This document shows positions 1-64,000 of a DNA stretch of 64,000 nucleotides, one piece after another. Every line of letters starts with the position of its first letter. Position 1 is the stretch's first letter. The DNA is taken from positions 2,816,001 to 2,880,000 of the forward strand of contig OZ219753.1 in the NCBI GenBank assembly GCA_964291315.2, in the 5' to 3' direction. Source of the DNA: Candidatus Poribacteria bacterium. Its GTDB lineage: Bacteria; Poribacteria; WGA-4E; WGA-3G. The translations under genes were made by a program, and so were the position numbers. Under the pieces are notes generated by a model that had not been told where the DNA came from, did not search any database, and saw only the letters and a program-made list of their open reading frames with translations.

Positions 1-499
1 GGATCTCAATGTATCCTGGGCGTTTATAGCGATAGACGGCGTCAAGCACCCGGTCGATGTCGTTGAAAGCGGTGAAAGGTGTGTCGAGCAGTGCGGTCGC
101 GACGGTTATCTCGTCGTAGATGCGTTGCTGTGTATGGAAGTCCCTGACTTTATGGTGCAGGAGTGCGTCGTTCGCGCGTTCCTTGATGCCGGGTGCTCCG
201 CTGATAACGACGATGGGCGATTTTTCGGCGTAAGCCCCTGCTACGGCATTCACCGTTGACAACCCGCCAACGCAATAAGTGACACAGATAGCCCCCATTC
301 CTCTTGTACGGGCGTATGCATCTGCTGCATACCCTGCTGCGTCCTCACGAGTCATGCCGATGTGTTGAATGGGACTCTGCTCAATACAGTTATAGAATCG
401 CAACACGTAGTCCCCGGGGACGCCAAAGATGTGTTCAATACCGTAGCTTTCGAGTTTTCTGAGTAAGTATTCACCGATGGTTGGTGTTCTGTTTTGCAC
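1..499 (-). CDS. Thiamine-pyrophosphate-dependent alpha-keto acid decarboxylase (indolepyruvate/pyruvate decarboxylase family), 5' part; runs off the window
   Basis: Translated by hand from a GTG at 499 with an AGAGGG RBS upstream: [33 protein letters not shown]...[17 protein letters not shown]...[22 protein letters not shown], the typical TPP-enzyme N-terminus. Not in the ORF track because it is truncated. Confidence 0.85.
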
Positions 500-568
500 A
501 ATGGTACCCTCTTATGTCTGTTTGTTCCCTAAAAATTTTGGATGTCAACATGAGCGGTATCTGGAACT

Positions 569-1378
569 TTAATCTTTTCGTAGTAGCTGTAGTTGCTTAT
601 TGTATGCGTTCTGGATTAAGTATCTTTCCGACTCAAGTCGGTCAAGTGCAAATTCATAATATGCAGGTACAATCTCAAAGCCTATATAATGGCGTTCCTT
701 CATTTTGCTGACGACAGCGACCTGCCCGGATCCTAAAAACGGGTCCAAAACGACATCTCCTTTTTGGCTAGAATAATCCAGGATTTTCTCAATGAGCGCC
801 ATCGGCAATTTGGTGGGCGTTTTAACTGCGCCTTGCCAATATTCTCTCTTGATTTCCCACACATCTTCTTTGTCTTTATAGTGTGCTGATCCGCCGTTTT
901 CTGTTTTTGTATCTTTATCAAATCGGCAATACGGATAAAACTTCCGTTTTCTATCGTTTTTACACAGGAAAAGGCAGTGGTAGTGAGAGGTGACGTATTT
1001 ACGTTTGGTAACAACTCCAAACTGATATTTCCAAATCAGGTGATTGACTGTAGTAAGTTCACACTCATCAATCGCTATCAAAATATCTTTTAAGTGATTC
1101 CAACCAGAGAAGATATACATACTGCCGGATTCTTTTAGAATTCTGGTTGCGGCTGAAAGCCATTCAAGCGTGAAGGTGAAATAGTCGTCTGCTTCAATCT
1201 CATTGTAACCTTGAAGGACTCGGCTCCCTTTTCGATTGTAGTTGTGTCGAGTGGCTTTGAAGTCGATAGCAAAGGGTGGATCGGTTATAATGAGATCAAC
1301 ACATTCATCCGGTATCTTGGCCATCAACTTAATACAGTCGCCCTGTTTGATGGTGTCAATGTATTCGGGATGTTTCAT
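569..1378 (-). CDS. Site-specific DNA methyltransferase (N6-adenine/N4-cytosine, beta class), orphan
   Basis: GDC..., DLIITDPPF (motif IV), PTKLP, VLDPFLGSG (motif I), YIGFE. ATG at 1378 follows an AAGGA RBS; the ORF extends to 1450. Confidence 0.9.
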   Translation of the reverse strand: MKHPEYIDTIKQGDCIKLMAKIPDECVDLIITDPPFAIDFKATRHNYNRKGSRVLQGYNEIEADDYFTFTLEWLSAATRILKESGSMYIFSGWNHLKDILIAIDECELTTVNHLIWKYQFGVVTKRKYVTSHYHCLFLCKNDRKRKFYPYCRFDKDTKTENGGSAHYKDKEDVWEIKREYWQGAVKTPTKLPMALIEKILDYSSQKGDVVLDPFLGSGQVAVVSKMKERHYIGFEIVPAYYEFALDRLESERYLIQNAYNKQLQLLRKD

Positions 1379-1498
1379 TCTGTTCCTTATTGCGGGAATA
1401 TGTGCGTTATCGTTGCGTTTCTGGCTTTCAATTTCCAGGCCCTGCTCCAAAAGTCGCGATGACGCATCTTACGAGCGATTCTTTCCTTTTGTGGGGGT

Positions 1499-1948
1499 TC
1501 AAAATTGTTTTTCGCTGTCCAATAAAATTGTGACGGGCCCGTCGTTAACCAGTTGTACATCCATCATTGCCTGAAAAATGCCGCCTTGTGTCGGTATATT
1601 CTGTTTTTCCAGTGCAATAATGAATTGTTCATAGAGCGCGTTCGCCGGTTCTGGGCGGGCGGCTTCTATGAAACTGGGTCGTCGTCCTTTACGGCAGTCG
1701 CCGTAGAGCGTAAATTGCGAAACAACGAGGGCTGCCCCGCGGATTTCGAAAAGGGAGCGATTCATTTTGCCTTCTTCGTCTTCGAAGATCCGGAGATGGG
1801 CGACTTTATTAGCGATATATTGAATTTCTGTTGCGGTATCTTTGTGGGCGATGCCGAGAAGAACAAGAACGCCTGTCCCGATTTCAGAGATGGGTTTGCC
1901 TTGCACTTTAACACTTGCGGATTTGACGCGTTGAATGACTGCTCTCAT
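1499..1948 (-). CDS. dtd: D-aminoacyl-tRNA deacylase
   Basis: MRAVIQRV start, SQFTL motif, KGRRPSF, NDGPVT; 149 aa from ATG 1948. Confidence 0.96.
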
Positions 1949-1971
1949 TGGTGCTTCTTGAGTCTTTTCTG

Positions 1972-2946
1972 TTAAAACAGCAAATTCTCGCCTTCGAGTG
2001 CTTGGGTACCGTCGCCGCCGAAGGTGAGGTTGAATTGGAAGCCGGGCCGGCTGTTGAACCCGAATTGACATGCAAGTGTATTTGAGATTTCGTAGCGGAG
2101 TGTGAGTCCGATGAGGTTTGTCACGTGCACGCCGGCGTAGGGCAGTTCGCGTGCGAAGTCGGCTACTAGCCACATATCCTCTGAGACGGCGACTTCAGTG
2201 CCTACCTGCCAATTGAGGGTAAAGAAGTCGGTTGTTTTTAGGGCCTTTGAGGTTAGGAAGACGCCGACGCCTGCATGAACTCTGAAAAGCCCGCTAAATC
2301 TTTGAGTGCCTATCAGATAGGTATTGACTCCTAGAAAGGGGAATCCGTTTGCTGGGGTGTGGTCGAGGAATTCATTATCTGAATTGAGTCGGTCATCTGC
2401 AGTAAAGCCGAATTGTGCGTCGCCGCCGACAGAGAGGCTTGGCAAATTATCGTTTCGTTCTGGTTTGATATTGTATTTGAGTCCGATGATGCCATCAAAT
2501 AAGGGTTGTTCATAGACACGTCGGTTAAGATTCGGTTCTGCGCCATTTTCTGCGTTGGTACCGTAGAAGTCATAGATAACTTTCCGTGCGCCTCCTGTTG
2601 AAAATGTGCCGCCGAGTATGAGCTCGAGTCTGTCGCTTAATCCGTAAGCGAATCTTACGGGTATAAAGAAAGTCTCAATCTCAAACGTTACGCGGTGTGA
2701 CTCTTCAAACCCGCCGATGTCTACGTTTTGGCTTAAATCGGGTAGCAGGTCAACTTTGGCGTATTGAAGGAGGCCGACTGTGGTGCTAGAGCCTCCTTTG
2801 CCGATCGGTTCCGCTGTTTGGATGTTATTGAGATGTGAGACGGCTGGCAATTGTGCTGCAACTGGCATCGCGGTGCTAACGAGAAGTAAGGTGCAGAGCG
2901 TGTAAATGAGGTATTGTATATTGTGTTTTCTATGTGTAAGGTGCAT
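1972..2946 (-). CDS. Exported hypothetical protein, probably an outer-membrane beta-barrel
   Basis: Signal peptide ending ...MPVAA-Q; alternating hydrophobic beta-strand segments; FQFNLTF near the C-terminus. Confidence 0.6.
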
Positions 2947-3063
2947 TATATTTATCCTTAAGAGTTGTGAGTGTTATAGCTATGGGTGCGTGGTGCGTAT
3001 AGTTTATATTGCTACTGTAGAACTTTCTTATTGAGAGTTGACGGCGGGTCAGTGGCTGTCCTT

Positions 3064-4176
3064 TTACGGTATTGCTTCCACCAGTGCGCTTTCGTCGCGC
3101 CGTCCATCGGGACCCGGGCTGTCGTCAAAGGCGGTGATGTAGTATTTCCTGAATTCTAATGACTGCCCTACGATGATGGGGTCTTCGCCAATGATTGTGA
3201 TGTTGCGGTCCTTGCGCCCGGCTCTGGGGCGCGGGAGTAGATTTCCGTCTGAATCTCTGGTATAGAGTTGATACCCGTCGAGATCGGGTTCGGTGTTGGG
3301 GTTCCAGGAGATAAAAGCGTCGTATTTTGTATTAATTGGGGACCGGCGGAGATAACGGACTCGGACGTTTTTCGGTGGTGCGGGCGGTAGGTTTGGTGCG
3401 GCTGCGGTAATTACGGTAATTGCTTCTGCCCCAAACTCGTCAACCCCTGCGATGCGATAGATTTTTCGGATGCCGTCGTTCTCAAAATGATGGTCAAAAT
3501 AGTAGAGCTGATCCCGCTTTGGTTCAGCGATCAGTTTGAACCGAAGTGCTTTGTCTTCTCCGGTGTCAAGTGCTGCGTAGACGCGAAAAATGGAGAAATC
3601 ATATGGGAATTCGTAGCCGTCCCAAAAGAGCTTGACGGTGAGATCGGTGGGGTCGCCGAGGGTTACGGTAGGTGGGGGCGGTGGCACACTGGGTGTAGCG
3701 AGTGCGGTTTTCCAGCTGCGCCGCGGTTCTTCGTTATCAGTTGGCGGATTTGTCGGATCTGGTGTTTCAACCCCGTTGCTATCTACATAGGTTAGGCGAT
3801 ATTCGTAAGCAAGGATGCGGCCGGAGGTGTCGCGGCGATCGTTTTGGAGGTTTAGGGTATCAACGAATTCGTTGGCGGGTGCGTCAATAGATCCGATGTG
3901 CTTGAATTGTGTATCGGTTCCGCCTGTAGAGCGTCTGTAAATACGGTATTCTTTAATACCTTCCTGGCCTGTGTCGATCCATGTGACTCGTACTTGCTGG
4001 TCTCCGGCGAAGAGTTCAAGGCCGTCTGGTGCGCCGGCGGTGCGCAGATTCTCTGGATCGAGGGGATTCGCGAAGTCTTCTGTATTTGTGCAAGCAATCA
4101 ATACAAGGAGGACGAGGCATATCGGAAAGCTTAGGGAAAGAGTCTTACCGCTGAATAGGGGTTGGATTAAATACAT
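3064..4176 (-). CDS. Predicted lipoprotein with fibronectin type III-like repeats
   Basis: Lipobox LIAC; FN3-like segments VRVTW...YRIYR, VKLFW...FRVY and ISWNPNTEPDLDGYQLY. Confidence 0.7.
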   Translation of the reverse strand: MYLIQPLFSGKTLSLSFPICLVLLVLIACTNTEDFANPLDPENLRTAGAPDGLELFAGDQQVRVTWIDTGQEGIKEYRIYRRSTGGTDTQFKHIGSIDAPANEFVDTLNLQNDRRDTSGRILAYEYRLTYVDSNGVETPDPTNPPTDNEEPRRSWKTALATPSVPPPPPTVTLGDPTDLTVKLFWDGYEFPYDFSIFRVYAALDTGEDKALRFKLIAEPKRDQLYYFDHHFENDGIRKIYRIAGVDEFGAEAITVITAAAPNLPPAPPKNVRVRYLRRSPINTKYDAFISWNPNTEPDLDGYQLYTRDSDGNLLPRPRAGRKDRNITIIGEDPIIVGQSLEFRKYYITAFDDSPGPDGRRDESALVEAIP

Positions 4177-4330
4177 TCTGTTTTCTCCTGTGAAGACATT
4201 TTAAGAAAATCCACGTGCATTTCTATAGCATACCACCGCGTATCTACGAGATCAGTTTTTAACCTCCATGTGATGGTGAAGTTTCCGAGTATCGCGGGGC
4301 TTCCGTTAGCTTTTTCCTATCCACTGTAGG

Positions 4331-4873
4331 TTAAAAGAGGTGCAGGAGGCGCAGACTAGCGCAATGCGTTTGAAAGTCATAATGTGGTTGTAATTGGAGC
4401 GTGGTGCGTGGGAGCAACAGGCCAGTGTTTCGAGAGAGACGGTCTGCGGAGCCAATTAGGCGTATCTTTGATCCCTCGACGTTGATTTTTGTCCCGTGTT
4501 CGCCGGAACCTGTGTCCTCTACAGGTTCGGGTGTGACTATCTGATTATAGCATGAAAAAAGCACAGCAAGTCCAATACATCCGCTGCCAATGCTGGCCAT
4601 GATGGTACCGGCATTTCGTCTCGCGCGGAAAGCATTTTTGTGGGTTTGGATGTCGGATTGGATTGCGGCGTTGAGATAGGTATCGTATCTGTCTTGAGCG
4701 GAGGCTTTGAGAATGCTGCTGCCAAATTGAAGGCTCATGCCGGAGGCAAAGAGTGCTATCGATAGGACACGTGAGCGTCGTGCTGCCTCGGCTTGTCCTG
4801 CTGTTAAGATAAAAATGAGGGCGCAACTGCACGCGAATGCGATATATTTTTGAGAGGTGCTATAGGCTTTCAT
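4331..4873 (-). CDS. Hypothetical membrane/exported protein
   Basis: Signal peptide (AEA), two further hydrophobic helices, AAGGA RBS. Confidence 0.65.
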   Translation of the reverse strand: MKAYSTSQKYIAFACSCALIFILTAGQAEAARRSRVLSIALFASGMSLQFGSSILKASAQDRYDTYLNAAIQSDIQTHKNAFRARRNAGTIMASIGSGCIGLAVLFSCYNQIVTPEPVEDTGSGEHGTKINVEGSKIRLIGSADRLSRNTGLLLPRTTLQLQPHYDFQTHCASLRLLHLF

Positions 4874-4915
4874 AGGTTTATTCCTTTATCTATATTACCG
4901 GACTTCTTACTATAA

Positions 4916-4944
4916 AGTTTACCTCATATGTTTTATAAAGTCAA
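4916..4944 (-). promoter_or_regulatory. Sigma70-type promoter for the 4873 gene cluster
   Basis: TTGACT-N17-TAAACT on the minus strand. Confidence 0.55.
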
Positions 4945-5070
4945 TGCTTTTTGGTGACGGGGCAAGGCGGTTCGGGTTCCTATGTGGAGGCTTTCCGCCG
5001 AATCCCGATTCGGTCTAAAACCATCAGAAGTCCGAAGACTAAACAGGTCTAGCGCCGCGGTCGAGTACAA

Positions 5071-5099
5071 TTGACATTCGACAAAGGACATGGTAACAT
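5071..5099 (+). promoter_or_regulatory. Sigma70-type promoter for the 5186 gene
   Basis: TTGACA-N17-TAACAT with an extended -10 TG. Confidence 0.6.
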
Positions 5100-5185
5100 T
5101 AAAAAGAACTTTATATAATCAAGGTTGTCTTAATTATAAATGGAATTTTGTGCTCACACTTGAGAAAAACAGAGGAGACAAATAG

Positions 5186-6016
5186 ATGAAGTTGAGAATT
5201 GCTAATAGCCAGCATAGCGTTATCGCGAAGTTCGGTGTCGGATGTATAGTGTGCCTGTTTCTTGGTTTTGCGATACTGCTGTACGCGCAAGATAAGACAA
5301 AGCCTGGGGTTGCTGCCGCAAAGCCGGAAATGGATTCTGCGAACAAAACAGAAGTGTCGAAAATGAAGGAGCAGGCTCAACCTAGAATGAAAGGATCTCG
5401 TCAGCGTCAAAACCGTGCTAAAGCTGATTTCGGAGAGAATGCGGCTTTCTACGAAGTGATCATTGATAACAATCTCTTTCGGCCGCTGGGCTGGAGGCCT
5501 CCGAATAACGAACCTGCCTACAGTGTAGTCGGTACTGCTGTTGATGTCGATGGTGTGATAGCACAAGCGACGCTGCTGGAAAAAAGGTCGAATCGCTATC
5601 ATTTTGTTACTATAGGCGATCAATTAGGAGATATGACAGTAAAAGAGATTCAAGCGAGACAGGTGATATTGGAAAAAGGTGGCAAACCGATAACACTGAA
5701 GACAAATGCACTCGAGTTTCTCACAACGAGCCCGCGGGGTGGGGGCAGAAGTGGCAGGGGAGGTGAAGGTGGATTCGGAAGAGAATCGGATAATGCGGGT
5801 AGAGGCGAGGCCAACGTCAAACGGCAGCAAATGGAAGCTGAAAAACGTAGGCAGATGGAAAAGCAGGAGCAAGGTAAGACGTTAGGAATAGATCCTGAAG
5901 AGTTAAAAGAAAAGCTTAAAGATGCCTCGCCAGCGGAACGTCGGGAAATAATGCGGGAAATTAGAAGACGGTCGGGTGAAAGAAGAGGACGTAACAGACA
6001 GCGAAGAGACAGGTAG
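5186..6016 (+). CDS. Membrane-anchored protein with a GspC/PilP-like domain and a charged low-complexity tail
   Basis: N-terminal TM helix; NNLFRP...YSVVGT...ATL...VTIGDQLGDMTVKEIQARQVILEKGGKPITL resembles the T2SS protein C HR domain; GAGGAG RBS. Confidence 0.6.
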   Translation: MKLRIANSQHSVIAKFGVGCIVCLFLGFAILLYAQDKTKPGVAAAKPEMDSANKTEVSKMKEQAQPRMKGSRQRQNRAKADFGENAAFYEVIIDNNLFRPLGWRPPNNEPAYSVVGTAVDVDGVIAQATLLEKRSNRYHFVTIGDQLGDMTVKEIQARQVILEKGGKPITLKTNALEFLTTSPRGGGRSGRGGEGGFGRESDNAGRGEANVKRQQMEAEKRRQMEKQEQGKTLGIDPEELKEKLKDASPAERREIMREIRRRSGERRGRNRQRRDR

Positions 6017-6039
6017 CGTTTGATTGTTTTAACCTTTAT

Positions 6040-6070
6040 AGGCGCGGTTTTAAACCGCGCCTTTTTTATT
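6040..6070 (+). terminator. Intrinsic terminator / REP-like palindrome between convergent genes
   Basis: AGGCGCGGTTT-T-AAACCGCGCCT followed by a T-run. Confidence 0.7.
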
Positions 6071-6077
6071 TTCGACG

Positions 6078-6896
6078 TTATGCTGCCTCTTGTTGATTCT
6101 CTGGTATATTTTCGAGGCGTGAGAGCCAATAGCCGATGTCAAACGAGTCGTCGCCACTAAGGAAACGCCACTGCCTGATACGGTTGACAATTTCAAGTCT
6201 TACATCGTTTCCATACCATTTGTGGTTTCTGCCCAAAATACCGTGGATGCTTGCTGTGTCGATATCGTCTGTGTTCCAAAGTCGGCACTGCCGGACCGTG
6301 GGGTTGAGCCGGAGTTTGAACATATAGCGCGTGCGGTTCGTAAGATTTGGTTGTGCGCAGTGCCACATTCCGTGGTGTACAACAAGAAGCGTGCCGGCTT
6401 TACAGACAACGGGCATTTGTCCGAGGAAGTTTTGGTAACGTCCGATGTCTGTCTCACAGACGCGGCGGTAGTGGCTTCCTGGTAAGATCATTGTTCCGCC
6501 CATTTCGCGCGGTGTGTCGTGTGAGAAATAGAAAAATTGGATGTCAAAATGCATCCGTAGGTCGATGATGGCGTCGGCGTGCCAAATTTGTCCTATTTCA
6601 TTTTCGGGTTTGACGATATGAACAGCATGATGGTCGTAAAGCGGGTTTTCACCGACGAGGCTGTGGATAATGCCTTTCACTTCCGGGAGTTGGAAGACTT
6701 TAGCGACAGCAGAGTCGTTCTGCCAGACTTCATTTAAAGTTGTGCCGCCGCGCCCGCGTACAACGACCCCGGCTTCCATTTCTGCGTGTGCAGCTTCGTT
6801 TAATTCGCGAGGGATCAATTCGTCGAAGCGGAGGTAGCCGTCTGCAACAAAGCTTGCCATTTGTGCCGTACTGAGTAAATTCTTTTTGTCAATCAT
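6078..6896 (-). CDS. Phytanoyl-CoA dioxygenase (PhyH) family Fe(II)/2OG oxygenase
   Basis: F..DGY, WHAD facial-triad motif, GGTMILPGSH, WHCAQPN...R. Confidence 0.88.
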   Translation of the reverse strand: MIDKKNLLSTAQMASFVADGYLRFDELIPRELNEAAHAEMEAGVVVRGRGGTTLNEVWQNDSAVAKVFQLPEVKGIIHSLVGENPLYDHHAVHIVKPENEIGQIWHADAIIDLRMHFDIQFFYFSHDTPREMGGTMILPGSHYRRVCETDIGRYQNFLGQMPVVCKAGTLLVVHHGMWHCAQPNLTNRTRYMFKLRLNPTVRQCRLWNTDDIDTASIHGILGRNHKWYGNDVRLEIVNRIRQWRFLSGDDSFDIGYWLSRLENIPENQQEAA

Positions 6897-7171
6897 TAGA
6901 TTTTCTCCAGTTTCTCAAGGATATATTCGAACCTGAGATATGAAGTGTGATATTCCGTGCCTGGGTAGGCGGGGAATTGTTGTGGGAATTGGATGACTCG
7001 CCAGCCGTCTTGCATAGCATCCACGACTGAGTTATAGGGTGGAGTCTCGCTGTCTCCTGTGGTATAGCGTTTTTGACCGGTGCCGTCGTACATTGCCCAA
7101 GCGACAACGCCGCTGTTCAAATCGGGGGTGTGCAGATGCAACACGAGGAGTTGTTGTCTTAATTCAGACAT
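6896..7171 (-). CDS. Small hypothetical protein, translationally coupled to the PhyH gene
   Basis: 91 aa, AAGGAG RBS, TAATG stop/start overlap at 6894-6898. Confidence 0.75.
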   Translation of the reverse strand: MSELRQQLLVLHLHTPDLNSGVVAWAMYDGTGQKRYTTGDSETPPYNSVVDAMQDGWRVIQFPQQFPAYPGTEYHTSYLRFEYILEKLEKI

Positions 7172-7206
7172 AATACGAATTGTTTCTCCTTAACACTTCG
7201 TGGAGT

Positions 7207-7992
7207 CTATCGAGTGGCGTTTGCTTTAATTTGACTCCATGTGGTGACTAGTTGCCCATTTGGTTGAATATCTAACGCTACGGATATACCGTCGTCTCTC
7301 AGTTCGTTGATTTCATTTTCGCTGAGGGGTCTGTCGTAGAGGACAATTTCGTCGATAGTTCCGGACATCCAATACCCGCCGATATCGCAGCCGCCGATAA
7401 AGAAAGCGTTGTCGTGGGTATCAGGTTCCTTTGCTGGCGAGACTTCTGCGTCTACTTTTCCATTGATGTAGAGTTTGAAGTCGGATCCGTCGTAAGTGCC
7501 TGCGATGTGATGCCATTCGCCGTCGGTGACGACGGTTTGTGCATCAAACGAGTTCCAGGCGCCGCCTGTAGTGAAAGAATAGTGGATGACTCCGGTGTTA
7601 ATATTGCCGAAGAGTCCGTAATTTCTACCGACAGGTCCTCGGTTTTCTTTGGAAGCAATGATTTGCCATTTCCCGGAGATTTCCGGAATATTCACCCATG
7701 CAGCGAGCGTGAAGTTTTCGAGGTCGAGAGCGTCATCATCGGGGACGGTCACCATATCGGCTCCGCCGAACTCCATAGCGCCGTCAAATTTCCCGTCGAC
7801 CCACTTGGGTTTGCCTTGGGCAATTTCCCCGTCTAGGCCGTTATTAGAGGAGTCTGTGACTGCTTCCCCTTTGCCTTCATCAAACAACCATGCCCCGACG
7901 AGCCCATCGGTATTTAGTGCTGTAGCGTGTGGTAGCGTGAAAAGTATCAGACTAAAGAGGCTTAGGGTTAAACATGTTAGCGTTTTGCACAT
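7207..7992 (-). CDS. Secreted LamG-like jellyroll (concanavalin A-like) domain protein
   Basis: Signal peptide; LVGAWLFDEGKG, WVDGKF, FTLAAWV, WHHIAGTYDG, GTIDEIVLYDRPLS; C-terminal QLVTTWSQIK tail. Confidence 0.88.
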   Translation of the reverse strand: MCKTLTCLTLSLFSLILFTLPHATALNTDGLVGAWLFDEGKGEAVTDSSNNGLDGEIAQGKPKWVDGKFDGAMEFGGADMVTVPDDDALDLENFTLAAWVNIPEISGKWQIIASKENRGPVGRNYGLFGNINTGVIHYSFTTGGAWNSFDAQTVVTDGEWHHIAGTYDGSDFKLYINGKVDAEVSPAKEPDTHDNAFFIGGCDIGGYWMSGTIDEIVLYDRPLSENEINELRDDGISVALDIQPNGQLVTTWSQIKANATR

Positions 7993-8044
7993 TAGAGATT
8001 CTCCTTGTTAGGTATGCTTTTGCGTATAAAATAGAGGTTGTAGA

Positions 8045-9337
8045 TTAAATGACAGTTTCGGGTGGTATTGCTGCATCCTTTGGAACAATCACAATTCCAT
8101 CTCGGATGTAGTAGTTTTCGCCGTCATGACTGTCAATTCCCTCTTGGTTGACAAGTACAGAATTATTACCGATGCGTGCGTTTTTGTCAATAATTGCGTT
8201 TTGAATCAGGCAATTGTGTCCGATGCCAAGATTAGGGGTGCCTTCTTTGGCGTTTTTTGCTCGTGATGCTTCTGATTCGTAGTAGTCTGCGCCCATAAGT
8301 ACAGATTGGTAGATTCGAGTGCCGTTGGAGATAATACTTCGGATGCCGACAATGGTTCTGTCGAGCTCGGAGTCATCTACGATAGACCCCTCGGAGAGAA
8401 TTGAGGATCGGACGCTGCTGCTATTGACTTTTGTGCTGGGTAAGTGGCGGCGGTTGGTGTAGATAGGTGCTTGCTCGTCGTAAAAATTGAAAGCGGGTGA
8501 GGTATCCGTGAGTGCGATATTTGCGTGATAAAAGGAACGGATTGTTCCAATGTCTTCCCAGTAGCTGTCGAAAAAATAGGCGGAGATTGGGAGGGTCTGA
8601 ATACTTTTCGGAATAATATCTTTGCCGAAGTCCATATTTGCGTCGTCTTGAAGGGCGTTTTGAAGGATGTCTCGGTTAAAGATGTAGATCCCCATTGATG
8701 CGATATATTCTCTACCGTGTGGTTCTATACCTTGCGCCGTAAAGACCTCAGGATCAACGCGTAGCGGCAGTAGTTCTTCTTCGGTTTGTGGTTTTTCAAC
8801 AAAATTGACGATGCGTCCATTCTTATCAGCTTGGAGAATGCCCAATCCGTTTGTGTCCTCTTTTCTCACGGGAATAACAGAAACGGTGATAGCTGCTTTG
8901 GATTCCGTGTGAACTTGTAGCATTTTGCGGTAGTCCATGCGATAGAGATGGTCGCCAGCGAGAATCAGGACATAATTGTCTGGGAACCGTGGATTAAGGA
9001 TATAGGGTTGGTTGTGTTTAACGGCATCTGCTGTTCCTTGATACCATTTTTCGCCTATTAAAGTTTGCTGTGCAGCCAGGATTTGGACGAATCCGCGGCG
9101 GTAACTATCGAAGCGGTAGGCTTGTGCAATGTGTCGGTTGAGGGAAACAGAGTTGAATTGTGTCAACACATAGATACGGTCGAATCCGGAATGAAGGCAG
9201 TTGCTGATGGGTATGTCTACGAGTCGAAATTTGCCGGCGATTGGTACGCTCGGTTTCGCCCGGTCTCTGGTGAGTGGGAACAGACGGGTGCCGCGCCCGC
9301 CGCCAAGGATCACTGCGATAACGCTCCCGTTATTCAT
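8045..9337 (-). CDS. glgC: Glucose-1-phosphate adenylyltransferase
   Basis: GGGRGTRLFPLTRDRAKP, WYQGTADAV, GDHLYRMDY, FVEKP, YWEDIGT. Confidence 0.97.
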   Translation of the reverse strand: MNNGSVIAVILGGGRGTRLFPLTRDRAKPSVPIAGKFRLVDIPISNCLHSGFDRIYVLTQFNSVSLNRHIAQAYRFDSYRRGFVQILAAQQTLIGEKWYQGTADAVKHNQPYILNPRFPDNYVLILAGDHLYRMDYRKMLQVHTESKAAITVSVIPVRKEDTNGLGILQADKNGRIVNFVEKPQTEEELLPLRVDPEVFTAQGIEPHGREYIASMGIYIFNRDILQNALQDDANMDFGKDIIPKSIQTLPISAYFFDSYWEDIGTIRSFYHANIALTDTSPAFNFYDEQAPIYTNRRHLPSTKVNSSSVRSSILSEGSIVDDSELDRTIVGIRSIISNGTRIYQSVLMGADYYESEASRAKNAKEGTPNLGIGHNCLIQNAIIDKNARIGNNSVLVNQEGIDSHDGENYYIRDGIVIVPKDAAIPPETVI

Positions 9338-9354
9338 AAAAGTCTCCTTTTAAT

Positions 9355-9465
9355 GGTTATCGGTCGTCGATGAGATAGAGGTTTTTTATAACGGATCGTC
9401 CTTTTTTTTGAAAATTCTGGGAGCCGGTTAGTTGTGAACTGATTCCTAACTGACAACTGATAACT
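9355..9465. repeat. ~111-bp MITE-like element with heptamer-based terminal inverted repeats
   Basis: Left arm GGTTATCGGTCGTCGATGAG, right arm CTAACTGACAACTGATAACT (14/20 complementary); same size and arm type as 21689-21800. Confidence 0.55.
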
Positions 9466-10051
9466 ATAAACTTCCTTTTGTGGATAGTACCCCTGTGATG
9501 GATGCATCGAGACGGGTTGCGATGTGCAAAGCTTTCGCAACTGCTTTGAAGATGGCCTCTATGATGTGATGTTGGTTTGTGCCGTAAGGGACATTGATAT
9601 GCAGCGTTGTGCCGCTATGGTTCACGAATCCGTGGAAAAATTCTTCTACAAGTTCAACATCGAAATCACCGACTTTTGCGTCTCGGAGCGGTGTCTCGTA
9701 ATGTAAGTAAGGTCGCCCGCAAACGTCAAGGTCAACTGTGGCAAGGGATTCATACATTGGAACGGTGAAGCTGCCGAAGCGACACATTCCTGCTTTGTCG
9801 AGCACTGATTTTTGGAGGGCTTGCCCTAGACAGATACCGATGTCTTCGGTGGTATGGTGTGCGTCTACGTGTAGGTCTCCGTTTGCTTGAATTTCTAGGT
9901 CGAAGAAGCCGTGCTTAGCGAAGAGGTTTAACATGTGATCGAGAAATCCGACCCCCGTGTTAGTAGTAGAGGCCCCTGTTCCGTCGAGGTTCAGCCGGAG
10001 CTGGATACGGGTTTCTGCTGTTTCCCGGACGATTTCTGCTGTTCTGTCCAT
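9464..10051 (-). CDS. hisB: Imidazoleglycerol-phosphate dehydratase
   Basis: RETAET, GFLDHML, DAHHTTED, NQHHIIEAIFKA, STKG. Confidence 0.97.
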   Translation of the reverse strand: MDRTAEIVRETAETRIQLRLNLDGTGASTTNTGVGFLDHMLNLFAKHGFFDLEIQANGDLHVDAHHTTEDIGICLGQALQKSVLDKAGMCRFGSFTVPMYESLATVDLDVCGRPYLHYETPLRDAKVGDFDVELVEEFFHGFVNHSGTTLHINVPYGTNQHHIIEAIFKAVAKALHIATRLDASITGVLSTKGSL

Positions 10052-10064
10052 ATTTTCTGCTCAC

Positions 10065-12662
10065 TTAAGCCCATGTTATGAGGCCAAGTTCATAGAGAGA
10101 TTCCAAATCCTCGTGATAGGGTAAGGCGCGTACGGTGTACCCGTGTAGTCCGGTCTCTTTCAAAGTGAGTGTCCCTTCAAAGAGGTAAGCCCCATCGCCC
10201 AAATCTTCGCGATATTCCATTGGGGTGACCTTACCGTTGTGAATTTCCCCTGTGGCATCTAATACGCCGTGGTAAATTTGAACTGCGAGCTCGTGTGGAG
10301 ATAAGATGTCAGTGTGAGCGATTACCTGCACGGTTGTCGATTGACCGACACCGAGTTCAAGATTTTGGACTGCAGTGAATGTTTTTGTAGAGGGTTTTGT
10401 CTCAATCCAAAGATTGTGCCAGTGATCGCGGACGTATTTTTTCCAATGTGCTAGAGCGAGTCCGCGTTTCGCTTCGTCTTCATTGAGTTTTAGCCAACGT
10501 CGGTGCGTTGGCAAATAGAGCTGTTCGGCGTATTCTGTCACCATTCGTTTGGTATTGAAAATAGGTACTAGGTTCTGCATTGCGGTTTTCATGCAGGCGA
10601 CCCACTCATAAGGTACATTGTCGACCGGGTTACGTTCATAAAAGAGCGGGACGATTTCTTTTTCAAGGAGATCATAGATAGCGTTAGCATGGGTTTTGTC
10701 ATCAGACTTTGTATTGTCTGGGGTGGTGCCGATGTCAATGGTCCATCCGCCGCCTAAATAGTTTGCTTCTGCCCACCAACCATCTGCGATGCTGAGGTTA
10801 AGTGCACCGTTTGCTGCTGCTTTCATGCCGCTTGTGCCGCTGGCTTCGTTGGGGCGTAGAGGGTTATTTAACCAGATATCGACTCCTTCAACGAGATAAC
10901 GTCCGACGCAGATATCGTAGTTTTCAATGAAGACGATTTTGTGATAGAAGCGTGGTTCTGCTGCGATACGTGCGATACGTTGGATGAGCAATTTTCCTGC
11001 ATAATCGTGGGGGTGTGCTTTCCCGGAAAAGATAATTTGTACCGGATGTTCGGGATGATTGAGAATTTTATCAAGTCTGTCAACATCGTGAAAGAGCAGC
11101 GTTGCGCGTTTGTAGGTCGCAAATCGGCGTGCGAAACCGATGGTCAATGCGTCGGAGTTGAGTTCTTTAATCGTTGTCCTGTCTGATTCTTGGCGGCGAG
11201 CAAAAATTGTACCTTCTTGTGCTTGTTTTTGTTCTTGCCGTTGTCGCGTAAAGGTGATCAGGCGTTCGCGGCGGCGTTCGTGTATACGCCACAATTCAGG
11301 ATCAGGGATTTGGGATATCTGCGTCCAGAAGGCTTGGTTGGTCAGTTCGACAATCCAGTGGGGTCCGAGGTATCTGTCGAAGAGGCTTTGCATATCGTTG
11401 GAGACCCAGGAGCGTGTATGGATTCCGTTGGTAATTGCGTTAATAGGTACTTCATGTACAGGAATGCCGTCCCAAAGATTTTTCCACATATCGCGGGCAA
11501 CCTGCCCGTGTAGTTGACTCACGCCGTTGCGCATTGCAGAGAGTCTTAGTGCGAGGAGTGCGGGGCTGAATTCACTATTGGTGTTGGCGGGTTCTGTTCT
11601 GCCGAGGCCGAGGAAGGTTTTTGCGGAAACGCCGAGTTCGTCGTAATAGTCACTGAGGTAGTAATTGACCAAATCAGGTGAAAACCAGTCAATGCCAGCT
11701 GGTACCGGTGTGTGCGTTGTGAAGATATTTCCGCTTTTTGTTGTTTCAGAGGCTTCTTCGAAGCGGATGTCCATTTCCTGCATCAGTTGCCGAATGCGTT
11801 CAATTGTGAGAAACGCGGCATGTCCTTCATTCATGTGGCAGACAGTGGGGCGGATACCGAGTGCGATCAGGGCGCGGTATCCACCGATGCCTAGCAAAAT
11901 CTCTTGTTTAATGCGGAGCCGCTCATCTCCGCCGTACAAGTAGTCGGTGATGTTTCGTAATTCTTCGGTTTCGTTTTCTGGGATGTTGGTATCTAAGAGG
12001 TATAACGAGACGCGCCCGACCTGAGCGCGCCAGATTTTGGCGAAGAGCGTGCCTTCTGGATATGCGACTTCTATTAATACGGGACTTCCATCAGGGTGCT
12101 TTTCTGGTTGGATAGGCATATTGTAGAAATCATTTGTCGGGTAATCTGCCATTTGCCATCCGTCTGCGGTAAGTGTCTGTCGGAAGTAGCCATGTTGATA
12201 TAACAGGCCCACACCGACCAACGGCAGCCCGAGGTGGCTTGTGGACTTCAAATGGTCCCCGGCCAAGACTCCTAAGCCGCCGGAGTAGAGTGGCATACAC
12301 TCGGTTAACCCGTACTCCATTGAAAAATAGGCGATTTTCAGATTGTTGAGCGCGTCATCATTATAATTGGACTCAAGCCATGTAGGGATTTTATGGTATT
12401 CTTTGAATTTTCTGTGGATAACCTGAAGGTGTGCTAGGAAGGTGTTGTTTTTTGATGCTGCATCCAACTGTTCTTGGGAAATCTGTCCGAGCATCGCAGC
12501 TGGGTTGTGGTAGGTTTTTTCCCATAATTCAGCATCTAGGTAACGAAACAGATCCAGTGCTTCACGATCCCAAGTCCACCACAAATTTAAGGCGAGCTCG
12601 CGCAGAGGTTCAAGATTCGGCGGTAGAGTAGGTACCACTGTTAATTGACGAAGTGGTTTCAT
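10065..12662 (-). CDS. glgP: Alpha-glucan (glycogen) phosphorylase
   Basis: YFSMEYG, YSGGLGVLAGD, HMNEGH, ARRFATYKR, PLP-site motif EASGTSGMK. Confidence 0.97.
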   Translation of the reverse strand: MKPLRQLTVVPTLPPNLEPLRELALNLWWTWDREALDLFRYLDAELWEKTYHNPAAMLGQISQEQLDAASKNNTFLAHLQVIHRKFKEYHKIPTWLESNYNDDALNNLKIAYFSMEYGLTECMPLYSGGLGVLAGDHLKSTSHLGLPLVGVGLLYQHGYFRQTLTADGWQMADYPTNDFYNMPIQPEKHPDGSPVLIEVAYPEGTLFAKIWRAQVGRVSLYLLDTNIPENETEELRNITDYLYGGDERLRIKQEILLGIGGYRALIALGIRPTVCHMNEGHAAFLTIERIRQLMQEMDIRFEEASETTKSGNIFTTHTPVPAGIDWFSPDLVNYYLSDYYDELGVSAKTFLGLGRTEPANTNSEFSPALLALRLSAMRNGVSQLHGQVARDMWKNLWDGIPVHEVPINAITNGIHTRSWVSNDMQSLFDRYLGPHWIVELTNQAFWTQISQIPDPELWRIHERRRERLITFTRQRQEQKQAQEGTIFARRQESDRTTIKELNSDALTIGFARRFATYKRATLLFHDVDRLDKILNHPEHPVQIIFSGKAHPHDYAGKLLIQRIARIAAEPRFYHKIVFIENYDICVGRYLVEGVDIWLNNPLRPNEASGTSGMKAAANGALNLSIADGWWAEANYLGGGWTIDIGTTPDNTKSDDKTHANAIYDLLEKEIVPLFYERNPVDNVPYEWVACMKTAMQNLVPIFNTKRMVTEYAEQLYLPTHRRWLKLNEDEAKRGLALAHWKKYVRDHWHNLWIETKPSTKTFTAVQNLELGVGQSTTVQVIAHTDILSPHELAVQIYHGVLDATGEIHNGKVTPMEYREDLGDGAYLFEGTLTLKETGLHGYTVRALPYHEDLESLYELGLITWA

Positions 12663-12686
12663 TTAATGTTGTGCTCCTCCGGCAAT

Positions 12687-12911
12687 CTATTCAACATCTG
12701 TCTGTGATTCTCGTACTTTGAGCGTTATGTAAGTGCCTTGTTTTCGTTGTTTAAAATCTATTTTTCCTTCGCGAGCTAGCCAACCGATTCCCATAAGGAT
12801 TGAACGTTGCGTTTCGCCAATTTCACGGATCATTTTTGTAACAGTGGCTTCGTTGTTTTGGTCAAGATATTTCCAGATAGCCCCAGCAACGTTTCCTATA
12901 TTGTCTAACAT
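12687..12911 (-). CDS. Small winged helix-turn-helix protein (DUF2582-like)
   Basis: IGNVAGAIWKYL...IGWLAREGKI signature; GGAGG RBS. Confidence 0.85.
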   Translation of the reverse strand: MLDNIGNVAGAIWKYLDQNNEATVTKMIREIGETQRSILMGIGWLAREGKIDFKQRKQGTYITLKVRESQTDVE

Positions 12912-13048
12912 TCTTACCTCCGAAAGGTTATTAAGTGATTACTGATTATTAATTATCAGATGTCGGCTGAACTTAAGAGTGCCCAACCGGATAGTGAATT
13001 GTTACATTCAGGTCTTTTAGGTGCTGACGGCGGGCCTCGCTTATAATT

Positions 13049-13077
13049 ATAATAGTTGCTTTTCGTAAGTTTGTCAA
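13049..13077 (-). promoter_or_regulatory. Sigma70-type promoter for the wHTH-glgP-hisB-glgC operon
   Basis: TTGACA-N17-TATTAT on the minus strand. Confidence 0.6.
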
Positions 13078-13307
13078 GGAGAAAAATAAGATCCAAAGTT
13101 CTAACGGAAGGATGGTATATAAAAAGGCAGAAGTACAGATGAAACAGACGATATTCGAAAGTTGCGTTGCCTCGTTTGAAAAATGTCTTGACAACTTCCT
13201 GTTTCACATGATAATTTTAAAACGGTTGTAGCATGGTATTAAAATTTCATAATTTTATATTGCAAGCCATGGATTCATAGAAAAAAATACGGAGTGAGGT
13301 AAAAAAT

Positions 13308-15056
13308 GTGAGCGTTGTTGTTCATGTTACACACGAGGCCCTCCAAAAGATAGGGGGGATCGGGGCAGTTTTAGAGGGGCTGTTGACAACCCATAGTTAC
13401 AATGAAACGATTGGGCGTACTTTTCTCGTCGGTCCACTTTCTCCTGGTGCCGATTTGCGGGAATTAGAGACTGTGCTGTATCACGCTAGTGCGGGTACAA
13501 AAGATACGCGGCATGCGGATGTTCTGAGTCGGATTGAACAGACCTATCATGTTGAGATTGTCTACGGTCAACGTCGATTTGAGGACAAAAATAAAAAAGT
13601 TACGACCCTTACAGATGTTATCTTGGTGAATGTATCAAGCAGCGACGAGGAACGGACGGGGCGGTTTAAATGGCAGCTCTACGAACATTTCCATCTCGAA
13701 TCAAGTCGTTACGAAACTGAATGGGAGTTTGAGGAGTACGTCCGTCTCGCTGAACCGGCTTATGATGCATTGCGGGCTTTAATCGATGATGTGACAGCTC
13801 CTCCTATTTTCGTTATTTCTCATGAATTTATGGGGATGCCGCTTGCACTGAAAACGCTCATTGAGCGGAAAAACGGCGAAGGTGCCGAGAACATGCGCAC
13901 CGTTTTTTATGCTCATGAAGTGGCAACCGTCCGTCCGCTTGTTGAGGAACATCCTGGGCACGATATCCGTTTCTATAACGTTTTAAAACAAGCGACGGCG
14001 CATGGACAGATGGTTCGGGATGTTTTTGATGATCCGTTTTGGTATTTCAAACATGCGTTGATCGATAAAGCGCATCTGTGTGATGCTATTTTTGCGGTTG
14101 GGGATCTGGTTGTAGAGGAGCTCCGGTTTCTAGCAAAGCCGTTTGAGCATTTCCCGATTAACCTCGTTTATAACGGTGTTCCGGCGTTTCGGGTGACTCT
14201 GCAAGAAAAATTAAAATCAAAGGCACTGCTCCAGAAATACACAGCGGCCCTGTTGGAGTACCGTCCAGATTATGTTTTCACGCATGTAACGCGTCTTGTC
14301 AAAAGCAAAGGGTTATGGCGCGATTTACAAGTGCTTACACACTTGGATTCGTTACTTGCCTCCAACGATAAGACAGCGGTTTTGTTCATTCTCTCCACAG
14401 AAATTGCGACGGGGCGCCCGTATGAAATTGTTCATGAAATGGAGCGGGAATACGGTTGGCCGGTGCACCATAAAATTGGTTATCCTGATCTTGTAGGTGC
14501 CGAGGTGGAGTTAAATAACGGGGTTGCAGCCTTCAATTTGCAGTCTAAGGCGATCAAGGTGGTTTTTGTCAATCAATTCGGATGGAGCCGAGAAGCTTGC
14601 GGGGAACGGATGCCTCCGGAGATGGCGTTCATGGACGTTCGTAAGGGAAGCGATGCGGAATTTGGTCAGTCAATTTATGAACCTTTTGGCATTGCCCAAG
14701 TGGAACCGCTCAGCTTCGGTGCGATCTGTGTTGTTAGTAATGTGTGTGGGTGCTGCGGATTCATCCATCGCGCAACCGAGGGGCAGGAGGTGCCGAATGT
14801 CGTTGTTGCTGACTATACGCAGCTCCAGATACCCCCGAAAGTATTAGAAGATGTGATTCACATCGGTTCGGCGGAAAGGAGCGCGATTGAGTTGGAGAAC
14901 AGCAGAGATATCGCGGCGAAACTCCTCGGTCGTCTGCCGCGCAAGCCTCGTGATGTGGAAGATATGATCCGAACGGGCTACGACATCGCCTCTCGTATGA
15001 GTTGGGAGGTTGTCGTTGAAAATTATTTCTTGCCTGGATTAAAACGGGCGTTGTAA
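13308..15056 (+). CDS. Glycogen synthase-like GT-B glycosyltransferase (GT3-like)
   Basis: HEALQKIGGIG (KxGG), SHEFMG, YEPFGIAQVE (E-x7-E); lies in the glycogen cluster. Confidence 0.75.
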   Translation: MSVVVHVTHEALQKIGGIGAVLEGLLTTHSYNETIGRTFLVGPLSPGADLRELETVLYHASAGTKDTRHADVLSRIEQTYHVEIVYGQRRFEDKNKKVTTLTDVILVNVSSSDEERTGRFKWQLYEHFHLESSRYETEWEFEEYVRLAEPAYDALRALIDDVTAPPIFVISHEFMGMPLALKTLIERKNGEGAENMRTVFYAHEVATVRPLVEEHPGHDIRFYNVLKQATAHGQMVRDVFDDPFWYFKHALIDKAHLCDAIFAVGDLVVEELRFLAKPFEHFPINLVYNGVPAFRVTLQEKLKSKALLQKYTAALLEYRPDYVFTHVTRLVKSKGLWRDLQVLTHLDSLLASNDKTAVLFILSTEIATGRPYEIVHEMEREYGWPVHHKIGYPDLVGAEVELNNGVAAFNLQSKAIKVVFVNQFGWSREACGERMPPEMAFMDVRKGSDAEFGQSIYEPFGIAQVEPLSFGAICVVSNVCGCCGFIHRATEGQEVPNVVVADYTQLQIPPKVLEDVIHIGSAERSAIELENSRDIAAKLLGRLPRKPRDVEDMIRTGYDIASRMSWEVVVENYFLPGLKRAL

Positions 15057-15081
15057 CTATCTACTTTTAGGAGAAACGTTG

Positions 15082-15921
15082 ATGTCACATCAAACTTCAT
15101 GGGATGTGCCGGTCGCGATGACACCGGAGCAGAAGTTTTTCTTTGATCTTCGCGGGTGGATTCTGATACCCTCGGTACTTTCGGATCCGGAAATCGAGGA
15201 GATGAAAGCTGATGTCTATGCCGGGGCTAGACAGAGCTATCAAGGTGCTTTACAGATTTTGCTTGACCATCCTGCGATTGTTGGAATCTTGAGCGAGATT
15301 TTGTCGGAGGATCCGTTTGTATTGGATGACTGTTACAGTTTTCGGTGTGAGGGTTCCTTTACGACTGTGAGGTCTCCGGGCTGGAGTGCATCCGCGCGCG
15401 GCGACAATGGTATGCCGCATGTCGTACGTCCGCCGCAGCAAGCGAACGCGATGCGTTATCAGGTTGCTGGCGGGAAGATCTTTTCGGGATTAACACGCGT
15501 GGTATGGGAACTTGAGGAGGTCAAATCGGGACAGGGCGGTACTTCTTTCCTCAGCGGTTCACACAAAGCTCATTTCAATTATGGTGGGCCTGATCCGTAC
15601 CGTCCAAACATCAGTGGATCGCCGTGGGAGGCGAGCATGCGTGAACTGATGGACGACTACAGCTGCCCGCCGGGTTCGGTTGTTATCTTCACTGAAAGTC
15701 TTATCCATGCTGCTAACGATTGGACAAATCCGTCAAACCCACGTTGCGCGGTCTTCAATTGTTACAATTCGATTTGGGCGCAGTGGCACCGGCTGAATCT
15801 GAGTCATGAGATCATTGAAACGATGCCGTCGAAGCGGCAATCGTTGTTCCGTGGCACGTGGGCAATAGGCGGTGGTCCCGGTGGCAACCGTGTGTATTCG
15901 ATAGAGAATAACACGATCTGA
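15082..15921 (+). CDS. PhyH-family Fe(II)/2OG oxygenase-like protein with an atypical metal motif
   Basis: FFFDLRGW, GGTSFLSGSHK, PGSVVIFTESLIH...R; PHVV in place of HxD. Confidence 0.8.
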   Translation: MSHQTSWDVPVAMTPEQKFFFDLRGWILIPSVLSDPEIEEMKADVYAGARQSYQGALQILLDHPAIVGILSEILSEDPFVLDDCYSFRCEGSFTTVRSPGWSASARGDNGMPHVVRPPQQANAMRYQVAGGKIFSGLTRVVWELEEVKSGQGGTSFLSGSHKAHFNYGGPDPYRPNISGSPWEASMRELMDDYSCPPGSVVIFTESLIHAANDWTNPSNPRCAVFNCYNSIWAQWHRLNLSHEIIETMPSKRQSLFRGTWAIGGGPGGNRVYSIENNTI

Positions 15922-16150
15922 TACCAAGTGTTCGTTTGGCGGGTTCAAGAGGTTGAGCTCAGCGCGCCTACCGCGAAATAGATATAAAAGAGCTGGAGGG
16001 TTTGGCTTCAGGTGTCCAGCAGCCTTCTGGCAGCCTTAATTTATTTTGGTGCATGCCGTAGTTTCCAGAGCATCACTGTTCGATCCTCACTGCTGCTTGC
16101 GATTGTCAAAGCGGTCTATAAAGCGAATCGATGATGAATTAAATTCCGTT

Positions 16151-18199
16151 TCAAGTGGCAAGAACCTGTGCGCTCCGGGCGGGTACATACAGTTGGATGG
16201 ATTGCCTATGTCCGTCTATGGGCATATCTTGCCATGGGTAATTGGTACCCTCTACGAGTGCTTGTCCGCCATAGGTTCTGTCGTCGGTATTCAAGATGAG
16301 GCGGTAATCTGCTTGTCGCGGTGCTGGAATGCGCCAATCGGTAACGGATGTGGTTGGATGCAAGTTGAATGCAAAGAGAAGTCCACTCCGTTCGTAGACG
16401 ATCAGTTTGGTGTCTTCGTGGATAGATAAGAGGTTAATCTTTTCATCGGCCAGGAGCTGGTGTTCTCTATCGAGGTGCTGCATTGCGCGGTCGAAGGCGT
16501 TGAGGTATTTGTATCGGAGCGTGTCATTGTCAACGAGGTGCCACTGTCTGCGTGCGTACCAATAAGAATTATGATTTCCAGCTCGTGGAAAGTCGATCCA
16601 TTCAGGGTGTCCGAATTCATTCCCGATAAAGTTGAGATATCCTTCTCCGCCCAAACTGAAGGTTAGGAGTCGGATGAGTTTGTGAAGAGCGATTCCTCTT
16701 GAAATTACGATGCTTGTTGTGCGAACACTCATGTTGGTGTAAAGTTCTGCGTCCATGAGTTGCATAGCGATCGTTTTATCGCCGACGATTGCTTGGTCGT
16801 GGCTTTCGACATAAGCGATATGTTTTTCGCCTGTTCTGCGGTTGCGCAGCATGCTGTAAATCTCGCCCATATGCCAGTTTTCGTCCTGTTTTTCCTTTAA
16901 TAGTTGGATCCAATAATCTGGAATTCCCATTGTGAGGCGGTAGTCGAAACCGAGTCCTCCTTCTTGGATAGGGCGTGCTAGCCCGGGCATGCCGCTCATG
17001 TCCTCGGCAATGGAAATCGCTGCGGGATTAACTGCGTGGAGGACCTCATTTGCGAGCATCAGGTAAGCGACTGCGTCCTGCTCGACTTCGTCACTGAAGT
17101 AATCGGTGTATCCTTTGAAGTGTCGTCCGAGTCCATGGTCGCTGTAAAGCATACTTGTGACGCCGTCGAACCTGAATCCGTCGAATCGATAGGTTTCCAG
17201 CCAATAGCGGATATTGCTGAGAAGAAAACGTTGCACTTCGTATTTACTATAATCAAAACATCGTGAGTCCCATGCGGTATGTTCGCCTTTATCGCCGGCG
17301 TGAAAATAGTGATGTGGTGTTCCATCAAAGTGGTTTAACCCTTCGTTGAGATTTTTGACAGCGTGGCTATGCACCAAGTCCATGATAACCAGTAGTCCGA
17401 TTCCGTGTGCTGTATCGACAAGTTCTTTTAGTTCTTCTGGTGTTCCGTATCGGCTTGAAACGGCGAAGAAGTTGCTCACGTGATACCCGAAGCTGGCATA
17501 ATAAGGGTGTTCCATCACTGGCATTAGTTGAACGGCATTGTAGCCTAGGTCGGCGATTCGGGGGAGTATGTTTTCTGTGAATTCAACGAATGTTCCGACT
17601 TTTTCGGCTTCCTGCGCTATGCCGACGTGTGCTTCGTAGATTCGCAATCCTTCCGTTTTGGCATTGAAACGGGGTGCTTGGTGTTTCCAGTGATATGGAT
17701 GCGGCGGTGCCCAGTATTGTCCTGTGAAATTGGTGCAGTCTTCCTGAATGACCCGTTGAATATAGGCGGGGAGTCGGTCGCGCGCACCGAGTGCAGAGAC
17801 GACGTGCACCTTGATTTTACTTCCGTGTATGAGTCGGTTGGCATATTTTCTGTCGGGTAGGAAGAGGTGCCAGATACCCCATTCGTCAACGGACATCGGG
17901 TTTGCGGTGCGATCCCAACCGTTAAAATCCCCGATCAGCGAAAGTGCTTGAGCGTTGGGTGCCCACTCTCGGTACCAGATTCCTGTTTCTCCGTTGTTTT
18001 CTCCAGAGTTGAGACCGAAGTAACGATGCCCTTGGCTTATTTTACCTAATAGGCCTTCTGTGTTTTCGATCTCGGTTTTGAAACGTTGGTAGTGCGCGAA
18101 CCGTTGGCGGAGTTGAGCGGTATACGGTTTTAGGAGCGGATCTTGTTGGATGAGTGCAGTGTGGTCTAGCTCTCTGATTTTTGGCGGTTGCTTTCCCAT
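16151..18199 (-). CDS. glgB: 1,4-alpha-glucan branching enzyme (GH13_8, eukaryote-like type)
   Basis: YREWAPNA, IYEAHVG, HPYYASFGYHV, DLVHSHA, FDGFRFDGVTSMLY, AEDMSG, ESHDQAIVGDKT, GNEFGHPEWIDFPR. Confidence 0.93.
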   Translation of the reverse strand: MGKQPPKIRELDHTALIQQDPLLKPYTAQLRQRFAHYQRFKTEIENTEGLLGKISQGHRYFGLNSGENNGETGIWYREWAPNAQALSLIGDFNGWDRTANPMSVDEWGIWHLFLPDRKYANRLIHGSKIKVHVVSALGARDRLPAYIQRVIQEDCTNFTGQYWAPPHPYHWKHQAPRFNAKTEGLRIYEAHVGIAQEAEKVGTFVEFTENILPRIADLGYNAVQLMPVMEHPYYASFGYHVSNFFAVSSRYGTPEELKELVDTAHGIGLLVIMDLVHSHAVKNLNEGLNHFDGTPHHYFHAGDKGEHTAWDSRCFDYSKYEVQRFLLSNIRYWLETYRFDGFRFDGVTSMLYSDHGLGRHFKGYTDYFSDEVEQDAVAYLMLANEVLHAVNPAAISIAEDMSGMPGLARPIQEGGLGFDYRLTMGIPDYWIQLLKEKQDENWHMGEIYSMLRNRRTGEKHIAYVESHDQAIVGDKTIAMQLMDAELYTNMSVRTTSIVISRGIALHKLIRLLTFSLGGEGYLNFIGNEFGHPEWIDFPRAGNHNSYWYARRQWHLVDNDTLRYKYLNAFDRAMQHLDREHQLLADEKINLLSIHEDTKLIVYERSGLLFAFNLHPTTSVTDWRIPAPRQADYRLILNTDDRTYGGQALVEGTNYPWQDMPIDGHRQSIQLYVPARSAQVLAT

Positions 18200-18261
18200 A
18201 ATGTATCAGTTTAGCATAAGAGGGCTTGCAATTCAAGTGGTTGGTGCGTTAAGATAGATAT

Positions 18262-19326
18262 ATGGAAACACGTTTCTATCGGTTAACGGTCCCTCTCATC
18301 TTCATTGTGCTGCTGGTACTCCGCGCTTCCGACGTTAAAGCGGTTGCGGGCTCCTTTGAAATTCAGGTATTTGACGGATCAACAGAAGTGATGCAACCGT
18401 ATACGCTGATTTCTGGGAAACGGTACCGGCTTCAGGCGGTCTCTCGGGATAAAAAAGTGCTGTCGGCACGGTGGTTTCTGTCAGGAAATTTAGGCAGCGT
18501 TACAACAGGTGTACGGCCGATGCTAACAGCGGTTTTGGTGGGCGATGGTAGTCTTATCTGCCGTGTGGCAGGTATAGAGCAGCGTGTGGGTTTGAGGGTT
18601 GTGCCTAAGACAGAAACAATAGGAGAGAGTGGTGGGAGGCTCCAAAGTCCGACGGGTGTAACGCTAGAGCTGCCTAAGGGTGCTCTCGATATTGAAAGGG
18701 AAATAGGGGTGGAAATTGTGGCATCCCCCGGGCCTTCGCCGCCGTTGTATCGAGTTGTGCGTGTTATTCAGATATCGCCGCGAGGTTTGGTGTTAAAACA
18801 ACCGGCAGAATTGACATTTCTGTTTGGCCGCGCTGGATTTGTAGGTGTGAAGCCGCAGCTCTATTTTTGGGAGGCGTTTCGGGAAAGGTGGGTACCTTTG
18901 CAAGGTCGTCGGGACGTGTCTCGAGGCGTGGTTACGTCTTCTATTAACCACTTCGGGATCTATACTTTGATGGCATCCGGGCGTGAAGATTTGAAATTGG
19001 GCGGGCAGCTGCAGATTCAGGATATAAAGCTCTCGCCGCGTCTGTTTTTTGGACTGGATAGGCATCGGTTAACGATAACCTATCGCCTCAGGGCTCCAGA
19101 TCCCGCGCAGATATTTGTGAGTATGGACATCTTTGATCTGCGGGGCAGACGGGTGCGCCGGTTGCTTGAAGAGGTGCTGCACTATGTGGGTTCGAACGCT
19201 GCGCAATGGGATGGATTGACGGATGATGGCAGGCTTGTCCGAAATGGGCGCTATTTACTTGTCATTCGAGCGAGAACGGGTGTACAGCGAGCGGTGGGTC
19301 GGAAACTAATTATAGTTTTTAAGTGA
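18262..19326 (+). CDS. Exported protein with a ZU5-like domain and a C-terminal FlgD Ig-like domain
   Basis: Signal peptide; IGESGGRL...GVTLELPKGAL...INHFGIY (ZU5-like); IFDLRGRRVRRL...WDGLTDDGRLVRNGRY (FlgD-Ig). Confidence 0.7.
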   Translation: METRFYRLTVPLIFIVLLVLRASDVKAVAGSFEIQVFDGSTEVMQPYTLISGKRYRLQAVSRDKKVLSARWFLSGNLGSVTTGVRPMLTAVLVGDGSLICRVAGIEQRVGLRVVPKTETIGESGGRLQSPTGVTLELPKGALDIEREIGVEIVASPGPSPPLYRVVRVIQISPRGLVLKQPAELTFLFGRAGFVGVKPQLYFWEAFRERWVPLQGRRDVSRGVVTSSINHFGIYTLMASGREDLKLGGQLQIQDIKLSPRLFFGLDRHRLTITYRLRAPDPAQIFVSMDIFDLRGRRVRRLLEEVLHYVGSNAAQWDGLTDDGRLVRNGRYLLVIRARTGVQRAVGRKLIIVFK

Positions 19327-19353
19327 ATGGCTTTAGACTCTCGAAAAAGAGAC

Positions 19354-19382
19354 TTGACACCATCTGTTTAAAATGATAAATT
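19354..19382 (+). promoter_or_regulatory. Sigma70-type promoter for the 19437 gene
   Basis: TTGACA-N17-TAAATT. Confidence 0.55.
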
Positions 19383-19436
19383 GACTTTCAAACGAAGAAA
19401 TCTTTTTAGTTTTTTAAAGAGAGAGAAGGGAACAAC

Positions 19437-20543
19437 ATGGCATCACAAAATGAACTGCGATCACTGCTAAGAGCGCCCATCGCTTTAGCGCCGAATACCT
19501 ATTTGCATTTCTATAATGGTGGGAGGCTTCGTGCCGAGTTTATGGGTGAACCGGATCCGAAAGATGACTACTACTCTGAGGAATGGATCTTTTCCACGAA
19601 CCGAGCGATTACGCCGGGGAGAGATAACCCGCCTGACAAGGGTTTCAGCCGTATAGAACTTCCGAGTGGTGAGGTTGTTTTATTGAAGTCCCTGTTAGAT
19701 GCGTTTCCAGAGGAGACGCTTGGTGGCTCGCATGTTTCCAAGTACGGCACGGATCTCGGGGTGCTGCTCAAGATTTTTGATGTGGGTGAGGGTGCGCATA
19801 TCCCTATCCATTGGCACCCGGATCCTGATTTTTCGAAGGAGCATCTGAATTCACCTTTTGGGAAAAATGAGGCGTGGATTTTGATCGGCACACGGCCGGG
19901 GGCGAAAGCCTGGATAGGTTGGAAGGAAGCGATGAACAAAAGAGAATTTCGCCGTCTGATGGAGGCGCAAGATGTGTCGACTCTGCGGAGCCTCATGCAT
20001 GTTGTCGAGCCGAAGGTTGGAGAAGTCTATTTTCTACGCACGCCAATTGTCCACTCGCTCGGGACGGGGCTCTGTGTGCTTGAGCCTCAGGAACCTACTG
20101 ATTGGAATATACTTGCAGAATGGGAAGGTTTCCCGTTTGAAAGAGAAGATGGGCATCTGGGTCTGGGATGGGATCTAGCAGTCGATGCCGCTGAGTTTGA
20201 TAAATTGGAACTTGAGTATTTGAACAACTATATCCGGCGGAGTCCGGAGCTGGTTCGGGCGGAAGGCGACAACCGTGAGGATCGGATTGTGCCAGCGGAA
20301 GCGTTGCAATTCTTTGGATGCTCACGTCTGACGGTGAATTCGACACTGAGCATGCCGGCAGATAAAGGTTTCTACGCCCTCGTGACATTGGGCGGTGAAG
20401 GGGTGCTGCGCGGCGATTTTGAAGATGTGCTGCTCAAGCGCGGCAAATCTGCATTTATTCCGCGGTGCTTGTCTAGTTATGTGATTGTCAACACGGGTGA
20501 TACGCCGATGGAAATTATCTGTTGCTATCCGCCGAGTGTTTGA
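19437..20543 (+). CDS. Class I mannose-6-phosphate isomerase-like cupin protein
   Basis: SEEW, LLKIFD, IHWHPD, GKNEAW, VHSLG, EPQEPTD. Confidence 0.82.
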   Translation: MASQNELRSLLRAPIALAPNTYLHFYNGGRLRAEFMGEPDPKDDYYSEEWIFSTNRAITPGRDNPPDKGFSRIELPSGEVVLLKSLLDAFPEETLGGSHVSKYGTDLGVLLKIFDVGEGAHIPIHWHPDPDFSKEHLNSPFGKNEAWILIGTRPGAKAWIGWKEAMNKREFRRLMEAQDVSTLRSLMHVVEPKVGEVYFLRTPIVHSLGTGLCVLEPQEPTDWNILAEWEGFPFEREDGHLGLGWDLAVDAAEFDKLELEYLNNYIRRSPELVRAEGDNREDRIVPAEALQFFGCSRLTVNSTLSMPADKGFYALVTLGGEGVLRGDFEDVLLKRGKSAFIPRCLSSYVIVNTGDTPMEIICCYPPSV

Positions 20544-20762
20544 GTAAGGTTCTATGAGAACCGTATACCTTGTTGTATGTACAACCTATAAGAGAGAAAA
20601 AAGAAAAATGGTGGAGTCGATAACCTGCGAGCTTGAAGAAACAGCAGTTCGGGGTTTGGTTAGCGGTATATTCTAGTTGTGCTCTGCCTGAGCGGCGCGG
20701 TGAATGAAGGGTGGGACGGCATTCCTGCTGAGCAAAGCTGCGCCTATAATTTGGAGGAAAAC

Positions 20763-21677
20763 ATGGCAAAAAAATTGTCCATTGGAAGTTGGGCTTATAC
20801 GCTCGGCCCTTATGAAGATAATCCTGTGCCGTTTGACTGTGTCGTCAAAGGTCTCAGCGATCTTGAATTTGACGGCATTGAAATCGGTGCGTTTAAACCG
20901 CACATTGATATTAACGACTATCCGATGAAAAGCGATCGGGATGCTGTCAAAGGTTTAATCGCGTATTATGGTTTGGAGGTTTCCGGGCTGGCGGCGGATT
21001 TCTGGTCGCATCCCGGGCCTGCTACGGATGAAGCACAGGAAGGGGATAGATATTACAACCTCTTCAAAGAGAGTCTCCAGCTTGCGCTTGATCTCGGTTC
21101 GCCCTCGATTCGCGTGGATACAGTGACTGATGCTGAGGAAGAAATTCCGGGCGTGAGTCGGCAGGAGGCGTGGGATAGGATTGCTGCTGTCTGGAAACGC
21201 TGTGCACAGGTTGCTGAAGACCATGGTGTGTTGATGCTGTGGGAATTTGAACCTGGGTTTCTGTTCAACAAACCCAGCGATATTATTAATATGCCGAAGG
21301 CTGTAGATCATCCGAATTTCAAGGTGATGTTTGATACGTGCCATGCGCAGATGTGCGCTGTTGTCGGTTCTCGGCAAGTGGGTGAACAGGAAACGCTTGG
21401 TGATAACGGTGTGATAGAGCTTGCTCGTCAGCTGAAGGGGCAAATCGGTCACTTCCATCTGATTGATTCTGACAATACGCTCCACGACGACCATACCAGC
21501 ACGCATGCGCCTTTCGGCGACGGTGTGCTCGACTTCGACGCGATTGTTCCGGTTATCATGGACGAGACCGGCTACGATGGCGATTGGTTCTCCATTGATC
21601 TCTGTTTTTGGCCCAACGCTTGGGACGTTACAGAGGCCGCGAAGAAATTCCTGACCCCCTATTTGGAAAGGTATTAG
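20763..21677 (+). CDS. Sugar phosphate isomerase/epimerase (xylose isomerase-like TIM barrel)
   Basis: FDGIE, WEFEPG, MFDTCH, HFHLIDSD, HAPFGDG; ATG at 20763 after GGAGG. Confidence 0.88.
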   Translation: MAKKLSIGSWAYTLGPYEDNPVPFDCVVKGLSDLEFDGIEIGAFKPHIDINDYPMKSDRDAVKGLIAYYGLEVSGLAADFWSHPGPATDEAQEGDRYYNLFKESLQLALDLGSPSIRVDTVTDAEEEIPGVSRQEAWDRIAAVWKRCAQVAEDHGVLMLWEFEPGFLFNKPSDIINMPKAVDHPNFKVMFDTCHAQMCAVVGSRQVGEQETLGDNGVIELARQLKGQIGHFHLIDSDNTLHDDHTSTHAPFGDGVLDFDAIVPVIMDETGYDGDWFSIDLCFWPNAWDVTEAAKKFLTPYLERY

Positions 21678-21688
21678 CGGGTGAAATA

Positions 21689-21800
21689 GCAATCAGCTGT
21701 CAGCAAGGAGGCAGTTCAGTAGCGATCCGATCCAACTTTGAATATTCTAAGAGACCGCGAATTGTGCTACAAGAACCGCTCTTAACTGACAGCTGATAGC
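21689..21800. repeat. ~112-bp MITE-like stem-loop element with heptamer-based terminal inverted repeats
   Basis: GCAATCAGCTGTCAGCAAGGAG ... CTCTTAACTGACAGCTGATAGC (18/22 complementary), plus an inner pair GCAGTTCAGTAGC / GCTACAAGAACCGC. Confidence 0.65.
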
Positions 21801-21811
21801 GAGTAAAAGAG

Positions 21812-22690
21812 ATGCTTAACTTGCGTTCACTGGATTCCCTAATTGATTTGGCGTTTGAGGAAGACATCGGCAGTGGCGACATAACGACAGAGGCAACGGT
21901 GTCGGCTGTGCAGGAAGGTATGGGAGCGCTACTTGCGAAGAGTGCCGGTGTTGTTGCAGGATTGCCGGTGGCTGAGCGAGTCTTCGCGAGATTGGATTCG
22001 GCGTTGAAATTTCGCTCATGCGTCAGTGATGGGGATTCGGTAAATGCGGGCACCGTGATTGCGGAAGTAAAAGGCAGCGCTAAAAGTATTCTGATCGGTG
22101 AGCGGACTGCGCTTAATTTTCTACAACGGCTTTCAGGGATAGCGACGCTCACAGCACGTTTTGTGGAAGCAGTGGCTGACTATGATACTAAGATAGTGGA
22201 CACTCGGAAGACGGCGGCTGGCTGGCGCGTTGTTGAAAAATATGCTGTCCGTGTTGGTGGCGGTTCCAACCACCGGTTTGGTCTTTACGATGGGGTGCTC
22301 ATCAAGGATAATCACATTGTTGCTGCGGGCGGCGTTCACAACGCCGTGCGGCGTGCGCGGGAAACTGCGCCGCATACAGCGAAAATAGAGGTCGAAGTTG
22401 AGACAGTTGAACAGGTAGACAAAGCTCTTCGAGCGGGTGCGGACATTTTGCTGCTTGACAATATGCCTGCGAGTCTCATACGAGGTGTTGTTCAAGAGGT
22501 GGGCGATCAGGCGATGACTGAGGCGTCGGGTGGCATTACGCTTGAAGGCGTACAGGCTGTCGCAGCGACAGGCGTGGCTCTGATTTCTGTTGGTGCGCTA
22601 ACGCACTCGGCAATGCCGATGGATATTAGTCTAACTTTGACGCTCGTTGAAGCGTGCCGCAAGGTCTCGGATAAGAAACGACGTACATGA
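21812..22690 (+). CDS. nadC: Nicotinate-nucleotide diphosphorylase (carboxylating)
   Basis: [46 protein letters not shown]. Confidence 0.96.
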
Positions 22691-22713
22691 AAACTACGTG
22701 TGAAAGGAAGATT

Positions 22714-23634
22714 ATGGCAACCACTGCATTTAAGAAAATTGAGCCTACGACGACAAAACTGGGTTGGATTGGCACTGGCGTAATGGGTCGTTGGATGTGT
22801 CAACATCTCATGGATTTAGGATATGGGATGACGTTGTATAACCGGACGCGGGCGAAAGCGGATCCGCTTCTGGCGGCAGGTGCGACGTGGGCAGATTCGC
22901 CGAAAGATGTTGCTGCGGTTTCGGATATTGTGTTCACAATTGTCGGATTTCCGCCTGATGTTCGAGAGGTGTATCTTGGAGATAATAGCATCTTGAAAGG
23001 GGCAAAACCCGGAAGCATCATCGTTGATATGACGACTACGGAGCCCTCTCTCGCTCAGGAAATTTACGCGGCAGCAGAGACACAGGGTGTTGCATCGGTA
23101 GATGCTCCGGTGTCGGGAGGTGATGTGGGTGCTCGGGAGGCGCGCCTCTCGATCATGGTTGGTGGAGACGAGGCTGCTGTACAAGCGGTGATGCCTCTCT
23201 TTACAGCGATGGGTAAAAATATTGTCTACCAAGGCGGTGCGGGCGCGGGACAGCACACTAAGATGTGTAACCAAATTACGATTTCGGGGACAATGATCGG
23301 GGTGTGTGAAGGGTTGATTTACGGTCATAAAGCGGGTCTAGATCTTGAGACGATGCTGTCATCAATTAGCGGGGGAGCTGCCGCCTGTTGGTCTTTGGAT
23401 AACTTGGCGCCCCGGGTTCTACAACGGAATTTTGATCCCGGTTTCTTTGTAGAGCATTTCATCAAAGATATGAGCATCGCTCTGGATGAATCTCGGAAAA
23501 TGAACCTCAGCCTACCGGGATTGGCGTTGGTGCATCAACTTTACACGGCCGTACAAGCACAAGGACACGGCAGGTTGGGTACACAAGCGCTGATGTTGGC
23601 GCTGGAACAGATGTCGGGCGTGGAAACGGACTAA
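22714..23634 (+). CDS. NAD(P)-dependent oxidoreductase, 3-hydroxyisobutyrate dehydrogenase / tartronate semialdehyde reductase family
   Basis: [26 protein letters not shown]. Confidence 0.92.
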
Positions 23635-23867
23635 CCTGCTATCTGATGTTATCGCGTACTCGCCTCCTTGTTGCATTCATAGAGGAGATACTCCTATAGG
23701 CCCAGAGGTTCACAGAGAGCCTCCATTAACAGAGCTAAGATATCTCTTGTTGCAACTGCATGGAGCGGGAATACCTCACAGGCTCTATTAGACATAAGCG
23801 TGTCGGAGATAAAAGCAGTTAGAAAGCGCAAGGCCTGTATGTAAGAAGGAAACAGGCAGCGGCTGCG

Positions 23868-23912
23868 GTTAAAAACGTTGGGGGGTGGAACGCCCGTTCC
23901 ACCCCCCAACGT
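23868..23912 (-). terminator. Strong intrinsic terminator after the lamin-tail gene pair
   Basis: 17-bp perfect stem ACGTTGGGGGGTGGAAC-GCCC-GTTCCACCCCCCAACGT followed by a T-run on the minus strand. Confidence 0.8.
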
Positions 23913-23964
23913 CTTATTAGTTGATTTGTAAGGTTAGCTTGTCTATTTCTAACCACCGTGTCTG

Positions 23965-26727
23965 CTATTTGTCAGACGATTTTAACTCTCCCCACCGCGT
24001 TGTGAGTTTGCCACTCGCAGAGACATCCCCACGCAGATGCGTCGTCCGGAGCGTCGTACGCACCCCGTCCATAGAGACGTCTTCTATCTGGTAGTAATAC
24101 ACCACGTTGGGTTTCGCAGTGGTATCTGTGTAGGTATAGACGTGCTTCTCGGAGGTCGTGCCGTGCCCCGCAATCAGACCCTCGGCGTTGATAGCCTTGA
24201 ACTCGCCCGTCTTGCTCTCGCTGCGCAGGATATTGAACCCGGCGTTGTTGAGCTCGGACTGCGTTACCCAGCTAATCTCAACGTGTCCTGTCGAGACGTT
24301 GCGCACCGGGCGGAAACTTGAGAGTGAGACGGGTAGCGGTCCGCCGAGACGGTAGCCGGGGGTGCCGATATCGCTTCGCTGCCCGTAGAAGGTGAGCGAG
24401 GCACCTGCCAGATCCGAGTGTCGCCAAGAGGCTTCCATCGTGCCATTATCTGCATTGTGCGGTCCAGAACCCTCTGTCATGTCGTTGAACACACCGCCAT
24501 AGACCCGCACAATAGAGGTACGCAGCTCACCGCTTCCGGGCAGATCCCACATCTTCGTGCGTGAAGTGCCGTCTACCTCAAGGTTGCCGGCTGCGTCCAT
24601 AAGCATCGGATCGCCACCGCTGACCTTCGCCCGCAGCTCCAAATAGAAACCTTCCGCATTCAGCAGCTGCCGACCAGACGTTGTCAACCTGAGATCGCTG
24701 CGGTGCTTCTCCAACAAGTTGTAGACATAGTTATCCGCAACATCGTTCGCAGCGCTGCTTGAGACGAGCAGCAGCGTCTGATTCGGCGGGATATACGCCC
24801 CTGCCTTAAAGGTGAGGGTTGCGTCGACATACAAGCTGCCTGCCTGGTTGCGGATATCTAACTCCCACCCTTCAAGGTTCACCGTATCGGTCATAGAGCT
24901 GTTGTAGAGCTCTATCCACTGCACCAAGTTCGAGCGCGGACCCGCATCATACATAATCTCGCTGATGCTCACTTTGCCATCAAACGTGTAGTCGCCCTCG
25001 GAGACGTTGTTCACCGCCATGTTCGGATACCCCGGCGTGCCGGGGGAGGTCGCTGTGTCAAGAGATTTGTCTTTGCCGCGGTCGTAGCCAGTGCCGATGA
25101 ACCCGAACGACTGCCAGTCGTCTTTGTGGACGCGGTTCGCACGAGACTTCGCGCCGTACATGCCCTGCGAATTGATCTGCACACCCCGACCGAACGACAT
25201 ACTTGTAGAGGCGAAGGTATTCATGCTACCGAAGTCCTCAACGTCTCCCGGGGACATCCATCCCACGAACGGCCAGACATCTGTATTGAACTTCCTATCT
25301 TCCATCCGTGTAAAGAAACCGTTGCCCGCATAGTCTATGACATTATCCGCCGTTTTCAGCTTATCTTTTGCGTTGCGCAGCAGGATCAGGAACTTGCCTT
25401 CAGCGGGAAGTTTTAGGTCTTCCGCAACCACATACTTGTGCGTGGCACCCGTGTTGACATCCGATTCGTCCAAGAGGCTCTGAAGGTTCGTACCCCCAGC
25501 GAACTTAATACTTCGCCCCGGGTCTCGGTTGTAGACCACTAGATACTCGCCCGGCTTCATACTGTATTTCGGCAGCACCGCGAGGCTGGTGTCCGTGAAG
25601 TTGGCATCCCCGGACTGGTGATACCCGCTACCGTCCGTCATCATCTTGCCCATCACCAGGCTTAGCTGATAGTTTTCTATATTCACGGAGGCATCCGAGG
25701 CACTATCGCTATTATAGAACAGCTCTATCCAGTCCAAGTTCTCATCTGAAGAGTCGTTTCGCACCTCGTTGATGATAATACCGGTAGGTGAGATAGCCGC
25801 AGGTTTCATATCAAACTTGACGACAGAGGGACCGCCCACAGGCACGTGAACGCTGCCTGGGGACCCGATGTACTGACCCTCGATGTTAATCGAGCCGACG
25901 GAAGCCTCCCAGGACCCGGGGTCATCGCCCTCTCCGAGTCCCTTCAGTTTTCCGTTTTCATAGGCATACGCCTTGCCTGTGGCATCCAGTTCGATCTTCC
26001 GATACATAGAGACCATGGGTGTGGGAGCTATGCCCTTCTCTGTGTTGCCGTCGGTATCGCCGTTGCTGCCTTTCAGCTGCCACTTCCGCCCAAAACGATC
26101 GACCGTGTGTACACGATCCAGAACGACATACTTTTTCAGGACGCCACTTTCAGTAACCTCAAACATCTCCCCTGCGCGATACGCTAGACGGTCAGGAAAA
26201 TATCTAGTATTGTGCATGCCGATGCCATCGTTCTTTTTCATAGCGCCTTGGCTGTAGAATTCAATCCACTGCGGATTATCTGCGGTATAGGCTCTTGAAG
26301 GGTTATCTTCTCCCCACATTATTTCGGTGATAACGATTTGGTGCTTGAGCTTCATCGCCTCCTCCGCTGTCGGATTAGGTTTCAAGGTATACTCATTGCC
26401 CTCGGTATCAAACTGAGCTTGTGTTGGCGCTCGCACTGTAATGATAATCCCATGACCGCCTTCGAGTCTATTCCGTAGGTCACCGAAAGGTTGGCTATAA
26501 TTGTTGGCCGTTGTGCCGTTTAACTTCCCTGTTGCTGCGTCCGTGATGCCGTTATTAGCAGAGACCGTTGGATCCGCGGTAGATTTCGCCCAGATAAAAA
26601 ACGTTTTGGCTTTAAGGAGGTGGGTTTGGGTACCTCCCGTCACAATGTTAAGCGCGGAAGCCTGGGGTGTTGCGAAGAGACACACAAGCCCTAATACTAC
26701 CAAAACTCTCATTTTATTCCATAACAT
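23965..26727 (-). CDS. Large secreted protein with three lamin-tail-like domains, paralog 1
   Basis: Signal peptide; IVITEIMW..QWIEFY, IIINEV..DWIELF and VSISEIMY..QWIELYN, each closed by (G/S)(S/T)PG; PLPVSLSSF module; GKLTTRWGELK tail. Confidence 0.85.
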   Translation of the reverse strand: MLWNKMRVLVVLGLVCLFATPQASALNIVTGGTQTHLLKAKTFFIWAKSTADPTVSANNGITDAATGKLNGTTANNYSQPFGDLRNRLEGGHGIIITVRAPTQAQFDTEGNEYTLKPNPTAEEAMKLKHQIVITEIMWGEDNPSRAYTADNPQWIEFYSQGAMKKNDGIGMHNTRYFPDRLAYRAGEMFEVTESGVLKKYVVLDRVHTVDRFGRKWQLKGSNGDTDGNTEKGIAPTPMVSMYRKIELDATGKAYAYENGKLKGLGEGDDPGSWEASVGSINIEGQYIGSPGSVHVPVGGPSVVKFDMKPAAISPTGIIINEVRNDSSDENLDWIELFYNSDSASDASVNIENYQLSLVMGKMMTDGSGYHQSGDANFTDTSLAVLPKYSMKPGEYLVVYNRDPGRSIKFAGGTNLQSLLDESDVNTGATHKYVVAEDLKLPAEGKFLILLRNAKDKLKTADNVIDYAGNGFFTRMEDRKFNTDVWPFVGWMSPGDVEDFGSMNTFASTSMSFGRGVQINSQGMYGAKSRANRVHKDDWQSFGFIGTGYDRGKDKSLDTATSPGTPGYPNMAVNNVSEGDYTFDGKVSISEIMYDAGPRSNLVQWIELYNSSMTDTVNLEGWELDIRNQAGSLYVDATLTFKAGAYIPPNQTLLLVSSSAANDVADNYVYNLLEKHRSDLRLTTSGRQLLNAEGFYLELRAKVSGGDPMLMDAAGNLEVDGTSRTKMWDLPGSGELRTSIVRVYGGVFNDMTEGSGPHNADNGTMEASWRHSDLAGASLTFYGQRSDIGTPGYRLGGPLPVSLSSFRPVRNVSTGHVEISWVTQSELNNAGFNILRSESKTGEFKAINAEGLIAGHGTTSEKHVYTYTDTTAKPNVVYYYQIEDVSMDGVRTTLRTTHLRGDVSASGKLTTRWGELKSSDK

Positions 26728-26757
26728 TATTTTTGTTCTCCTCTGTTATTGGTGATG

Positions 26758-26797
26758 CAAGCTTGACACATATTCGCATAAATATGTATCAAGCTTG
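26758..26797. promoter_or_regulatory. Intergenic stem-loop between the two lamin-tail genes
   Basis: CAAGCTTGA-C-ACATATT / AATATGT-A-TCAAGCTTG: 17-bp arms with one mismatch. Confidence 0.55.
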
Positions 26798-26815
26798 TGT
26801 TATATGTTGTGTCTG

Positions 26816-29689
26816 CTATTTGTCAGACGATTTGAGCTCTCCCCACCGCGTTGTGAGCTTACCCCTCGCAGAGACATCGCCCCGCAGATGCGTCGTCCGT
26901 AACGTTGTGCGCACCCCGTCCATAGAGACGTCTTCTATCTGGTAGTAATAGACCACATTCGGCTTCGCAGCGGTATCTGTGTAGCGATACACATGCTTCT
27001 CGGAGGTCGTGCCGTGCCCTGCAATTAGACCCTTGGTGTTGATAACCGAAAACTCACCCGTCTTGCTCTCGCTGCGCAGGATATTAAACCCGGCGTTGTT
27101 GAGTTCGGACTGCGTTACCCACGTAATCTCAACGTGGCCTGTCGAGGCATCGCGCACAGGCCGGAAACTCGAGAGTGAAACCGGCAACGGACCACCGACC
27201 CGATAGCCGGGGGAACTGATATCGTCGCGGTGTCCGTAGTACGTCAGCGAGGCACCTGCTAGGTTTGACTGCCGCCAAGAGGCTTGCATCAACCCATTAT
27301 CGGGATTCGAACCGCCTTTATACGTGCGGGTGATAGACATCCGCATCTCACCGCGCTCGGGCAGATCCCAGGCGTGGGTGCGCACCGTCCCCGCTATCTC
27401 AAGGTTGCCGGCTGTGTCCACAGCTATCAACGCCGAGTCACCGGCTTTGTTGACCTTCGCACGCAGCTCCAGATGGAAGCCCGCCGCACTCAGCAGCTGC
27501 CGACCCTGTATTGTCAAACCCAGGGCAGTCCCGTGCCTCTCCTGCAAGTTATAGATGTAGTTCTCCGCTACATCGTTCGCACCATTGTTCGACACCAGCA
27601 GCAACGTCTGATTCGGCGGCAGATACGTGTCCGCAGCAAATGTGAACTTCGCATTGACATACGAACCTGTCACTGTCCGCTCGTTGCGGACCTCTAACTC
27701 CCAGCCCGCAAGGTCTATGGTCTCGCTCATAGAGCTGTTGTAGAGCTCTATCCACTGCACCAAGTTTGAGCGGGGACCCGCATCATACATAATCTCGCTG
27801 ATGCTCACTTTGCCATCGAAGGCGTAGTCATCGTCAGTCGATGCGGTGTTTTTGTCATCCGCGATCATACTCACCCCTATGTTCGGGTACCCGGGCGTGC
27901 CAGGGGCACTCGCTGTGTCAACCGTTTTATCGCGCCCGCGATCGTAGCCGGCACCCATGAAACCGAACGTCATCCAATCGTCTTTGTGAACGCGGTTCGC
28001 ACGAGACTTCGCCCAATACATGCCCTTCGAGCTCAACTGGGCCCCCCGACCGAACGACATACTCGTAGAGGCGAAGGTGTTCATGCTACCGAAGTCCTCA
28101 ACGTCTCCCGGGGCAGACCACGCTACAAACGGCCACACACTTGTATCGAACTTCTTATCTTCCATGCGCTTGAAGAAACCGTTGCCGACGTAGTCCTTGA
28201 CGTTTGACGGCTTGCCAACGTCATCGGCATGATTCCGTGTGCGCAGCAGGATCAGGAACTTGCCTTCAGCGGGCAGCTTCAGGTCTGTCTCGACCACATA
28301 CTTGTGCGTGGCACCCTTTTTGATGTGCGTTTTCGCAGAGAGATCCTGAAGTTTTTCACCGCCAGCAAACGTAACACTCTTCCCAGGCTCCCGGTTATAG
28401 ATCACGACATACTCGCCCGGTTTCATCTCGTATTTCGGCAGCACCGCGAGTTTGGTCTCCGTGAAGTTGGCATCGCCCGACTCGTGATAGCTCCCATCAG
28501 CCTTCATCTTCCCCATCACCAGGCTCAACTTATAGTTCTCTATATTCACGGGCTTGGCTTCGGGATCATCACTGTTATAGAAGAGCTCTATCCAATCCAA
28601 GTTCGCACTTGAGGGATCGTTACGCACCTCGTTGATGATGATGCCTGTAGGAGAGATAGAGGCGGGGGTCATATTGAACAAAGCTGCACCCGGTCCACCC
28701 GGATTAAGCGAGTGAACGTCCCCCGGACTCGCTATGTAATTACCCCTGAGGATATACTTACCCTTATATTTAGATGCCTCCCAGGAGCTTGCTTCGTTGC
28801 CTTCCCCGAGGCCCTTCGGTTTTCCGTTTTCATAGGCATACGCCATCCGCGTGGCATCCAGCTCGATCTTGCGATACATGGAGACCATCGCATTGGCTGG
28901 ATCGCTTGTATCCCTACCATCCGTAGGTGTATCAGTGAGATCCGCTTCGGTAATGGTAGAGGGATCCGCGTTGTGGTCACCATCGGCATCGGCAGTATCG
29001 CCATCCGCACCTTTCAGCTCCCACGGGTTACCAAAACGATCGATCGTGGCGACACGATCCAAAACAACAAACTTGCGGTCAGCTGTGCCCGCATTATTAT
29101 CAGCGTCCCACATGAACGTCTCGCCCGGTTCGGGGACAACGGCTTTGTCTAAACGGGGATGCGTGTGCCATCTGATATAATCGTTGGCTTTCAAAGCGGC
29201 GCCAGCGTTATAGAGTTCAAACCATTGGGCACCGGTTCTGCGCGGGAAATCCGTTCCCCAATTCACCTCGGTGATGACGATGCGGTGCTTCATCTTCATC
29301 AGATCCGCATCTGAGGCGTCGGCTTTCAGGGTATGGTTGGCAGCGCCATCGGTGGTAATTTCGGCTGCTAGCGGCACCCGCATTGAGATTGTGATTGCGC
29401 CGCCGCGCACCAGTAAATCCTTCAGGTCTGGCAAATCAGGGATCGCCCGCGCATGTACAGTGTGCTCTATACGCTGGTTAGCGAGTTTATCCCTGTACGC
29501 TGAAAACTCGGGATAAACGAGACCGTAACCCTTCATAATGATCGTAAAGCCCTTGGATTTCTTGAGTTCAGTCCACAGCGTATAGCTAGCCCGGCCATCC
29601 CCTGGGCCAGTGACACCAAAAGCGTGTGTGGTTGCAAAAATAGATACGAGTGCTAAGACTACGAAAATTCTAATTTTATTCCATAACAT
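26816..29689 (-). CDS. Large secreted protein with three lamin-tail-like domains, paralog 2
   Basis: Same architecture as 23965-26727 with a near-identical C-terminal ~120 aa. Start placed at MLWNK by paralogy; the ORF extends to 29698. Confidence 0.85.
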   Translation of the reverse strand: MLWNKIRIFVVLALVSIFATTHAFGVTGPGDGRASYTLWTELKKSKGFTIIMKGYGLVYPEFSAYRDKLANQRIEHTVHARAIPDLPDLKDLLVRGGAITISMRVPLAAEITTDGAANHTLKADASDADLMKMKHRIVITEVNWGTDFPRRTGAQWFELYNAGAALKANDYIRWHTHPRLDKAVVPEPGETFMWDADNNAGTADRKFVVLDRVATIDRFGNPWELKGADGDTADADGDHNADPSTITEADLTDTPTDGRDTSDPANAMVSMYRKIELDATRMAYAYENGKPKGLGEGNEASSWEASKYKGKYILRGNYIASPGDVHSLNPGGPGAALFNMTPASISPTGIIINEVRNDPSSANLDWIELFYNSDDPEAKPVNIENYKLSLVMGKMKADGSYHESGDANFTETKLAVLPKYEMKPGEYVVIYNREPGKSVTFAGGEKLQDLSAKTHIKKGATHKYVVETDLKLPAEGKFLILLRTRNHADDVGKPSNVKDYVGNGFFKRMEDKKFDTSVWPFVAWSAPGDVEDFGSMNTFASTSMSFGRGAQLSSKGMYWAKSRANRVHKDDWMTFGFMGAGYDRGRDKTVDTASAPGTPGYPNIGVSMIADDKNTASTDDDYAFDGKVSISEIMYDAGPRSNLVQWIELYNSSMSETIDLAGWELEVRNERTVTGSYVNAKFTFAADTYLPPNQTLLLVSNNGANDVAENYIYNLQERHGTALGLTIQGRQLLSAAGFHLELRAKVNKAGDSALIAVDTAGNLEIAGTVRTHAWDLPERGEMRMSITRTYKGGSNPDNGLMQASWRQSNLAGASLTYYGHRDDISSPGYRVGGPLPVSLSSFRPVRDASTGHVEITWVTQSELNNAGFNILRSESKTGEFSVINTKGLIAGHGTTSEKHVYRYTDTAAKPNVVYYYQIEDVSMDGVRTTLRTTHLRGDVSARGKLTTRWGELKSSDK

Positions 29690-29763
29690 TACGTGCATTC
29701 TCCTCTGTTATTGATATTGGTTAAATATAGAGACGATGAGAGATGACTGCCCTCATGGTCTGT

Positions 29764-30876
29764 TTATGCTGCGGAGGGTTCGAGTCGCATCGGCATAATA
29801 ACTGAAATGTAGTCCTCCGAGCCGACGGGTTTAAGGATGACGGGGTTAAACTCGCCTGAAAATTCTATTGAGACAGACTCGGTTTCTATGTGAGATAAGG
29901 CTTCTGTGAGCAGGCGTGCGTCAAAACCGATTCGGACGCTTCCAGTGCCTGACTCAACAGGGAGTGTCTCGTGTGCTTCCCCTAATGTTGGTGTCTTGGT
30001 AGAGACTCGTATCTCTTCTGGATCAATCTCTAAGGAGATGGAGAAGTTCTTGGGGTTTGAGAGCACGGAGACGCGTCGAGTTGCGCGTAAAATGCGATCT
30101 TTTGCGACGACTGTTCTGCCTTCGCTCATCTCGGGGATGATTTTCTCATAATTTGGATAATCCCCCTCGACGAGGCGTGCTGTGAGTGTGGCGTTGTCGT
30201 CTTTAAAGAGAATCTGATTTTCGGAGAGGGAAACGTCTACTTCCCCGGATTTCTGAAAGGTCCGCTCGATCTCCTTGACGGCTTTCAAGGGGACGATGAA
30301 TCCCTTAGTTTCGCCTGGGGAGTTGAGCGGTTCGCAATATGCGACGGCAAGTCTGTTGCCGTCGGTAGCGACGACTTCTGTTTTGTGTTCGAGGAAGTTG
30401 AAGTAGAGTCCGTTTAGATAGTATCGGACTTCCTCTGTGGATGCTGCATATTCAGTTTTCTGCAGGAGGCTGCGTAGCGTCTCTCCGCCGACAGAGACAG
30501 GATCGCCTTCTATAGTGGGGAGTTGTGGAAACTCTTCGTCAGACATCCCGATAATTTTGTAGACACCATCTCCACAGGTGAGCTCGACACGGTCGTTTGC
30601 GGTTGTGGCGAGGTTTATTGGTTCATCGTTTGGGAGTTCTTTGACGATGTCGCCTAATTTTTTGGCGGAGACCGTAATTGCCCCGTCCTCTGTGATTGTT
30701 CCTTCAACCTTGATTCTGATACCGATTTCAAGGTCGGTTGCGACGCATTCAATGGTGTTCTCTTGGGCGTGAATGAGGACGTTTGAGAGAATAGGCAAGG
30801 TATTCCGTCCGCTTGCAACGCCTTGCAGTACCTGTAGTGCGTATAGGAGGTCGTCTCTTTCAAAAGTTAGTTCCAT
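29764..30876 (-). CDS. dnaN: DNA polymerase III subunit beta (sliding clamp), downstream copy
   Basis: TLPILSNVL, ATDLE, EEFP, RYYLNG, ATDGNRL, EGDYPNY, MPMRL; 370 aa. Confidence 0.96.
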   Translation of the reverse strand: MELTFERDDLLYALQVLQGVASGRNTLPILSNVLIHAQENTIECVATDLEIGIRIKVEGTITEDGAITVSAKKLGDIVKELPNDEPINLATTANDRVELTCGDGVYKIIGMSDEEFPQLPTIEGDPVSVGGETLRSLLQKTEYAASTEEVRYYLNGLYFNFLEHKTEVVATDGNRLAVAYCEPLNSPGETKGFIVPLKAVKEIERTFQKSGEVDVSLSENQILFKDDNATLTARLVEGDYPNYEKIIPEMSEGRTVVAKDRILRATRRVSVLSNPKNFSISLEIDPEEIRVSTKTPTLGEAHETLPVESGTGSVRIGFDARLLTEALSHIETESVSIEFSGEFNPVILKPVGSEDYISVIMPMRLEPSAA

Positions 30877-30932
30877 TCCAAGTTCTCCTTCTTCTTTTAT
30901 CTGATAAAAAGCTTAACAAGTTCCTCTCATGT

Positions 30933-30961
30933 AGTATAACATATTATTGTAGATATATCAA
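30933..30961 (-). promoter_or_regulatory. Promoter of the downstream dnaN copy
   Basis: TTGATA-N17-TATACT with an extended -10 TG; homologous to 32457-32485. Confidence 0.6.
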
Positions 30962-31093
30962 AAAAAAACGAATTTTGATCAGAACTGAAAAATATATGCT
31001 TATATCTGTTCTACTCTACAATCGCTTGAAGAAGGCCGGCCCGATTGCGATCGGGAAGTGCGGCTATCTAACACCGCAATCCCCAGGGTCTGT

Positions 31094-32206
31094 TTATGCG
31101 GCGGAGGGTTCGAGTCGCATCGGCATGATAAGCGAGAGGTAGTCCTCCGAGCCGACGGGTTTGAGGATGACCGGGTTCAACTCGCCTGAAAATTCTATTG
31201 AGACAGATTCGGTTTCTATGTGAGATAACGCTTCTGTGAGCAGGCGTGCGTCAAAACCGATTCGGACGCTTCCAGTGCCTGACTCAACAGGGAGTGTCTC
31301 GTGTGCTTCCCCTAATGTTGGTGTCTTTGCAGAGACTCGTATTTCTTCTGTATCCATCTCTAAGGAGATGGAGAAGTTCTTCGGGTTTGAGAGCACGGAG
31401 ACGCGTCGAGTTGCGCGTAAAATGCGATCTTTTGCGACGACTGTTCTGCCTTCACTCATCTCGGGGATGATTTTCTCATAATTTGGATAATCCCCCTCGA
31501 CGAGGCGTGCTGTGAGTGTGGCGTTGTCGTCTTTAAAGAGAATCTGATTTTCGGAGAGGGAAACGTCTACTTCCCCGGATTTCTGAAAGGTCCGCTCGAT
31601 CTCCTTGACGGCTTTCAAGGGGACGATGAATCCCTTAGTTTCGCCTGGGGGGTTGAGCGGTTCGCAATGTGCAAGGGCAAGCCGCTTGCCGTCGGTAGCG
31701 ACGACTTCTGTTTTGTGTTCGAGGAAGTTGAAGTAGAGTCCGTTTAGATAGTATCGGACTTCCTCTGTGGATGCTGCATATTCAGTTTTCTGTAGGAGGC
31801 CGCGCAGCGTCTCTCCGCCGACAGAGACAGGGTCGCCTTCTATAGTGGGGAGTTGTGGAAACTCTTCGTCAGACATCCCGATAATTTTGTAGACACCATC
31901 TCCACAGGTGAGCTCGACGCGGTCGTTTGCGGTTGTGGCGAGGTTTATTGGTTCATCGTTTGGGAGTTCTTTGACGATGTCGCCTAATTTTTTGGCGGAG
32001 ACCGTAATTGCCCCGTCCTCTGTGATTGTGCCTTCAACCTTGATTCTAATACCGATTTCAAGGTCGGTTGCGACGCATTCAATGGTGTTCTCTTCGGCGT
32101 GAATGAGGACGTTTGAGAGAATAGGCAAGGTATTCCGTCCGCTTGCAACGCCTTGCAGTACCTGTAGTGCGTATAGGAGGTCGTCTCTTTCAAAAGTTAG
32201 TTCCAT
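31094..32206 (-). CDS. dnaN: DNA polymerase III subunit beta (sliding clamp), upstream copy
   Basis: 370 aa; 358/370 identical to the adjacent copy; ATDGKRL, MPMRL. Confidence 0.96.
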   Translation of the reverse strand: MELTFERDDLLYALQVLQGVASGRNTLPILSNVLIHAEENTIECVATDLEIGIRIKVEGTITEDGAITVSAKKLGDIVKELPNDEPINLATTANDRVELTCGDGVYKIIGMSDEEFPQLPTIEGDPVSVGGETLRGLLQKTEYAASTEEVRYYLNGLYFNFLEHKTEVVATDGKRLALAHCEPLNPPGETKGFIVPLKAVKEIERTFQKSGEVDVSLSENQILFKDDNATLTARLVEGDYPNYEKIIPEMSEGRTVVAKDRILRATRRVSVLSNPKNFSISLEMDTEEIRVSAKTPTLGEAHETLPVESGTGSVRIGFDARLLTEALSHIETESVSIEFSGELNPVILKPVGSEDYLSLIMPMRLEPSAA

Positions 32207-32286
32207 TCCAAGTTCTCCTTCTTCTTTTATCTATATTATGGGCGTGATTTTCTTGAAGCACAAGGTGCCTCTGGATTAAAGCTTCT

Positions 32287-32386
32287 ATTGCTACTATTCA
32301 TTCTATTAGAGAGTGCAGGAACAGTGTCAATGAACAATTGCTACTATTCATTCTATTAGAGAGTGCAGGAACAGTGTCAATGAACA
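32287..32386. repeat. Perfect 2 x 50-bp tandem repeat upstream of dnaN
   Basis: ATTGCTACTATTCATTCTATTAGAGAGTGCAGGAACAGTGTCAATGAACA twice, with no spacer. Confidence 0.95.
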
Positions 32387-32456
32387 GAGGAATCGGCATC
32401 GCATTTCATCGATAGATCGTCTGCCTGATAAAAACCTTGACAAACTCCTCTTATGT

Positions 32457-32485
32457 AGTATAGCATATTATTATAGATATAGCAA
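32457..32485 (-). promoter_or_regulatory. Promoter of the upstream dnaN copy
   Basis: TTGCTA-N17-TATACT with an extended -10 TG. Confidence 0.55.
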
Positions 32486-32663
32486 AAGAAATTAGAACTT
32501 ACAAAACGTACGCTCATATCTACACTACAATCCTAAGTTTTCTAATCAAGATGTACACCAAAACAATTTAGCTTTAGGCACTGTGGGTCTATGAATTTCT
32601 GTGGCGAGAGATAGACACCTCGGGGTTACAAAGGTTAAATGTCATCGTTATTTTCCTATAAAA

Positions 32664-34595
32664 ATGCAAAATACTGATTCTTATTCGTCGCGGCGCATTT
32701 CGAGGCGTGCTGTGTTGCTCGGCACAGTTCTGATTATCGCTAATAGTTATTGGATAGCGTACGTAGAGATGATCTGGCATACTGCGCATCTGACGACAGT
32801 TGCGATGTCGGTCAATGTAATGTTTGGCATTTTGATGATGACGTTTCTGAATATGGGGGTGCGTCGTATTTTTCCTCGTTTCGCTCTGCAGGCGCGCGAT
32901 TTACTTGTGGTCTACAGTATGCTTGCTGTGGGTAGTGCGTTTTCTGGCCACGATTGTCTTCCGCGGTTGATGGGGCTTATTCCGTATGTTTTTCGGTTTG
33001 CTACGCCTGAAAACGATTGGGAGGCGTTGCTTTTTCATCATCTTCCTGAGTGGCTTGTTGTGAGCGATCCGAGGGCGGTTAACGATTTCTACGAGGGCGG
33101 TGTCAGTTTTTTTAGAGAAGGTTATGTTTCATATTGGATTGCCCCGATTCTGTCTTGGTCGGTGGTTATTTTTCTGTTAATGCTTATCTTTCTGTGTTTG
33201 ACCTCTATTCTGCGTAAACAGTGGATAGAAAATGAGAAGCTGGCTTACCCGATTATTCAAATTCCGCTTGAGATTACGACGCGCCGGGGTATTTTCAGAA
33301 ACCGTTTGCTCTGGGCAGGTTTTTCGATAGCGATGGGGATAAACCTGCTGAACGGGTTGCAGTACTTCTTTCCTGCCCTTCCGGAGGTTCCGGTCAGAAA
33401 GTATAATCTTAACATCTACTTTACGCAAAAACCGTGGAGTGCTTTGGGCAGCACGCCGTTGAGGTTTCATCCGTATCTCATCGGTTTTTCTTTTATTTTA
33501 CCGTTGGATTTGGCATTTTCGTGTACGTTTTTCTATTTTATGAAGAAGGCTCAGTTGCTATGGGGAAGTGCGGTGGGCGTATCAACCTTACAAGGGTATC
33601 CCTTTTTGGGGGAGCAGGGTGCTGGGGCACTGTTAGCGCTCCTTGCGATTGCGTGCTGGCATTCCCGGCGGCACTTTGCTTCTGTGTTGAGACAGGTGGT
33701 TTATCCGAATCGTACCGAGTCAGAAACCGAGGCGATCTCGCATCGGACTGCTGTGATAATACTTGGAGTGTGTCTGTTGCTACTTGCGGTTTTCTGTGTC
33801 CGGAGTGGTATGACGTTGTGGGCATTTGGTGTTTTTATCTGTATCTATCTATTGATTGTTGTGGGCTTAACCCGTATGCGTGCTGAGTTGGGTCCGCCGA
33901 TTCATGCCATCGGTTATTTAACGCCGCAGTATATGATAATTTCGCTGCTTGGCACGCGCCGTTTGCGTGCGGGTAATTTGACGATGCTCTCATTGTTGAA
34001 TTGGCTTAGCGGTGCGAGTTATGCCTCTTTTCGGACGCACCCGATGCCTGAGCAGTTGGAGGCGTTCAAATTGGCCGAGCGCACGGGCATTCGGAATCGG
34101 ACGATGTTTGGTGTATTGGTTGTTGCGAGTCTTGTCGGTGTATTATCGGGTTTAATTCTGTATCCGTATGCAATTTACAGAGAGGGCGTAGCAGCGGGTT
34201 CTGAGCAGATTCATGCTGGGGGTGCCGATACTTACAATTTTCTTTCCTCGTGGTTAGTGAATCCGAAGCCGACGGATTGGCTTGCGACCTCTGTGTTAGG
34301 TTTAGCGTTTGCTGCAAATGTGGGGATCATATTTCTACGGTCGCGTTTTGTGTGGTGTCCGTTGCATCCTGCTGGCTATGTTATTGGGGTTGCGCCTGGG
34401 ACAACAGATGTGATTTGGTTTCCGCTGTTTCTTGCGATGTTAACAAAGTGGGTTATCTTACGGCTTGGTGGGATTAGTGCGTATCGGAAAGCGGTGCCCT
34501 TTTTTATCGGTCTAGTGTTGGGTGAGGCGCTCATGGGGTGTTTCTGGCCGCTGCTAAGCCTTGTGTTGAGGTCGTCGGTGTATAGTTGGATATAG
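32664..34595 (+). CDS. Polytopic membrane protein (DUF6785/DUF6784-like, putative transporter)
   Basis: Many TM helices; RKQWIENEKLAYP, RMRAELG, WCPLHPAGY, PFFIGLVLGE. Confidence 0.72.
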   Translation: MQNTDSYSSRRISRRAVLLGTVLIIANSYWIAYVEMIWHTAHLTTVAMSVNVMFGILMMTFLNMGVRRIFPRFALQARDLLVVYSMLAVGSAFSGHDCLPRLMGLIPYVFRFATPENDWEALLFHHLPEWLVVSDPRAVNDFYEGGVSFFREGYVSYWIAPILSWSVVIFLLMLIFLCLTSILRKQWIENEKLAYPIIQIPLEITTRRGIFRNRLLWAGFSIAMGINLLNGLQYFFPALPEVPVRKYNLNIYFTQKPWSALGSTPLRFHPYLIGFSFILPLDLAFSCTFFYFMKKAQLLWGSAVGVSTLQGYPFLGEQGAGALLALLAIACWHSRRHFASVLRQVVYPNRTESETEAISHRTAVIILGVCLLLLAVFCVRSGMTLWAFGVFICIYLLIVVGLTRMRAELGPPIHAIGYLTPQYMIISLLGTRRLRAGNLTMLSLLNWLSGASYASFRTHPMPEQLEAFKLAERTGIRNRTMFGVLVVASLVGVLSGLILYPYAIYREGVAAGSEQIHAGGADTYNFLSSWLVNPKPTDWLATSVLGLAFAANVGIIFLRSRFVWCPLHPAGYVIGVAPGTTDVIWFPLFLAMLTKWVILRLGGISAYRKAVPFFIGLVLGEALMGCFWPLLSLVLRSSVYSWI

Positions 34596-34632
34596 TTTTG
34601 TTTCTCTGTGTTGCGGTTTCGAGCGTTGCTGA

Positions 34633-36102
34633 CTAGGGTGTGCTTGAAGGGTTAAGGTTAATCTCACATGTGAGGTTACCGTGTGAACGAACCAGGAGAT
34701 GAACCCCTTCTTGTGTGAGGTAGAGTGTCTCCGGTATAATGGCATCTACAGTGCCGTGTAGGAGAACGTACGGGCCGATCTGGCGTTCGGCGATGCCGTC
34801 AGCCAATTTTTTGTGTAGTGCGTTGATCTGTGTCTCTAATGGAAAGACGAGTTTTTCTTCTAGTGCGGTTCGTAGGTTTGGGAAGATACCTTCGCCTATA
34901 TTTTCGGCCATGTCTAAGAGCAGGTTTTGGGTTGTGAGGTCATAATCGAATCCATTGACAGAGAGAGCCGTTGTGGTTGGATCGTAGATAGGGGTTCCGA
35001 TCATGTAGAGCTGTCCGTTCGCGGCTAAAGCGGGCATTTTAAATCCGATGCCTGCTGCCAGTCGGGTGCCGCTGCCGTAGATCGTTAGATTTTCGACCAG
35101 GGTATCGATTCCTTTTAGTTTGTGCTTTTTTTCGACATGGGGTTTAACAAATTTTTCAATAGCGGTGTAAGTCACATCAATGGGGGCGATGATATGGTAG
35201 CCGGATTCGAGCGAGTCCACGAACTGAATATTCGGCAGTTCGGCGCGGGGTTCTGTAAAAGCGCCGGTCTTCTTTGGGCCCTCTCCGATATTGGCGTGGA
35301 TGTAGGTTTTGATACCGAAGCTGAAGAAGAGCGTTTCTTGGTTGCTTGATAGTTTTTCTGCCAAAATTTCCAGTGGTTCTACGATGAGAGCGATCGGAGG
35401 TGTCTGTTTTATGACGATTGGTTCGTAGAGTTTTGCCCATAGGCCGGCAACGCGCGTTTTTAGATCTACCTCTGTGATATATTGGACAATGAGGTGCTCC
35501 ACCTTAGGGAGGACTTTGTCCTCTACCAATGTGTTAAGAATCCGACGCACTGAGATGTTAATCCCCTGGATTTTAATCTCTGCTTTCTGAATAAAAATGT
35601 CGGAGGTCGTTTTTGCTGTGATCTGCCAATCCGCATTGAGGGTTGGTGTGAGTGTTAACGATGCGGTTGCTGTTCCTTTAATATCTTCTCGTTTCTGGAT
35701 CACCTGTCCAAAAATTTTTTTGGAGACACGCACCCACCCCGTAAATTGAAAGGGCAGGCTTGCTGATACAGTGCCGTTTGCGGTCACCGTCATTTTGAGT
35801 GTGCTGGGATCGAGTTTGATGGCATATTCGATGGCGCCGTCTTTCCGCTTGATAGGTTCATGGAGGTAGTCTCTAATGGCTTTTTCGGTTAACTGTTTGA
35901 CTTCGTGCATGGGGAGGGCTACTCTCGCGGCGATAGTTGATGGTGTAGGAGGCGGTAGGGTCACCGGTGTGACTTCTCGCGGGGGAGCAGGAGCTTCCAC
36001 GGTAAGATCCGACTGATGGTGTATGAAGAAAAATAACGTAATTAGCGTTAAGAGAACAGCGAGGGCGATTGCGCCGACAATTAATTTTTTGTGTTGTATC
36101 AT
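34633..36102 (-). CDS. Membrane-anchored DUF4403-like protein
   Basis: N-terminal TM anchor, Pro-rich linker, GQLYMIGTPIYD...FDYDL. Confidence 0.65.
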   Translation of the reverse strand: MIQHKKLIVGAIALAVLLTLITLFFFIHHQSDLTVEAPAPPREVTPVTLPPPTPSTIAARVALPMHEVKQLTEKAIRDYLHEPIKRKDGAIEYAIKLDPSTLKMTVTANGTVSASLPFQFTGWVRVSKKIFGQVIQKREDIKGTATASLTLTPTLNADWQITAKTTSDIFIQKAEIKIQGINISVRRILNTLVEDKVLPKVEHLIVQYITEVDLKTRVAGLWAKLYEPIVIKQTPPIALIVEPLEILAEKLSSNQETLFFSFGIKTYIHANIGEGPKKTGAFTEPRAELPNIQFVDSLESGYHIIAPIDVTYTAIEKFVKPHVEKKHKLKGIDTLVENLTIYGSGTRLAAGIGFKMPALAANGQLYMIGTPIYDPTTTALSVNGFDYDLTTQNLLLDMAENIGEGIFPNLRTALEEKLVFPLETQINALHKKLADGIAERQIGPYVLLHGTVDAIIPETLYLTQEGVHLLVRSHGNLTCEINLNPSSTP

Positions 36103-37301
36103 GCTTGTAGCCTTGGAATTGCGTTTGAGGTTTTGTATTCCCGATTAATACGGAAAGGATGGATATCAACATCTGTCTTGCCGTTTAGGGCGATCTCACT
36201 CATAATACGGCCGACAAGGTCACAAAACTTAAAACCGTGTCCTGAAAAACCTGCGCCAATCAACACGTTGGGACAGTGTGGATGTCTGTCAATAATAAAA
36301 TCTTCATCTGGGGTTTCGGTGTAGAGACAAACTTCGGCGTGTGTTGCTTTTCCAAGTTCTGGGATTCGGGCTTGCACGTAGGCGTCTATATGAGCGATGT
36401 ACTCTGGATCGGGGGCCCGCTTGGGCATGTTAGGAGAAATGGTTTCTCCTTTTCCGTGTCGTGCAATTTTTAATCCACCGCCTTGATCAAAAGAGCCGAA
36501 GGCGGGAATACCGTAGATGAATTCTCCGTCTGGTGTTACTTCCGTGAAAACGGGGAACTGCTCCGGTTGGAAACGTTCGGCGTCTGCGGGTTGGTAATAG
36601 CAGACCTGCTGTTTTGTAACCGTAAGTGGAAGGTTTAGTTCTGCAAGGAGGGTGCTTGCCCATGCTCCTGCTGTCACCACGACTTTTCTGCCGTGAAATT
36701 GGCTATTTTCTGTTCTGACAGTGGGGATGTCTGCCTGCTTATCGATATTGGTTACGCGGGTTGTCTGTCGGAGGGTTGCGCCGTGTTGTTCTGCCAATTT
36801 CAGGTGCGTAGAAACACACTCGGTGGCATGGAGAAAGCCGGTGTCTTTCTGCCAGAGAATGTGCGTATTGTTGTGGCAGTGGAATTGTGGGAAACGTTTT
36901 GCGAGTTGCTGTGTATCCCACCATTCGGCTTCAACGCCTGCTGCGTCTAGGCTTTCTCGCGCTGCGTGTGCGTATGGATTTCCTTTTGTTCCTATCCCTA
37001 TGCTTCCTGTGATGAAAAGCAGGGCTGTCCCTGATTCGGCTTCAAGGGCGCGCCATCCGGCGTAGGCGGTTTTCATCAGTTGGGTGTAGAACGGTTTGTC
37101 GTAGAAGAATCGGATGATACGGGTTTCCCCGTGTGAGCTACCGAGCGTATGTCGGCGTTGGAACTGTTCTAAGAGGAGCACGTCTGCATCAGATTTAGCG
37201 AGGTGGTATGCGGTCGCGCTGCCCATTGCGCCGGCTCCGATAACAATGGCATCGTAGATGTGGTTGTTCATAGCTGTTAGTTGTCGGTTATCCGTCATCA
37301 T
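36099..37301 (-). CDS. solA: N-methyl-L-tryptophan oxidase / monomeric sarcosine oxidase family
   Basis: GAGAMG, GSSHGETRIIR, CLYTETPDEDFIID, FSGHGFKF. True start may be 37271. Confidence 0.88.
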   Translation of the reverse strand: MMTDNRQLTAMNNHIYDAIVIGAGAMGSATAYHLAKSDADVLLLEQFQRRHTLGSSHGETRIIRFFYDKPFYTQLMKTAYAGWRALEAESGTALLFITGSIGIGTKGNPYAHAARESLDAAGVEAEWWDTQQLAKRFPQFHCHNNTHILWQKDTGFLHATECVSTHLKLAEQHGATLRQTTRVTNIDKQADIPTVRTENSQFHGRKVVVTAGAWASTLLAELNLPLTVTKQQVCYYQPADAERFQPEQFPVFTEVTPDGEFIYGIPAFGSFDQGGGLKIARHGKGETISPNMPKRAPDPEYIAHIDAYVQARIPELGKATHAEVCLYTETPDEDFIIDRHPHCPNVLIGAGFSGHGFKFCDLVGRIMSEIALNGKTDVDIHPFRINREYKTSNAIPRLQA

Positions 37302-37335
37302 TTATGGGAAAGGAGATGTTTTCGTGTCGGTCTAC

Positions 37336-38115
37336 TTACCTACTTCCCGATAATCCTAAAACAGTTGGGAACGGTTGTGGCGTGGTAGCGAAGTGCTGGT
37401 ATCGGTCTTCGCCGCGCAGTAGGATTGGTTTCCAGGGGCGTTTCAGCGAGTTGGCTTTTGCTTGTTTTACTGAGGGGTCGATATAGCGGATTGTTAAGCC
37501 GCAGCGCCGTCGGTTAGAATGATTCGGTAGGCTGCCGTGGATTGTCTGTCCGTGGTGGATAGACATTTCTCCGGCTTTCAGCACTAGGTCGACGGCGTTT
37601 TCGGCCTCGGCTTCGGTCACAGTTACCTCCTGATTGATGCTTAAGAGGTTTCCTGTGCGTTGAGATTTGCCGTGTTCTTGTATCCCGCGTTGATGGCTTC
37701 CCGGAATCACCTGCATACAACCGTTGCCGGTATCGCTGTCATCTATTGCATACCAGGCTGTAATGGCCTCTGGTGGTTCGAGACCCCAATACGTTATGTC
37801 TTGATGCCATGCGACGAATTTTTCTCTGGGTCCGTATTTGCAGAAGAAATGGGTTGCTAACAACATAACATTGGGGCCGATAAGTGTTTCAATGACTTCT
37901 AAGATTTTGGGATGTGTTGCGAGTTTCCAGATAAATGGGACATCAAAGTGCCGATCGATGAGTCCAATTTCGCATGTTTCTTTTCCGATCTCTGCTTCCA
38001 AGATGTTGTACTGTTGCCGATAATGTGTTACTTCGGTATCATCGGCAACGTGGAGTCCGGTTAGGAATCCATTTTTTTGGTAACCTTGAGCGAGGTGTAG
38101 GTTTTTCGTTTCCAT
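37336..38115 (-). CDS. PhyH-family Fe(II)/2OG dioxygenase
   Basis: WHQD, NGCMQVIPGSH, IHGSLPNHS..RR. Confidence 0.9.
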   Translation of the reverse strand: METKNLHLAQGYQKNGFLTGLHVADDTEVTHYRQQYNILEAEIGKETCEIGLIDRHFDVPFIWKLATHPKILEVIETLIGPNVMLLATHFFCKYGPREKFVAWHQDITYWGLEPPEAITAWYAIDDSDTGNGCMQVIPGSHQRGIQEHGKSQRTGNLLSINQEVTVTEAEAENAVDLVLKAGEMSIHHGQTIHGSLPNHSNRRRCGLTIRYIDPSVKQAKANSLKRPWKPILLRGEDRYQHFATTPQPFPTVLGLSGSR

Positions 38116-38128
38116 AGGGTGGCCTCCG

Positions 38129-39016
38129 TTAGGGGAGTTTTGGAATTTTGCCCTGTTGAAACCATTGCGAATCTGCGGGTGGCGATTCGTCTGGTTTTTT
38201 CAGCGTTTCAAAGGTCTTCAAGACCGGTGCGACGGTTTCGGTCCATATTTGTTCGACTTCTGCAAAGGTTACGGGGTGTCGGTCAGAGATATCGGTTTCT
38301 GCGTAAGCGTTCAATAGCTCCTGCATTTTTTGTCCGAGCCAGGTGACTTCATCGTTGACCATGCGTTCCCCGATGCGTCTGTCTGATTCAGAGGCGTTTG
38401 CTCCCATTGCGAAGTGAGGTCCTTGTGTATCGGGGTTGGGCATTCGTGAGATGTCAACGCAGTCGGGTTCTAATGCCCATAGGAGTGAGGTTTCGACCCT
38501 CCCGGCATGGTCGCCGCTGTTGCCTTGTTGGTCGAATCCGGGCGTGTTTGCTTCAAAATCGGGGAGTCCGTAGAGTTGCATAGCGAAGTAGGGTTGAATG
38601 AGAGAGAGGAGGGTTTTGAGGTCTTGCCAGTTCGGTCCGTAGTGTCCTGTGAGGAAGAGAGCTGCGTGAAAACCGAGGGCGTCGGCTGCGCGAACGTGGT
38701 AGCAGACGTTTTTGAAGTGTTGCCAGGCGGGTATAGCTGTCAGCCAGCTTCGTACTTCGCCTACGTTCTGATAAGCCCAATTTGCATACATGCCGTGTTC
38801 GTGGATGTGCCAGTAGTCGGGTGGGGCGACGATGCCGCCGTGGGTTTCTGCCGCGCGACGAGCGATTGCGTGTGCTTTGAGTGCGTCCAAACCGACGGTA
38901 TTCTGGGGTCCGTGGGGTTCACAAAGTCCGTAAGTGAAATAGACGGCAGGGCACTGATCGAACGCTGCTTCCAATTCGTCGGGGAACATGCGTTCCCATC
39001 GTACCTCTTTTCGCAT
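38129..39016 (-). CDS. Creatininase family protein
   Basis: EPHGPQ..GLD, TGHYG, DHAGRVETS. Confidence 0.85.
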   Translation of the reverse strand: MRKEVRWERMFPDELEAAFDQCPAVYFTYGLCEPHGPQNTVGLDALKAHAIARRAAETHGGIVAPPDYWHIHEHGMYANWAYQNVGEVRSWLTAIPAWQHFKNVCYHVRAADALGFHAALFLTGHYGPNWQDLKTLLSLIQPYFAMQLYGLPDFEANTPGFDQQGNSGDHAGRVETSLLWALEPDCVDISRMPNPDTQGPHFAMGANASESDRRIGERMVNDEVTWLGQKMQELLNAYAETDISDRHPVTFAEVEQIWTETVAPVLKTFETLKKPDESPPADSQWFQQGKIPKLP

Positions 39017-39130
39017 ATCTATTCTCCGTCTGAAACCGGGTGGGTTATCAGCATTTGTTGGTTATTCATTTTGCCCTTTCAATTCTGTTTTCCGCAATTT
39101 TTAAAAGGATATTACATTTCGGTTGTTCAT

Positions 39131-40006
39131 TTATAACGTAGTGTGCGGGTTTTGCAAATTTAGAGTTCGGCAAATTTTTTTTGCCCCGGCAAGGCGTGGT
39201 TGCAATTCAAACGCCCTTTTCAAAATAGTGCGTGCTTCGGAAAGTCGATTAGTCTGCACATAGAATTCAGCTATTTTTTTGTAGGTCCTGGCGGTTTCTT
39301 GCTTGGGGAGTTTTAATGCTTGGATCTTGGTGAGTAGAATATGGTGTGTTTGATTGTATCCGTCGACACTGAAAAAGTAGAGATAGATGAATTTGAGGCG
39401 GTCTTTAACTTCTCGGGTAAAGTGTTTGAAACAGGGGCGTTTTGCTTCTGCGGACAAGAGGGATTCGTAGATCAGCATTGCTTGTTTGATTTTTTGGTGC
39501 CGCTCGGGGTCGGGTGCTGACTTTCGGTTGGAGAATCCGAGGTTCTGGTAGGCTTCGGCGATAAGGAATTCACAGTCGCGACTCTTTTCGTAGCTCAGGA
39601 AATCGTCGATGCGCCAGTTTTTGCCTGTTTCTAGGTTGTTATTACAGAATTGTTCATATAAGGAGATGCCGGTTTCGTAGTTCTGATTCAGGAGTGCTTC
39701 GAGCAGTCGTTCTAACTTGGCGTAGCTCTGGTTCAGTATGCTGAGCTTTTCGAGATAGGCTTCCCGCGCGCTTTGGTGACGTTCGAGCGTTCGTAGCTTC
39801 TGATCGTAATTCGACTTCTGTTTCTTATCGCGTAAAGTATTATATGCCGTCCATACTTCGCGAAACATGTGTTCGGCGGTTGCAATTTTCTCCGAATTTT
39901 TATCCGGGTGATAACGTTTTGCGAGTCTCCGAAAGGCGTGTTTTATTTCAGAGGCGGTAGCGTCTCGTCTGATTCCTAAGATTTGATAATGGTCTGGCAT
40001 TTGCAT
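39131..40006 (-). CDS. DnaJ-domain protein with a C-terminal TPR-like helical region
   Basis: DHYQILG...KRYHPDKN...AYNTLRD; C-terminal EARTILKRAFELQP. Confidence 0.85.
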   Translation of the reverse strand: MQMPDHYQILGIRRDATASEIKHAFRRLAKRYHPDKNSEKIATAEHMFREVWTAYNTLRDKKQKSNYDQKLRTLERHQSAREAYLEKLSILNQSYAKLERLLEALLNQNYETGISLYEQFCNNNLETGKNWRIDDFLSYEKSRDCEFLIAEAYQNLGFSNRKSAPDPERHQKIKQAMLIYESLLSAEAKRPCFKHFTREVKDRLKFIYLYFFSVDGYNQTHHILLTKIQALKLPKQETARTYKKIAEFYVQTNRLSEARTILKRAFELQPRLAGAKKICRTLNLQNPHTTL

Positions 40007-40090
40007 GTCAATACGTTTGTTCTGATAGATACAGTATTTATAATTCCACAGATTTCAGAATTTGTCAAGCGGAAAATTGGAAGGCTGCGT

Positions 40091-43000
40091 CTACAGAGTG
40101 TCTCGTAAAAAACGTGCGGTATGAGATGTTTGGTTGTTCGCGACCTGTTCTGGTGTTCCGATTGCAACGACTTCGCCTCCGTTTTTGCTTCCCTCTGGTC
40201 CCAGGTCGATGATCCAGTCGGCGGATTTGATAACGTCAATGTTGTGTTCAACAGCGATAATGGTATTGCCGGTGTCGACGAGTCGGTTCAGCACTTTGAG
40301 GAGTTTCTGGATGTCATCGAAGTGGAGGCCTGTTGTGGGTTCGTCCATGATGTAGAGGGTTGATCTTTTGTGCTGTCGTGCCAGCTCTTTTGCGAGTTTC
40401 ACGCGTTGTGCCTCGCCCCCGGAAAGGGTTGTTGCTGACTGTCCGAGTTGGATGTAGCCCAATCCGACATCTGCCAACATCTGGAGTGTCCGGCAGATCG
40501 GCGAATTTTCAGTGAAGAAATTGAGTGCCTCATCTACTGTCATATCCAAGACTTCGGCAATATTTTTGCCTTTATAACGGATTTCAAGTGTTTCGTCGTT
40601 GTAGCCTGTACTGTTACATGCTTCACACGGCATCCACACGTCGGGGAGGAAATGCATCTCGACGCGGTTAAAACGTTGCCCCTCACACACATAGCACTGT
40701 CCGGCGGCGAGGTTGAAACTGAAGAATTCCATGTTAAACCCGCGTGTCTTCGCGTCGTGTTGTTCGGCAAAGAGCGCGCGGATCTTCGTGAACAGGTCGG
40801 TATAGGTTGCTGGGTTTGAACGCGGTGTTTCACCGATTGCTTTCTGGTCTACATTGATGAGGCGTTTGATATGGCTAATTCCTCGGATGCTCTTATATTC
40901 GGGTAAACCGTAGTCGTTATAGATAGGTTCGCGTTGTCCGTCAGTCGTATAGTAGCTGTAGCGTAGTTCTGCTCGTTCGGCTGTTTTGATGGATTTGCGA
41001 GTTTCAAGGGCAGGTTTTAGCGTGCCTTCAACGAGCGAGCTTTTCCCGCATCCTGATACGCCGGTTACACATGTAAGCGTTCCCAATGGAATTTTAACGT
41101 TAATGTCTTTAAGATTGTTGGTTCTTGCGCCGTATATTGCTAGTTCTTTGCCTGTCCCTTTGCGTCGTGTTTTCGGTATTGGAATTTTTACTTGGTTGGA
41201 GAGATAAGCTTGCGTCAAGGATTTAAGAGAGGTTTTTTGATTTTGCTCTTGTATTGTGGGGGGTTCCTGAGTGAAGGTATCGGGTGTACCGACGGCGGTA
41301 ATTTCGCCACCGTTTTTACCTGCGCGCGGTCCGAAGTCGATCACGTGATCGGAGGCTAGTATTGTGTCTCGGTCGTGTTCGACGACGAGGACGCTGTTAC
41401 CGATATTGCGGAGTTGTTTAAGCGCGGCGATGAGACGTTGCTGATCGCGTGGGTGTAAGCCGATGCTTGGTTCGTCGAGGATATAGGTTACGCCTGTGAG
41501 TCCTGTGCCGAGTTGGCTTGCGAGGTGGATTCTACGCATTTCGCCCCCGGAGAGTGTCGGTGCCCCGCGGTCGAGTGCGAGGTAACCGAGTCCGATATCT
41601 TCTAGAAATTGGAGTCGCGCTTGGATTTGCGCGAGGACTTCGGCTTCAAACTCAGGAGAGGTATGCAGGTGAAGTGCGGGGTGCGTGGCTCTTGAAATTG
41701 AGACACTTGTTGCGCTCTGTTGGTTTCTCTGTTTGGTTTCTACGTCCATGTCGGCGATCTGTGCTTCAATCTGCTTTAGGCGTGCGTCCAAGGATTCAAT
41801 GATCTCGGTGATTGACAACGTCATCAATTCGGCGATGGTTGTTCCTTGAAACATAACGCATCTGGGGAAAGGTTTCAGACGTGTGCCTTGACACTCGTTG
41901 CACAGATTGTAGGGTGGGTAAGTGTTTCGCCCGCGTCCATTACAGGAGTCGCAAGCCCCTATTTTGTTGTTAAAAGAGAAGTGCCGTGGTGTGAGTTGTC
42001 CGAAGTTGCTGCCACAATTAGGACACATTGCGTGTTCGCTAAAGAAGTGGCGTGCTGATTTTCTGCTGTGCTTGTTTTCCTCGATAAGCACGAACCCGCC
42101 GCTCTGGCGTAGTGCTAATTCGATTGCCTCCATAAAACGGCTCTTTTCTTCATCGACAAGTTCGACACGGTCGATGACAATAGAGATTTCGTGGTGAATG
42201 CCGCGGCTCAGTGTCGGTACTTCGTCGAGTCGGTGGATCTCACCGTCGATTTGGATGCGAACGAATCCTGCTTTTTGTAACCGTCTGAATACGTTGGTAT
42301 AGTCTTCATGTCCGTCTATACCGTAAGCGGCTTCATTGACGTTGATGTCAATAATCTTGCCTGCTGTTTCCCGTGTCTCACTTGTGGGAATAAGTATAAA
42401 GTTTGTGAGCGGTGCGAGGACATCGACTCTCTGTTTGTGTGCGATCTGAAAAATCCTGCTTGTTATTTCTTCAGCGGTCTGTGAACAGACGGGTTTGCGG
42501 CAATCTGGGCAGTGTGGTTTACCCCATTTAGCGTAAAGCGTGCGTAGTCCGTCATGTATCTCCGTGATAGTTGCCACGGTTGAGCGTGGATTTTGACCTG
42601 CGTTGGCGTGTGAGATTGCGATGGCGGGTGAGAGTCCCTCAATTTTTGAGACTTTAGGTTTCCCTTTCTGTCCTATAAATTGGCGTGCATAGGTGCTGAG
42701 CGTTTCGATGTAGCGTCGTTGGCCTTCAGCGTAAATCGTGTCGAGTGCGAGGGATGTCTTGCCAGAGCCGCTGACTCCTGTCAGTGTTGTCATTTTTCGA
42801 TGGGGGATATCGACGTTCACGTTTTTGAGGTTATTTTCTGATGCCCCTTGTACAGTGATGGTTGTGGTTCTCTGTTGTTTCTGCTCAAAGAGGGATGCGA
42901 GTTCGGGTTCAATGAGTCGTTGCTTTGCATCACGCCAGATGTCGAAGTCTCCTCGTAGTGCTTGTCCTGTGTAAGATTCGGGTATTTCGGCAACTTGTTC

Positions 43001-45838
43001 AGGCGTACCGATGGCGACGATTGAGCCTCCAGCAACGCCGCCTTCTGGTCCTAAGTCGATAAGGTAATCTGCGGAACTAATCACTTCAAGATTGTGTTCT
43101 ACGACAACCACAGTGTTGCCGTCATCTACGAGTCGGTGTAGGATTGTCAGGAGTTTATTCACGTCATCAAAATGTAATCCGGTTGTGGGTTCATCGAGGA
43201 TATAAAGCGTTTTTCCGGTTCCTCGTTTAGAGAGTTCTCTTGAAAGTTTGATGCGTTGTGCTTCGCCGCCGGAGAGTGTGGGTGCGGGTTGTCCGAGTTT
43301 AATGTAATCTAGACCGACATCGTGAAGGAGTTTCAATCCCCGGGCGATTTTGGGGATATCGGCGAAATGTGCTAGGGCGGTATCGATATCCATTTCTAGG
43401 ACTTCGGCAATGTTTTTGCCTTTATATTTGATAGCGAGGGTTTCGGTGTTGAAGCGTTTTCCGTTGCACACTTCACACTCAACCCAGACATCAGAGAGGA
43501 GTCCCATATCGACTTTTTTTGCGCCGTTGCCGCGGCATGCTTCGCATCTGCCGCCGGTGACGTTGAAGCTAAACCGTCCTGGTTTATAGCCTCTCAGCTT
43601 TGCGTCGGGCAAGCCGGCGTATAGCGACCGAATTGGATCGAAGACCTTTGTATAGGTTGCGGCATTAGACCGCGGTGTGCGTCCAATTGGTGCCATGTTA
43701 ATGTTAATAATTTTGTCGAGGATGTGGGAGACAGGCACGTTCTGTTTTTTGATGACTCCTTGGATTTTATCATGGTGCCCTGGTACTGTCTTTGCCTTCA
43801 TGAGATCTCGGGCGAGAGCGCTGTAAAGGATGTCGTGAATTAAGGAGCTCTTTCCGGAACCGCTCACCCCTGTCACGCAGCAGAGCGTGCCGATGGGTAT
43901 TTTAGGGTTGATTCCTTTGAGGTTGTTTTGGCGTGCGTTATAGACTTGTATCCACTTTTCTCCTGTTGAACGGCGTGTTTCTGGTTGCACGATCGTTTTG
44001 TCGCCTCGAAGGTATTGTGCGGTGAGCGTATTGCTCTCTTTCATGAATTGGGCAGGGGTTCCCATGTCGGTCACTTTTCCGCCCTTAATACCTGCTCCGG
44101 GCCCGAAATCGACTATCCAGTCGGCTACGAGCATTGTCGCTTCGTCATGTTCGACGACGATGACGGTGTTTCCTTGGTTGCGGAGGTTTATGAGGGTTGT
44201 GAGGAGTCCTGCGTGGTCCCGAGGGTGTAGTCCGATGCTTGGTTCATCGAGAACGTAGGTGACATCGCGTAGTCCTGCTCCTACCTGACTGGCGAGTCGG
44301 ATGCGTTGTGCTTCGCCGCCGGAGAGGGTTGGTGCGGACCGCGCCAGGGTTAGGTAGCCTAGTCCGACCTTTATGAGGAATCCGAGTCTGCCGCGGATCT
44401 CCTTAAGGAGCTCTTGGGCGATGAATGTCTCGTGTTCGGGGAGCGACAAGGTTTCGAAAAATTCGGAGGCGCATTGGATAGACATCTCTAGAATATCGGT
44501 TATAGGTGCATTATTGAGCGTCACCGCTTTGATCCAGGCGTTCAGTCGGGTTCCCTCACAGGATCGGCAGGGCATTTTTACAAAATAGTCAGGAAACTGC
44601 TCTTCGTCGTTTTCATCGTTGTTTTCGGCGCGGTGTTTTTGTTCTGCAGCGGGTATGATACCGCGAAACTGGATACGGTGTCGTCGTTTTCGCTTTTGGG
44701 ATGTGCTTGTCTGTGGTGTGATGATTGTAAGGATGTCGTCGCCTGTGCCGTATAGAATTGCCTGCTGTTGTTCGGTAGTGAGGTCTTTCCACGGTGTTGT
44801 GACATCGAATTCGAGGTGTTTTGCGAGTGCTTCTGTTAGCGATTTTTCGGTGACACGGTTTCGTTTATTTAGGGGTCCCCACAGACGGATGGCTCCTTTC
44901 ATAATGGAGCGTGTATTGTCTGAGATAATTAGCTCCGGTAAAATTCCCATTCGTGTGCCTAAGCCACTGCAATCGTTACACATTCCATCGGGGTTGTTGA
45001 AGGAGAAGTGTCGGGGTTCGGGCTTCACGTAACTAACCTGACAGGCTGAACAGCTGTAGTGTTCACTAAACAGTAAGTCATTTTCTGCGGGCATGAATGT
45101 GGCGTTCCGATTTTCGGTTGGAACGATATGGACGAGCATACTGCCGTTTCCGTGCAACAGTGCGGCGTTTACGGCTTCGGTGATGCGAGGCTCAATGTCG
45201 TCTTTAATGATAATCCGATCGATGATAATGTCGATATCGTGGCGTTGGTTGCGACTGAGGACGAAGCCTGGGTGCAGTTCATGTATTTCGCTATCGATGC
45301 GTAAACGTGCAACGCCGGCATTTCTTAAATCCTCAATTTCTTTTTCGTGTGCGCCGCGGGATCTTCGCGCAAAGGGGGCTAAGATGACAAATCTTGTGCG
45401 TTTCGGGTAGTTAAGCAGGGTTTTGACAATGTCTGAGGTTGTTTGTGAGCCGACTTCTCCGCCGCATGTAGGGCAGTGGAATTGTCCCACGCGGGCGTAG
45501 AGGACGCGCAGGTAGTCATAGATCTCGGTTACTGTTGCAACTGTGGAACGTGGGTTGTGTCCTGTTGAGCCTTGATTAATAGCAATAGAGGGAGATAAAC
45601 CAATAATTTCGTCTACATCAGGCTTCCTGAGTTGCCCCAGAAATTGCCGTGCATAGGCCGATAGAGATTCTATATAGCGGCGCTGTCCTTCCGCGTAGAC
45701 GGTGTCAATTGCCAGTGAAGACTTGCCGGAACCGCTAACGCCCGTAAAGACGATGAGCTTATCTTTTGGAAGTTGGATGTCGATGTTTCTGAGGTTGTGT
45801 TCTCGCGCACCTTGTACATGAATTGACTCTTCTGTCAT
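40091..45838 (-). CDS. uvrA: Excinuclease ABC subunit A, double-length (two fused UvrA units)
   Basis: Four Walker A motifs (GVSGSGKSS x2, [18 protein letters not shown]), four LSGGE motifs, two [10 protein letters not shown] motifs. ATG at 45838 after GGGAG; the ORF extends to 45904. Confidence 0.95.
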
Positions 45839-45907
45839 CGCAGAGCTCCCAATGGTTGTTTGAGTTGCAGGTTTTTGTGCGTGTGCCTGTATTTTTTCGC
45901 GCATCTG

Positions 45908-46825
45908 TTATATGTCCATGAAGCCGCCTAGTTCTTTAAGTTTACGAGCGTCTCTGCGCCAGTCGGCTTTGACTGTTACGTAGATTTCTAGAAAGACGCG
46001 GGCATCTAAGAATTTTTCAATATCCATGCGAGCGAGTTGCCCGATCCGTTTTACCAACCTTCCGTTTTTACCGATAATAATCTGCTTCTGTGTCTGTCGT
46101 TCTGCGTAAACTACGGCGCGGATATAGATAATTTCACTAGATTTATTGGTTTGGCGTTTCTCGAATTCTTCGATGACGACAGCGGAGGCGTATGGAATTT
46201 CGCGTTTCGTCAGGAGCATAATTTTCTCACGAACGGTTTCTGCGATAAAAAAGCGTTCGGGGAGATCGCTGATTTGTTCTTCTGGGAAGTAAAGAGGACC
46301 TAGTGGCAGGTAGTTGCGTATCTGTTCAAGGAGGAGTGGAACCCCGTCGGTTGTTAGTGCGGAAATAGGTATCATTTGTGCGAATTCAAATTTCTGATTG
46401 TAATCTTCAAAGATAGGGAGTAGGGTTGGTTTTGAAACGAGATCCACCTTATTCAACACAAGGATCGCTGTGGACTGGATACGGTGGAGACGTTTTAAAA
46501 TTCTGGCTTCCATTTGGGTATCAGGATGGGCAACGTCAACGACAAAAAGGACGACATCGGCGTTTTCCAAAGCGTTATAGGCTGTGCGAACCATCTCGCT
46601 CTGCAAACGGTATTTCGGGTTCATTAATCCCGGCGTATCAACAAAAATGATTTGATAGGTATCCGCGGTGACAATTCCACGGATCTGATTTCGAGTTGTC
46701 TGGGGTTTCGGGGTGACGATGGCTAATTTCTGACCTAAAAAGGCGTTGAGTAAGGTCGATTTGCCGACGTTGGGGGCACCGATGATGCTAGCGTAACCGG
46801 ATTTAAAATTTTGGGTTTCGTGCAT
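45908..46825 (-). CDS. era: GTPase Era
   Basis: GAPNVGKS, PQTTR, DTPG, NKVD, EIPY, KH-domain IIIGKNG. Confidence 0.97.
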   Translation of the reverse strand: MHETQNFKSGYASIIGAPNVGKSTLLNAFLGQKLAIVTPKPQTTRNQIRGIVTADTYQIIFVDTPGLMNPKYRLQSEMVRTAYNALENADVVLFVVDVAHPDTQMEARILKRLHRIQSTAILVLNKVDLVSKPTLLPIFEDYNQKFEFAQMIPISALTTDGVPLLLEQIRNYLPLGPLYFPEEQISDLPERFFIAETVREKIMLLTKREIPYASAVVIEEFEKRQTNKSSEIIYIRAVVYAERQTQKQIIIGKNGRLVKRIGQLARMDIEKFLDARVFLEIYVTVKADWRRDARKLKELGGFMDI

Positions 46826-46888
46826 AATTTTTGATGGCAAAGTTGCTTTGCGATATTGCGATATGTTGAGGCAGTGATTTCGATATCT

Positions 46889-46917
46889 ATTATATCATTT
46901 CTGCTTGTGAAAGTCAA
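46889..46917 (-). promoter_or_regulatory. Sigma70-type promoter for era-uvrA
   Basis: TTGACT-N17-TATAAT with an extended -10 TG. Confidence 0.7.
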
Positions 46918-47014
46918 AGGCAATGCTGAAAAATTCAGGAGACGTATCGAGGTGTCCGTCATTTTCAGTGAGCGGTTCCTCTTTGGCGTTTCTTATAATA
47001 AATATATTTCAGTG

Positions 47015-47629
47015 TTAGGTGTTTTGTTCCTCAATTTGATGCAATGCCTCACTGATGTAGCGTCGGATCCATTCGCTATTAGTGGTTTCGGCCAATGTGT
47101 TGAGTGCGGAAACGGCTTGCGGGTTGCCGATTCGACCTAGAGCGACGACGGCGGCAGAACAGACAGCTCTGTCGGGGTCTGTTATGCTATTTATGAGCGT
47201 GTCTATTATCTGAATAGGTGGCGTTGAGAATCTGTCTTCACTGAGTCCTAGTTGGCCGAGGGCAACGACGGCTGCGCATCTCATATCGGCTTCTTCGTCT
47301 TGTATGAAGGGAATGAGGACCTCAGCGGTAGTGGTATCGCCGATCTTTCCAAGCGAGGAAATAGCGAAACGGCGGACATTTGTGCTGTTATCGTTTAGAG
47401 CGTTGATGAGCGGGGCGACGGCATGGATATCGCCAACCCCTCCTAACCCTTCGGCAGCGTATGCCCGCATTTCTGCGGATTCCGAGCGCAGCTTTCGCAG
47501 CAATAGATGTGTCGGGATATATCGCCAATTCCGGACGGGTCCGTCTTGATGCAGCAGCCCCTTAATGAATTTGTGTGCCTTTTGCTTTAGAGACAAACTT
47601 GAGGCGGAGTCTACAGTTTCGGGGAGCAT
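47015..47629 (-). CDS. HEAT/PBS-lyase repeat protein
   Basis: Repeats MRAYAAEGLG, VRRFAISSLG, MRCAAVVALG, VCSAAVVALG. Confidence 0.85.
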   Translation of the reverse strand: MLPETVDSASSLSLKQKAHKFIKGLLHQDGPVRNWRYIPTHLLLRKLRSESAEMRAYAAEGLGGVGDIHAVAPLINALNDNSTNVRRFAISSLGKIGDTTTAEVLIPFIQDEEADMRCAAVVALGQLGLSEDRFSTPPIQIIDTLINSITDPDRAVCSAAVVALGRIGNPQAVSALNTLAETTNSEWIRRYISEALHQIEEQNT

Positions 47630-47842
47630 GGGTCACCTCTATTGTGTTATGGCATTGGAAGTTCGATCCAAATACAGTGGATACTCAGTAACGTCTGCTT
47701 TTTGATGTGCAAGATCGGGCATTAATCAGTCGCTTATATGCGTTGTGTCTACCGATTTTGTGAGTTTCTCGGAATACCTCCAAAAATGATTATACCATAG
47801 ACTCTATCTGAATAACAATCTTTTAACTCAGATTTTCCAGTG

Positions 47843-49036
47843 TTAAAGTTTGCTACCTAATTCGTTGGCGATGGTATAGACGTCTTTATCGCCGCGTCCA
47901 GAGAGGCAAACGACAATAATCTTATTCTTTCCTAGTCTAGGGGCGAGCTTTCGCAAATAGGCGATGGCATGTGCGGATTCTAACGCTGGAATGATGCCTT
48001 CTGTCTCTGATAGCAATTGGAATCCTTCTACTGCTTCGGCATCGGTAATTGGGACGTATTCCGCTCGCCGGCTTTCGCGGTAATAACTGTGTTCGGGTCC
48101 GACCCCTGGGTAGTCTAATCCTGCTGAGATTGAGTGGGCGGGTGTTATTTGGCCGTCTTCTTCTTGCAAGAGGTAGCACTTCGCGCCGTGAAAGACACCG
48201 ATGCTACCGGCAGTGAGAGGTGCGGCGTGTCGTCGGCTCCGGATACTTTCGCCGGCGGCTTCTACGCCAATGAGTTGAACGGATTTATCGGCATAGAAAG
48301 GGTGGAACATGCCCAATGAGTTGCTCCCGCCGCCGACACAGGCGATGACGGAATCTGGGAGGGTTCCCTCTTGTTTTAATATCTGTGTTCTCGCCTCTTC
48401 GCCGATAACAGATTGGAAGTCTCGGACGATCATTGGATAGGGATGTGCGCCGACAACTGAGCCGAGGAGCAGGTAGGTTGTGCGGACGTTCGTGACCCAG
48501 TCTCGGAAACAGGCGTTAATTGCGTCTTTGAGCGTGCGGGATCCGGAATTAACGGGCACGACTTTGGTACCCATTAATTGCATTCGGAAGACATTGAGTG
48601 CTTGGCGCTCTATATCTTCTTCACCCATATAGACCTCGCATTCCATATCAAACTTGGCGGCGACGGTAGCGGTTGCGACGCCGTGTTGCCCCGCTCCTGT
48701 TTCTGCGATGATCCGTTTTTTGCCCATCCAGCGTGCAAGGAGAATTTGGCCGATCGCGCTGTTAATTTTATGAGCGCCTGTGTGATTCAGGTCTTCGCGT
48801 TTGAGATATATTTTGGCACCGCCGAGGGTTTCTGTCAAATGTTGGGCATAATAGAGGGGGTTGGGTCGCCCGACATACTCACGGAGGTAGTACCGGAACT
48901 CTTTTTGGAAATCGCGGTTATCTTTCATGTCCGCGTATGCTTCTTCTAGTTCTAAAAGGGCGGGCATGAGTGTTTCGGGGACGTATCTGCCTCCGAATTG
49001 TCCAAAATGTCCTGTTGCGTCAGGGAGTTGTTGCAT
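47843..49036 (-). CDS. trpB: Tryptophan synthase beta chain
   Basis: [45 protein letters not shown]. Confidence 0.98.
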
Positions 49037-49073
49037 GTGATTTCTCCAATTGCTATTATCGGTTATAGCGTGT

Positions 49074-50090
49074 CTATAAGGTTGTTTTGATAAGTGATTT
49101 TGCTCGCAGGTTCGGCTGTTCTAGAACTGATGGGTTCACAACAGATTTGGGCAATCTACCTGTTAGCACTTGTGCGACACATGTAGCTGCAGTGACCTCC
49201 AGCTCAAGAATTGATTCTTGTGAGATAAAAGCTGCGTGTGGTGTAACGACGACGTTCTCAAGGGTAAGTAGTGTTTCGTTTTTTTCGGGTGGTTCTGTTT
49301 CCAGTACATCTAGCCCGGCGCCTGCGATCTCAGCGTTGCGGAGTGCGATAACGAGTGCTGTGGTGTCTACGATGCCGCCGCGGGCGGTGTTAATTAAGTA
49401 GGCTGTTGGTTTCATTGCTTGAAACTCAGCGTGACTGAACATATGTTGCGTCTCTGAGGTGAGTGGGGCATGGATTGTGATAAAATCAGAGGTTGCGAGG
49501 AGTTCTGGAAATGAAACTTTTTGTGCCCCGTGTTGCTGAATGAATGCGGGGTTGGTGCGTGGCGAATAGATATTGACTGTGAGTCCAAATCCTTTTGCTT
49601 TCGGCAGAATTGCTTGTGCGATCTGTCCAAATCCGATGACCCCGAGCGTTTTGCCCCGGAGTCTATAGATCGCTGGTTGGGTGTTTTGTTCCCATATACC
49701 GGCTCTAATCGCCTGATTGAAGCGTGGGATTTTTCGGGCACATGCGAGTAAAAGTGCCATGGCGTGGTCAGAGACTTCATCAATACAATAGGCGGGGACG
49801 TTTGTGACCAGGATGCCGTGTTGTGTAGCAGCCTCCACGTTGATGTTGTCAATCCCGGTGCCGTAGCGTCCAATAATTTGGCAGTTTTCAGCGGCGGCAA
49901 TCACGGTGGCGTGGATGGGTTTCCAACATGTGAGCATGCCGTGCATCAGGGGTGCGAAGGTGAGGAGTTCTGCCTCGTCGCCTGTCTCCGCTGCGATCAG
50001 CTCGGCTCCGATTTCGGCTAGTACAGTGCGTTCTGGTTCTATGGAGGGCCAAGCGTAATCGGTGATGAGAATTTTCCAGTCATTTTGCAT
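49074..50090 (-). CDS. D-isomer-specific 2-hydroxyacid dehydrogenase (CtBP-like)
   Basis: [33 protein letters not shown]. Confidence 0.9.
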
Positions 50091-50109
50091 GTTTTTATTT
50101 TTGTGATGT

Positions 50110-51492
50110 TTACGAGAAAATCTTACCCGGGTTCATTAAGTTCTGTGGGTCTAGAGCGTGTTTGATAGAGCGCATTAAGTCGACTGCCTCTCCGTGCTCT
50201 TTCTGTAATGCGTTCCGTTTCCCGATCCCGACTCCGTGTTCGCCGGTGCAGGTGCCCTCCATTTCTAGGGCGATGTCTACAATTTGTTGACTGAGGCGTT
50301 GGGCTTCTGCTAATTCGTCGGTATTATCGGGTTGGAGTGCAAAGATGACGTGAAAATTCCCGTCTCCGGCGTGTCCGAGCATCGTGGTTGGAAGGTCGGT
50401 GTGTACAAGTAGTGCCTTCGTTTTAGCGATACACTCAGCGAGTCGGGTGATTGGAACGCAGGCATCGGTGACGTAGCCGGCGGAGCCCGGGCGGCGATCG
50501 AGTGCTGCGTAGTAGCTATCGTATCGGGCTTGCCAGAGTCTTTTACGATCCTTTTCGCCGGTTGCCCATCGGAAGTCTCTGCTGCCATGTGTTGCTGCGA
50601 TTTTACCTGCAATCTCCGAACACTCCGCAACTGTGTTCTCGGATCCGTGAAATTCAAGAAACAGCGTCGGTGCGACTTCATAAGTTACCCCTGCGTATCT
50701 GTTGACGGCATCCATTTGAAGTTCATCTAACAGTTCTATTCGGGCAATACCGGTGCCGGTGTCCATCAAGTTGATAACGGTATTTACTGCGGCTGCTACG
50801 TTTGGAAAAGCACAGACGGCTGCAGCAACTGCTTCCGGCAGCCGTGTTAGCTTGAGCGTGATTTCGGTAATGATTCCCAATGTTCCTTCTGAACCGATAA
50901 AGAGTCGTGTGAGGTCGTAACCTGCAGCGGATTTTCGTGCTCGGCTTCCGGTATGGACGATAGTGCCTTCAGCCGTGGCGATCCTCAGGCCGAGAACGTT
51001 ATCGAGCATCGTGCCGTATCGAACAGCGCTTGTACCGGAGGCGCGTGTTGCGGCCATTCCCCCTAACGAGGCATCAGCACCGGGATCAACGGAGAAGTGG
51101 AGTTGTGTTCCTATTTCTGCAAGGTGCATGTTTAATTGCAGACGCGTCACACCGGACTGGACGGTCGCATCCTTGTCGTTCTGATTGACGCGGAGAATAC
51201 GGTTCATTTCGCTAAGAGCAATGCAAAGCGTGTCTTCAGTTGCAACAACGGCGCCTTCGACACCGGTTCCGGTGCCGTAAGGGACGATGGGCATTTTGTA
51301 TTTTGCGCAGATTTTGACAATTTCTGCGACTTCATCGTTGGTTTTCGGAAAAGCAACTGCGTTTGGCAGCGCGCCGCGATGGTATGAGGCATCACCTGCA
51401 TGTGCGTCTCGGATAGCACTGTCTGTGCTGAAACGGGCGCCGAGCAAGCCGCGGAATTCTTTATGTGCGTGTTTGAGGTTATGGTGGCTCAT
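50110..51492 (-). CDS. FAD-linked oxidase (D-lactate dehydrogenase / GlcD family)
   Basis: DPGADASLGG, GYDLTRLFIGSEGTLG, GHAGDGNFH, GEHGVG, NPGK. Confidence 0.9.
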   Translation of the reverse strand: MSHHNLKHAHKEFRGLLGARFSTDSAIRDAHAGDASYHRGALPNAVAFPKTNDEVAEIVKICAKYKMPIVPYGTGTGVEGAVVATEDTLCIALSEMNRILRVNQNDKDATVQSGVTRLQLNMHLAEIGTQLHFSVDPGADASLGGMAATRASGTSAVRYGTMLDNVLGLRIATAEGTIVHTGSRARKSAAGYDLTRLFIGSEGTLGIITEITLKLTRLPEAVAAAVCAFPNVAAAVNTVINLMDTGTGIARIELLDELQMDAVNRYAGVTYEVAPTLFLEFHGSENTVAECSEIAGKIAATHGSRDFRWATGEKDRKRLWQARYDSYYAALDRRPGSAGYVTDACVPITRLAECIAKTKALLVHTDLPTTMLGHAGDGNFHVIFALQPDNTDELAEAQRLSQQIVDIALEMEGTCTGEHGVGIGKRNALQKEHGEAVDLMRSIKHALDPQNLMNPGKIFS

Positions 51493-51597
51493 ATTATGGG
51501 TATTTTAGCACAATTTCTGGTTGATAACAAGATGAAAAAGAGGCGATGTTGGGGCGCGTGATTTATTGCAGGGTACAGCTCACACAAATAGAGGGAT

Positions 51598-54500
51598 TTA
51601 CACTGCGGCTGAATCTGAGTCTTGGAAGATCGGGGAAAGGTAGATGGGATCGGCGGGGTTACGGAAGAGAATGTGCCATTTTTCTGCGAATTCTTTTTTA
51701 TCTATGCCCTCTCTGCGGCGGAGAACCTGAAAGTCTGTTCTTGAGATGACAAAGGAATCCATTTGGACGTGTTCGCCGCGGAAACGTTCGTAAGAGAGGT
51801 TGCGCAGTCTTTTAAAAAGGGTAAGTTTTGAGTTATGTTGGTTGATGGCCTCATGCACCATGCCATGTGGTTCTATGAAGACGATGCGTTGTTTGACTCC
51901 TTGCAGGATCCAAAGAATAAAATCGGGATAGAATCCTTCGTTTTCATAAAAGCCGACTCCTTTGCCGCGGCTCTGGTTGCGTAACAAGTAAATTTCTTTC
52001 TGGGGAGTTTTTTGGTTGTATCGATAAAGGTATCTATTCAAATCTTCTATGAAATCTCTTTCGCTGTCTTCCAAAGCAGGTGGAGTAGTACGCCACAAGT
52101 TGTTTCCCATACCTGGGTTTAGAAGGGAACGGTAAAGATGCTCTTCGTTAGTTAAAAGTGGTTGATAGAGATGTTTTTCACTATAAACATTTGGGAGGTC
52201 GGTGAGTTCATCTCCATACATCCCTTCATTTTCCACAAGTCCTTTAATTTTGGAGTCAACTTCCTGTGCTTCGCTTCTCGGAACATGAACAATCCAATCA
52301 GGAAAATTGTTCTCATCCTCGGGGGTTTTACCTAAATGGTGTAATCGAATCCTCTCATCGTTCCAGCGTTTTTGAATGATGCTGTAGTATTTATCGATGT
52401 ATTTTCGGAGGAGCGTGAGGACTAATTCCTCTAAACGTCCAAGTTCTACTACTGATTTCGGTAAGACTTCGGATTCATCCGTGACAGTAAGTTGGTAGAC
52501 AGGGTCATTCGGATTGAGGATCTCTCGGAGGATAGTAATATCAAAAATGAGATTATGGTATCCTCTTTCGTGTTTGTAGGCAATAAGTTTCAGGTAAATT
52601 TTTTCCCAATCTACAAGTGCTAAGCTTGGTTCTGGAATGCAACGCGGGATTGATCCTTCAGCGCGTTCAGTGTGGATACCACGTTGTGAGCTGCTTCCCA
52701 CGATGTCAACCCTTTGAGTTGTGTGGGTGATAATTGTGTCTTTGAGAACTTTAAGGGGTTCGCATCGTCCTTTTGCCCCTTCGTGGTAAGGGAGAGCTTT
52801 CGGCAGAAAGAGTCCTTTATCAATGTAGTCGTCCTTTCGTCTGATTTGAATTGTCAGTTGGACAGGTTCTTCGTATGATACGCCCTCACGCAGGAGGTAA
52901 TCTCGGAATTGCGTCATGAAGTTGGCGCGGACGGCAAAGATGTTTAACGTTTCCAATAGCGATATGTGCGGTGGGTGTTTCCCGTCGAGAGCGGTGCTGC
53001 GTTTAAGACTCCTGTGTCTGCCACGGAGGCGGACCCCTCTTCCGAAGAGCTGGATAATTTGAGAACCTTCTTGTCTGCCGATATTGAGGAGTCCCATCGT
53101 AGTGACGCGCCAGCTGTCCCAGCCCTCAATAAACTTTTTTGCGCCGATCAGTATATTTATTGGGCTGTCGGGGGCGTTGATGTCAGCGAAAAGACTTTCG
53201 GTCAGCGCGTCTTCTGATTCGATGATGACTCCTGCGGCATCCGTATCAACGAGTTTTTTGAAGGCAGCGGTATCTCCGATGTAGATAAGCCCAAACTTGT
53301 GTGTGCCGTGTGTTGTTTTCAGAGCGATCTCGCCCCGTGCGTTTTGAACATCTTGCAAGTGCAAGGTCCCGCTGTGGTTGGTATGGAAGACCTCTTTGAG
53401 GATGCCGCGATAGATGTGTTCAGCGGTTTCGCTGAACGTTTTGAGGTAATTGAGCCGGGCGTGGAAGATATCCGTTCCCGTCTCGTCGGATAACCCGGAA
53501 TTGCCGTTGAGAATTCTCTCAATGTTGCGGATTGTCCAGTTTTCGTGATTCTTTAGGAAACGGTGCAGAAAACGGATGACGTTCAGAACGTCTGAGCGAC
53601 TGCGCCCGCCCTCTGTGTAGACGACATTGCCTGAGACTCTGCTGCCCACGAACGCCCATAAGGGTGCGTCTAATTCATAAGTGCGGACAGCTTCAGTGTT
53701 CTCTTTGAAATATCGGCGTTGTTCGTAGAAGGTGAGGAGGTTGGCTAAAAGGAGCAGCTCGGTTTGTGTGCCTTCGTCGTGTTTAACGTTGAGGATACGG
53801 AAGTTTTTGCCGTATCCGTCTTCATAAAAATACCTGTAGGAGTAGTCAAAGGCGATGGCTTTTCCGTATTCGTCGACGAGGGCGGGGTTTTTGGCTGCTG
53901 CGAGTGCTTGGCCGAAGGTCGCGCTATATTCGAAGGTAAAGCCTGTTTTCCCCAGTTTATCGCGGATGTCGCGCCAGACTTCGCCGCCGCTGCCTTTATG
54001 TCCTTCATCTACGAAGATGAGGTTGTTGCCTTCAAACGCCTCAACTTCGACGCTTTCGCCTTCGCCTGTTTTCTCTTCTACTAATTTTGTGATTTCGATG
54101 ACCTGCAAGGTATCCCGGTTATTTGAGAACCGTCCGCCTTCAGCTTTAAAGCGTTCGCCTCGGATGTCGGAGTTGGCAAGTTCGCGGAGGTGCTGTTCGC
54201 TCAATCCTTCGTTGGGTGTGATAAGGACGACGTGGTCTAACTTTTCTCGGCAATAGTGAAGGAACTGATGGTAGTTGATGTGCATGATGAGGGTTTTGCC
54301 GGCACCAGTCGCCATCCAGAAGGCGAGTTTCTCGAGATCAACGGCTGCGAATTCTGTATCGGTTGGGTCGCCGGGGGCCCTCGCCTCGTTGCGCTGTTGG
54401 ACAAAAACGTTGAGTTGGTGCAAGAGTTGTTCGGGTCTATTGAACTTCCAATCTAAGAAAATTTCTGTGTAGAGCAGTGCGAGGTATTGAAAATAGCGGA

Positions 54501-54780
54501 GGACAATCGGCTCTGAACGTGTGTCGTTTATAGCGGAGAGGTGTCGTTTGATGTTGGCATCGTAAGTGGGGAGGGCTTGTTCAACAATTGAATCTGGTAC
54601 AGCACACGTCATAAGCAGCTCGCAGACGGCGGAACGTCCATTTGCGTTGAAACCCTCGTCGATGTCTTTCACGGCGTTGAGGAGGTGCCGCGTGCTCTTA
54701 TATTGGAAGTGGCTGTTGAGCCATGCGTGTAGGGTAAGATGGGCGCTAAGTGCGCGGTGTGGTGTGTTTCTTCTGGGCAT
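51598..54780 (-). CDS. res: Type III restriction enzyme Res subunit (SF2 helicase plus PD-(D/E)xK nuclease)
   Basis: MATGAGKT, DEGH, YSATF, EGWD, QLFGRGVR, FYPDFILW...IEPHG; downstream of mod. Confidence 0.88.
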   Translation of the reverse strand: MPRRNTPHRALSAHLTLHAWLNSHFQYKSTRHLLNAVKDIDEGFNANGRSAVCELLMTCAVPDSIVEQALPTYDANIKRHLSAINDTRSEPIVLRYFQYLALLYTEIFLDWKFNRPEQLLHQLNVFVQQRNEARAPGDPTDTEFAAVDLEKLAFWMATGAGKTLIMHINYHQFLHYCREKLDHVVLITPNEGLSEQHLRELANSDIRGERFKAEGGRFSNNRDTLQVIEITKLVEEKTGEGESVEVEAFEGNNLIFVDEGHKGSGGEVWRDIRDKLGKTGFTFEYSATFGQALAAAKNPALVDEYGKAIAFDYSYRYFYEDGYGKNFRILNVKHDEGTQTELLLLANLLTFYEQRRYFKENTEAVRTYELDAPLWAFVGSRVSGNVVYTEGGRSRSDVLNVIRFLHRFLKNHENWTIRNIERILNGNSGLSDETGTDIFHARLNYLKTFSETAEHIYRGILKEVFHTNHSGTLHLQDVQNARGEIALKTTHGTHKFGLIYIGDTAAFKKLVDTDAAGVIIESEDALTESLFADINAPDSPINILIGAKKFIEGWDSWRVTTMGLLNIGRQEGSQIIQLFGRGVRLRGRHRSLKRSTALDGKHPPHISLLETLNIFAVRANFMTQFRDYLLREGVSYEEPVQLTIQIRRKDDYIDKGLFLPKALPYHEGAKGRCEPLKVLKDTIITHTTQRVDIVGSSSQRGIHTERAEGSIPRCIPEPSLALVDWEKIYLKLIAYKHERGYHNLIFDITILREILNPNDPVYQLTVTDESEVLPKSVVELGRLEELVLTLLRKYIDKYYSIIQKRWNDERIRLHHLGKTPEDENNFPDWIVHVPRSEAQEVDSKIKGLVENEGMYGDELTDLPNVYSEKHLYQPLLTNEEHLYRSLLNPGMGNNLWRTTPPALEDSERDFIEDLNRYLYRYNQKTPQKEIYLLRNQSRGKGVGFYENEGFYPDFILWILQGVKQRIVFIEPHGMVHEAINQHNSKLTLFKRLRNLSYERFRGEHVQMDSFVISRTDFQVLRRREGIDKKEFAEKWHILFRNPADPIYLSPIFQDSDSAAV

Positions 54781-54797
54781 AGCAGCTCGTTTCGGAT

Positions 54798-57700
54798 TTA
54801 GTGTGAAAACATCAACTGTTTAAAGAGCGGGTCCAAGGGTTCAGCGCCGCGAACTATACTGTCGGTGTTGACGTAGACCTTGTCTGCCCCGTCGGTGAAT
54901 TTCTGCTGCGTAATGAAGCGGCAGTCTTGCTCCCAATCGTGTTCACGCCAGTCTTTGGTGGCACGCCAGATAACGGTTACGTTTTTCTGTTTGAGGGTGC
55001 CGCGGTAGATGAGGTAACGTCTATTGTTTTGGTCGTAAACGCATTGACGTGTTTGCACCGAGAGCCCCAGCAGATAGTTAAAGGTTTCAGGCAGGTCTAC
55101 CAGCTCGGTTGACAACTGCAGACCGTTGGCGATGTTGAGCTGATACTCGAATGGGTTTTGGAGCTGATCGATGTTCAAGAGCGTAGGACTTTCACGGGTT
55201 TCGTTGCCCAACAGGTAGCCAAGCAGCGGCTCCTTGAAAAGCGGATTATTGTGTGCTGTGAATTGGATGTTATTGAGGGCATCCTCATAAGATTCGATGC
55301 GTTGATATTTTATGATCTGGGAGAGGTGAGTTTCACGAGTGACAGGTTTGGCGTTCTTCCACTTTTCGGCATAGATGGCTTTTTTGAGGCGCGGTTTGAG
55401 GACTGTGTGAAAATGATGCCCCATTTCAATGAGGATGTATTTGCGTCTGCCGCCGTCTTGACGGTTGAGGTTGATGGTGGCGTGGGCAGTAGTGCCGCTG
55501 CCTGCGAAGTAGTCTAATACGGTATCCTTTTTGCCAAGAGAAGAGACGCGAAGGCAATCCTCAATGAGATAAATTGACTTAGGAAACAGAAAGGCAAGAG
55601 CATCACCCAGCATGTTTGTTAGAAAACGGGTTCCATGTGCCGTTGCTGAATATTCTTTATTGTTCCACCATGTTGTTGGTAAGGTGCCTTCTTCGTTTAA
55701 ATATCTTTTAAAACGAATCCTGATATTACCATACACATCCGCTGTAGCCGACAATTCAGATAAGGAGAGTTTTTCTTGCAAAGTTTCGACACCATATCCC
55801 CATGTCATCTCTTCTCCACTTGAATTTATTGGCCAAATATCTTGTTCACCAAATTGAGTCGATTCTAATAATTCCCATCGCCGGGAAACCTCATTCCACC
55901 TCATCTGCGGTATTCTAATCTGGTCGTCTTCGACAAAAAGTGGATAGAATAAACGTGGACTTGCTTCTCTATGTGTATTAGGGCCCCCAGATTTCCTGAG
56001 AGGTCTCCATTCAAATTTGCCTTGCTTATCGACCTCAGAATACTTCTCAAGTTGTTTTTCTGTCCATTCAACGCGGCCGACTTGTGAGGCGTCAGATATA
56101 CCGAAAAACATAGCGTATTCATGGGCAGGGGCAAAGCCCGTGGGTCTTTTGCGACCTCCGGGGTTAGAGCAGACTGCTACAATCGCTAATTCATTTTCTT
56201 TGTTAAGAAAGTTCTGGAGCAGATACCGTAGATGGGTGGATTCTACATCATCAATAGAGGCACAGAGGATGCCGTCGGCTGCTAACAATTCGCGTGAAAC
56301 TGAAATCCGATCTGCCATTAGCGAGATCCATGATGAATCTTTATAATTGTTTTTATACAGAATTGCAGAAGCAGCAGTATTATAGGGTGGGTCAATGTAG
56401 ATAGTTTTTAGAGATTCGCGATATTTCTCGGTCAGAAGGTTTAACCCTTGGAAGTTCTCACCGTGAATGAGTATGCCATCGGTTTGGGTGTCCAAATTGT
56501 CAAAATGTGCCAAGAGACGATCCGTGAAGTCAGGATCGAAGTGACAGGTATCTATGACGAGATTCGGATTTTCTTTGAGGAAGTTAACAGAGAGCGGCTC
56601 TGTGTAATCTGTATCAATACAGCTGTTGTCTATTTCGTGAATAGAAAACAGCGCTTTCCACTCCTTAAGTTGGGCGAGGTTTTGTGCAATTTCGGGGTAG
56701 AATTCTTCCGGCACCCGGTCGAGGGTGAGACAGTAGTCGGTGGAGAGGACAAATTTCTTTTTCAGCCAGAGTGTTTTTTGGAATTCTTCAATGTGGGAGA
56801 GAAAATCGATAATTTGAAGGGCGATGTCGTGAACGAGTTTTGCGGTTTCAAAGTAATTATTACTATAAGTTAATTTACCCCCCCCTTCAATCTTAACGTC
56901 CGTTAACATTAGGTTGGCCAACGGAAGCACTTCGTTTTTGATATAGACATCGAGTTCGCGGTTGAGGAACTGCTTGAGGTCTTTATGGATGAAGAAATCG
57001 GCTGTATTTCGGCGGGTATAGGCGCGAAGGTGTTTTTTGAGGGTGGTCTCGCCGCCTGTTTGACGCTCAAGTGCAGATAGGGCCTTATAGTGCTTCGTCA
57101 GTTTTTCAATGATTTTGAATTCAGCGGTGTCAATAATCTTGTCCTGTTGCTTCTGACCGCCATGGTGTTTCTTTTCTGCATCGGTGAGAGGCCGGTATTC
57201 AATGGGGATGCAGATGTGATCGGTTTCTGACGAGTAGGTTGTTTCGGCAGGCAGCGGAACGAAAAATCGTTTTGTTCCTTGGACGTTATCCTTTTCAATA
57301 TTTGCCTCGCGGAGGTCGAAGGTAACCGTGATTCCTTGTGATTTAAAGCTATAAGCGGCGAAGTACTCGCCACTTTTGACGTAGTACTGGTCTCGGTTTG
57401 CCCAGTGGAGATATACCTCTTCTCCGTTGTAGGGAACGGCGTAACGTTGGGTTTGGGAATAGCGTCTACGCGGAATGAAGTCGCCATTTTCGTAGTAACG
57501 AGAGAAAAAGGTATAGAGGTGGTTGGACACTGCGGCTTCGCGTTGTTCTCGGTTTTGCGGGGAACCGTGCTGTTTTTTTGCCGCGAGGTAGTCTTGGATG
57601 AGCGGGCGTTCTGTGTAGGCTTCATTGATGAGGTTACCGTCAGCATCTAGTATTTCTTCTCCGAGGTTATTGCCGAGTTCTCGGACTCGGTTTTCAAGTT

Positions 57701-57905
57701 GACGGATGTGTTCATGTGCGGAGTCTGCTTCGGTGTTGGCATCAAGTTCATCGTTGATAATGCGCGGCAATTCCTCGTTGATGAAGGCTTGGATCTGGTT
57801 GCGCCGGTAGTTGATGATGCGGTAGATGCCGAAGTCCAGATCTGCGGTGTCTGCGCGAAACAGCTTCTGAAGTAGGGTTTGCAGTTTTTGTAAGGATGCT
57901 GACAT
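54798..57905 (-). CDS. mod: Type III R-M Mod subunit (N6-adenine DNA methyltransferase)
   Basis: DLDFGIYRI, DFFIHKDL, IHGEN, YIDPPYNT, FPKS, DYFAGSGTT, VDLPETFNYLLG. Confidence 0.9.
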   Translation of the reverse strand: MSASLQKLQTLLQKLFRADTADLDFGIYRIINYRRNQIQAFINEELPRIINDELDANTEADSAHEHIRQLENRVRELGNNLGEEILDADGNLINEAYTERPLIQDYLAAKKQHGSPQNREQREAAVSNHLYTFFSRYYENGDFIPRRRYSQTQRYAVPYNGEEVYLHWANRDQYYVKSGEYFAAYSFKSQGITVTFDLREANIEKDNVQGTKRFFVPLPAETTYSSETDHICIPIEYRPLTDAEKKHHGGQKQQDKIIDTAEFKIIEKLTKHYKALSALERQTGGETTLKKHLRAYTRRNTADFFIHKDLKQFLNRELDVYIKNEVLPLANLMLTDVKIEGGGKLTYSNNYFETAKLVHDIALQIIDFLSHIEEFQKTLWLKKKFVLSTDYCLTLDRVPEEFYPEIAQNLAQLKEWKALFSIHEIDNSCIDTDYTEPLSVNFLKENPNLVIDTCHFDPDFTDRLLAHFDNLDTQTDGILIHGENFQGLNLLTEKYRESLKTIYIDPPYNTAASAILYKNNYKDSSWISLMADRISVSRELLAADGILCASIDDVESTHLRYLLQNFLNKENELAIVAVCSNPGGRKRPTGFAPAHEYAMFFGISDASQVGRVEWTEKQLEKYSEVDKQGKFEWRPLRKSGGPNTHREASPRLFYPLFVEDDQIRIPQMRWNEVSRRWELLESTQFGEQDIWPINSSGEEMTWGYGVETLQEKLSLSELSATADVYGNIRIRFKRYLNEEGTLPTTWWNNKEYSATAHGTRFLTNMLGDALAFLFPKSIYLIEDCLRVSSLGKKDTVLDYFAGSGTTAHATINLNRQDGGRRKYILIEMGHHFHTVLKPRLKKAIYAEKWKNAKPVTRETHLSQIIKYQRIESYEDALNNIQFTAHNNPLFKEPLLGYLLGNETRESPTLLNIDQLQNPFEYQLNIANGLQLSTELVDLPETFNYLLGLSVQTRQCVYDQNNRRYLIYRGTLKQKNVTVIWRATKDWREHDWEQDCRFITQQKFTDGADKVYVNTDSIVRGAEPLDPLFKQLMFSH

Positions 57906-57942
57906 ATTTAACCTGATTATAGCGGATTTTGATTTCTTTATA

Positions 57943-57971
57943 ATTATAGCAAATTTTAATAGCTATATCAA
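57943..57971 (-). promoter_or_regulatory. Promoter of mod-res
   Basis: TTGATA-N17-TATAAT with an extended -10 TG. Confidence 0.65.
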
Positions 57972-57997
57972 GAAAATCACACTTTTATTTCGGGCAT

Positions 57998-59125
57998 CTA
58001 ATTTCTAAAGAGGTTCAGGTATTTTTCTAAGACAAAGAGGCGGTTGCGTGAGTATCCTGTAATTTCCTTTAGTATGCCGAGTTCTGTTAAAGACTTTAGG
58101 AGCCGGTTTGCGGTTGGATAGTTTATGTTTAATTCGTCCACAACCCAATTTACCTTAACAATCGGTTGGGAGTACATAAAACGCAACAATTTTTGAGCGT
58201 TTTCCGCCCGAGCGCCTAGGGTGAAAATTTCTGTATCATATTCTTGGCGAAGTGCAGTAATAGATTTGAAAGTCTCTCGTGTGCGTTTTGCAGCATCAGC
58301 GATTCCATTTAAGAAAAATACGATCCACTGTTCTATATTATTCAATTTACGAACTCTAGTAAGTGAATCGTAGTATGCATCTTTATGTCTCTGAAAAAAG
58401 GTAGATATATAAAGCCCTGGCCTTTCAAGTATCTTTGCGCCAATGAGTTGTAAGACAATTAGCAACCTGCCGGCCCTGCCGTTTCCATCCAAAAAAGGGT
58501 GGATGGTTTCAAACTGGTAATGCGTAATAGCGATTTTGATAAGAGGCGGCAGTTGTAGCGACGGATTGTGCCAAAATTTTTCCAAATCGCTTAAAAGATC
58601 AGGAACCTCTTCTGGAGATGCGGGGACAAAGAAGGCATCAGAAAGCGTTGAACCGCCAATCCAATTTTGGCTTCTGCGAATTTCGCCAGGGGCTTTGTGT
58701 TTGCCGCGAACGCCCGAGAGTAATATCTTGTGTGCCTCCTTTACAAGTCGCATGCACAGTGGAAGTTCAGACAATTTAGCTATCGCGAAGTGCATCGCTT
58801 CAATATAGTTTCGAACCTCCCGCCTATCCTCTCGTCTGATTGGGGGAACGTCGGCTTGTGGTAGGACAACTTCATCAAGTTCAGTTCTTGTACCTTCGAG
58901 CAAGTTTGAATCTCGAGCTTCTTTTTTGATAGTCATTTGAATGAAGAAATCAACATCCGGTATAAGTTCTGCGTAAGCGTTTAATTCTCCTAAGAGGTGC
59001 ATTGCCTCTGCCATCAAAACGTTTATCTGTGGATTTTTCCAAGCAAAATGACGATTCACGAAGAAGGGTGTAAAGCTCTTGTATTTTTGTTGCTGCTTGT
59101 ATTCACCCGCTACGAATTTTGTCAT
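57998..59125 (-). CDS. Fic family protein (class II, SoFic-like, C-terminal wHTH)
   Basis: HPFLDGNGRAGR catalytic motif; N-terminal inhibitory SNLLEG; C-terminal TANRLLKSL...GILKEITG. Confidence 0.93.
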   Translation of the reverse strand: MTKFVAGEYKQQQKYKSFTPFFVNRHFAWKNPQINVLMAEAMHLLGELNAYAELIPDVDFFIQMTIKKEARDSNLLEGTRTELDEVVLPQADVPPIRREDRREVRNYIEAMHFAIAKLSELPLCMRLVKEAHKILLSGVRGKHKAPGEIRRSQNWIGGSTLSDAFFVPASPEEVPDLLSDLEKFWHNPSLQLPPLIKIAITHYQFETIHPFLDGNGRAGRLLIVLQLIGAKILERPGLYISTFFQRHKDAYYDSLTRVRKLNNIEQWIVFFLNGIADAAKRTRETFKSITALRQEYDTEIFTLGARAENAQKLLRFMYSQPIVKVNWVVDELNINYPTANRLLKSLTELGILKEITGYSRNRLFVLEKYLNLFRN

Positions 59126-59233
59126 ATTATCGTTTTCCCCTATTTTTGACAATATAGAATTCCATATTATCATTTTTGGGCGTTTTTGACAATATAGAAT
59201 TCCATATTATCATTTTTGGGTGTTTTTGATAAT
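59123..59233. repeat. ~2.8 copies of a 40-bp tandem repeat over the fic start and promoter
   Basis: CATATTATC(A/G)TTTT......TTTTTGA(C/T)AATATAGAATTC with a period of 40 (units start at 59123, 59163, 59203). Confidence 0.9.
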
Positions 59234-59248
59234 GGCAAGTGCCGGAAA

Positions 59249-60235
59249 TTATGATGTTGGTGCTACTGTATTTCGAACTTCGTTAACAACGGTGTCCGGT
59301 TCAATGCTTTCGCCTTGTCCCTCGAAGTTAAGCAGAATGCGGTGCCGGAGCGCCGGGAGCAGCACGGTATCAATATCGGTGAAAGCGACGTTGTAGCGTT
59401 CATCGAGGAGGGCATTAATTTTAGCGGTGAGGACTATGGCTTGCACGCTCCGAATACCGGCACCGAGGTGGACGTAGCGTTTCACGATCTCGGGTGCGGT
59501 CTCAGAATCGGGATGTGTGGCGCGGACGAGCCGGACGATGTGGCGTTCTACATGCTCGGCGATGATGACCTGTGGGACAAGTCGGCGCATCTCGTTTAGT
59601 GTTTCTGCATCCGTCACCTTATCTATTGTGATATGAGCGCCGGAGGTGGTCCGGCGTAGGATTTCCACAATTTCATCTTCATTTGGGAAGTCGATGAGGA
59701 GTTTAAACAGAAACCGATCGAGTTGCGCCTCTGGCAGCGGGTAGGTGCCCTCCATCTCCAACGGATTTTGTGTGGCTAAAACGCAGAAGGGTTCTTCTAG
59801 CCCGTGGCTGGTTCGTCCGACAGTGACTGTATGTTCTTGCATGGCTTCCAAGAGTGCGGATTGTGTGCGCGGTGTTGCGCGGTTGATCTCGTCAGCTAGG
59901 ATGAGTTGGGAGAAAATGGGACCTTCTTGAAATTCAAACTGTCTTCTGCCGTGTTCATCTTCGACGAGGAGTGTTGTGCCGGTAATGTCGGATGGCATCA
60001 TATCCGGGGTGAATTGGATCCGCTTGAAGGAGAGGTCAAGTGCTTCACTGAGCGTGTAGATAAGCTGCGTTTTGCCCAAGCCGGGGATACCTTCAAGGAG
60101 CGCATGCCCCTTCGCAAGTAGGCAGAAGAGTACCCCCTCAATAATTGCGTCTTGACCGACTATACGTTTTTGGACTTCGGCTTTGACGCTGTAAAAAGTT
60201 TCTCGGAACTGCTGGGTCTGGGTCTCTACGTTCAT
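59249..60235 (-). CDS. MoxR family AAA+ ATPase
   Basis: GIPGLGKT, RIQFTPD, DEINRATP, ATQNP, YPLPEAQLDRF. Confidence 0.94.
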   Translation of the reverse strand: MNVETQTQQFRETFYSVKAEVQKRIVGQDAIIEGVLFCLLAKGHALLEGIPGLGKTQLIYTLSEALDLSFKRIQFTPDMMPSDITGTTLLVEDEHGRRQFEFQEGPIFSQLILADEINRATPRTQSALLEAMQEHTVTVGRTSHGLEEPFCVLATQNPLEMEGTYPLPEAQLDRFLFKLLIDFPNEDEIVEILRRTTSGAHITIDKVTDAETLNEMRRLVPQVIIAEHVERHIVRLVRATHPDSETAPEIVKRYVHLGAGIRSVQAIVLTAKINALLDERYNVAFTDIDTVLLPALRHRILLNFEGQGESIEPDTVVNEVRNTVAPTS

Positions 60236-60281
60236 AGTGTTTCAAGGCACTTGGAGCCTGCCTATTGAAGATCGAGAAATC

Positions 60282-61331
60282 CTACCAATTATCTCTCGTG
60301 ACGTAGAGGGTTCGGTTTTGCATCGGAAGCGAGACACGCTTGCCGCCCAGTCGATGGGATTCAATCATGCCCATGAGCATCTCTTGACTGCGTCGGGCAA
60401 GGTGGACGGGCCCTTTCGTCTCGCGGTCTTCGTCGAGGGCTTCGGCAATGTCAGTGATTCCCATGAGCGTGCCGGTGGCGCGGGAAGTCTCTGGAAACGG
60501 CGCTTCTTCGAAGAAGGTTCCACTCTTTTTTCGAAATTGGATGTCCCTGCTGTTATTTTGCACACGGATCTTACCGCCGGTGCCGCAGACCTCATGTTCT
60601 GGGCCGGTACCTGCGGTATTATAGCCGTGGACCCCGTTGGAAAAACGGATGTAACCCGAGGCGATTCCGGGGTCGACGTTGAGGCGGTTGCCGTCCCAGT
60701 CTGAATCTTTGCATAGGATCGTGCCTTGAACGAAGTCTACCTCTGGATCGCCCGCGAGGAAAAGAAGCATGTCGGCGGCATGCGTCAAGCCCCAGAGAGC
60801 GGAGCTCACCCCGTATTGGGCGATGGTACATTGGACATCACCGATTTCGCCTGCTTCCACGAGTTCACGGACTCTCCGATAGAGTGGCATGTAGCGGCGC
60901 TGCGTGCCGTAGTTGAATTTGACCCCGTGTTTTTGAACGATATCTACCATGGTGTCCGCTTCTTCCATAGAGCAACAGAGCGGTTTCTCACAATAGATAC
61001 CTTTGACGTTGTTTTCGGCGGCAAAGACGGTGATGTCGGCGTGTGGCCCGGGTCGCGTGGCGATACAGACGATGTCGGGTTTCTCTTTTTGGATCATCTC
61101 TTCATAATCGGTATAAGCGCGCTCCGCGCCGTAGCGTTGGCGGATGGTCTCGGCTTTTTCGGCGAAGACATCGGAGACGGCGACAAGGTTGGTCCGTTCA
61201 CAGGCAACGGCAGCGGCAGCGTGTGAGAACGGTTGCCAAATAAAGCTATCGGGCCTGTCTGCGACTTCGTCGTCTATGGTTGCACCCATTCGTCCGCATC
61301 CGATGAGGCAGGTTTTGTATGTACGTGGCAT
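60282..61331 (-). CDS. Gfo/Idh/MocA family oxidoreductase
   Basis: IGCGRMG, CEKP; ATG at 61331 after GGAGA. Confidence 0.9.
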   Translation of the reverse strand: MPRTYKTCLIGCGRMGATIDDEVADRPDSFIWQPFSHAAAAVACERTNLVAVSDVFAEKAETIRQRYGAERAYTDYEEMIQKEKPDIVCIATRPGPHADITVFAAENNVKGIYCEKPLCCSMEEADTMVDIVQKHGVKFNYGTQRRYMPLYRRVRELVEAGEIGDVQCTIAQYGVSSALWGLTHAADMLLFLAGDPEVDFVQGTILCKDSDWDGNRLNVDPGIASGYIRFSNGVHGYNTAGTGPEHEVCGTGGKIRVQNNSRDIQFRKKSGTFFEEAPFPETSRATGTLMGITDIAEALDEDRETKGPVHLARRSQEMLMGMIESHRLGGKRVSLPMQNRTLYVTRDNW

Positions 61332-61423
61332 GGTTTTCTCCGGTAAACATAGGTAGTGATAAGGTTGAAGGTTAGGCACAAGATTCTTGAGCGATCAGCT
61401 ATCTGTGTCCAAAATTTTTTAAT

Positions 61424-61452
61424 ATGTTATAAGGATCCGAAGTCCTTGTCAA
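61424..61452 (-). promoter_or_regulatory. Sigma70-type promoter for the 61331 gene
   Basis: TTGACA-N17-TAACAT. Confidence 0.55.
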
Positions 61453-61464
61453 GTCTATGCAGAA

Positions 61465-62919
61465 TCATTCGCCGGTGTAGAGTTTCCCAAAATAAGGTCG
61501 GAAGCCTGCGGGTCCGGGGTATCCGTTCCAATAGGTTGGGTTGGCGGGGAATGGTTCTTCGCCGCCGCTGCGGAGCCATGCCATTAGTGCTGGATCGGTG
61601 CCGCGGTGTTCTATTTCATCGAGAGCGTCGGCGTGCAGTTTGGCAACAATATCGGGATGTTCGCTCGCGATGTCCTCCAATTCGCCGAGTCGGACGAGTC
61701 TTGAATTTTGAGGTTTTATGCCGACTTCTAAGCTCCATTCACGATTAAAAACGGTGAACAGGTTGATGTTCGGGTTTTGTGTGGCGTTTGCCCATCGCTC
61801 GATGCTTCCGCCTGAGAGCGCGAGTTCCCTTTTCCCGGATGCCCGGTTGCGTGCAGGCGTTAATATATCATGTCCTTCGATGCTGTCAGGATGCTCTGCC
61901 CCTAAGAGATTGAGGATTGTCGGGAAGAAATCTTGGGGTTGAACGATAACATTACTTCTGCCTGTGTCTGCTTCGGGGAGCCGGATAAAGAGTGGCACAT
62001 GTGCTTCCTGTTGACGAACGGGCTGTGCTTTGCCAAATCTGCCGCGTTCCCCTACGTTTGTGCCGTGGTCAGCAGTAAAGATGACGGCGGTATTTTTGTC
62101 AAGTCCGGTAGTTTCAAGTGCGTCAAGGAATTGCCCGAAACAGTGGTCCATCCATGTTGTTTTCGCGGCGTATTGTGCTTTGATGTGTTGTTTGGCTTCG
62201 GTTGAGAGGTTTGCATTCCCTCTGGCTCCAAGGCTGCGCGGATCAACACGTCCGTCGTAACCTGGACGGGTGTCGTATTTTTTCATGAATTCAGGCGGAG
62301 AATCCCAGGGTTCATGGGGATCGAAGCAGTCTACCCAGAGGAAAAAGTTGTCCCGTTTGGCGTTGTCTTTGAGGAATTGTGCGGCGGTGTTAAAGAGTCT
62401 TGCACAGTTCCAATCTTCTGGTTTTTTGCGATGTCGGTTGGCGCGTGCGTAGCTCCGGAGCATGCCTGATTCAGCTGCTTTGTCATCGATGCAATCAAAG
62501 AGTGGTTGCCGGTTCCAGTTGTCGGGCCATGTTACGGTATCGGAGATCCAATCTCTGTCGACTTCTGCCCCGCGAACGAATGTCCATGCGTGAAAGGGCC
62601 AGTCGAAATTATGTCCACCGTTGACGAGATGCGGTGTATCGTGAATGAGCTGTGTGGCGTAACCGTTCTCTGCAAGCGTCGATGGTAACGTTTTGCGTTC
62701 GTGCCGGAGTGGTTTCCATGGATGGATTGGTGCGCCGTATTGTCCGGTGATGACGTCTGTTCGATAAGGGATGGTTGGGAAACTGGCGCAGAAAGTGTAG
62801 TCGAATGCTAGGGCTGTGGAGGCGAATCGGTCGATGTTGGGTGTTTCTATCCAATCATTTCCGTTTGCCCCGATGTAGTCGTAGCGGAGTGTATCAATAA
62901 CGATATAGGCGATGTTCAT
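61465..62919 (-). CDS. Sulfatase / alkaline phosphatase superfamily hydrolase with Thr at the nucleophile position
   Basis: IDTLRYD, TPNID, TIPYR..ITG, DPHEPW, TADHG. Confidence 0.85.
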   Translation of the reverse strand: MNIAYIVIDTLRYDYIGANGNDWIETPNIDRFASTALAFDYTFCASFPTIPYRTDVITGQYGAPIHPWKPLRHERKTLPSTLAENGYATQLIHDTPHLVNGGHNFDWPFHAWTFVRGAEVDRDWISDTVTWPDNWNRQPLFDCIDDKAAESGMLRSYARANRHRKKPEDWNCARLFNTAAQFLKDNAKRDNFFLWVDCFDPHEPWDSPPEFMKKYDTRPGYDGRVDPRSLGARGNANLSTEAKQHIKAQYAAKTTWMDHCFGQFLDALETTGLDKNTAVIFTADHGTNVGERGRFGKAQPVRQQEAHVPLFIRLPEADTGRSNVIVQPQDFFPTILNLLGAEHPDSIEGHDILTPARNRASGKRELALSGGSIERWANATQNPNINLFTVFNREWSLEVGIKPQNSRLVRLGELEDIASEHPDIVAKLHADALDEIEHRGTDPALMAWLRSGGEEPFPANPTYWNGYPGPAGFRPYFGKLYTGE

Positions 62920-62964
62920 TTTTATTGTTCCTTTATTACGGTATGGCAGCGCATGCGTGTGAGT

Positions 62965-63711
62965 TTACCATTTCGGAATTGCACCGAGCAGGAGTTTCTG
63001 TTGCGGTGTGCCTTCTTCTCGGAGTTTTGTGACGCGCGGGCCATCGAAGGGTTCCCTAGATTTCATCCATGCATTTTGATAGCACATGAGACAGACGCGT
63101 CGGTGTTGTGATGACGTATTGGCAGCTCCTCGGTGCCACGTCCATCCATCGAACATGACTGCTTGCCCTGGGGATACGAGGATCCGTTTCTCGTCTGGAA
63201 GTTCTACGGGACTCGGCGGTGGACGGAACGGGGCCCTATGGCTCCCGGGCTGGATGACAGTGGGGCCGGTATCATTGGTGATCTCGTCGAGGTAGTATCC
63301 GCAGTTAATCTGTGCGGGGAGACTGCCGTAAGGCGTTCCGTGTGGTGCTACGGGCCACGGTCCATCGCGATGCCAATTCTGGTCAGTCGTTCCGGGTTCA
63401 GTGATACGCGCCGTCGCGCTGTGCAGCTGTATGCAGGTGCCGAGGATGGCCTCTATTCGTCTGAGAACGGTTGGATTGTCGAGTAAAAACGCGAACCGTT
63501 TGTCTTCTTCAAGCAGTTCCCCGATGAATTGGCTTTTATTGTTGCGTTCGTAGCTTTCATCGAGTGCTTCGCGCAGCGATTCGATCTGCTGGGGTGTTAC
63601 TGCGTTATCGATGATGAGATACCCCCAATTCAGGAAGAAGTTGACCTCCTGTTGCAGCGCGGGGTCCGATTCAACGTTGAGCGTTGCGGGGACGACGCTT
63701 GGATTAACCAT
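62965..63711 (-). CDS. PhyH-family Fe(II)/2OG dioxygenase
   Basis: WHRD, GPTVIQPGSH, WHRGAAN...R. Confidence 0.9.
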   Translation of the reverse strand: MVNPSVVPATLNVESDPALQQEVNFFLNWGYLIIDNAVTPQQIESLREALDESYERNNKSQFIGELLEEDKRFAFLLDNPTVLRRIEAILGTCIQLHSATARITEPGTTDQNWHRDGPWPVAPHGTPYGSLPAQINCGYYLDEITNDTGPTVIQPGSHRAPFRPPPSPVELPDEKRILVSPGQAVMFDGWTWHRGAANTSSQHRRVCLMCYQNAWMKSREPFDGPRVTKLREEGTPQQKLLLGAIPKW

Positions 63712-63714
63712 CGC

Positions 63715-64000
63715 TCATTTCTCCTTTATTGCTTGTCGGTCGGCGGCCGCCCATTCCGTCCATCGTTCTTCATCGGAGTGCAGGAAGCCGGAGTTGCATC
63801 GAGGCTGAAGGTTTTCATCTACCCCCAGAAGTCGCATGTGTTGATGGTTATTGGCGGCTTTTGCGGTTTCTAGCAACTCCTGTGTGTGTGTGCCGGTGTG
63901 ATGGTCGGTGTGTTTCAGCCATGTCAGATTATAATAGATACTGAAGAAATAGCGTAACTTTCCAGAGGTATTCGGTGTGCCGGAGTGAATGAGTCCATTA
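63715..64000 (-). CDS. PhyH-family dioxygenase, 3' part; starts beyond the window
   Basis: Translated by hand: ...NGLIHSGTPNTSGKLRYFFSIYYNLTWLKH...RLLG...KEK*; stop at 63715-63717. Confidence 0.7.
   Translation of the reverse strand, partial: NGLIHSGTPNTSGKLRYFFSIYYNLTWLKHTDHHTGTHTQELLETAKAANNHQHMRLLGVDENLQPRCNSGFLHSDEERWTEWAAADRQAIKEK

Follow-up and report, generated by a model that had tools for sequence, protein, structure and literature searches.

The Candidatus Poribacteria genome analyzed here, a 4.4 Mb metagenome-assembled genome (MAG) of a sponge symbiont, carries a real duplication of its only beta-clamp gene, dnaN, that is particular to this species lineage. The upstream gene of the resulting tandem pair (hereafter UP) is the ancestral copy and remains at the ancestral locus; the downstream gene (DN) is derived and lies within an insertion. 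The explanation that we favor, and to which we give an even chance, is that DN represents a young clamp variant with an altered docking pocket, a true lineage-specific tandem duplicate of UP of which most of the coding sequence would have been homogenised.

Both genes are located in a stretch of 64,000 nucleotides (positions 2,816,001 to 2,880,000 of contig OZ219753.1, assembly GCA_964291315.2), which is referred to below as the window and to which all coordinates refer. UP (31094–32206, minus strand) and DN (29764–30876, minus strand) are intact, are encoded head to tail with a start-to-start distance of 1330 nt, and belong to a repeat unit of 1157 nt that is 96.9% identical between the copies. 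The coding sequences differ at 33 of 1113 nucleotides and the proteins, 96.8% identical, at 12 of 370 residues. In each protein, the three clamp domains PF00712, PF02767 and PF02768 are detected in this order (E-values from 1e-20 to 1e-33), and the score against the equivalog profile TIGR00663 is 281.3 bits for both, with a cut-off of 137.65. The AF2 model of DN (pLDDT 91.4) has the clamp fold, and a Foldseek comparison of this model with the solved clamps of Bacillus subtilis, Escherichia coli and Pseudomonas aeruginosa yields TM scores of 0.88–0.94. The ORFs, domains and profile scores bear out the description, given in an earlier note on this DNA, of two intact tandem clamps of 370 amino acids. 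The same holds for the unusual gene context: UP and DN, on a contig of 3.26 Mb, are the only dnaN matches in the MAG, dnaA is found on another contig (C1), and a count of dnaN copies accordingly gives two, neither of them linked to dnaA.

The two proteins differ by 12 substitutions (DN residue, position, UP residue): Q38E, S136G, N174K, V178L, Y180H, S186P, I284M, P286T, T293A, F343L, I357L and V359L; a recount recovered all those listed previously and no others. Alignment with DnaN of E. coli K-12 equates positions 174, 343 and 359 with H175, V344 and V360, as the earlier note had it, and positions 178, 180 and 357 with V179, S181 and A358, so that their description as neighbours of the cleft residues holds in the sense of adjacency along the sequence. 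The portions of two publications that deal with the single docking pocket of the beta clamp describe it as highly conserved and hard to alter without loss of function (PMC11139829, PMC11621423), and drug development targets it for this reason. According to the corresponding part of the review PMC11139829, the pocket that accommodates clamp-binding motifs consists of 18 residues. Among the 12 differences, three affect these residues (p=0.017 under a uniform model, p=0.005 with weighting by column entropy), as do three of the 10 changes that are derived in DN (p=0.0098 and p=0.003, respectively), all four values being post hoc, with the hypothesis framed after the data had been seen. The three further DN changes at positions 178, 180 and 357 are located on the same two strands as the pocket changes. 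None of the 12 differences occurs at the positions aligned with I272 and L273 of E. coli, which are named dimer-interface residues.

The direction of change was assessed using parsimony counts and NG86 distances, with the four nearest orthologues as the reference for polarity. UP and DN are sisters in the phylogenetic tree (SH-aLRT 100), with terminal branches of 0.0089 and 0.026, respectively, and belong to the group of clamps denoted A. Ten of the non-synonymous changes are derived in DN compared to two (P186 and M284) in UP (two-sided binomial p=0.039); synonymous sites are unreliable for this purpose, with dS to the outgroups of 1.1–1.4. All three pocket changes (N174, F343 and V359) are derived in DN. 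The UP pocket matches the group A consensus at all 18 positions, and 14 of the 19 group A orthologues are identical to UP throughout the pocket, whereas DN matches the consensus at 15 of the 18 positions, the three changes being conservative. The positions equivalent to V344 and V360 are occupied by leucine in all 19 orthologues and by phenylalanine and valine in DN. The earlier proposal that the cleft is diversifying thus stands insofar as a quarter of the differences (3/12) map to the pocket but has to be restricted to one side of the pair, given that the pocket change is confined to DN and the UP pocket remains at the consensus.

Genome context provides additional evidence on the ancestry of the two copies. 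The upstream neighbour and the leader of UP are syntenic with those in related genomes. DN, together with two genes on the minus strand (23965–29698) that encode proteins of 920 and 960 amino acids with a lamin-tail domain (LTD, assigned by Pfam), forms a lineage-specific insertion of roughly 7 kb between UP and the ancestral downstream neighbour; the gene for a 313-aa protein that directly follows dnaN in three relatives is the orthologue of the gene at 22687–23634 of the window. Predicted sigma-70-like promoter sites on the minus strand, each with a TG before the -10 box, precede UP (TTGCTA-17-TATACT, 32457–32485) and DN (TTGATA-17-TATACT, 30933–30961). Both sites are embedded in a homologous 67-nt element (32425–32491 for UP, 30901–30967 for DN) that is 87% identical between the copies and, in the case of UP, is also conserved upstream of dnaN in relatives; the stretch from the ribosome-binding site (RBS) to the ATG shows no difference. 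Hence the earlier statement that each copy possesses its own RBS and a homologous promoter is correct. UP alone has a leader segment of 189 nt (32236–32424, minus strand), which is partly alignable with the leader of the relatives and includes a perfect tandem repeat of two 50-nt units (32287–32386). The spacer between the copies (30968–31080, minus strand), delineated by local alignment, consists of a segment with weak homology to the sequence that precedes the UP promoter (30968–31023) and a junction-specific segment of 57 nt (31024–31080); a search of the spacer for a terminator-like site on the minus strand found none.

The differences between UP and DN are distributed in patches. Nine of the 21 synonymous differences have a non-synonymous neighbour at a distance of at most 6 nt, compared to the expectation of 2.5 (p=0.0004), and dS is 0.28 within three codons of the amino-acid differences as opposed to 0.047 elsewhere, a contrast that is purely descriptive because the islands of divergence were defined around the observed differences. 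Four short divergent patches contain amino-acid differences; six nucleotide differences are concentrated in nucleotides 522–538 of the gene and eight in nucleotides 1029–1080, with synonymous and non-synonymous changes intermixed. This pattern suggests either homogenisation of the remaining gene sequence by gene conversion or import of the patches. The identity of the promoter regions is only about 84–87%, with indels, and the differences within the genes are patchy, so the duplication is probably older than the 3% divergence implies. The previous characterization of the duplication as recent is accordingly sound in that it is lineage-specific but probably underestimates its age. A similar combination of near-identical coding regions, more diverged flanks and patchy leftover differences is characteristic of the concerted evolution of tufA and tufB; unlike in the tuf genes, the surviving patches in the clamp pair coincide with a ligand-binding pocket, and the conversion itself we infer.

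Members of this genus normally encode spare clamps: each of the 24 same-genus genomes examined has two or more clamp matches. An adjacent dnaN pair is present in 21 of 64 other genomes of the genus, several of them single-contig assemblies, and the adjacent pairs that were placed in the tree (those of genomes G002, G008 and G019) are all of the B type; the genome described here is the only one of 65 with two A-type copies. The clamps of groups B and C are 53–70% identical to those of group A and form separate, well-supported clades. Their pockets are remodelled, with G174 replaced by M, A or S, R176 by W or Q, and M362 by V, H or C; each of the 13 group B sequences departs from A at the equivalents of G174 and V344. 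In group C, the clamp forms a fusion protein with an ECF sigma factor. Among the matches listed in a literature search on ECF sigma factors and sliding clamps, no paper contains both the sigma and the clamp terms, and the main text of two ECF classification papers contains none of the terms "clamp", "dnaN" and "polymerase III", although the supplements could hold such architectures; the single paper retrieved for Poribacteria together with dnaN has the gene only as an entry in a gene-content table. At the syntenic sites of B and C in the present genome, both genes are absent. Similarly to DN, the B and C proteins are extra clamps that exist beside a clamp with a consensus pocket and are altered at the equivalents of E. 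coli positions 175 and 344, but they are old and have far more extensively remodelled pockets, whereas DN is a newly derived form of A. DN converges only weakly on the B type, matching it at two to three of the 10 sites (F343, I357 and Y180).

Several other explanations of the pair have to be weighed. DN could be a redundant copy, maintained for dosage or neutrally and drifting under relaxed constraint, in which case the pocket changes would be chance, near-neutral events that leave specificity unaltered. This is a realistic possibility, if on balance an unlikely one. The dN/dS between UP and DN (0.175, overall NG86 estimate) is about three times that of orthologue pairs (0.03–0.09), although far below 1; this is purifying selection without a signal of positive selection. 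The 12 differing sites are mainly on variable columns (mean entropy 1.61 compared to the average of 1.04, p=0.004), and the states derived in DN are all conservative, nine of the 10 being present at the same column in some other clamp of Poribacteria; N174 also occurs in one group A orthologue, and E. coli has valine at both 344 and 360. Furthermore, dnaN amplification alone can be adaptive, as described for griselimycin resistance of Mycobacterium smegmatis in the relevant part of PMC11621423. However, at two of the pocket positions that changed in DN the same residue is conserved in all 19 orthologues, between which dS exceeds 1; the enrichment in the pocket persists after weighting by variability, and independent point mutations leave the clustering of synonymous changes around the replacements unexplained. 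That clustering would be accounted for if the DN patches had been copied from a third, diverged dnaN, be it a lost paralogue or foreign DNA, by short-tract conversion or recombination. The tight patches at nucleotides 522–538 and 1029–1080 fit such an origin, and donors could have been available in the B and C paralogues that the lineage formerly possessed. Nevertheless, a donor search among 57 sampled dnaN genes of Poribacteria turned up no sequence similar to the DN patches (even the closest candidates differ at 7–33 positions per tract), and the diverged noncoding promoter region is equally compatible with an older duplication followed by homogenisation. Import appears improbable.

An assembly artefact, whereby a single-copy dnaN present as two strain alleles was assembled into a tandem, has in its favor that the record is a MAG and that the copies are 97% identical; the depth of the public runs derives from contigs and is unusable as copy number, and no conclusion is drawn from the parts of the stretch that have no cover in these runs. 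Yet such an origin is very hard to reconcile with the sequences at the locus. Logan contigs of two runs, assembled separately from k-mers, bridge the spacer and connect the 3' end of the UP type with the unique 57-nt junction: record 5 of run X1 spans 30873–31207 and continues through the DN-type promoter and RBS, and record 11 of run X2 spans 31012–31238; these runs possibly come from the same sample as the MAG and are not independent evidence. A scan of metagenome_contigs with DN had a best match of 36% identity and thus contributed no independent copy of the tandem. In the contigs of both runs, the UP leader contains a single 50-nt unit (32286 joined to 32337). The leaders differ by the 189-nt segment, the promoter regions have diverged with indels, the 3' flanks are different, the pair resides in a contig of megabase size, and adjacent pairs recur in the genus, including single-contig assemblies. 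Equally remote is the scenario, a form of the resistance or decoy role raised in the earlier note, in which DN confers self-resistance or acts as a decoy against a clamp-targeting compound produced by the bacterium itself. The precedent is griR, a paralogue of dnaN encoded in the gene cluster for griselimycin (PMC11621423), and the DN changes are located in the pocket occupied by griselimycin. Against this scenario, no NRPS/PKS or other biosynthetic domains were detected in the 21 of the 45 window ORFs that were scanned, including every large ORF within 10 kb; the neighbours of the pair are the LTD proteins, DUF6785, DUF4403 and oxidoreductases, and resistance conferred by a 97% identical clamp that has only conservative changes would be weak. 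The claim of antibiotic resistance in a griR-like setting accordingly finds no support in the scanned ORFs. Taken together with the amendments above, the first interpretation of the locus is partly supported, and the observation on which it was based is confirmed.

The clamp pair shares features with known systems. Many Bacillus species encode a second dnaN, DnaN-2, the function of which is called mysterious in the portion of PMC3290774 that discusses it; like DN, it is a full-length gene additional to the canonical one, but according to the same portion it shows about 40% "sequence homology" to DnaN-1 and is an old paralogue, in contrast to the adjacent, 97% identical copies with differences mainly on the pocket strands. 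UP and DN thus do not belong to this old, divergent type of second clamp (about 40% identity). With GriR and the dnaN amplification in M. smegmatis, as presented in part of PMC11621423, the pair has in common an extra clamp gene or dosage connected to the pocket as target. The difference is that no biosynthetic cluster was found near the pair in the scanned ORFs, and the organism is an uncultured sponge symbiont for which no inhibitor is known.

Under the favored explanation, UP, with its ancestral locus and leader and unchanged pocket, would most likely be the replicative clamp. DN, which has its own promoter and a shorter leader and lies a gene-length further downstream, is still a complete clamp on which purifying selection acts. 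The two coding sequences would be kept near-identical over most of their length, most simply via gene conversion between the tandem copies, with the four patches that carry the amino-acid differences remaining divergent. The altered pocket of DN may shift its affinity for some clamp-binding partners or inhibitors, and DN might take the role of the pocket-remodelled B and C paralogues that are found in the other genomes of the genus examined and are both missing here. We infer the upkeep of DN by selection and any binding difference between UP and DN. Given that no difference affects the positions of I272 and L273, mixed UP/DN rings are plausible provided that both genes are expressed. A single dnaE and no second one, nor any Y-family polymerase, was found in the genome, so that a partner-selective clamp is left without its obvious candidate partners, and a translesion role of DN lacks support.

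The UP/DN polarity, the patchy divergence and the genus-wide occurrence of spare clamps are new here. UP and DN, near-isogenic with 12 differences of which three affect the pocket, constitute a natural experiment on the tolerance of pocket changes and on their consequences for partner choice, and they illustrate how apparently "recent" duplicates can mask older duplications via conversion. A more far-reaching reading, which we consider rather doubtful, is that the genus runs an obligate multi-clamp system that combines a canonical pocket with at least one altered pocket. The present genome would have lost B and the sigma-fused C and would now be re-evolving a variant from a duplicate of the canonical clamp, with selection holding the pocket patches apart against gene conversion and with rings, possibly mixed UP/DN ones, that offer an orthogonal or inhibitor-insensitive docking site. 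If this multi-clamp reading is true, the first steps of clamp specialisation would have been caught in the act.

The tandem dnaN genes of the window are two open reading frames of 370 aa, both on the minus strand and in head-to-tail order: the upstream copy (UP, 31094-32206), transcribed first, and the downstream copy (DN, 29764-30876). Each contains three Pfam clamp domains and scores 281 bits against TIGR00663 (cut-off 138), and an AlphaFold model of DN (pLDDT 91.4) superposes on solved clamps with TM values of 0.88-0.94. Every clamp feature that could be tested for is present in the pair, and both copies encode complete clamps, as the earlier note had observed. Between them are 33 nucleotide differences in 1113 and 12 residue differences, the latter exactly those that the note had listed. 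The repeated unit (1157 nt, 96.9% identity) extends from the RBS region, identical in the two copies, to 13 nt beyond the stop codon. A good sigma-70-like promoter precedes each gene within a homologous 67-nt element (87% identical between the copies), upstream of which homology continues for ~55 nt, indels included; across the noncoding promoter region the copies share about 84-87% identity. The separate RBS and homologous promoter claimed for each copy are thus both found, and the original observation stands as a whole, given the ORFs, the clamp domains, the 12 differences and the separate promoters. A 189-nt leader is present only in front of UP. The coding strand shows no terminator-like site between the copies, and transcription of UP could therefore continue into DN.

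It is very unlikely that the tandem is an assembly artefact, with two strain alleles stitched together. The contig is 3.26 Mb long, in a genome of 4 contigs that is 95% complete, and the copies differ in leader length, promoter region and 3' flanks in a way not expected of stitched alleles. Junction-spanning sequence, suggested by the earlier note as a check on the tandem, is present in Logan contigs, k-mer assemblies of two public sequencing runs made separately from the metagenome-assembled genome: a contig from one run (X1 record 5; 30873-31207, one mismatch) links a UP-type 3' end, by way of the unique spacer, to the DN-type promoter and RBS, and one from the other run (X2 record 11; 31012-31238) spans the same junction. 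Because these runs may be the source of the genome itself, the Logan junction tests the assembler and is not an independent sample. The UP leader also includes two identical 50-nt units in tandem (32287-32386), each with a TTGACA hexamer; the Logan contigs of both runs have a single unit (joint 32286 to 32337), which could reflect k-mer collapse or a true length polymorphism.

UP and DN are the only dnaN matches in this genome (tblastn and PF00712 searches), and dnaA is located on a different contig, in agreement with the reported position outside the dnaA-dnaN-recF-gyrB context. Elsewhere in the order, dnaA adjoins dnaN at 11 of 16 loci of other families, whereas it does so at no same-genus locus within the 1.5-4 kb flanks retrieved (38 loci); the classical linkage therefore appears to have been lost across the whole genus, not just here. 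In one genome of another family (locus L075), the arrangement is dnaA-dnaN-dnaN, in which a tandem clamp pair retains its dnaA linkage, and the second dnaN has Met and Ala at the equivalents of L155 and G174. The region upstream of UP (a DUF6785 membrane protein, promoter and leader) is syntenic with that of relatives, which have a single orthologue. The gene directly 3' of dnaN in three relatives is orthologous to window 22687-23634, which indicates that DN and two genes for lamin-tail-domain (LTD) proteins of 920 and 960 aa (23965-29698) form an insertion of roughly 7 kb specific to this lineage. Gene order identifies UP, at the ancestral locus, as the parent and DN as the daughter copy. Sequence around 29601-29750, taking in the 5' end of the second LTD gene and its upstream 150 nt, recurs at four other sites in the genome with 85-94% identity, and the LTD genes therefore represent a family of secreted paralogues that has spread within the genome.

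Polarised by the four nearest orthologues, 10 of the 12 differences are derived in DN, all non-synonymous (Q38, S136, N174, V178, Y180, P286, T293, F343, I357 and V359, with ambiguous polarity at 357), and two in UP (P186 and M284); the excess has a two-sided binomial p=0.039, this and the other tests on the differences being post hoc. The terminal branches of the tree (0.026 for DN, 0.0089 for UP) agree with this count. Overall dN/dS between UP and DN is 0.175, compared with 0.03-0.09 for orthologue pairs, suggesting that constraint between the copies is relaxed about three-fold, yet clearly purifying.

Alignment to E. coli K-12 DnaN bears out the proposed equivalence of residues 174, 343 and 359 to H175, V344 and V360, and places 178, 180 and 357 at V179, S181 and A358. 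Three of the 12 differing sites belong to the 18 residues listed for the clamp-binding-motif pocket in a review (PMC11139829), with p=0.017 under a uniform model and p=0.005 when weighted by column entropy, and all three are derived in DN. The UP pocket matches the consensus of its paralogue group, A, at 18 of 18 positions; of 19 A orthologues, 14 have this same pocket throughout. All 19, although dS between them exceeds 1, have Leu at the V344 and V360 equivalents, where DN has Phe and Val, respectively. Phe at the first of these positions is also found in the B-group paralogues of the two sister-clade relatives sampled (G007 and G016).

The divergence is patchy: of the 21 synonymous differences, 9 are found no more than 6 nt from a non-synonymous one, with 2.5 expected (p=0.0004). 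dS is 0.28 within 3 codons of replacements (0.24 if only the neighbouring codons are counted), as against 0.047 in the rest of the gene, a descriptive contrast since the islands are defined around the differences themselves. In the simplest reading, the duplication would have a greater age than its 3% divergence suggests: most of the coding sequence would have been made uniform by gene conversion, which the patches with amino-acid differences would have escaped, as expected were these differences selected. Import of the patches from a third dnaN is possible, but none of the 57 sampled dnaN genes is a donor. The claim that the duplication is recent is supported as far as its restriction to this lineage goes; the patchy dS and the 84-87% promoter identity suggest an older event.

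Clamp paralogues are widespread in the genus, with 2-6 matches, fragments among them, in each of the 24 genomes searched (E<=1e-3). A 60-sequence tree resolves three groups within the genus clade (SH-aLRT 100): A (74-84% identity to the query, one per genome), which includes UP and DN, B (65-70%) and C (53-63%). In group C, an ECF sigma factor (Sigma70_r2 and r4) and a full three-domain clamp with an altered pocket are joined in one reading frame (about 570-620 aa). This fusion is conserved at nine same-genus loci, and the architecture recurs in at least 120 protein clusters, the few source names on which all read simply "DNA polymerase III subunit beta". The pockets of B and C are far more remodelled: the G174 and V344 equivalents are unlike A in 13 of 13 B sequences, Trp occupies the R176 equivalent in 10 of 13, and M362 or R365 is replaced in some members of both groups. 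Accordingly, pocket change appears to be what distinguishes the clamp paralogues in the genus. Both groups are absent from the window's genome, where the syntenic sites lack a clamp gene: at the C site (contig C1, around 541300-541445) the flanking genes lie within about 130 bp of each other, and two genes of about 640-670 aa occupy the B site (contig C4, 829737-834005). A search of 65 genus genomes identifies adjacent dnaN pairs in 21 of the 64 others, all 64-70% identical to the query; two A-type copies occur in this genome only. The members of the three pairs placed in the tree fall into two well-supported subclades, pointing to old duplications. Weak matches to clamp domains II-III in five genomes (23-26% identity, E 1e-6 to 1e-11), within open frames of about 390-480 aa, may represent distant clamp-like proteins.

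The pair is surrounded by genes for LTD proteins, DUF4403, oxidoreductases, a double-length UvrA-like protein and a type III restriction-modification pair. The predicted UvrA-like protein (1937 aa, 40091-45904, minus strand) contains two UvrA domain sets (UvrA_inter twice, UvrA_DNA-bind, ABC ATPase); in the restriction-modification pair (51598-57905, minus strand), a type III restriction-like helicase (ResIII) adjoins a 1035-aa DNA methylase (N6_N4_Mtase). A translesion-specific clamp would have no obvious client, given that no Y-family polymerase was found in the three genomes checked (this one, G007 and G016), each with a single dnaE. Known second clamps include griR, located within the griselimycin cluster, and dnaN amplification is described in M. 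smegmatis (both PMC11621423). Unlike griR, the UP/DN pair shows no cluster linkage, biosynthetic domains being absent from the 21 of 45 window ORFs scanned. It also differs from Bacillus dnaN-2, an old divergence with about 40% similarity and obscure function (PMC3290774). Apart from a gene-content table, a literature search of main texts found nothing on Poribacteria clamp paralogues.

The main rival interpretation, neutral drift of a redundant copy, is possible but somewhat doubtful. The differing sites fall on columns more variable than average, nearly all derived states are present in other clamps, and all changes are conservative, as drift would predict. The earlier suggestion that the binding cleft is diversifying, to evade clamp inhibitors or to select partners, is retained in part: three of the 12 differences affect pocket residues, but no biosynthetic domain that would point to griR-type resistance was found among the 21 window ORFs scanned. 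The best reading of the pair, at roughly even odds, is that a young pocket-variant clamp is arising alongside the canonical clamp, variant clamps being otherwise a constant feature of this lineage.
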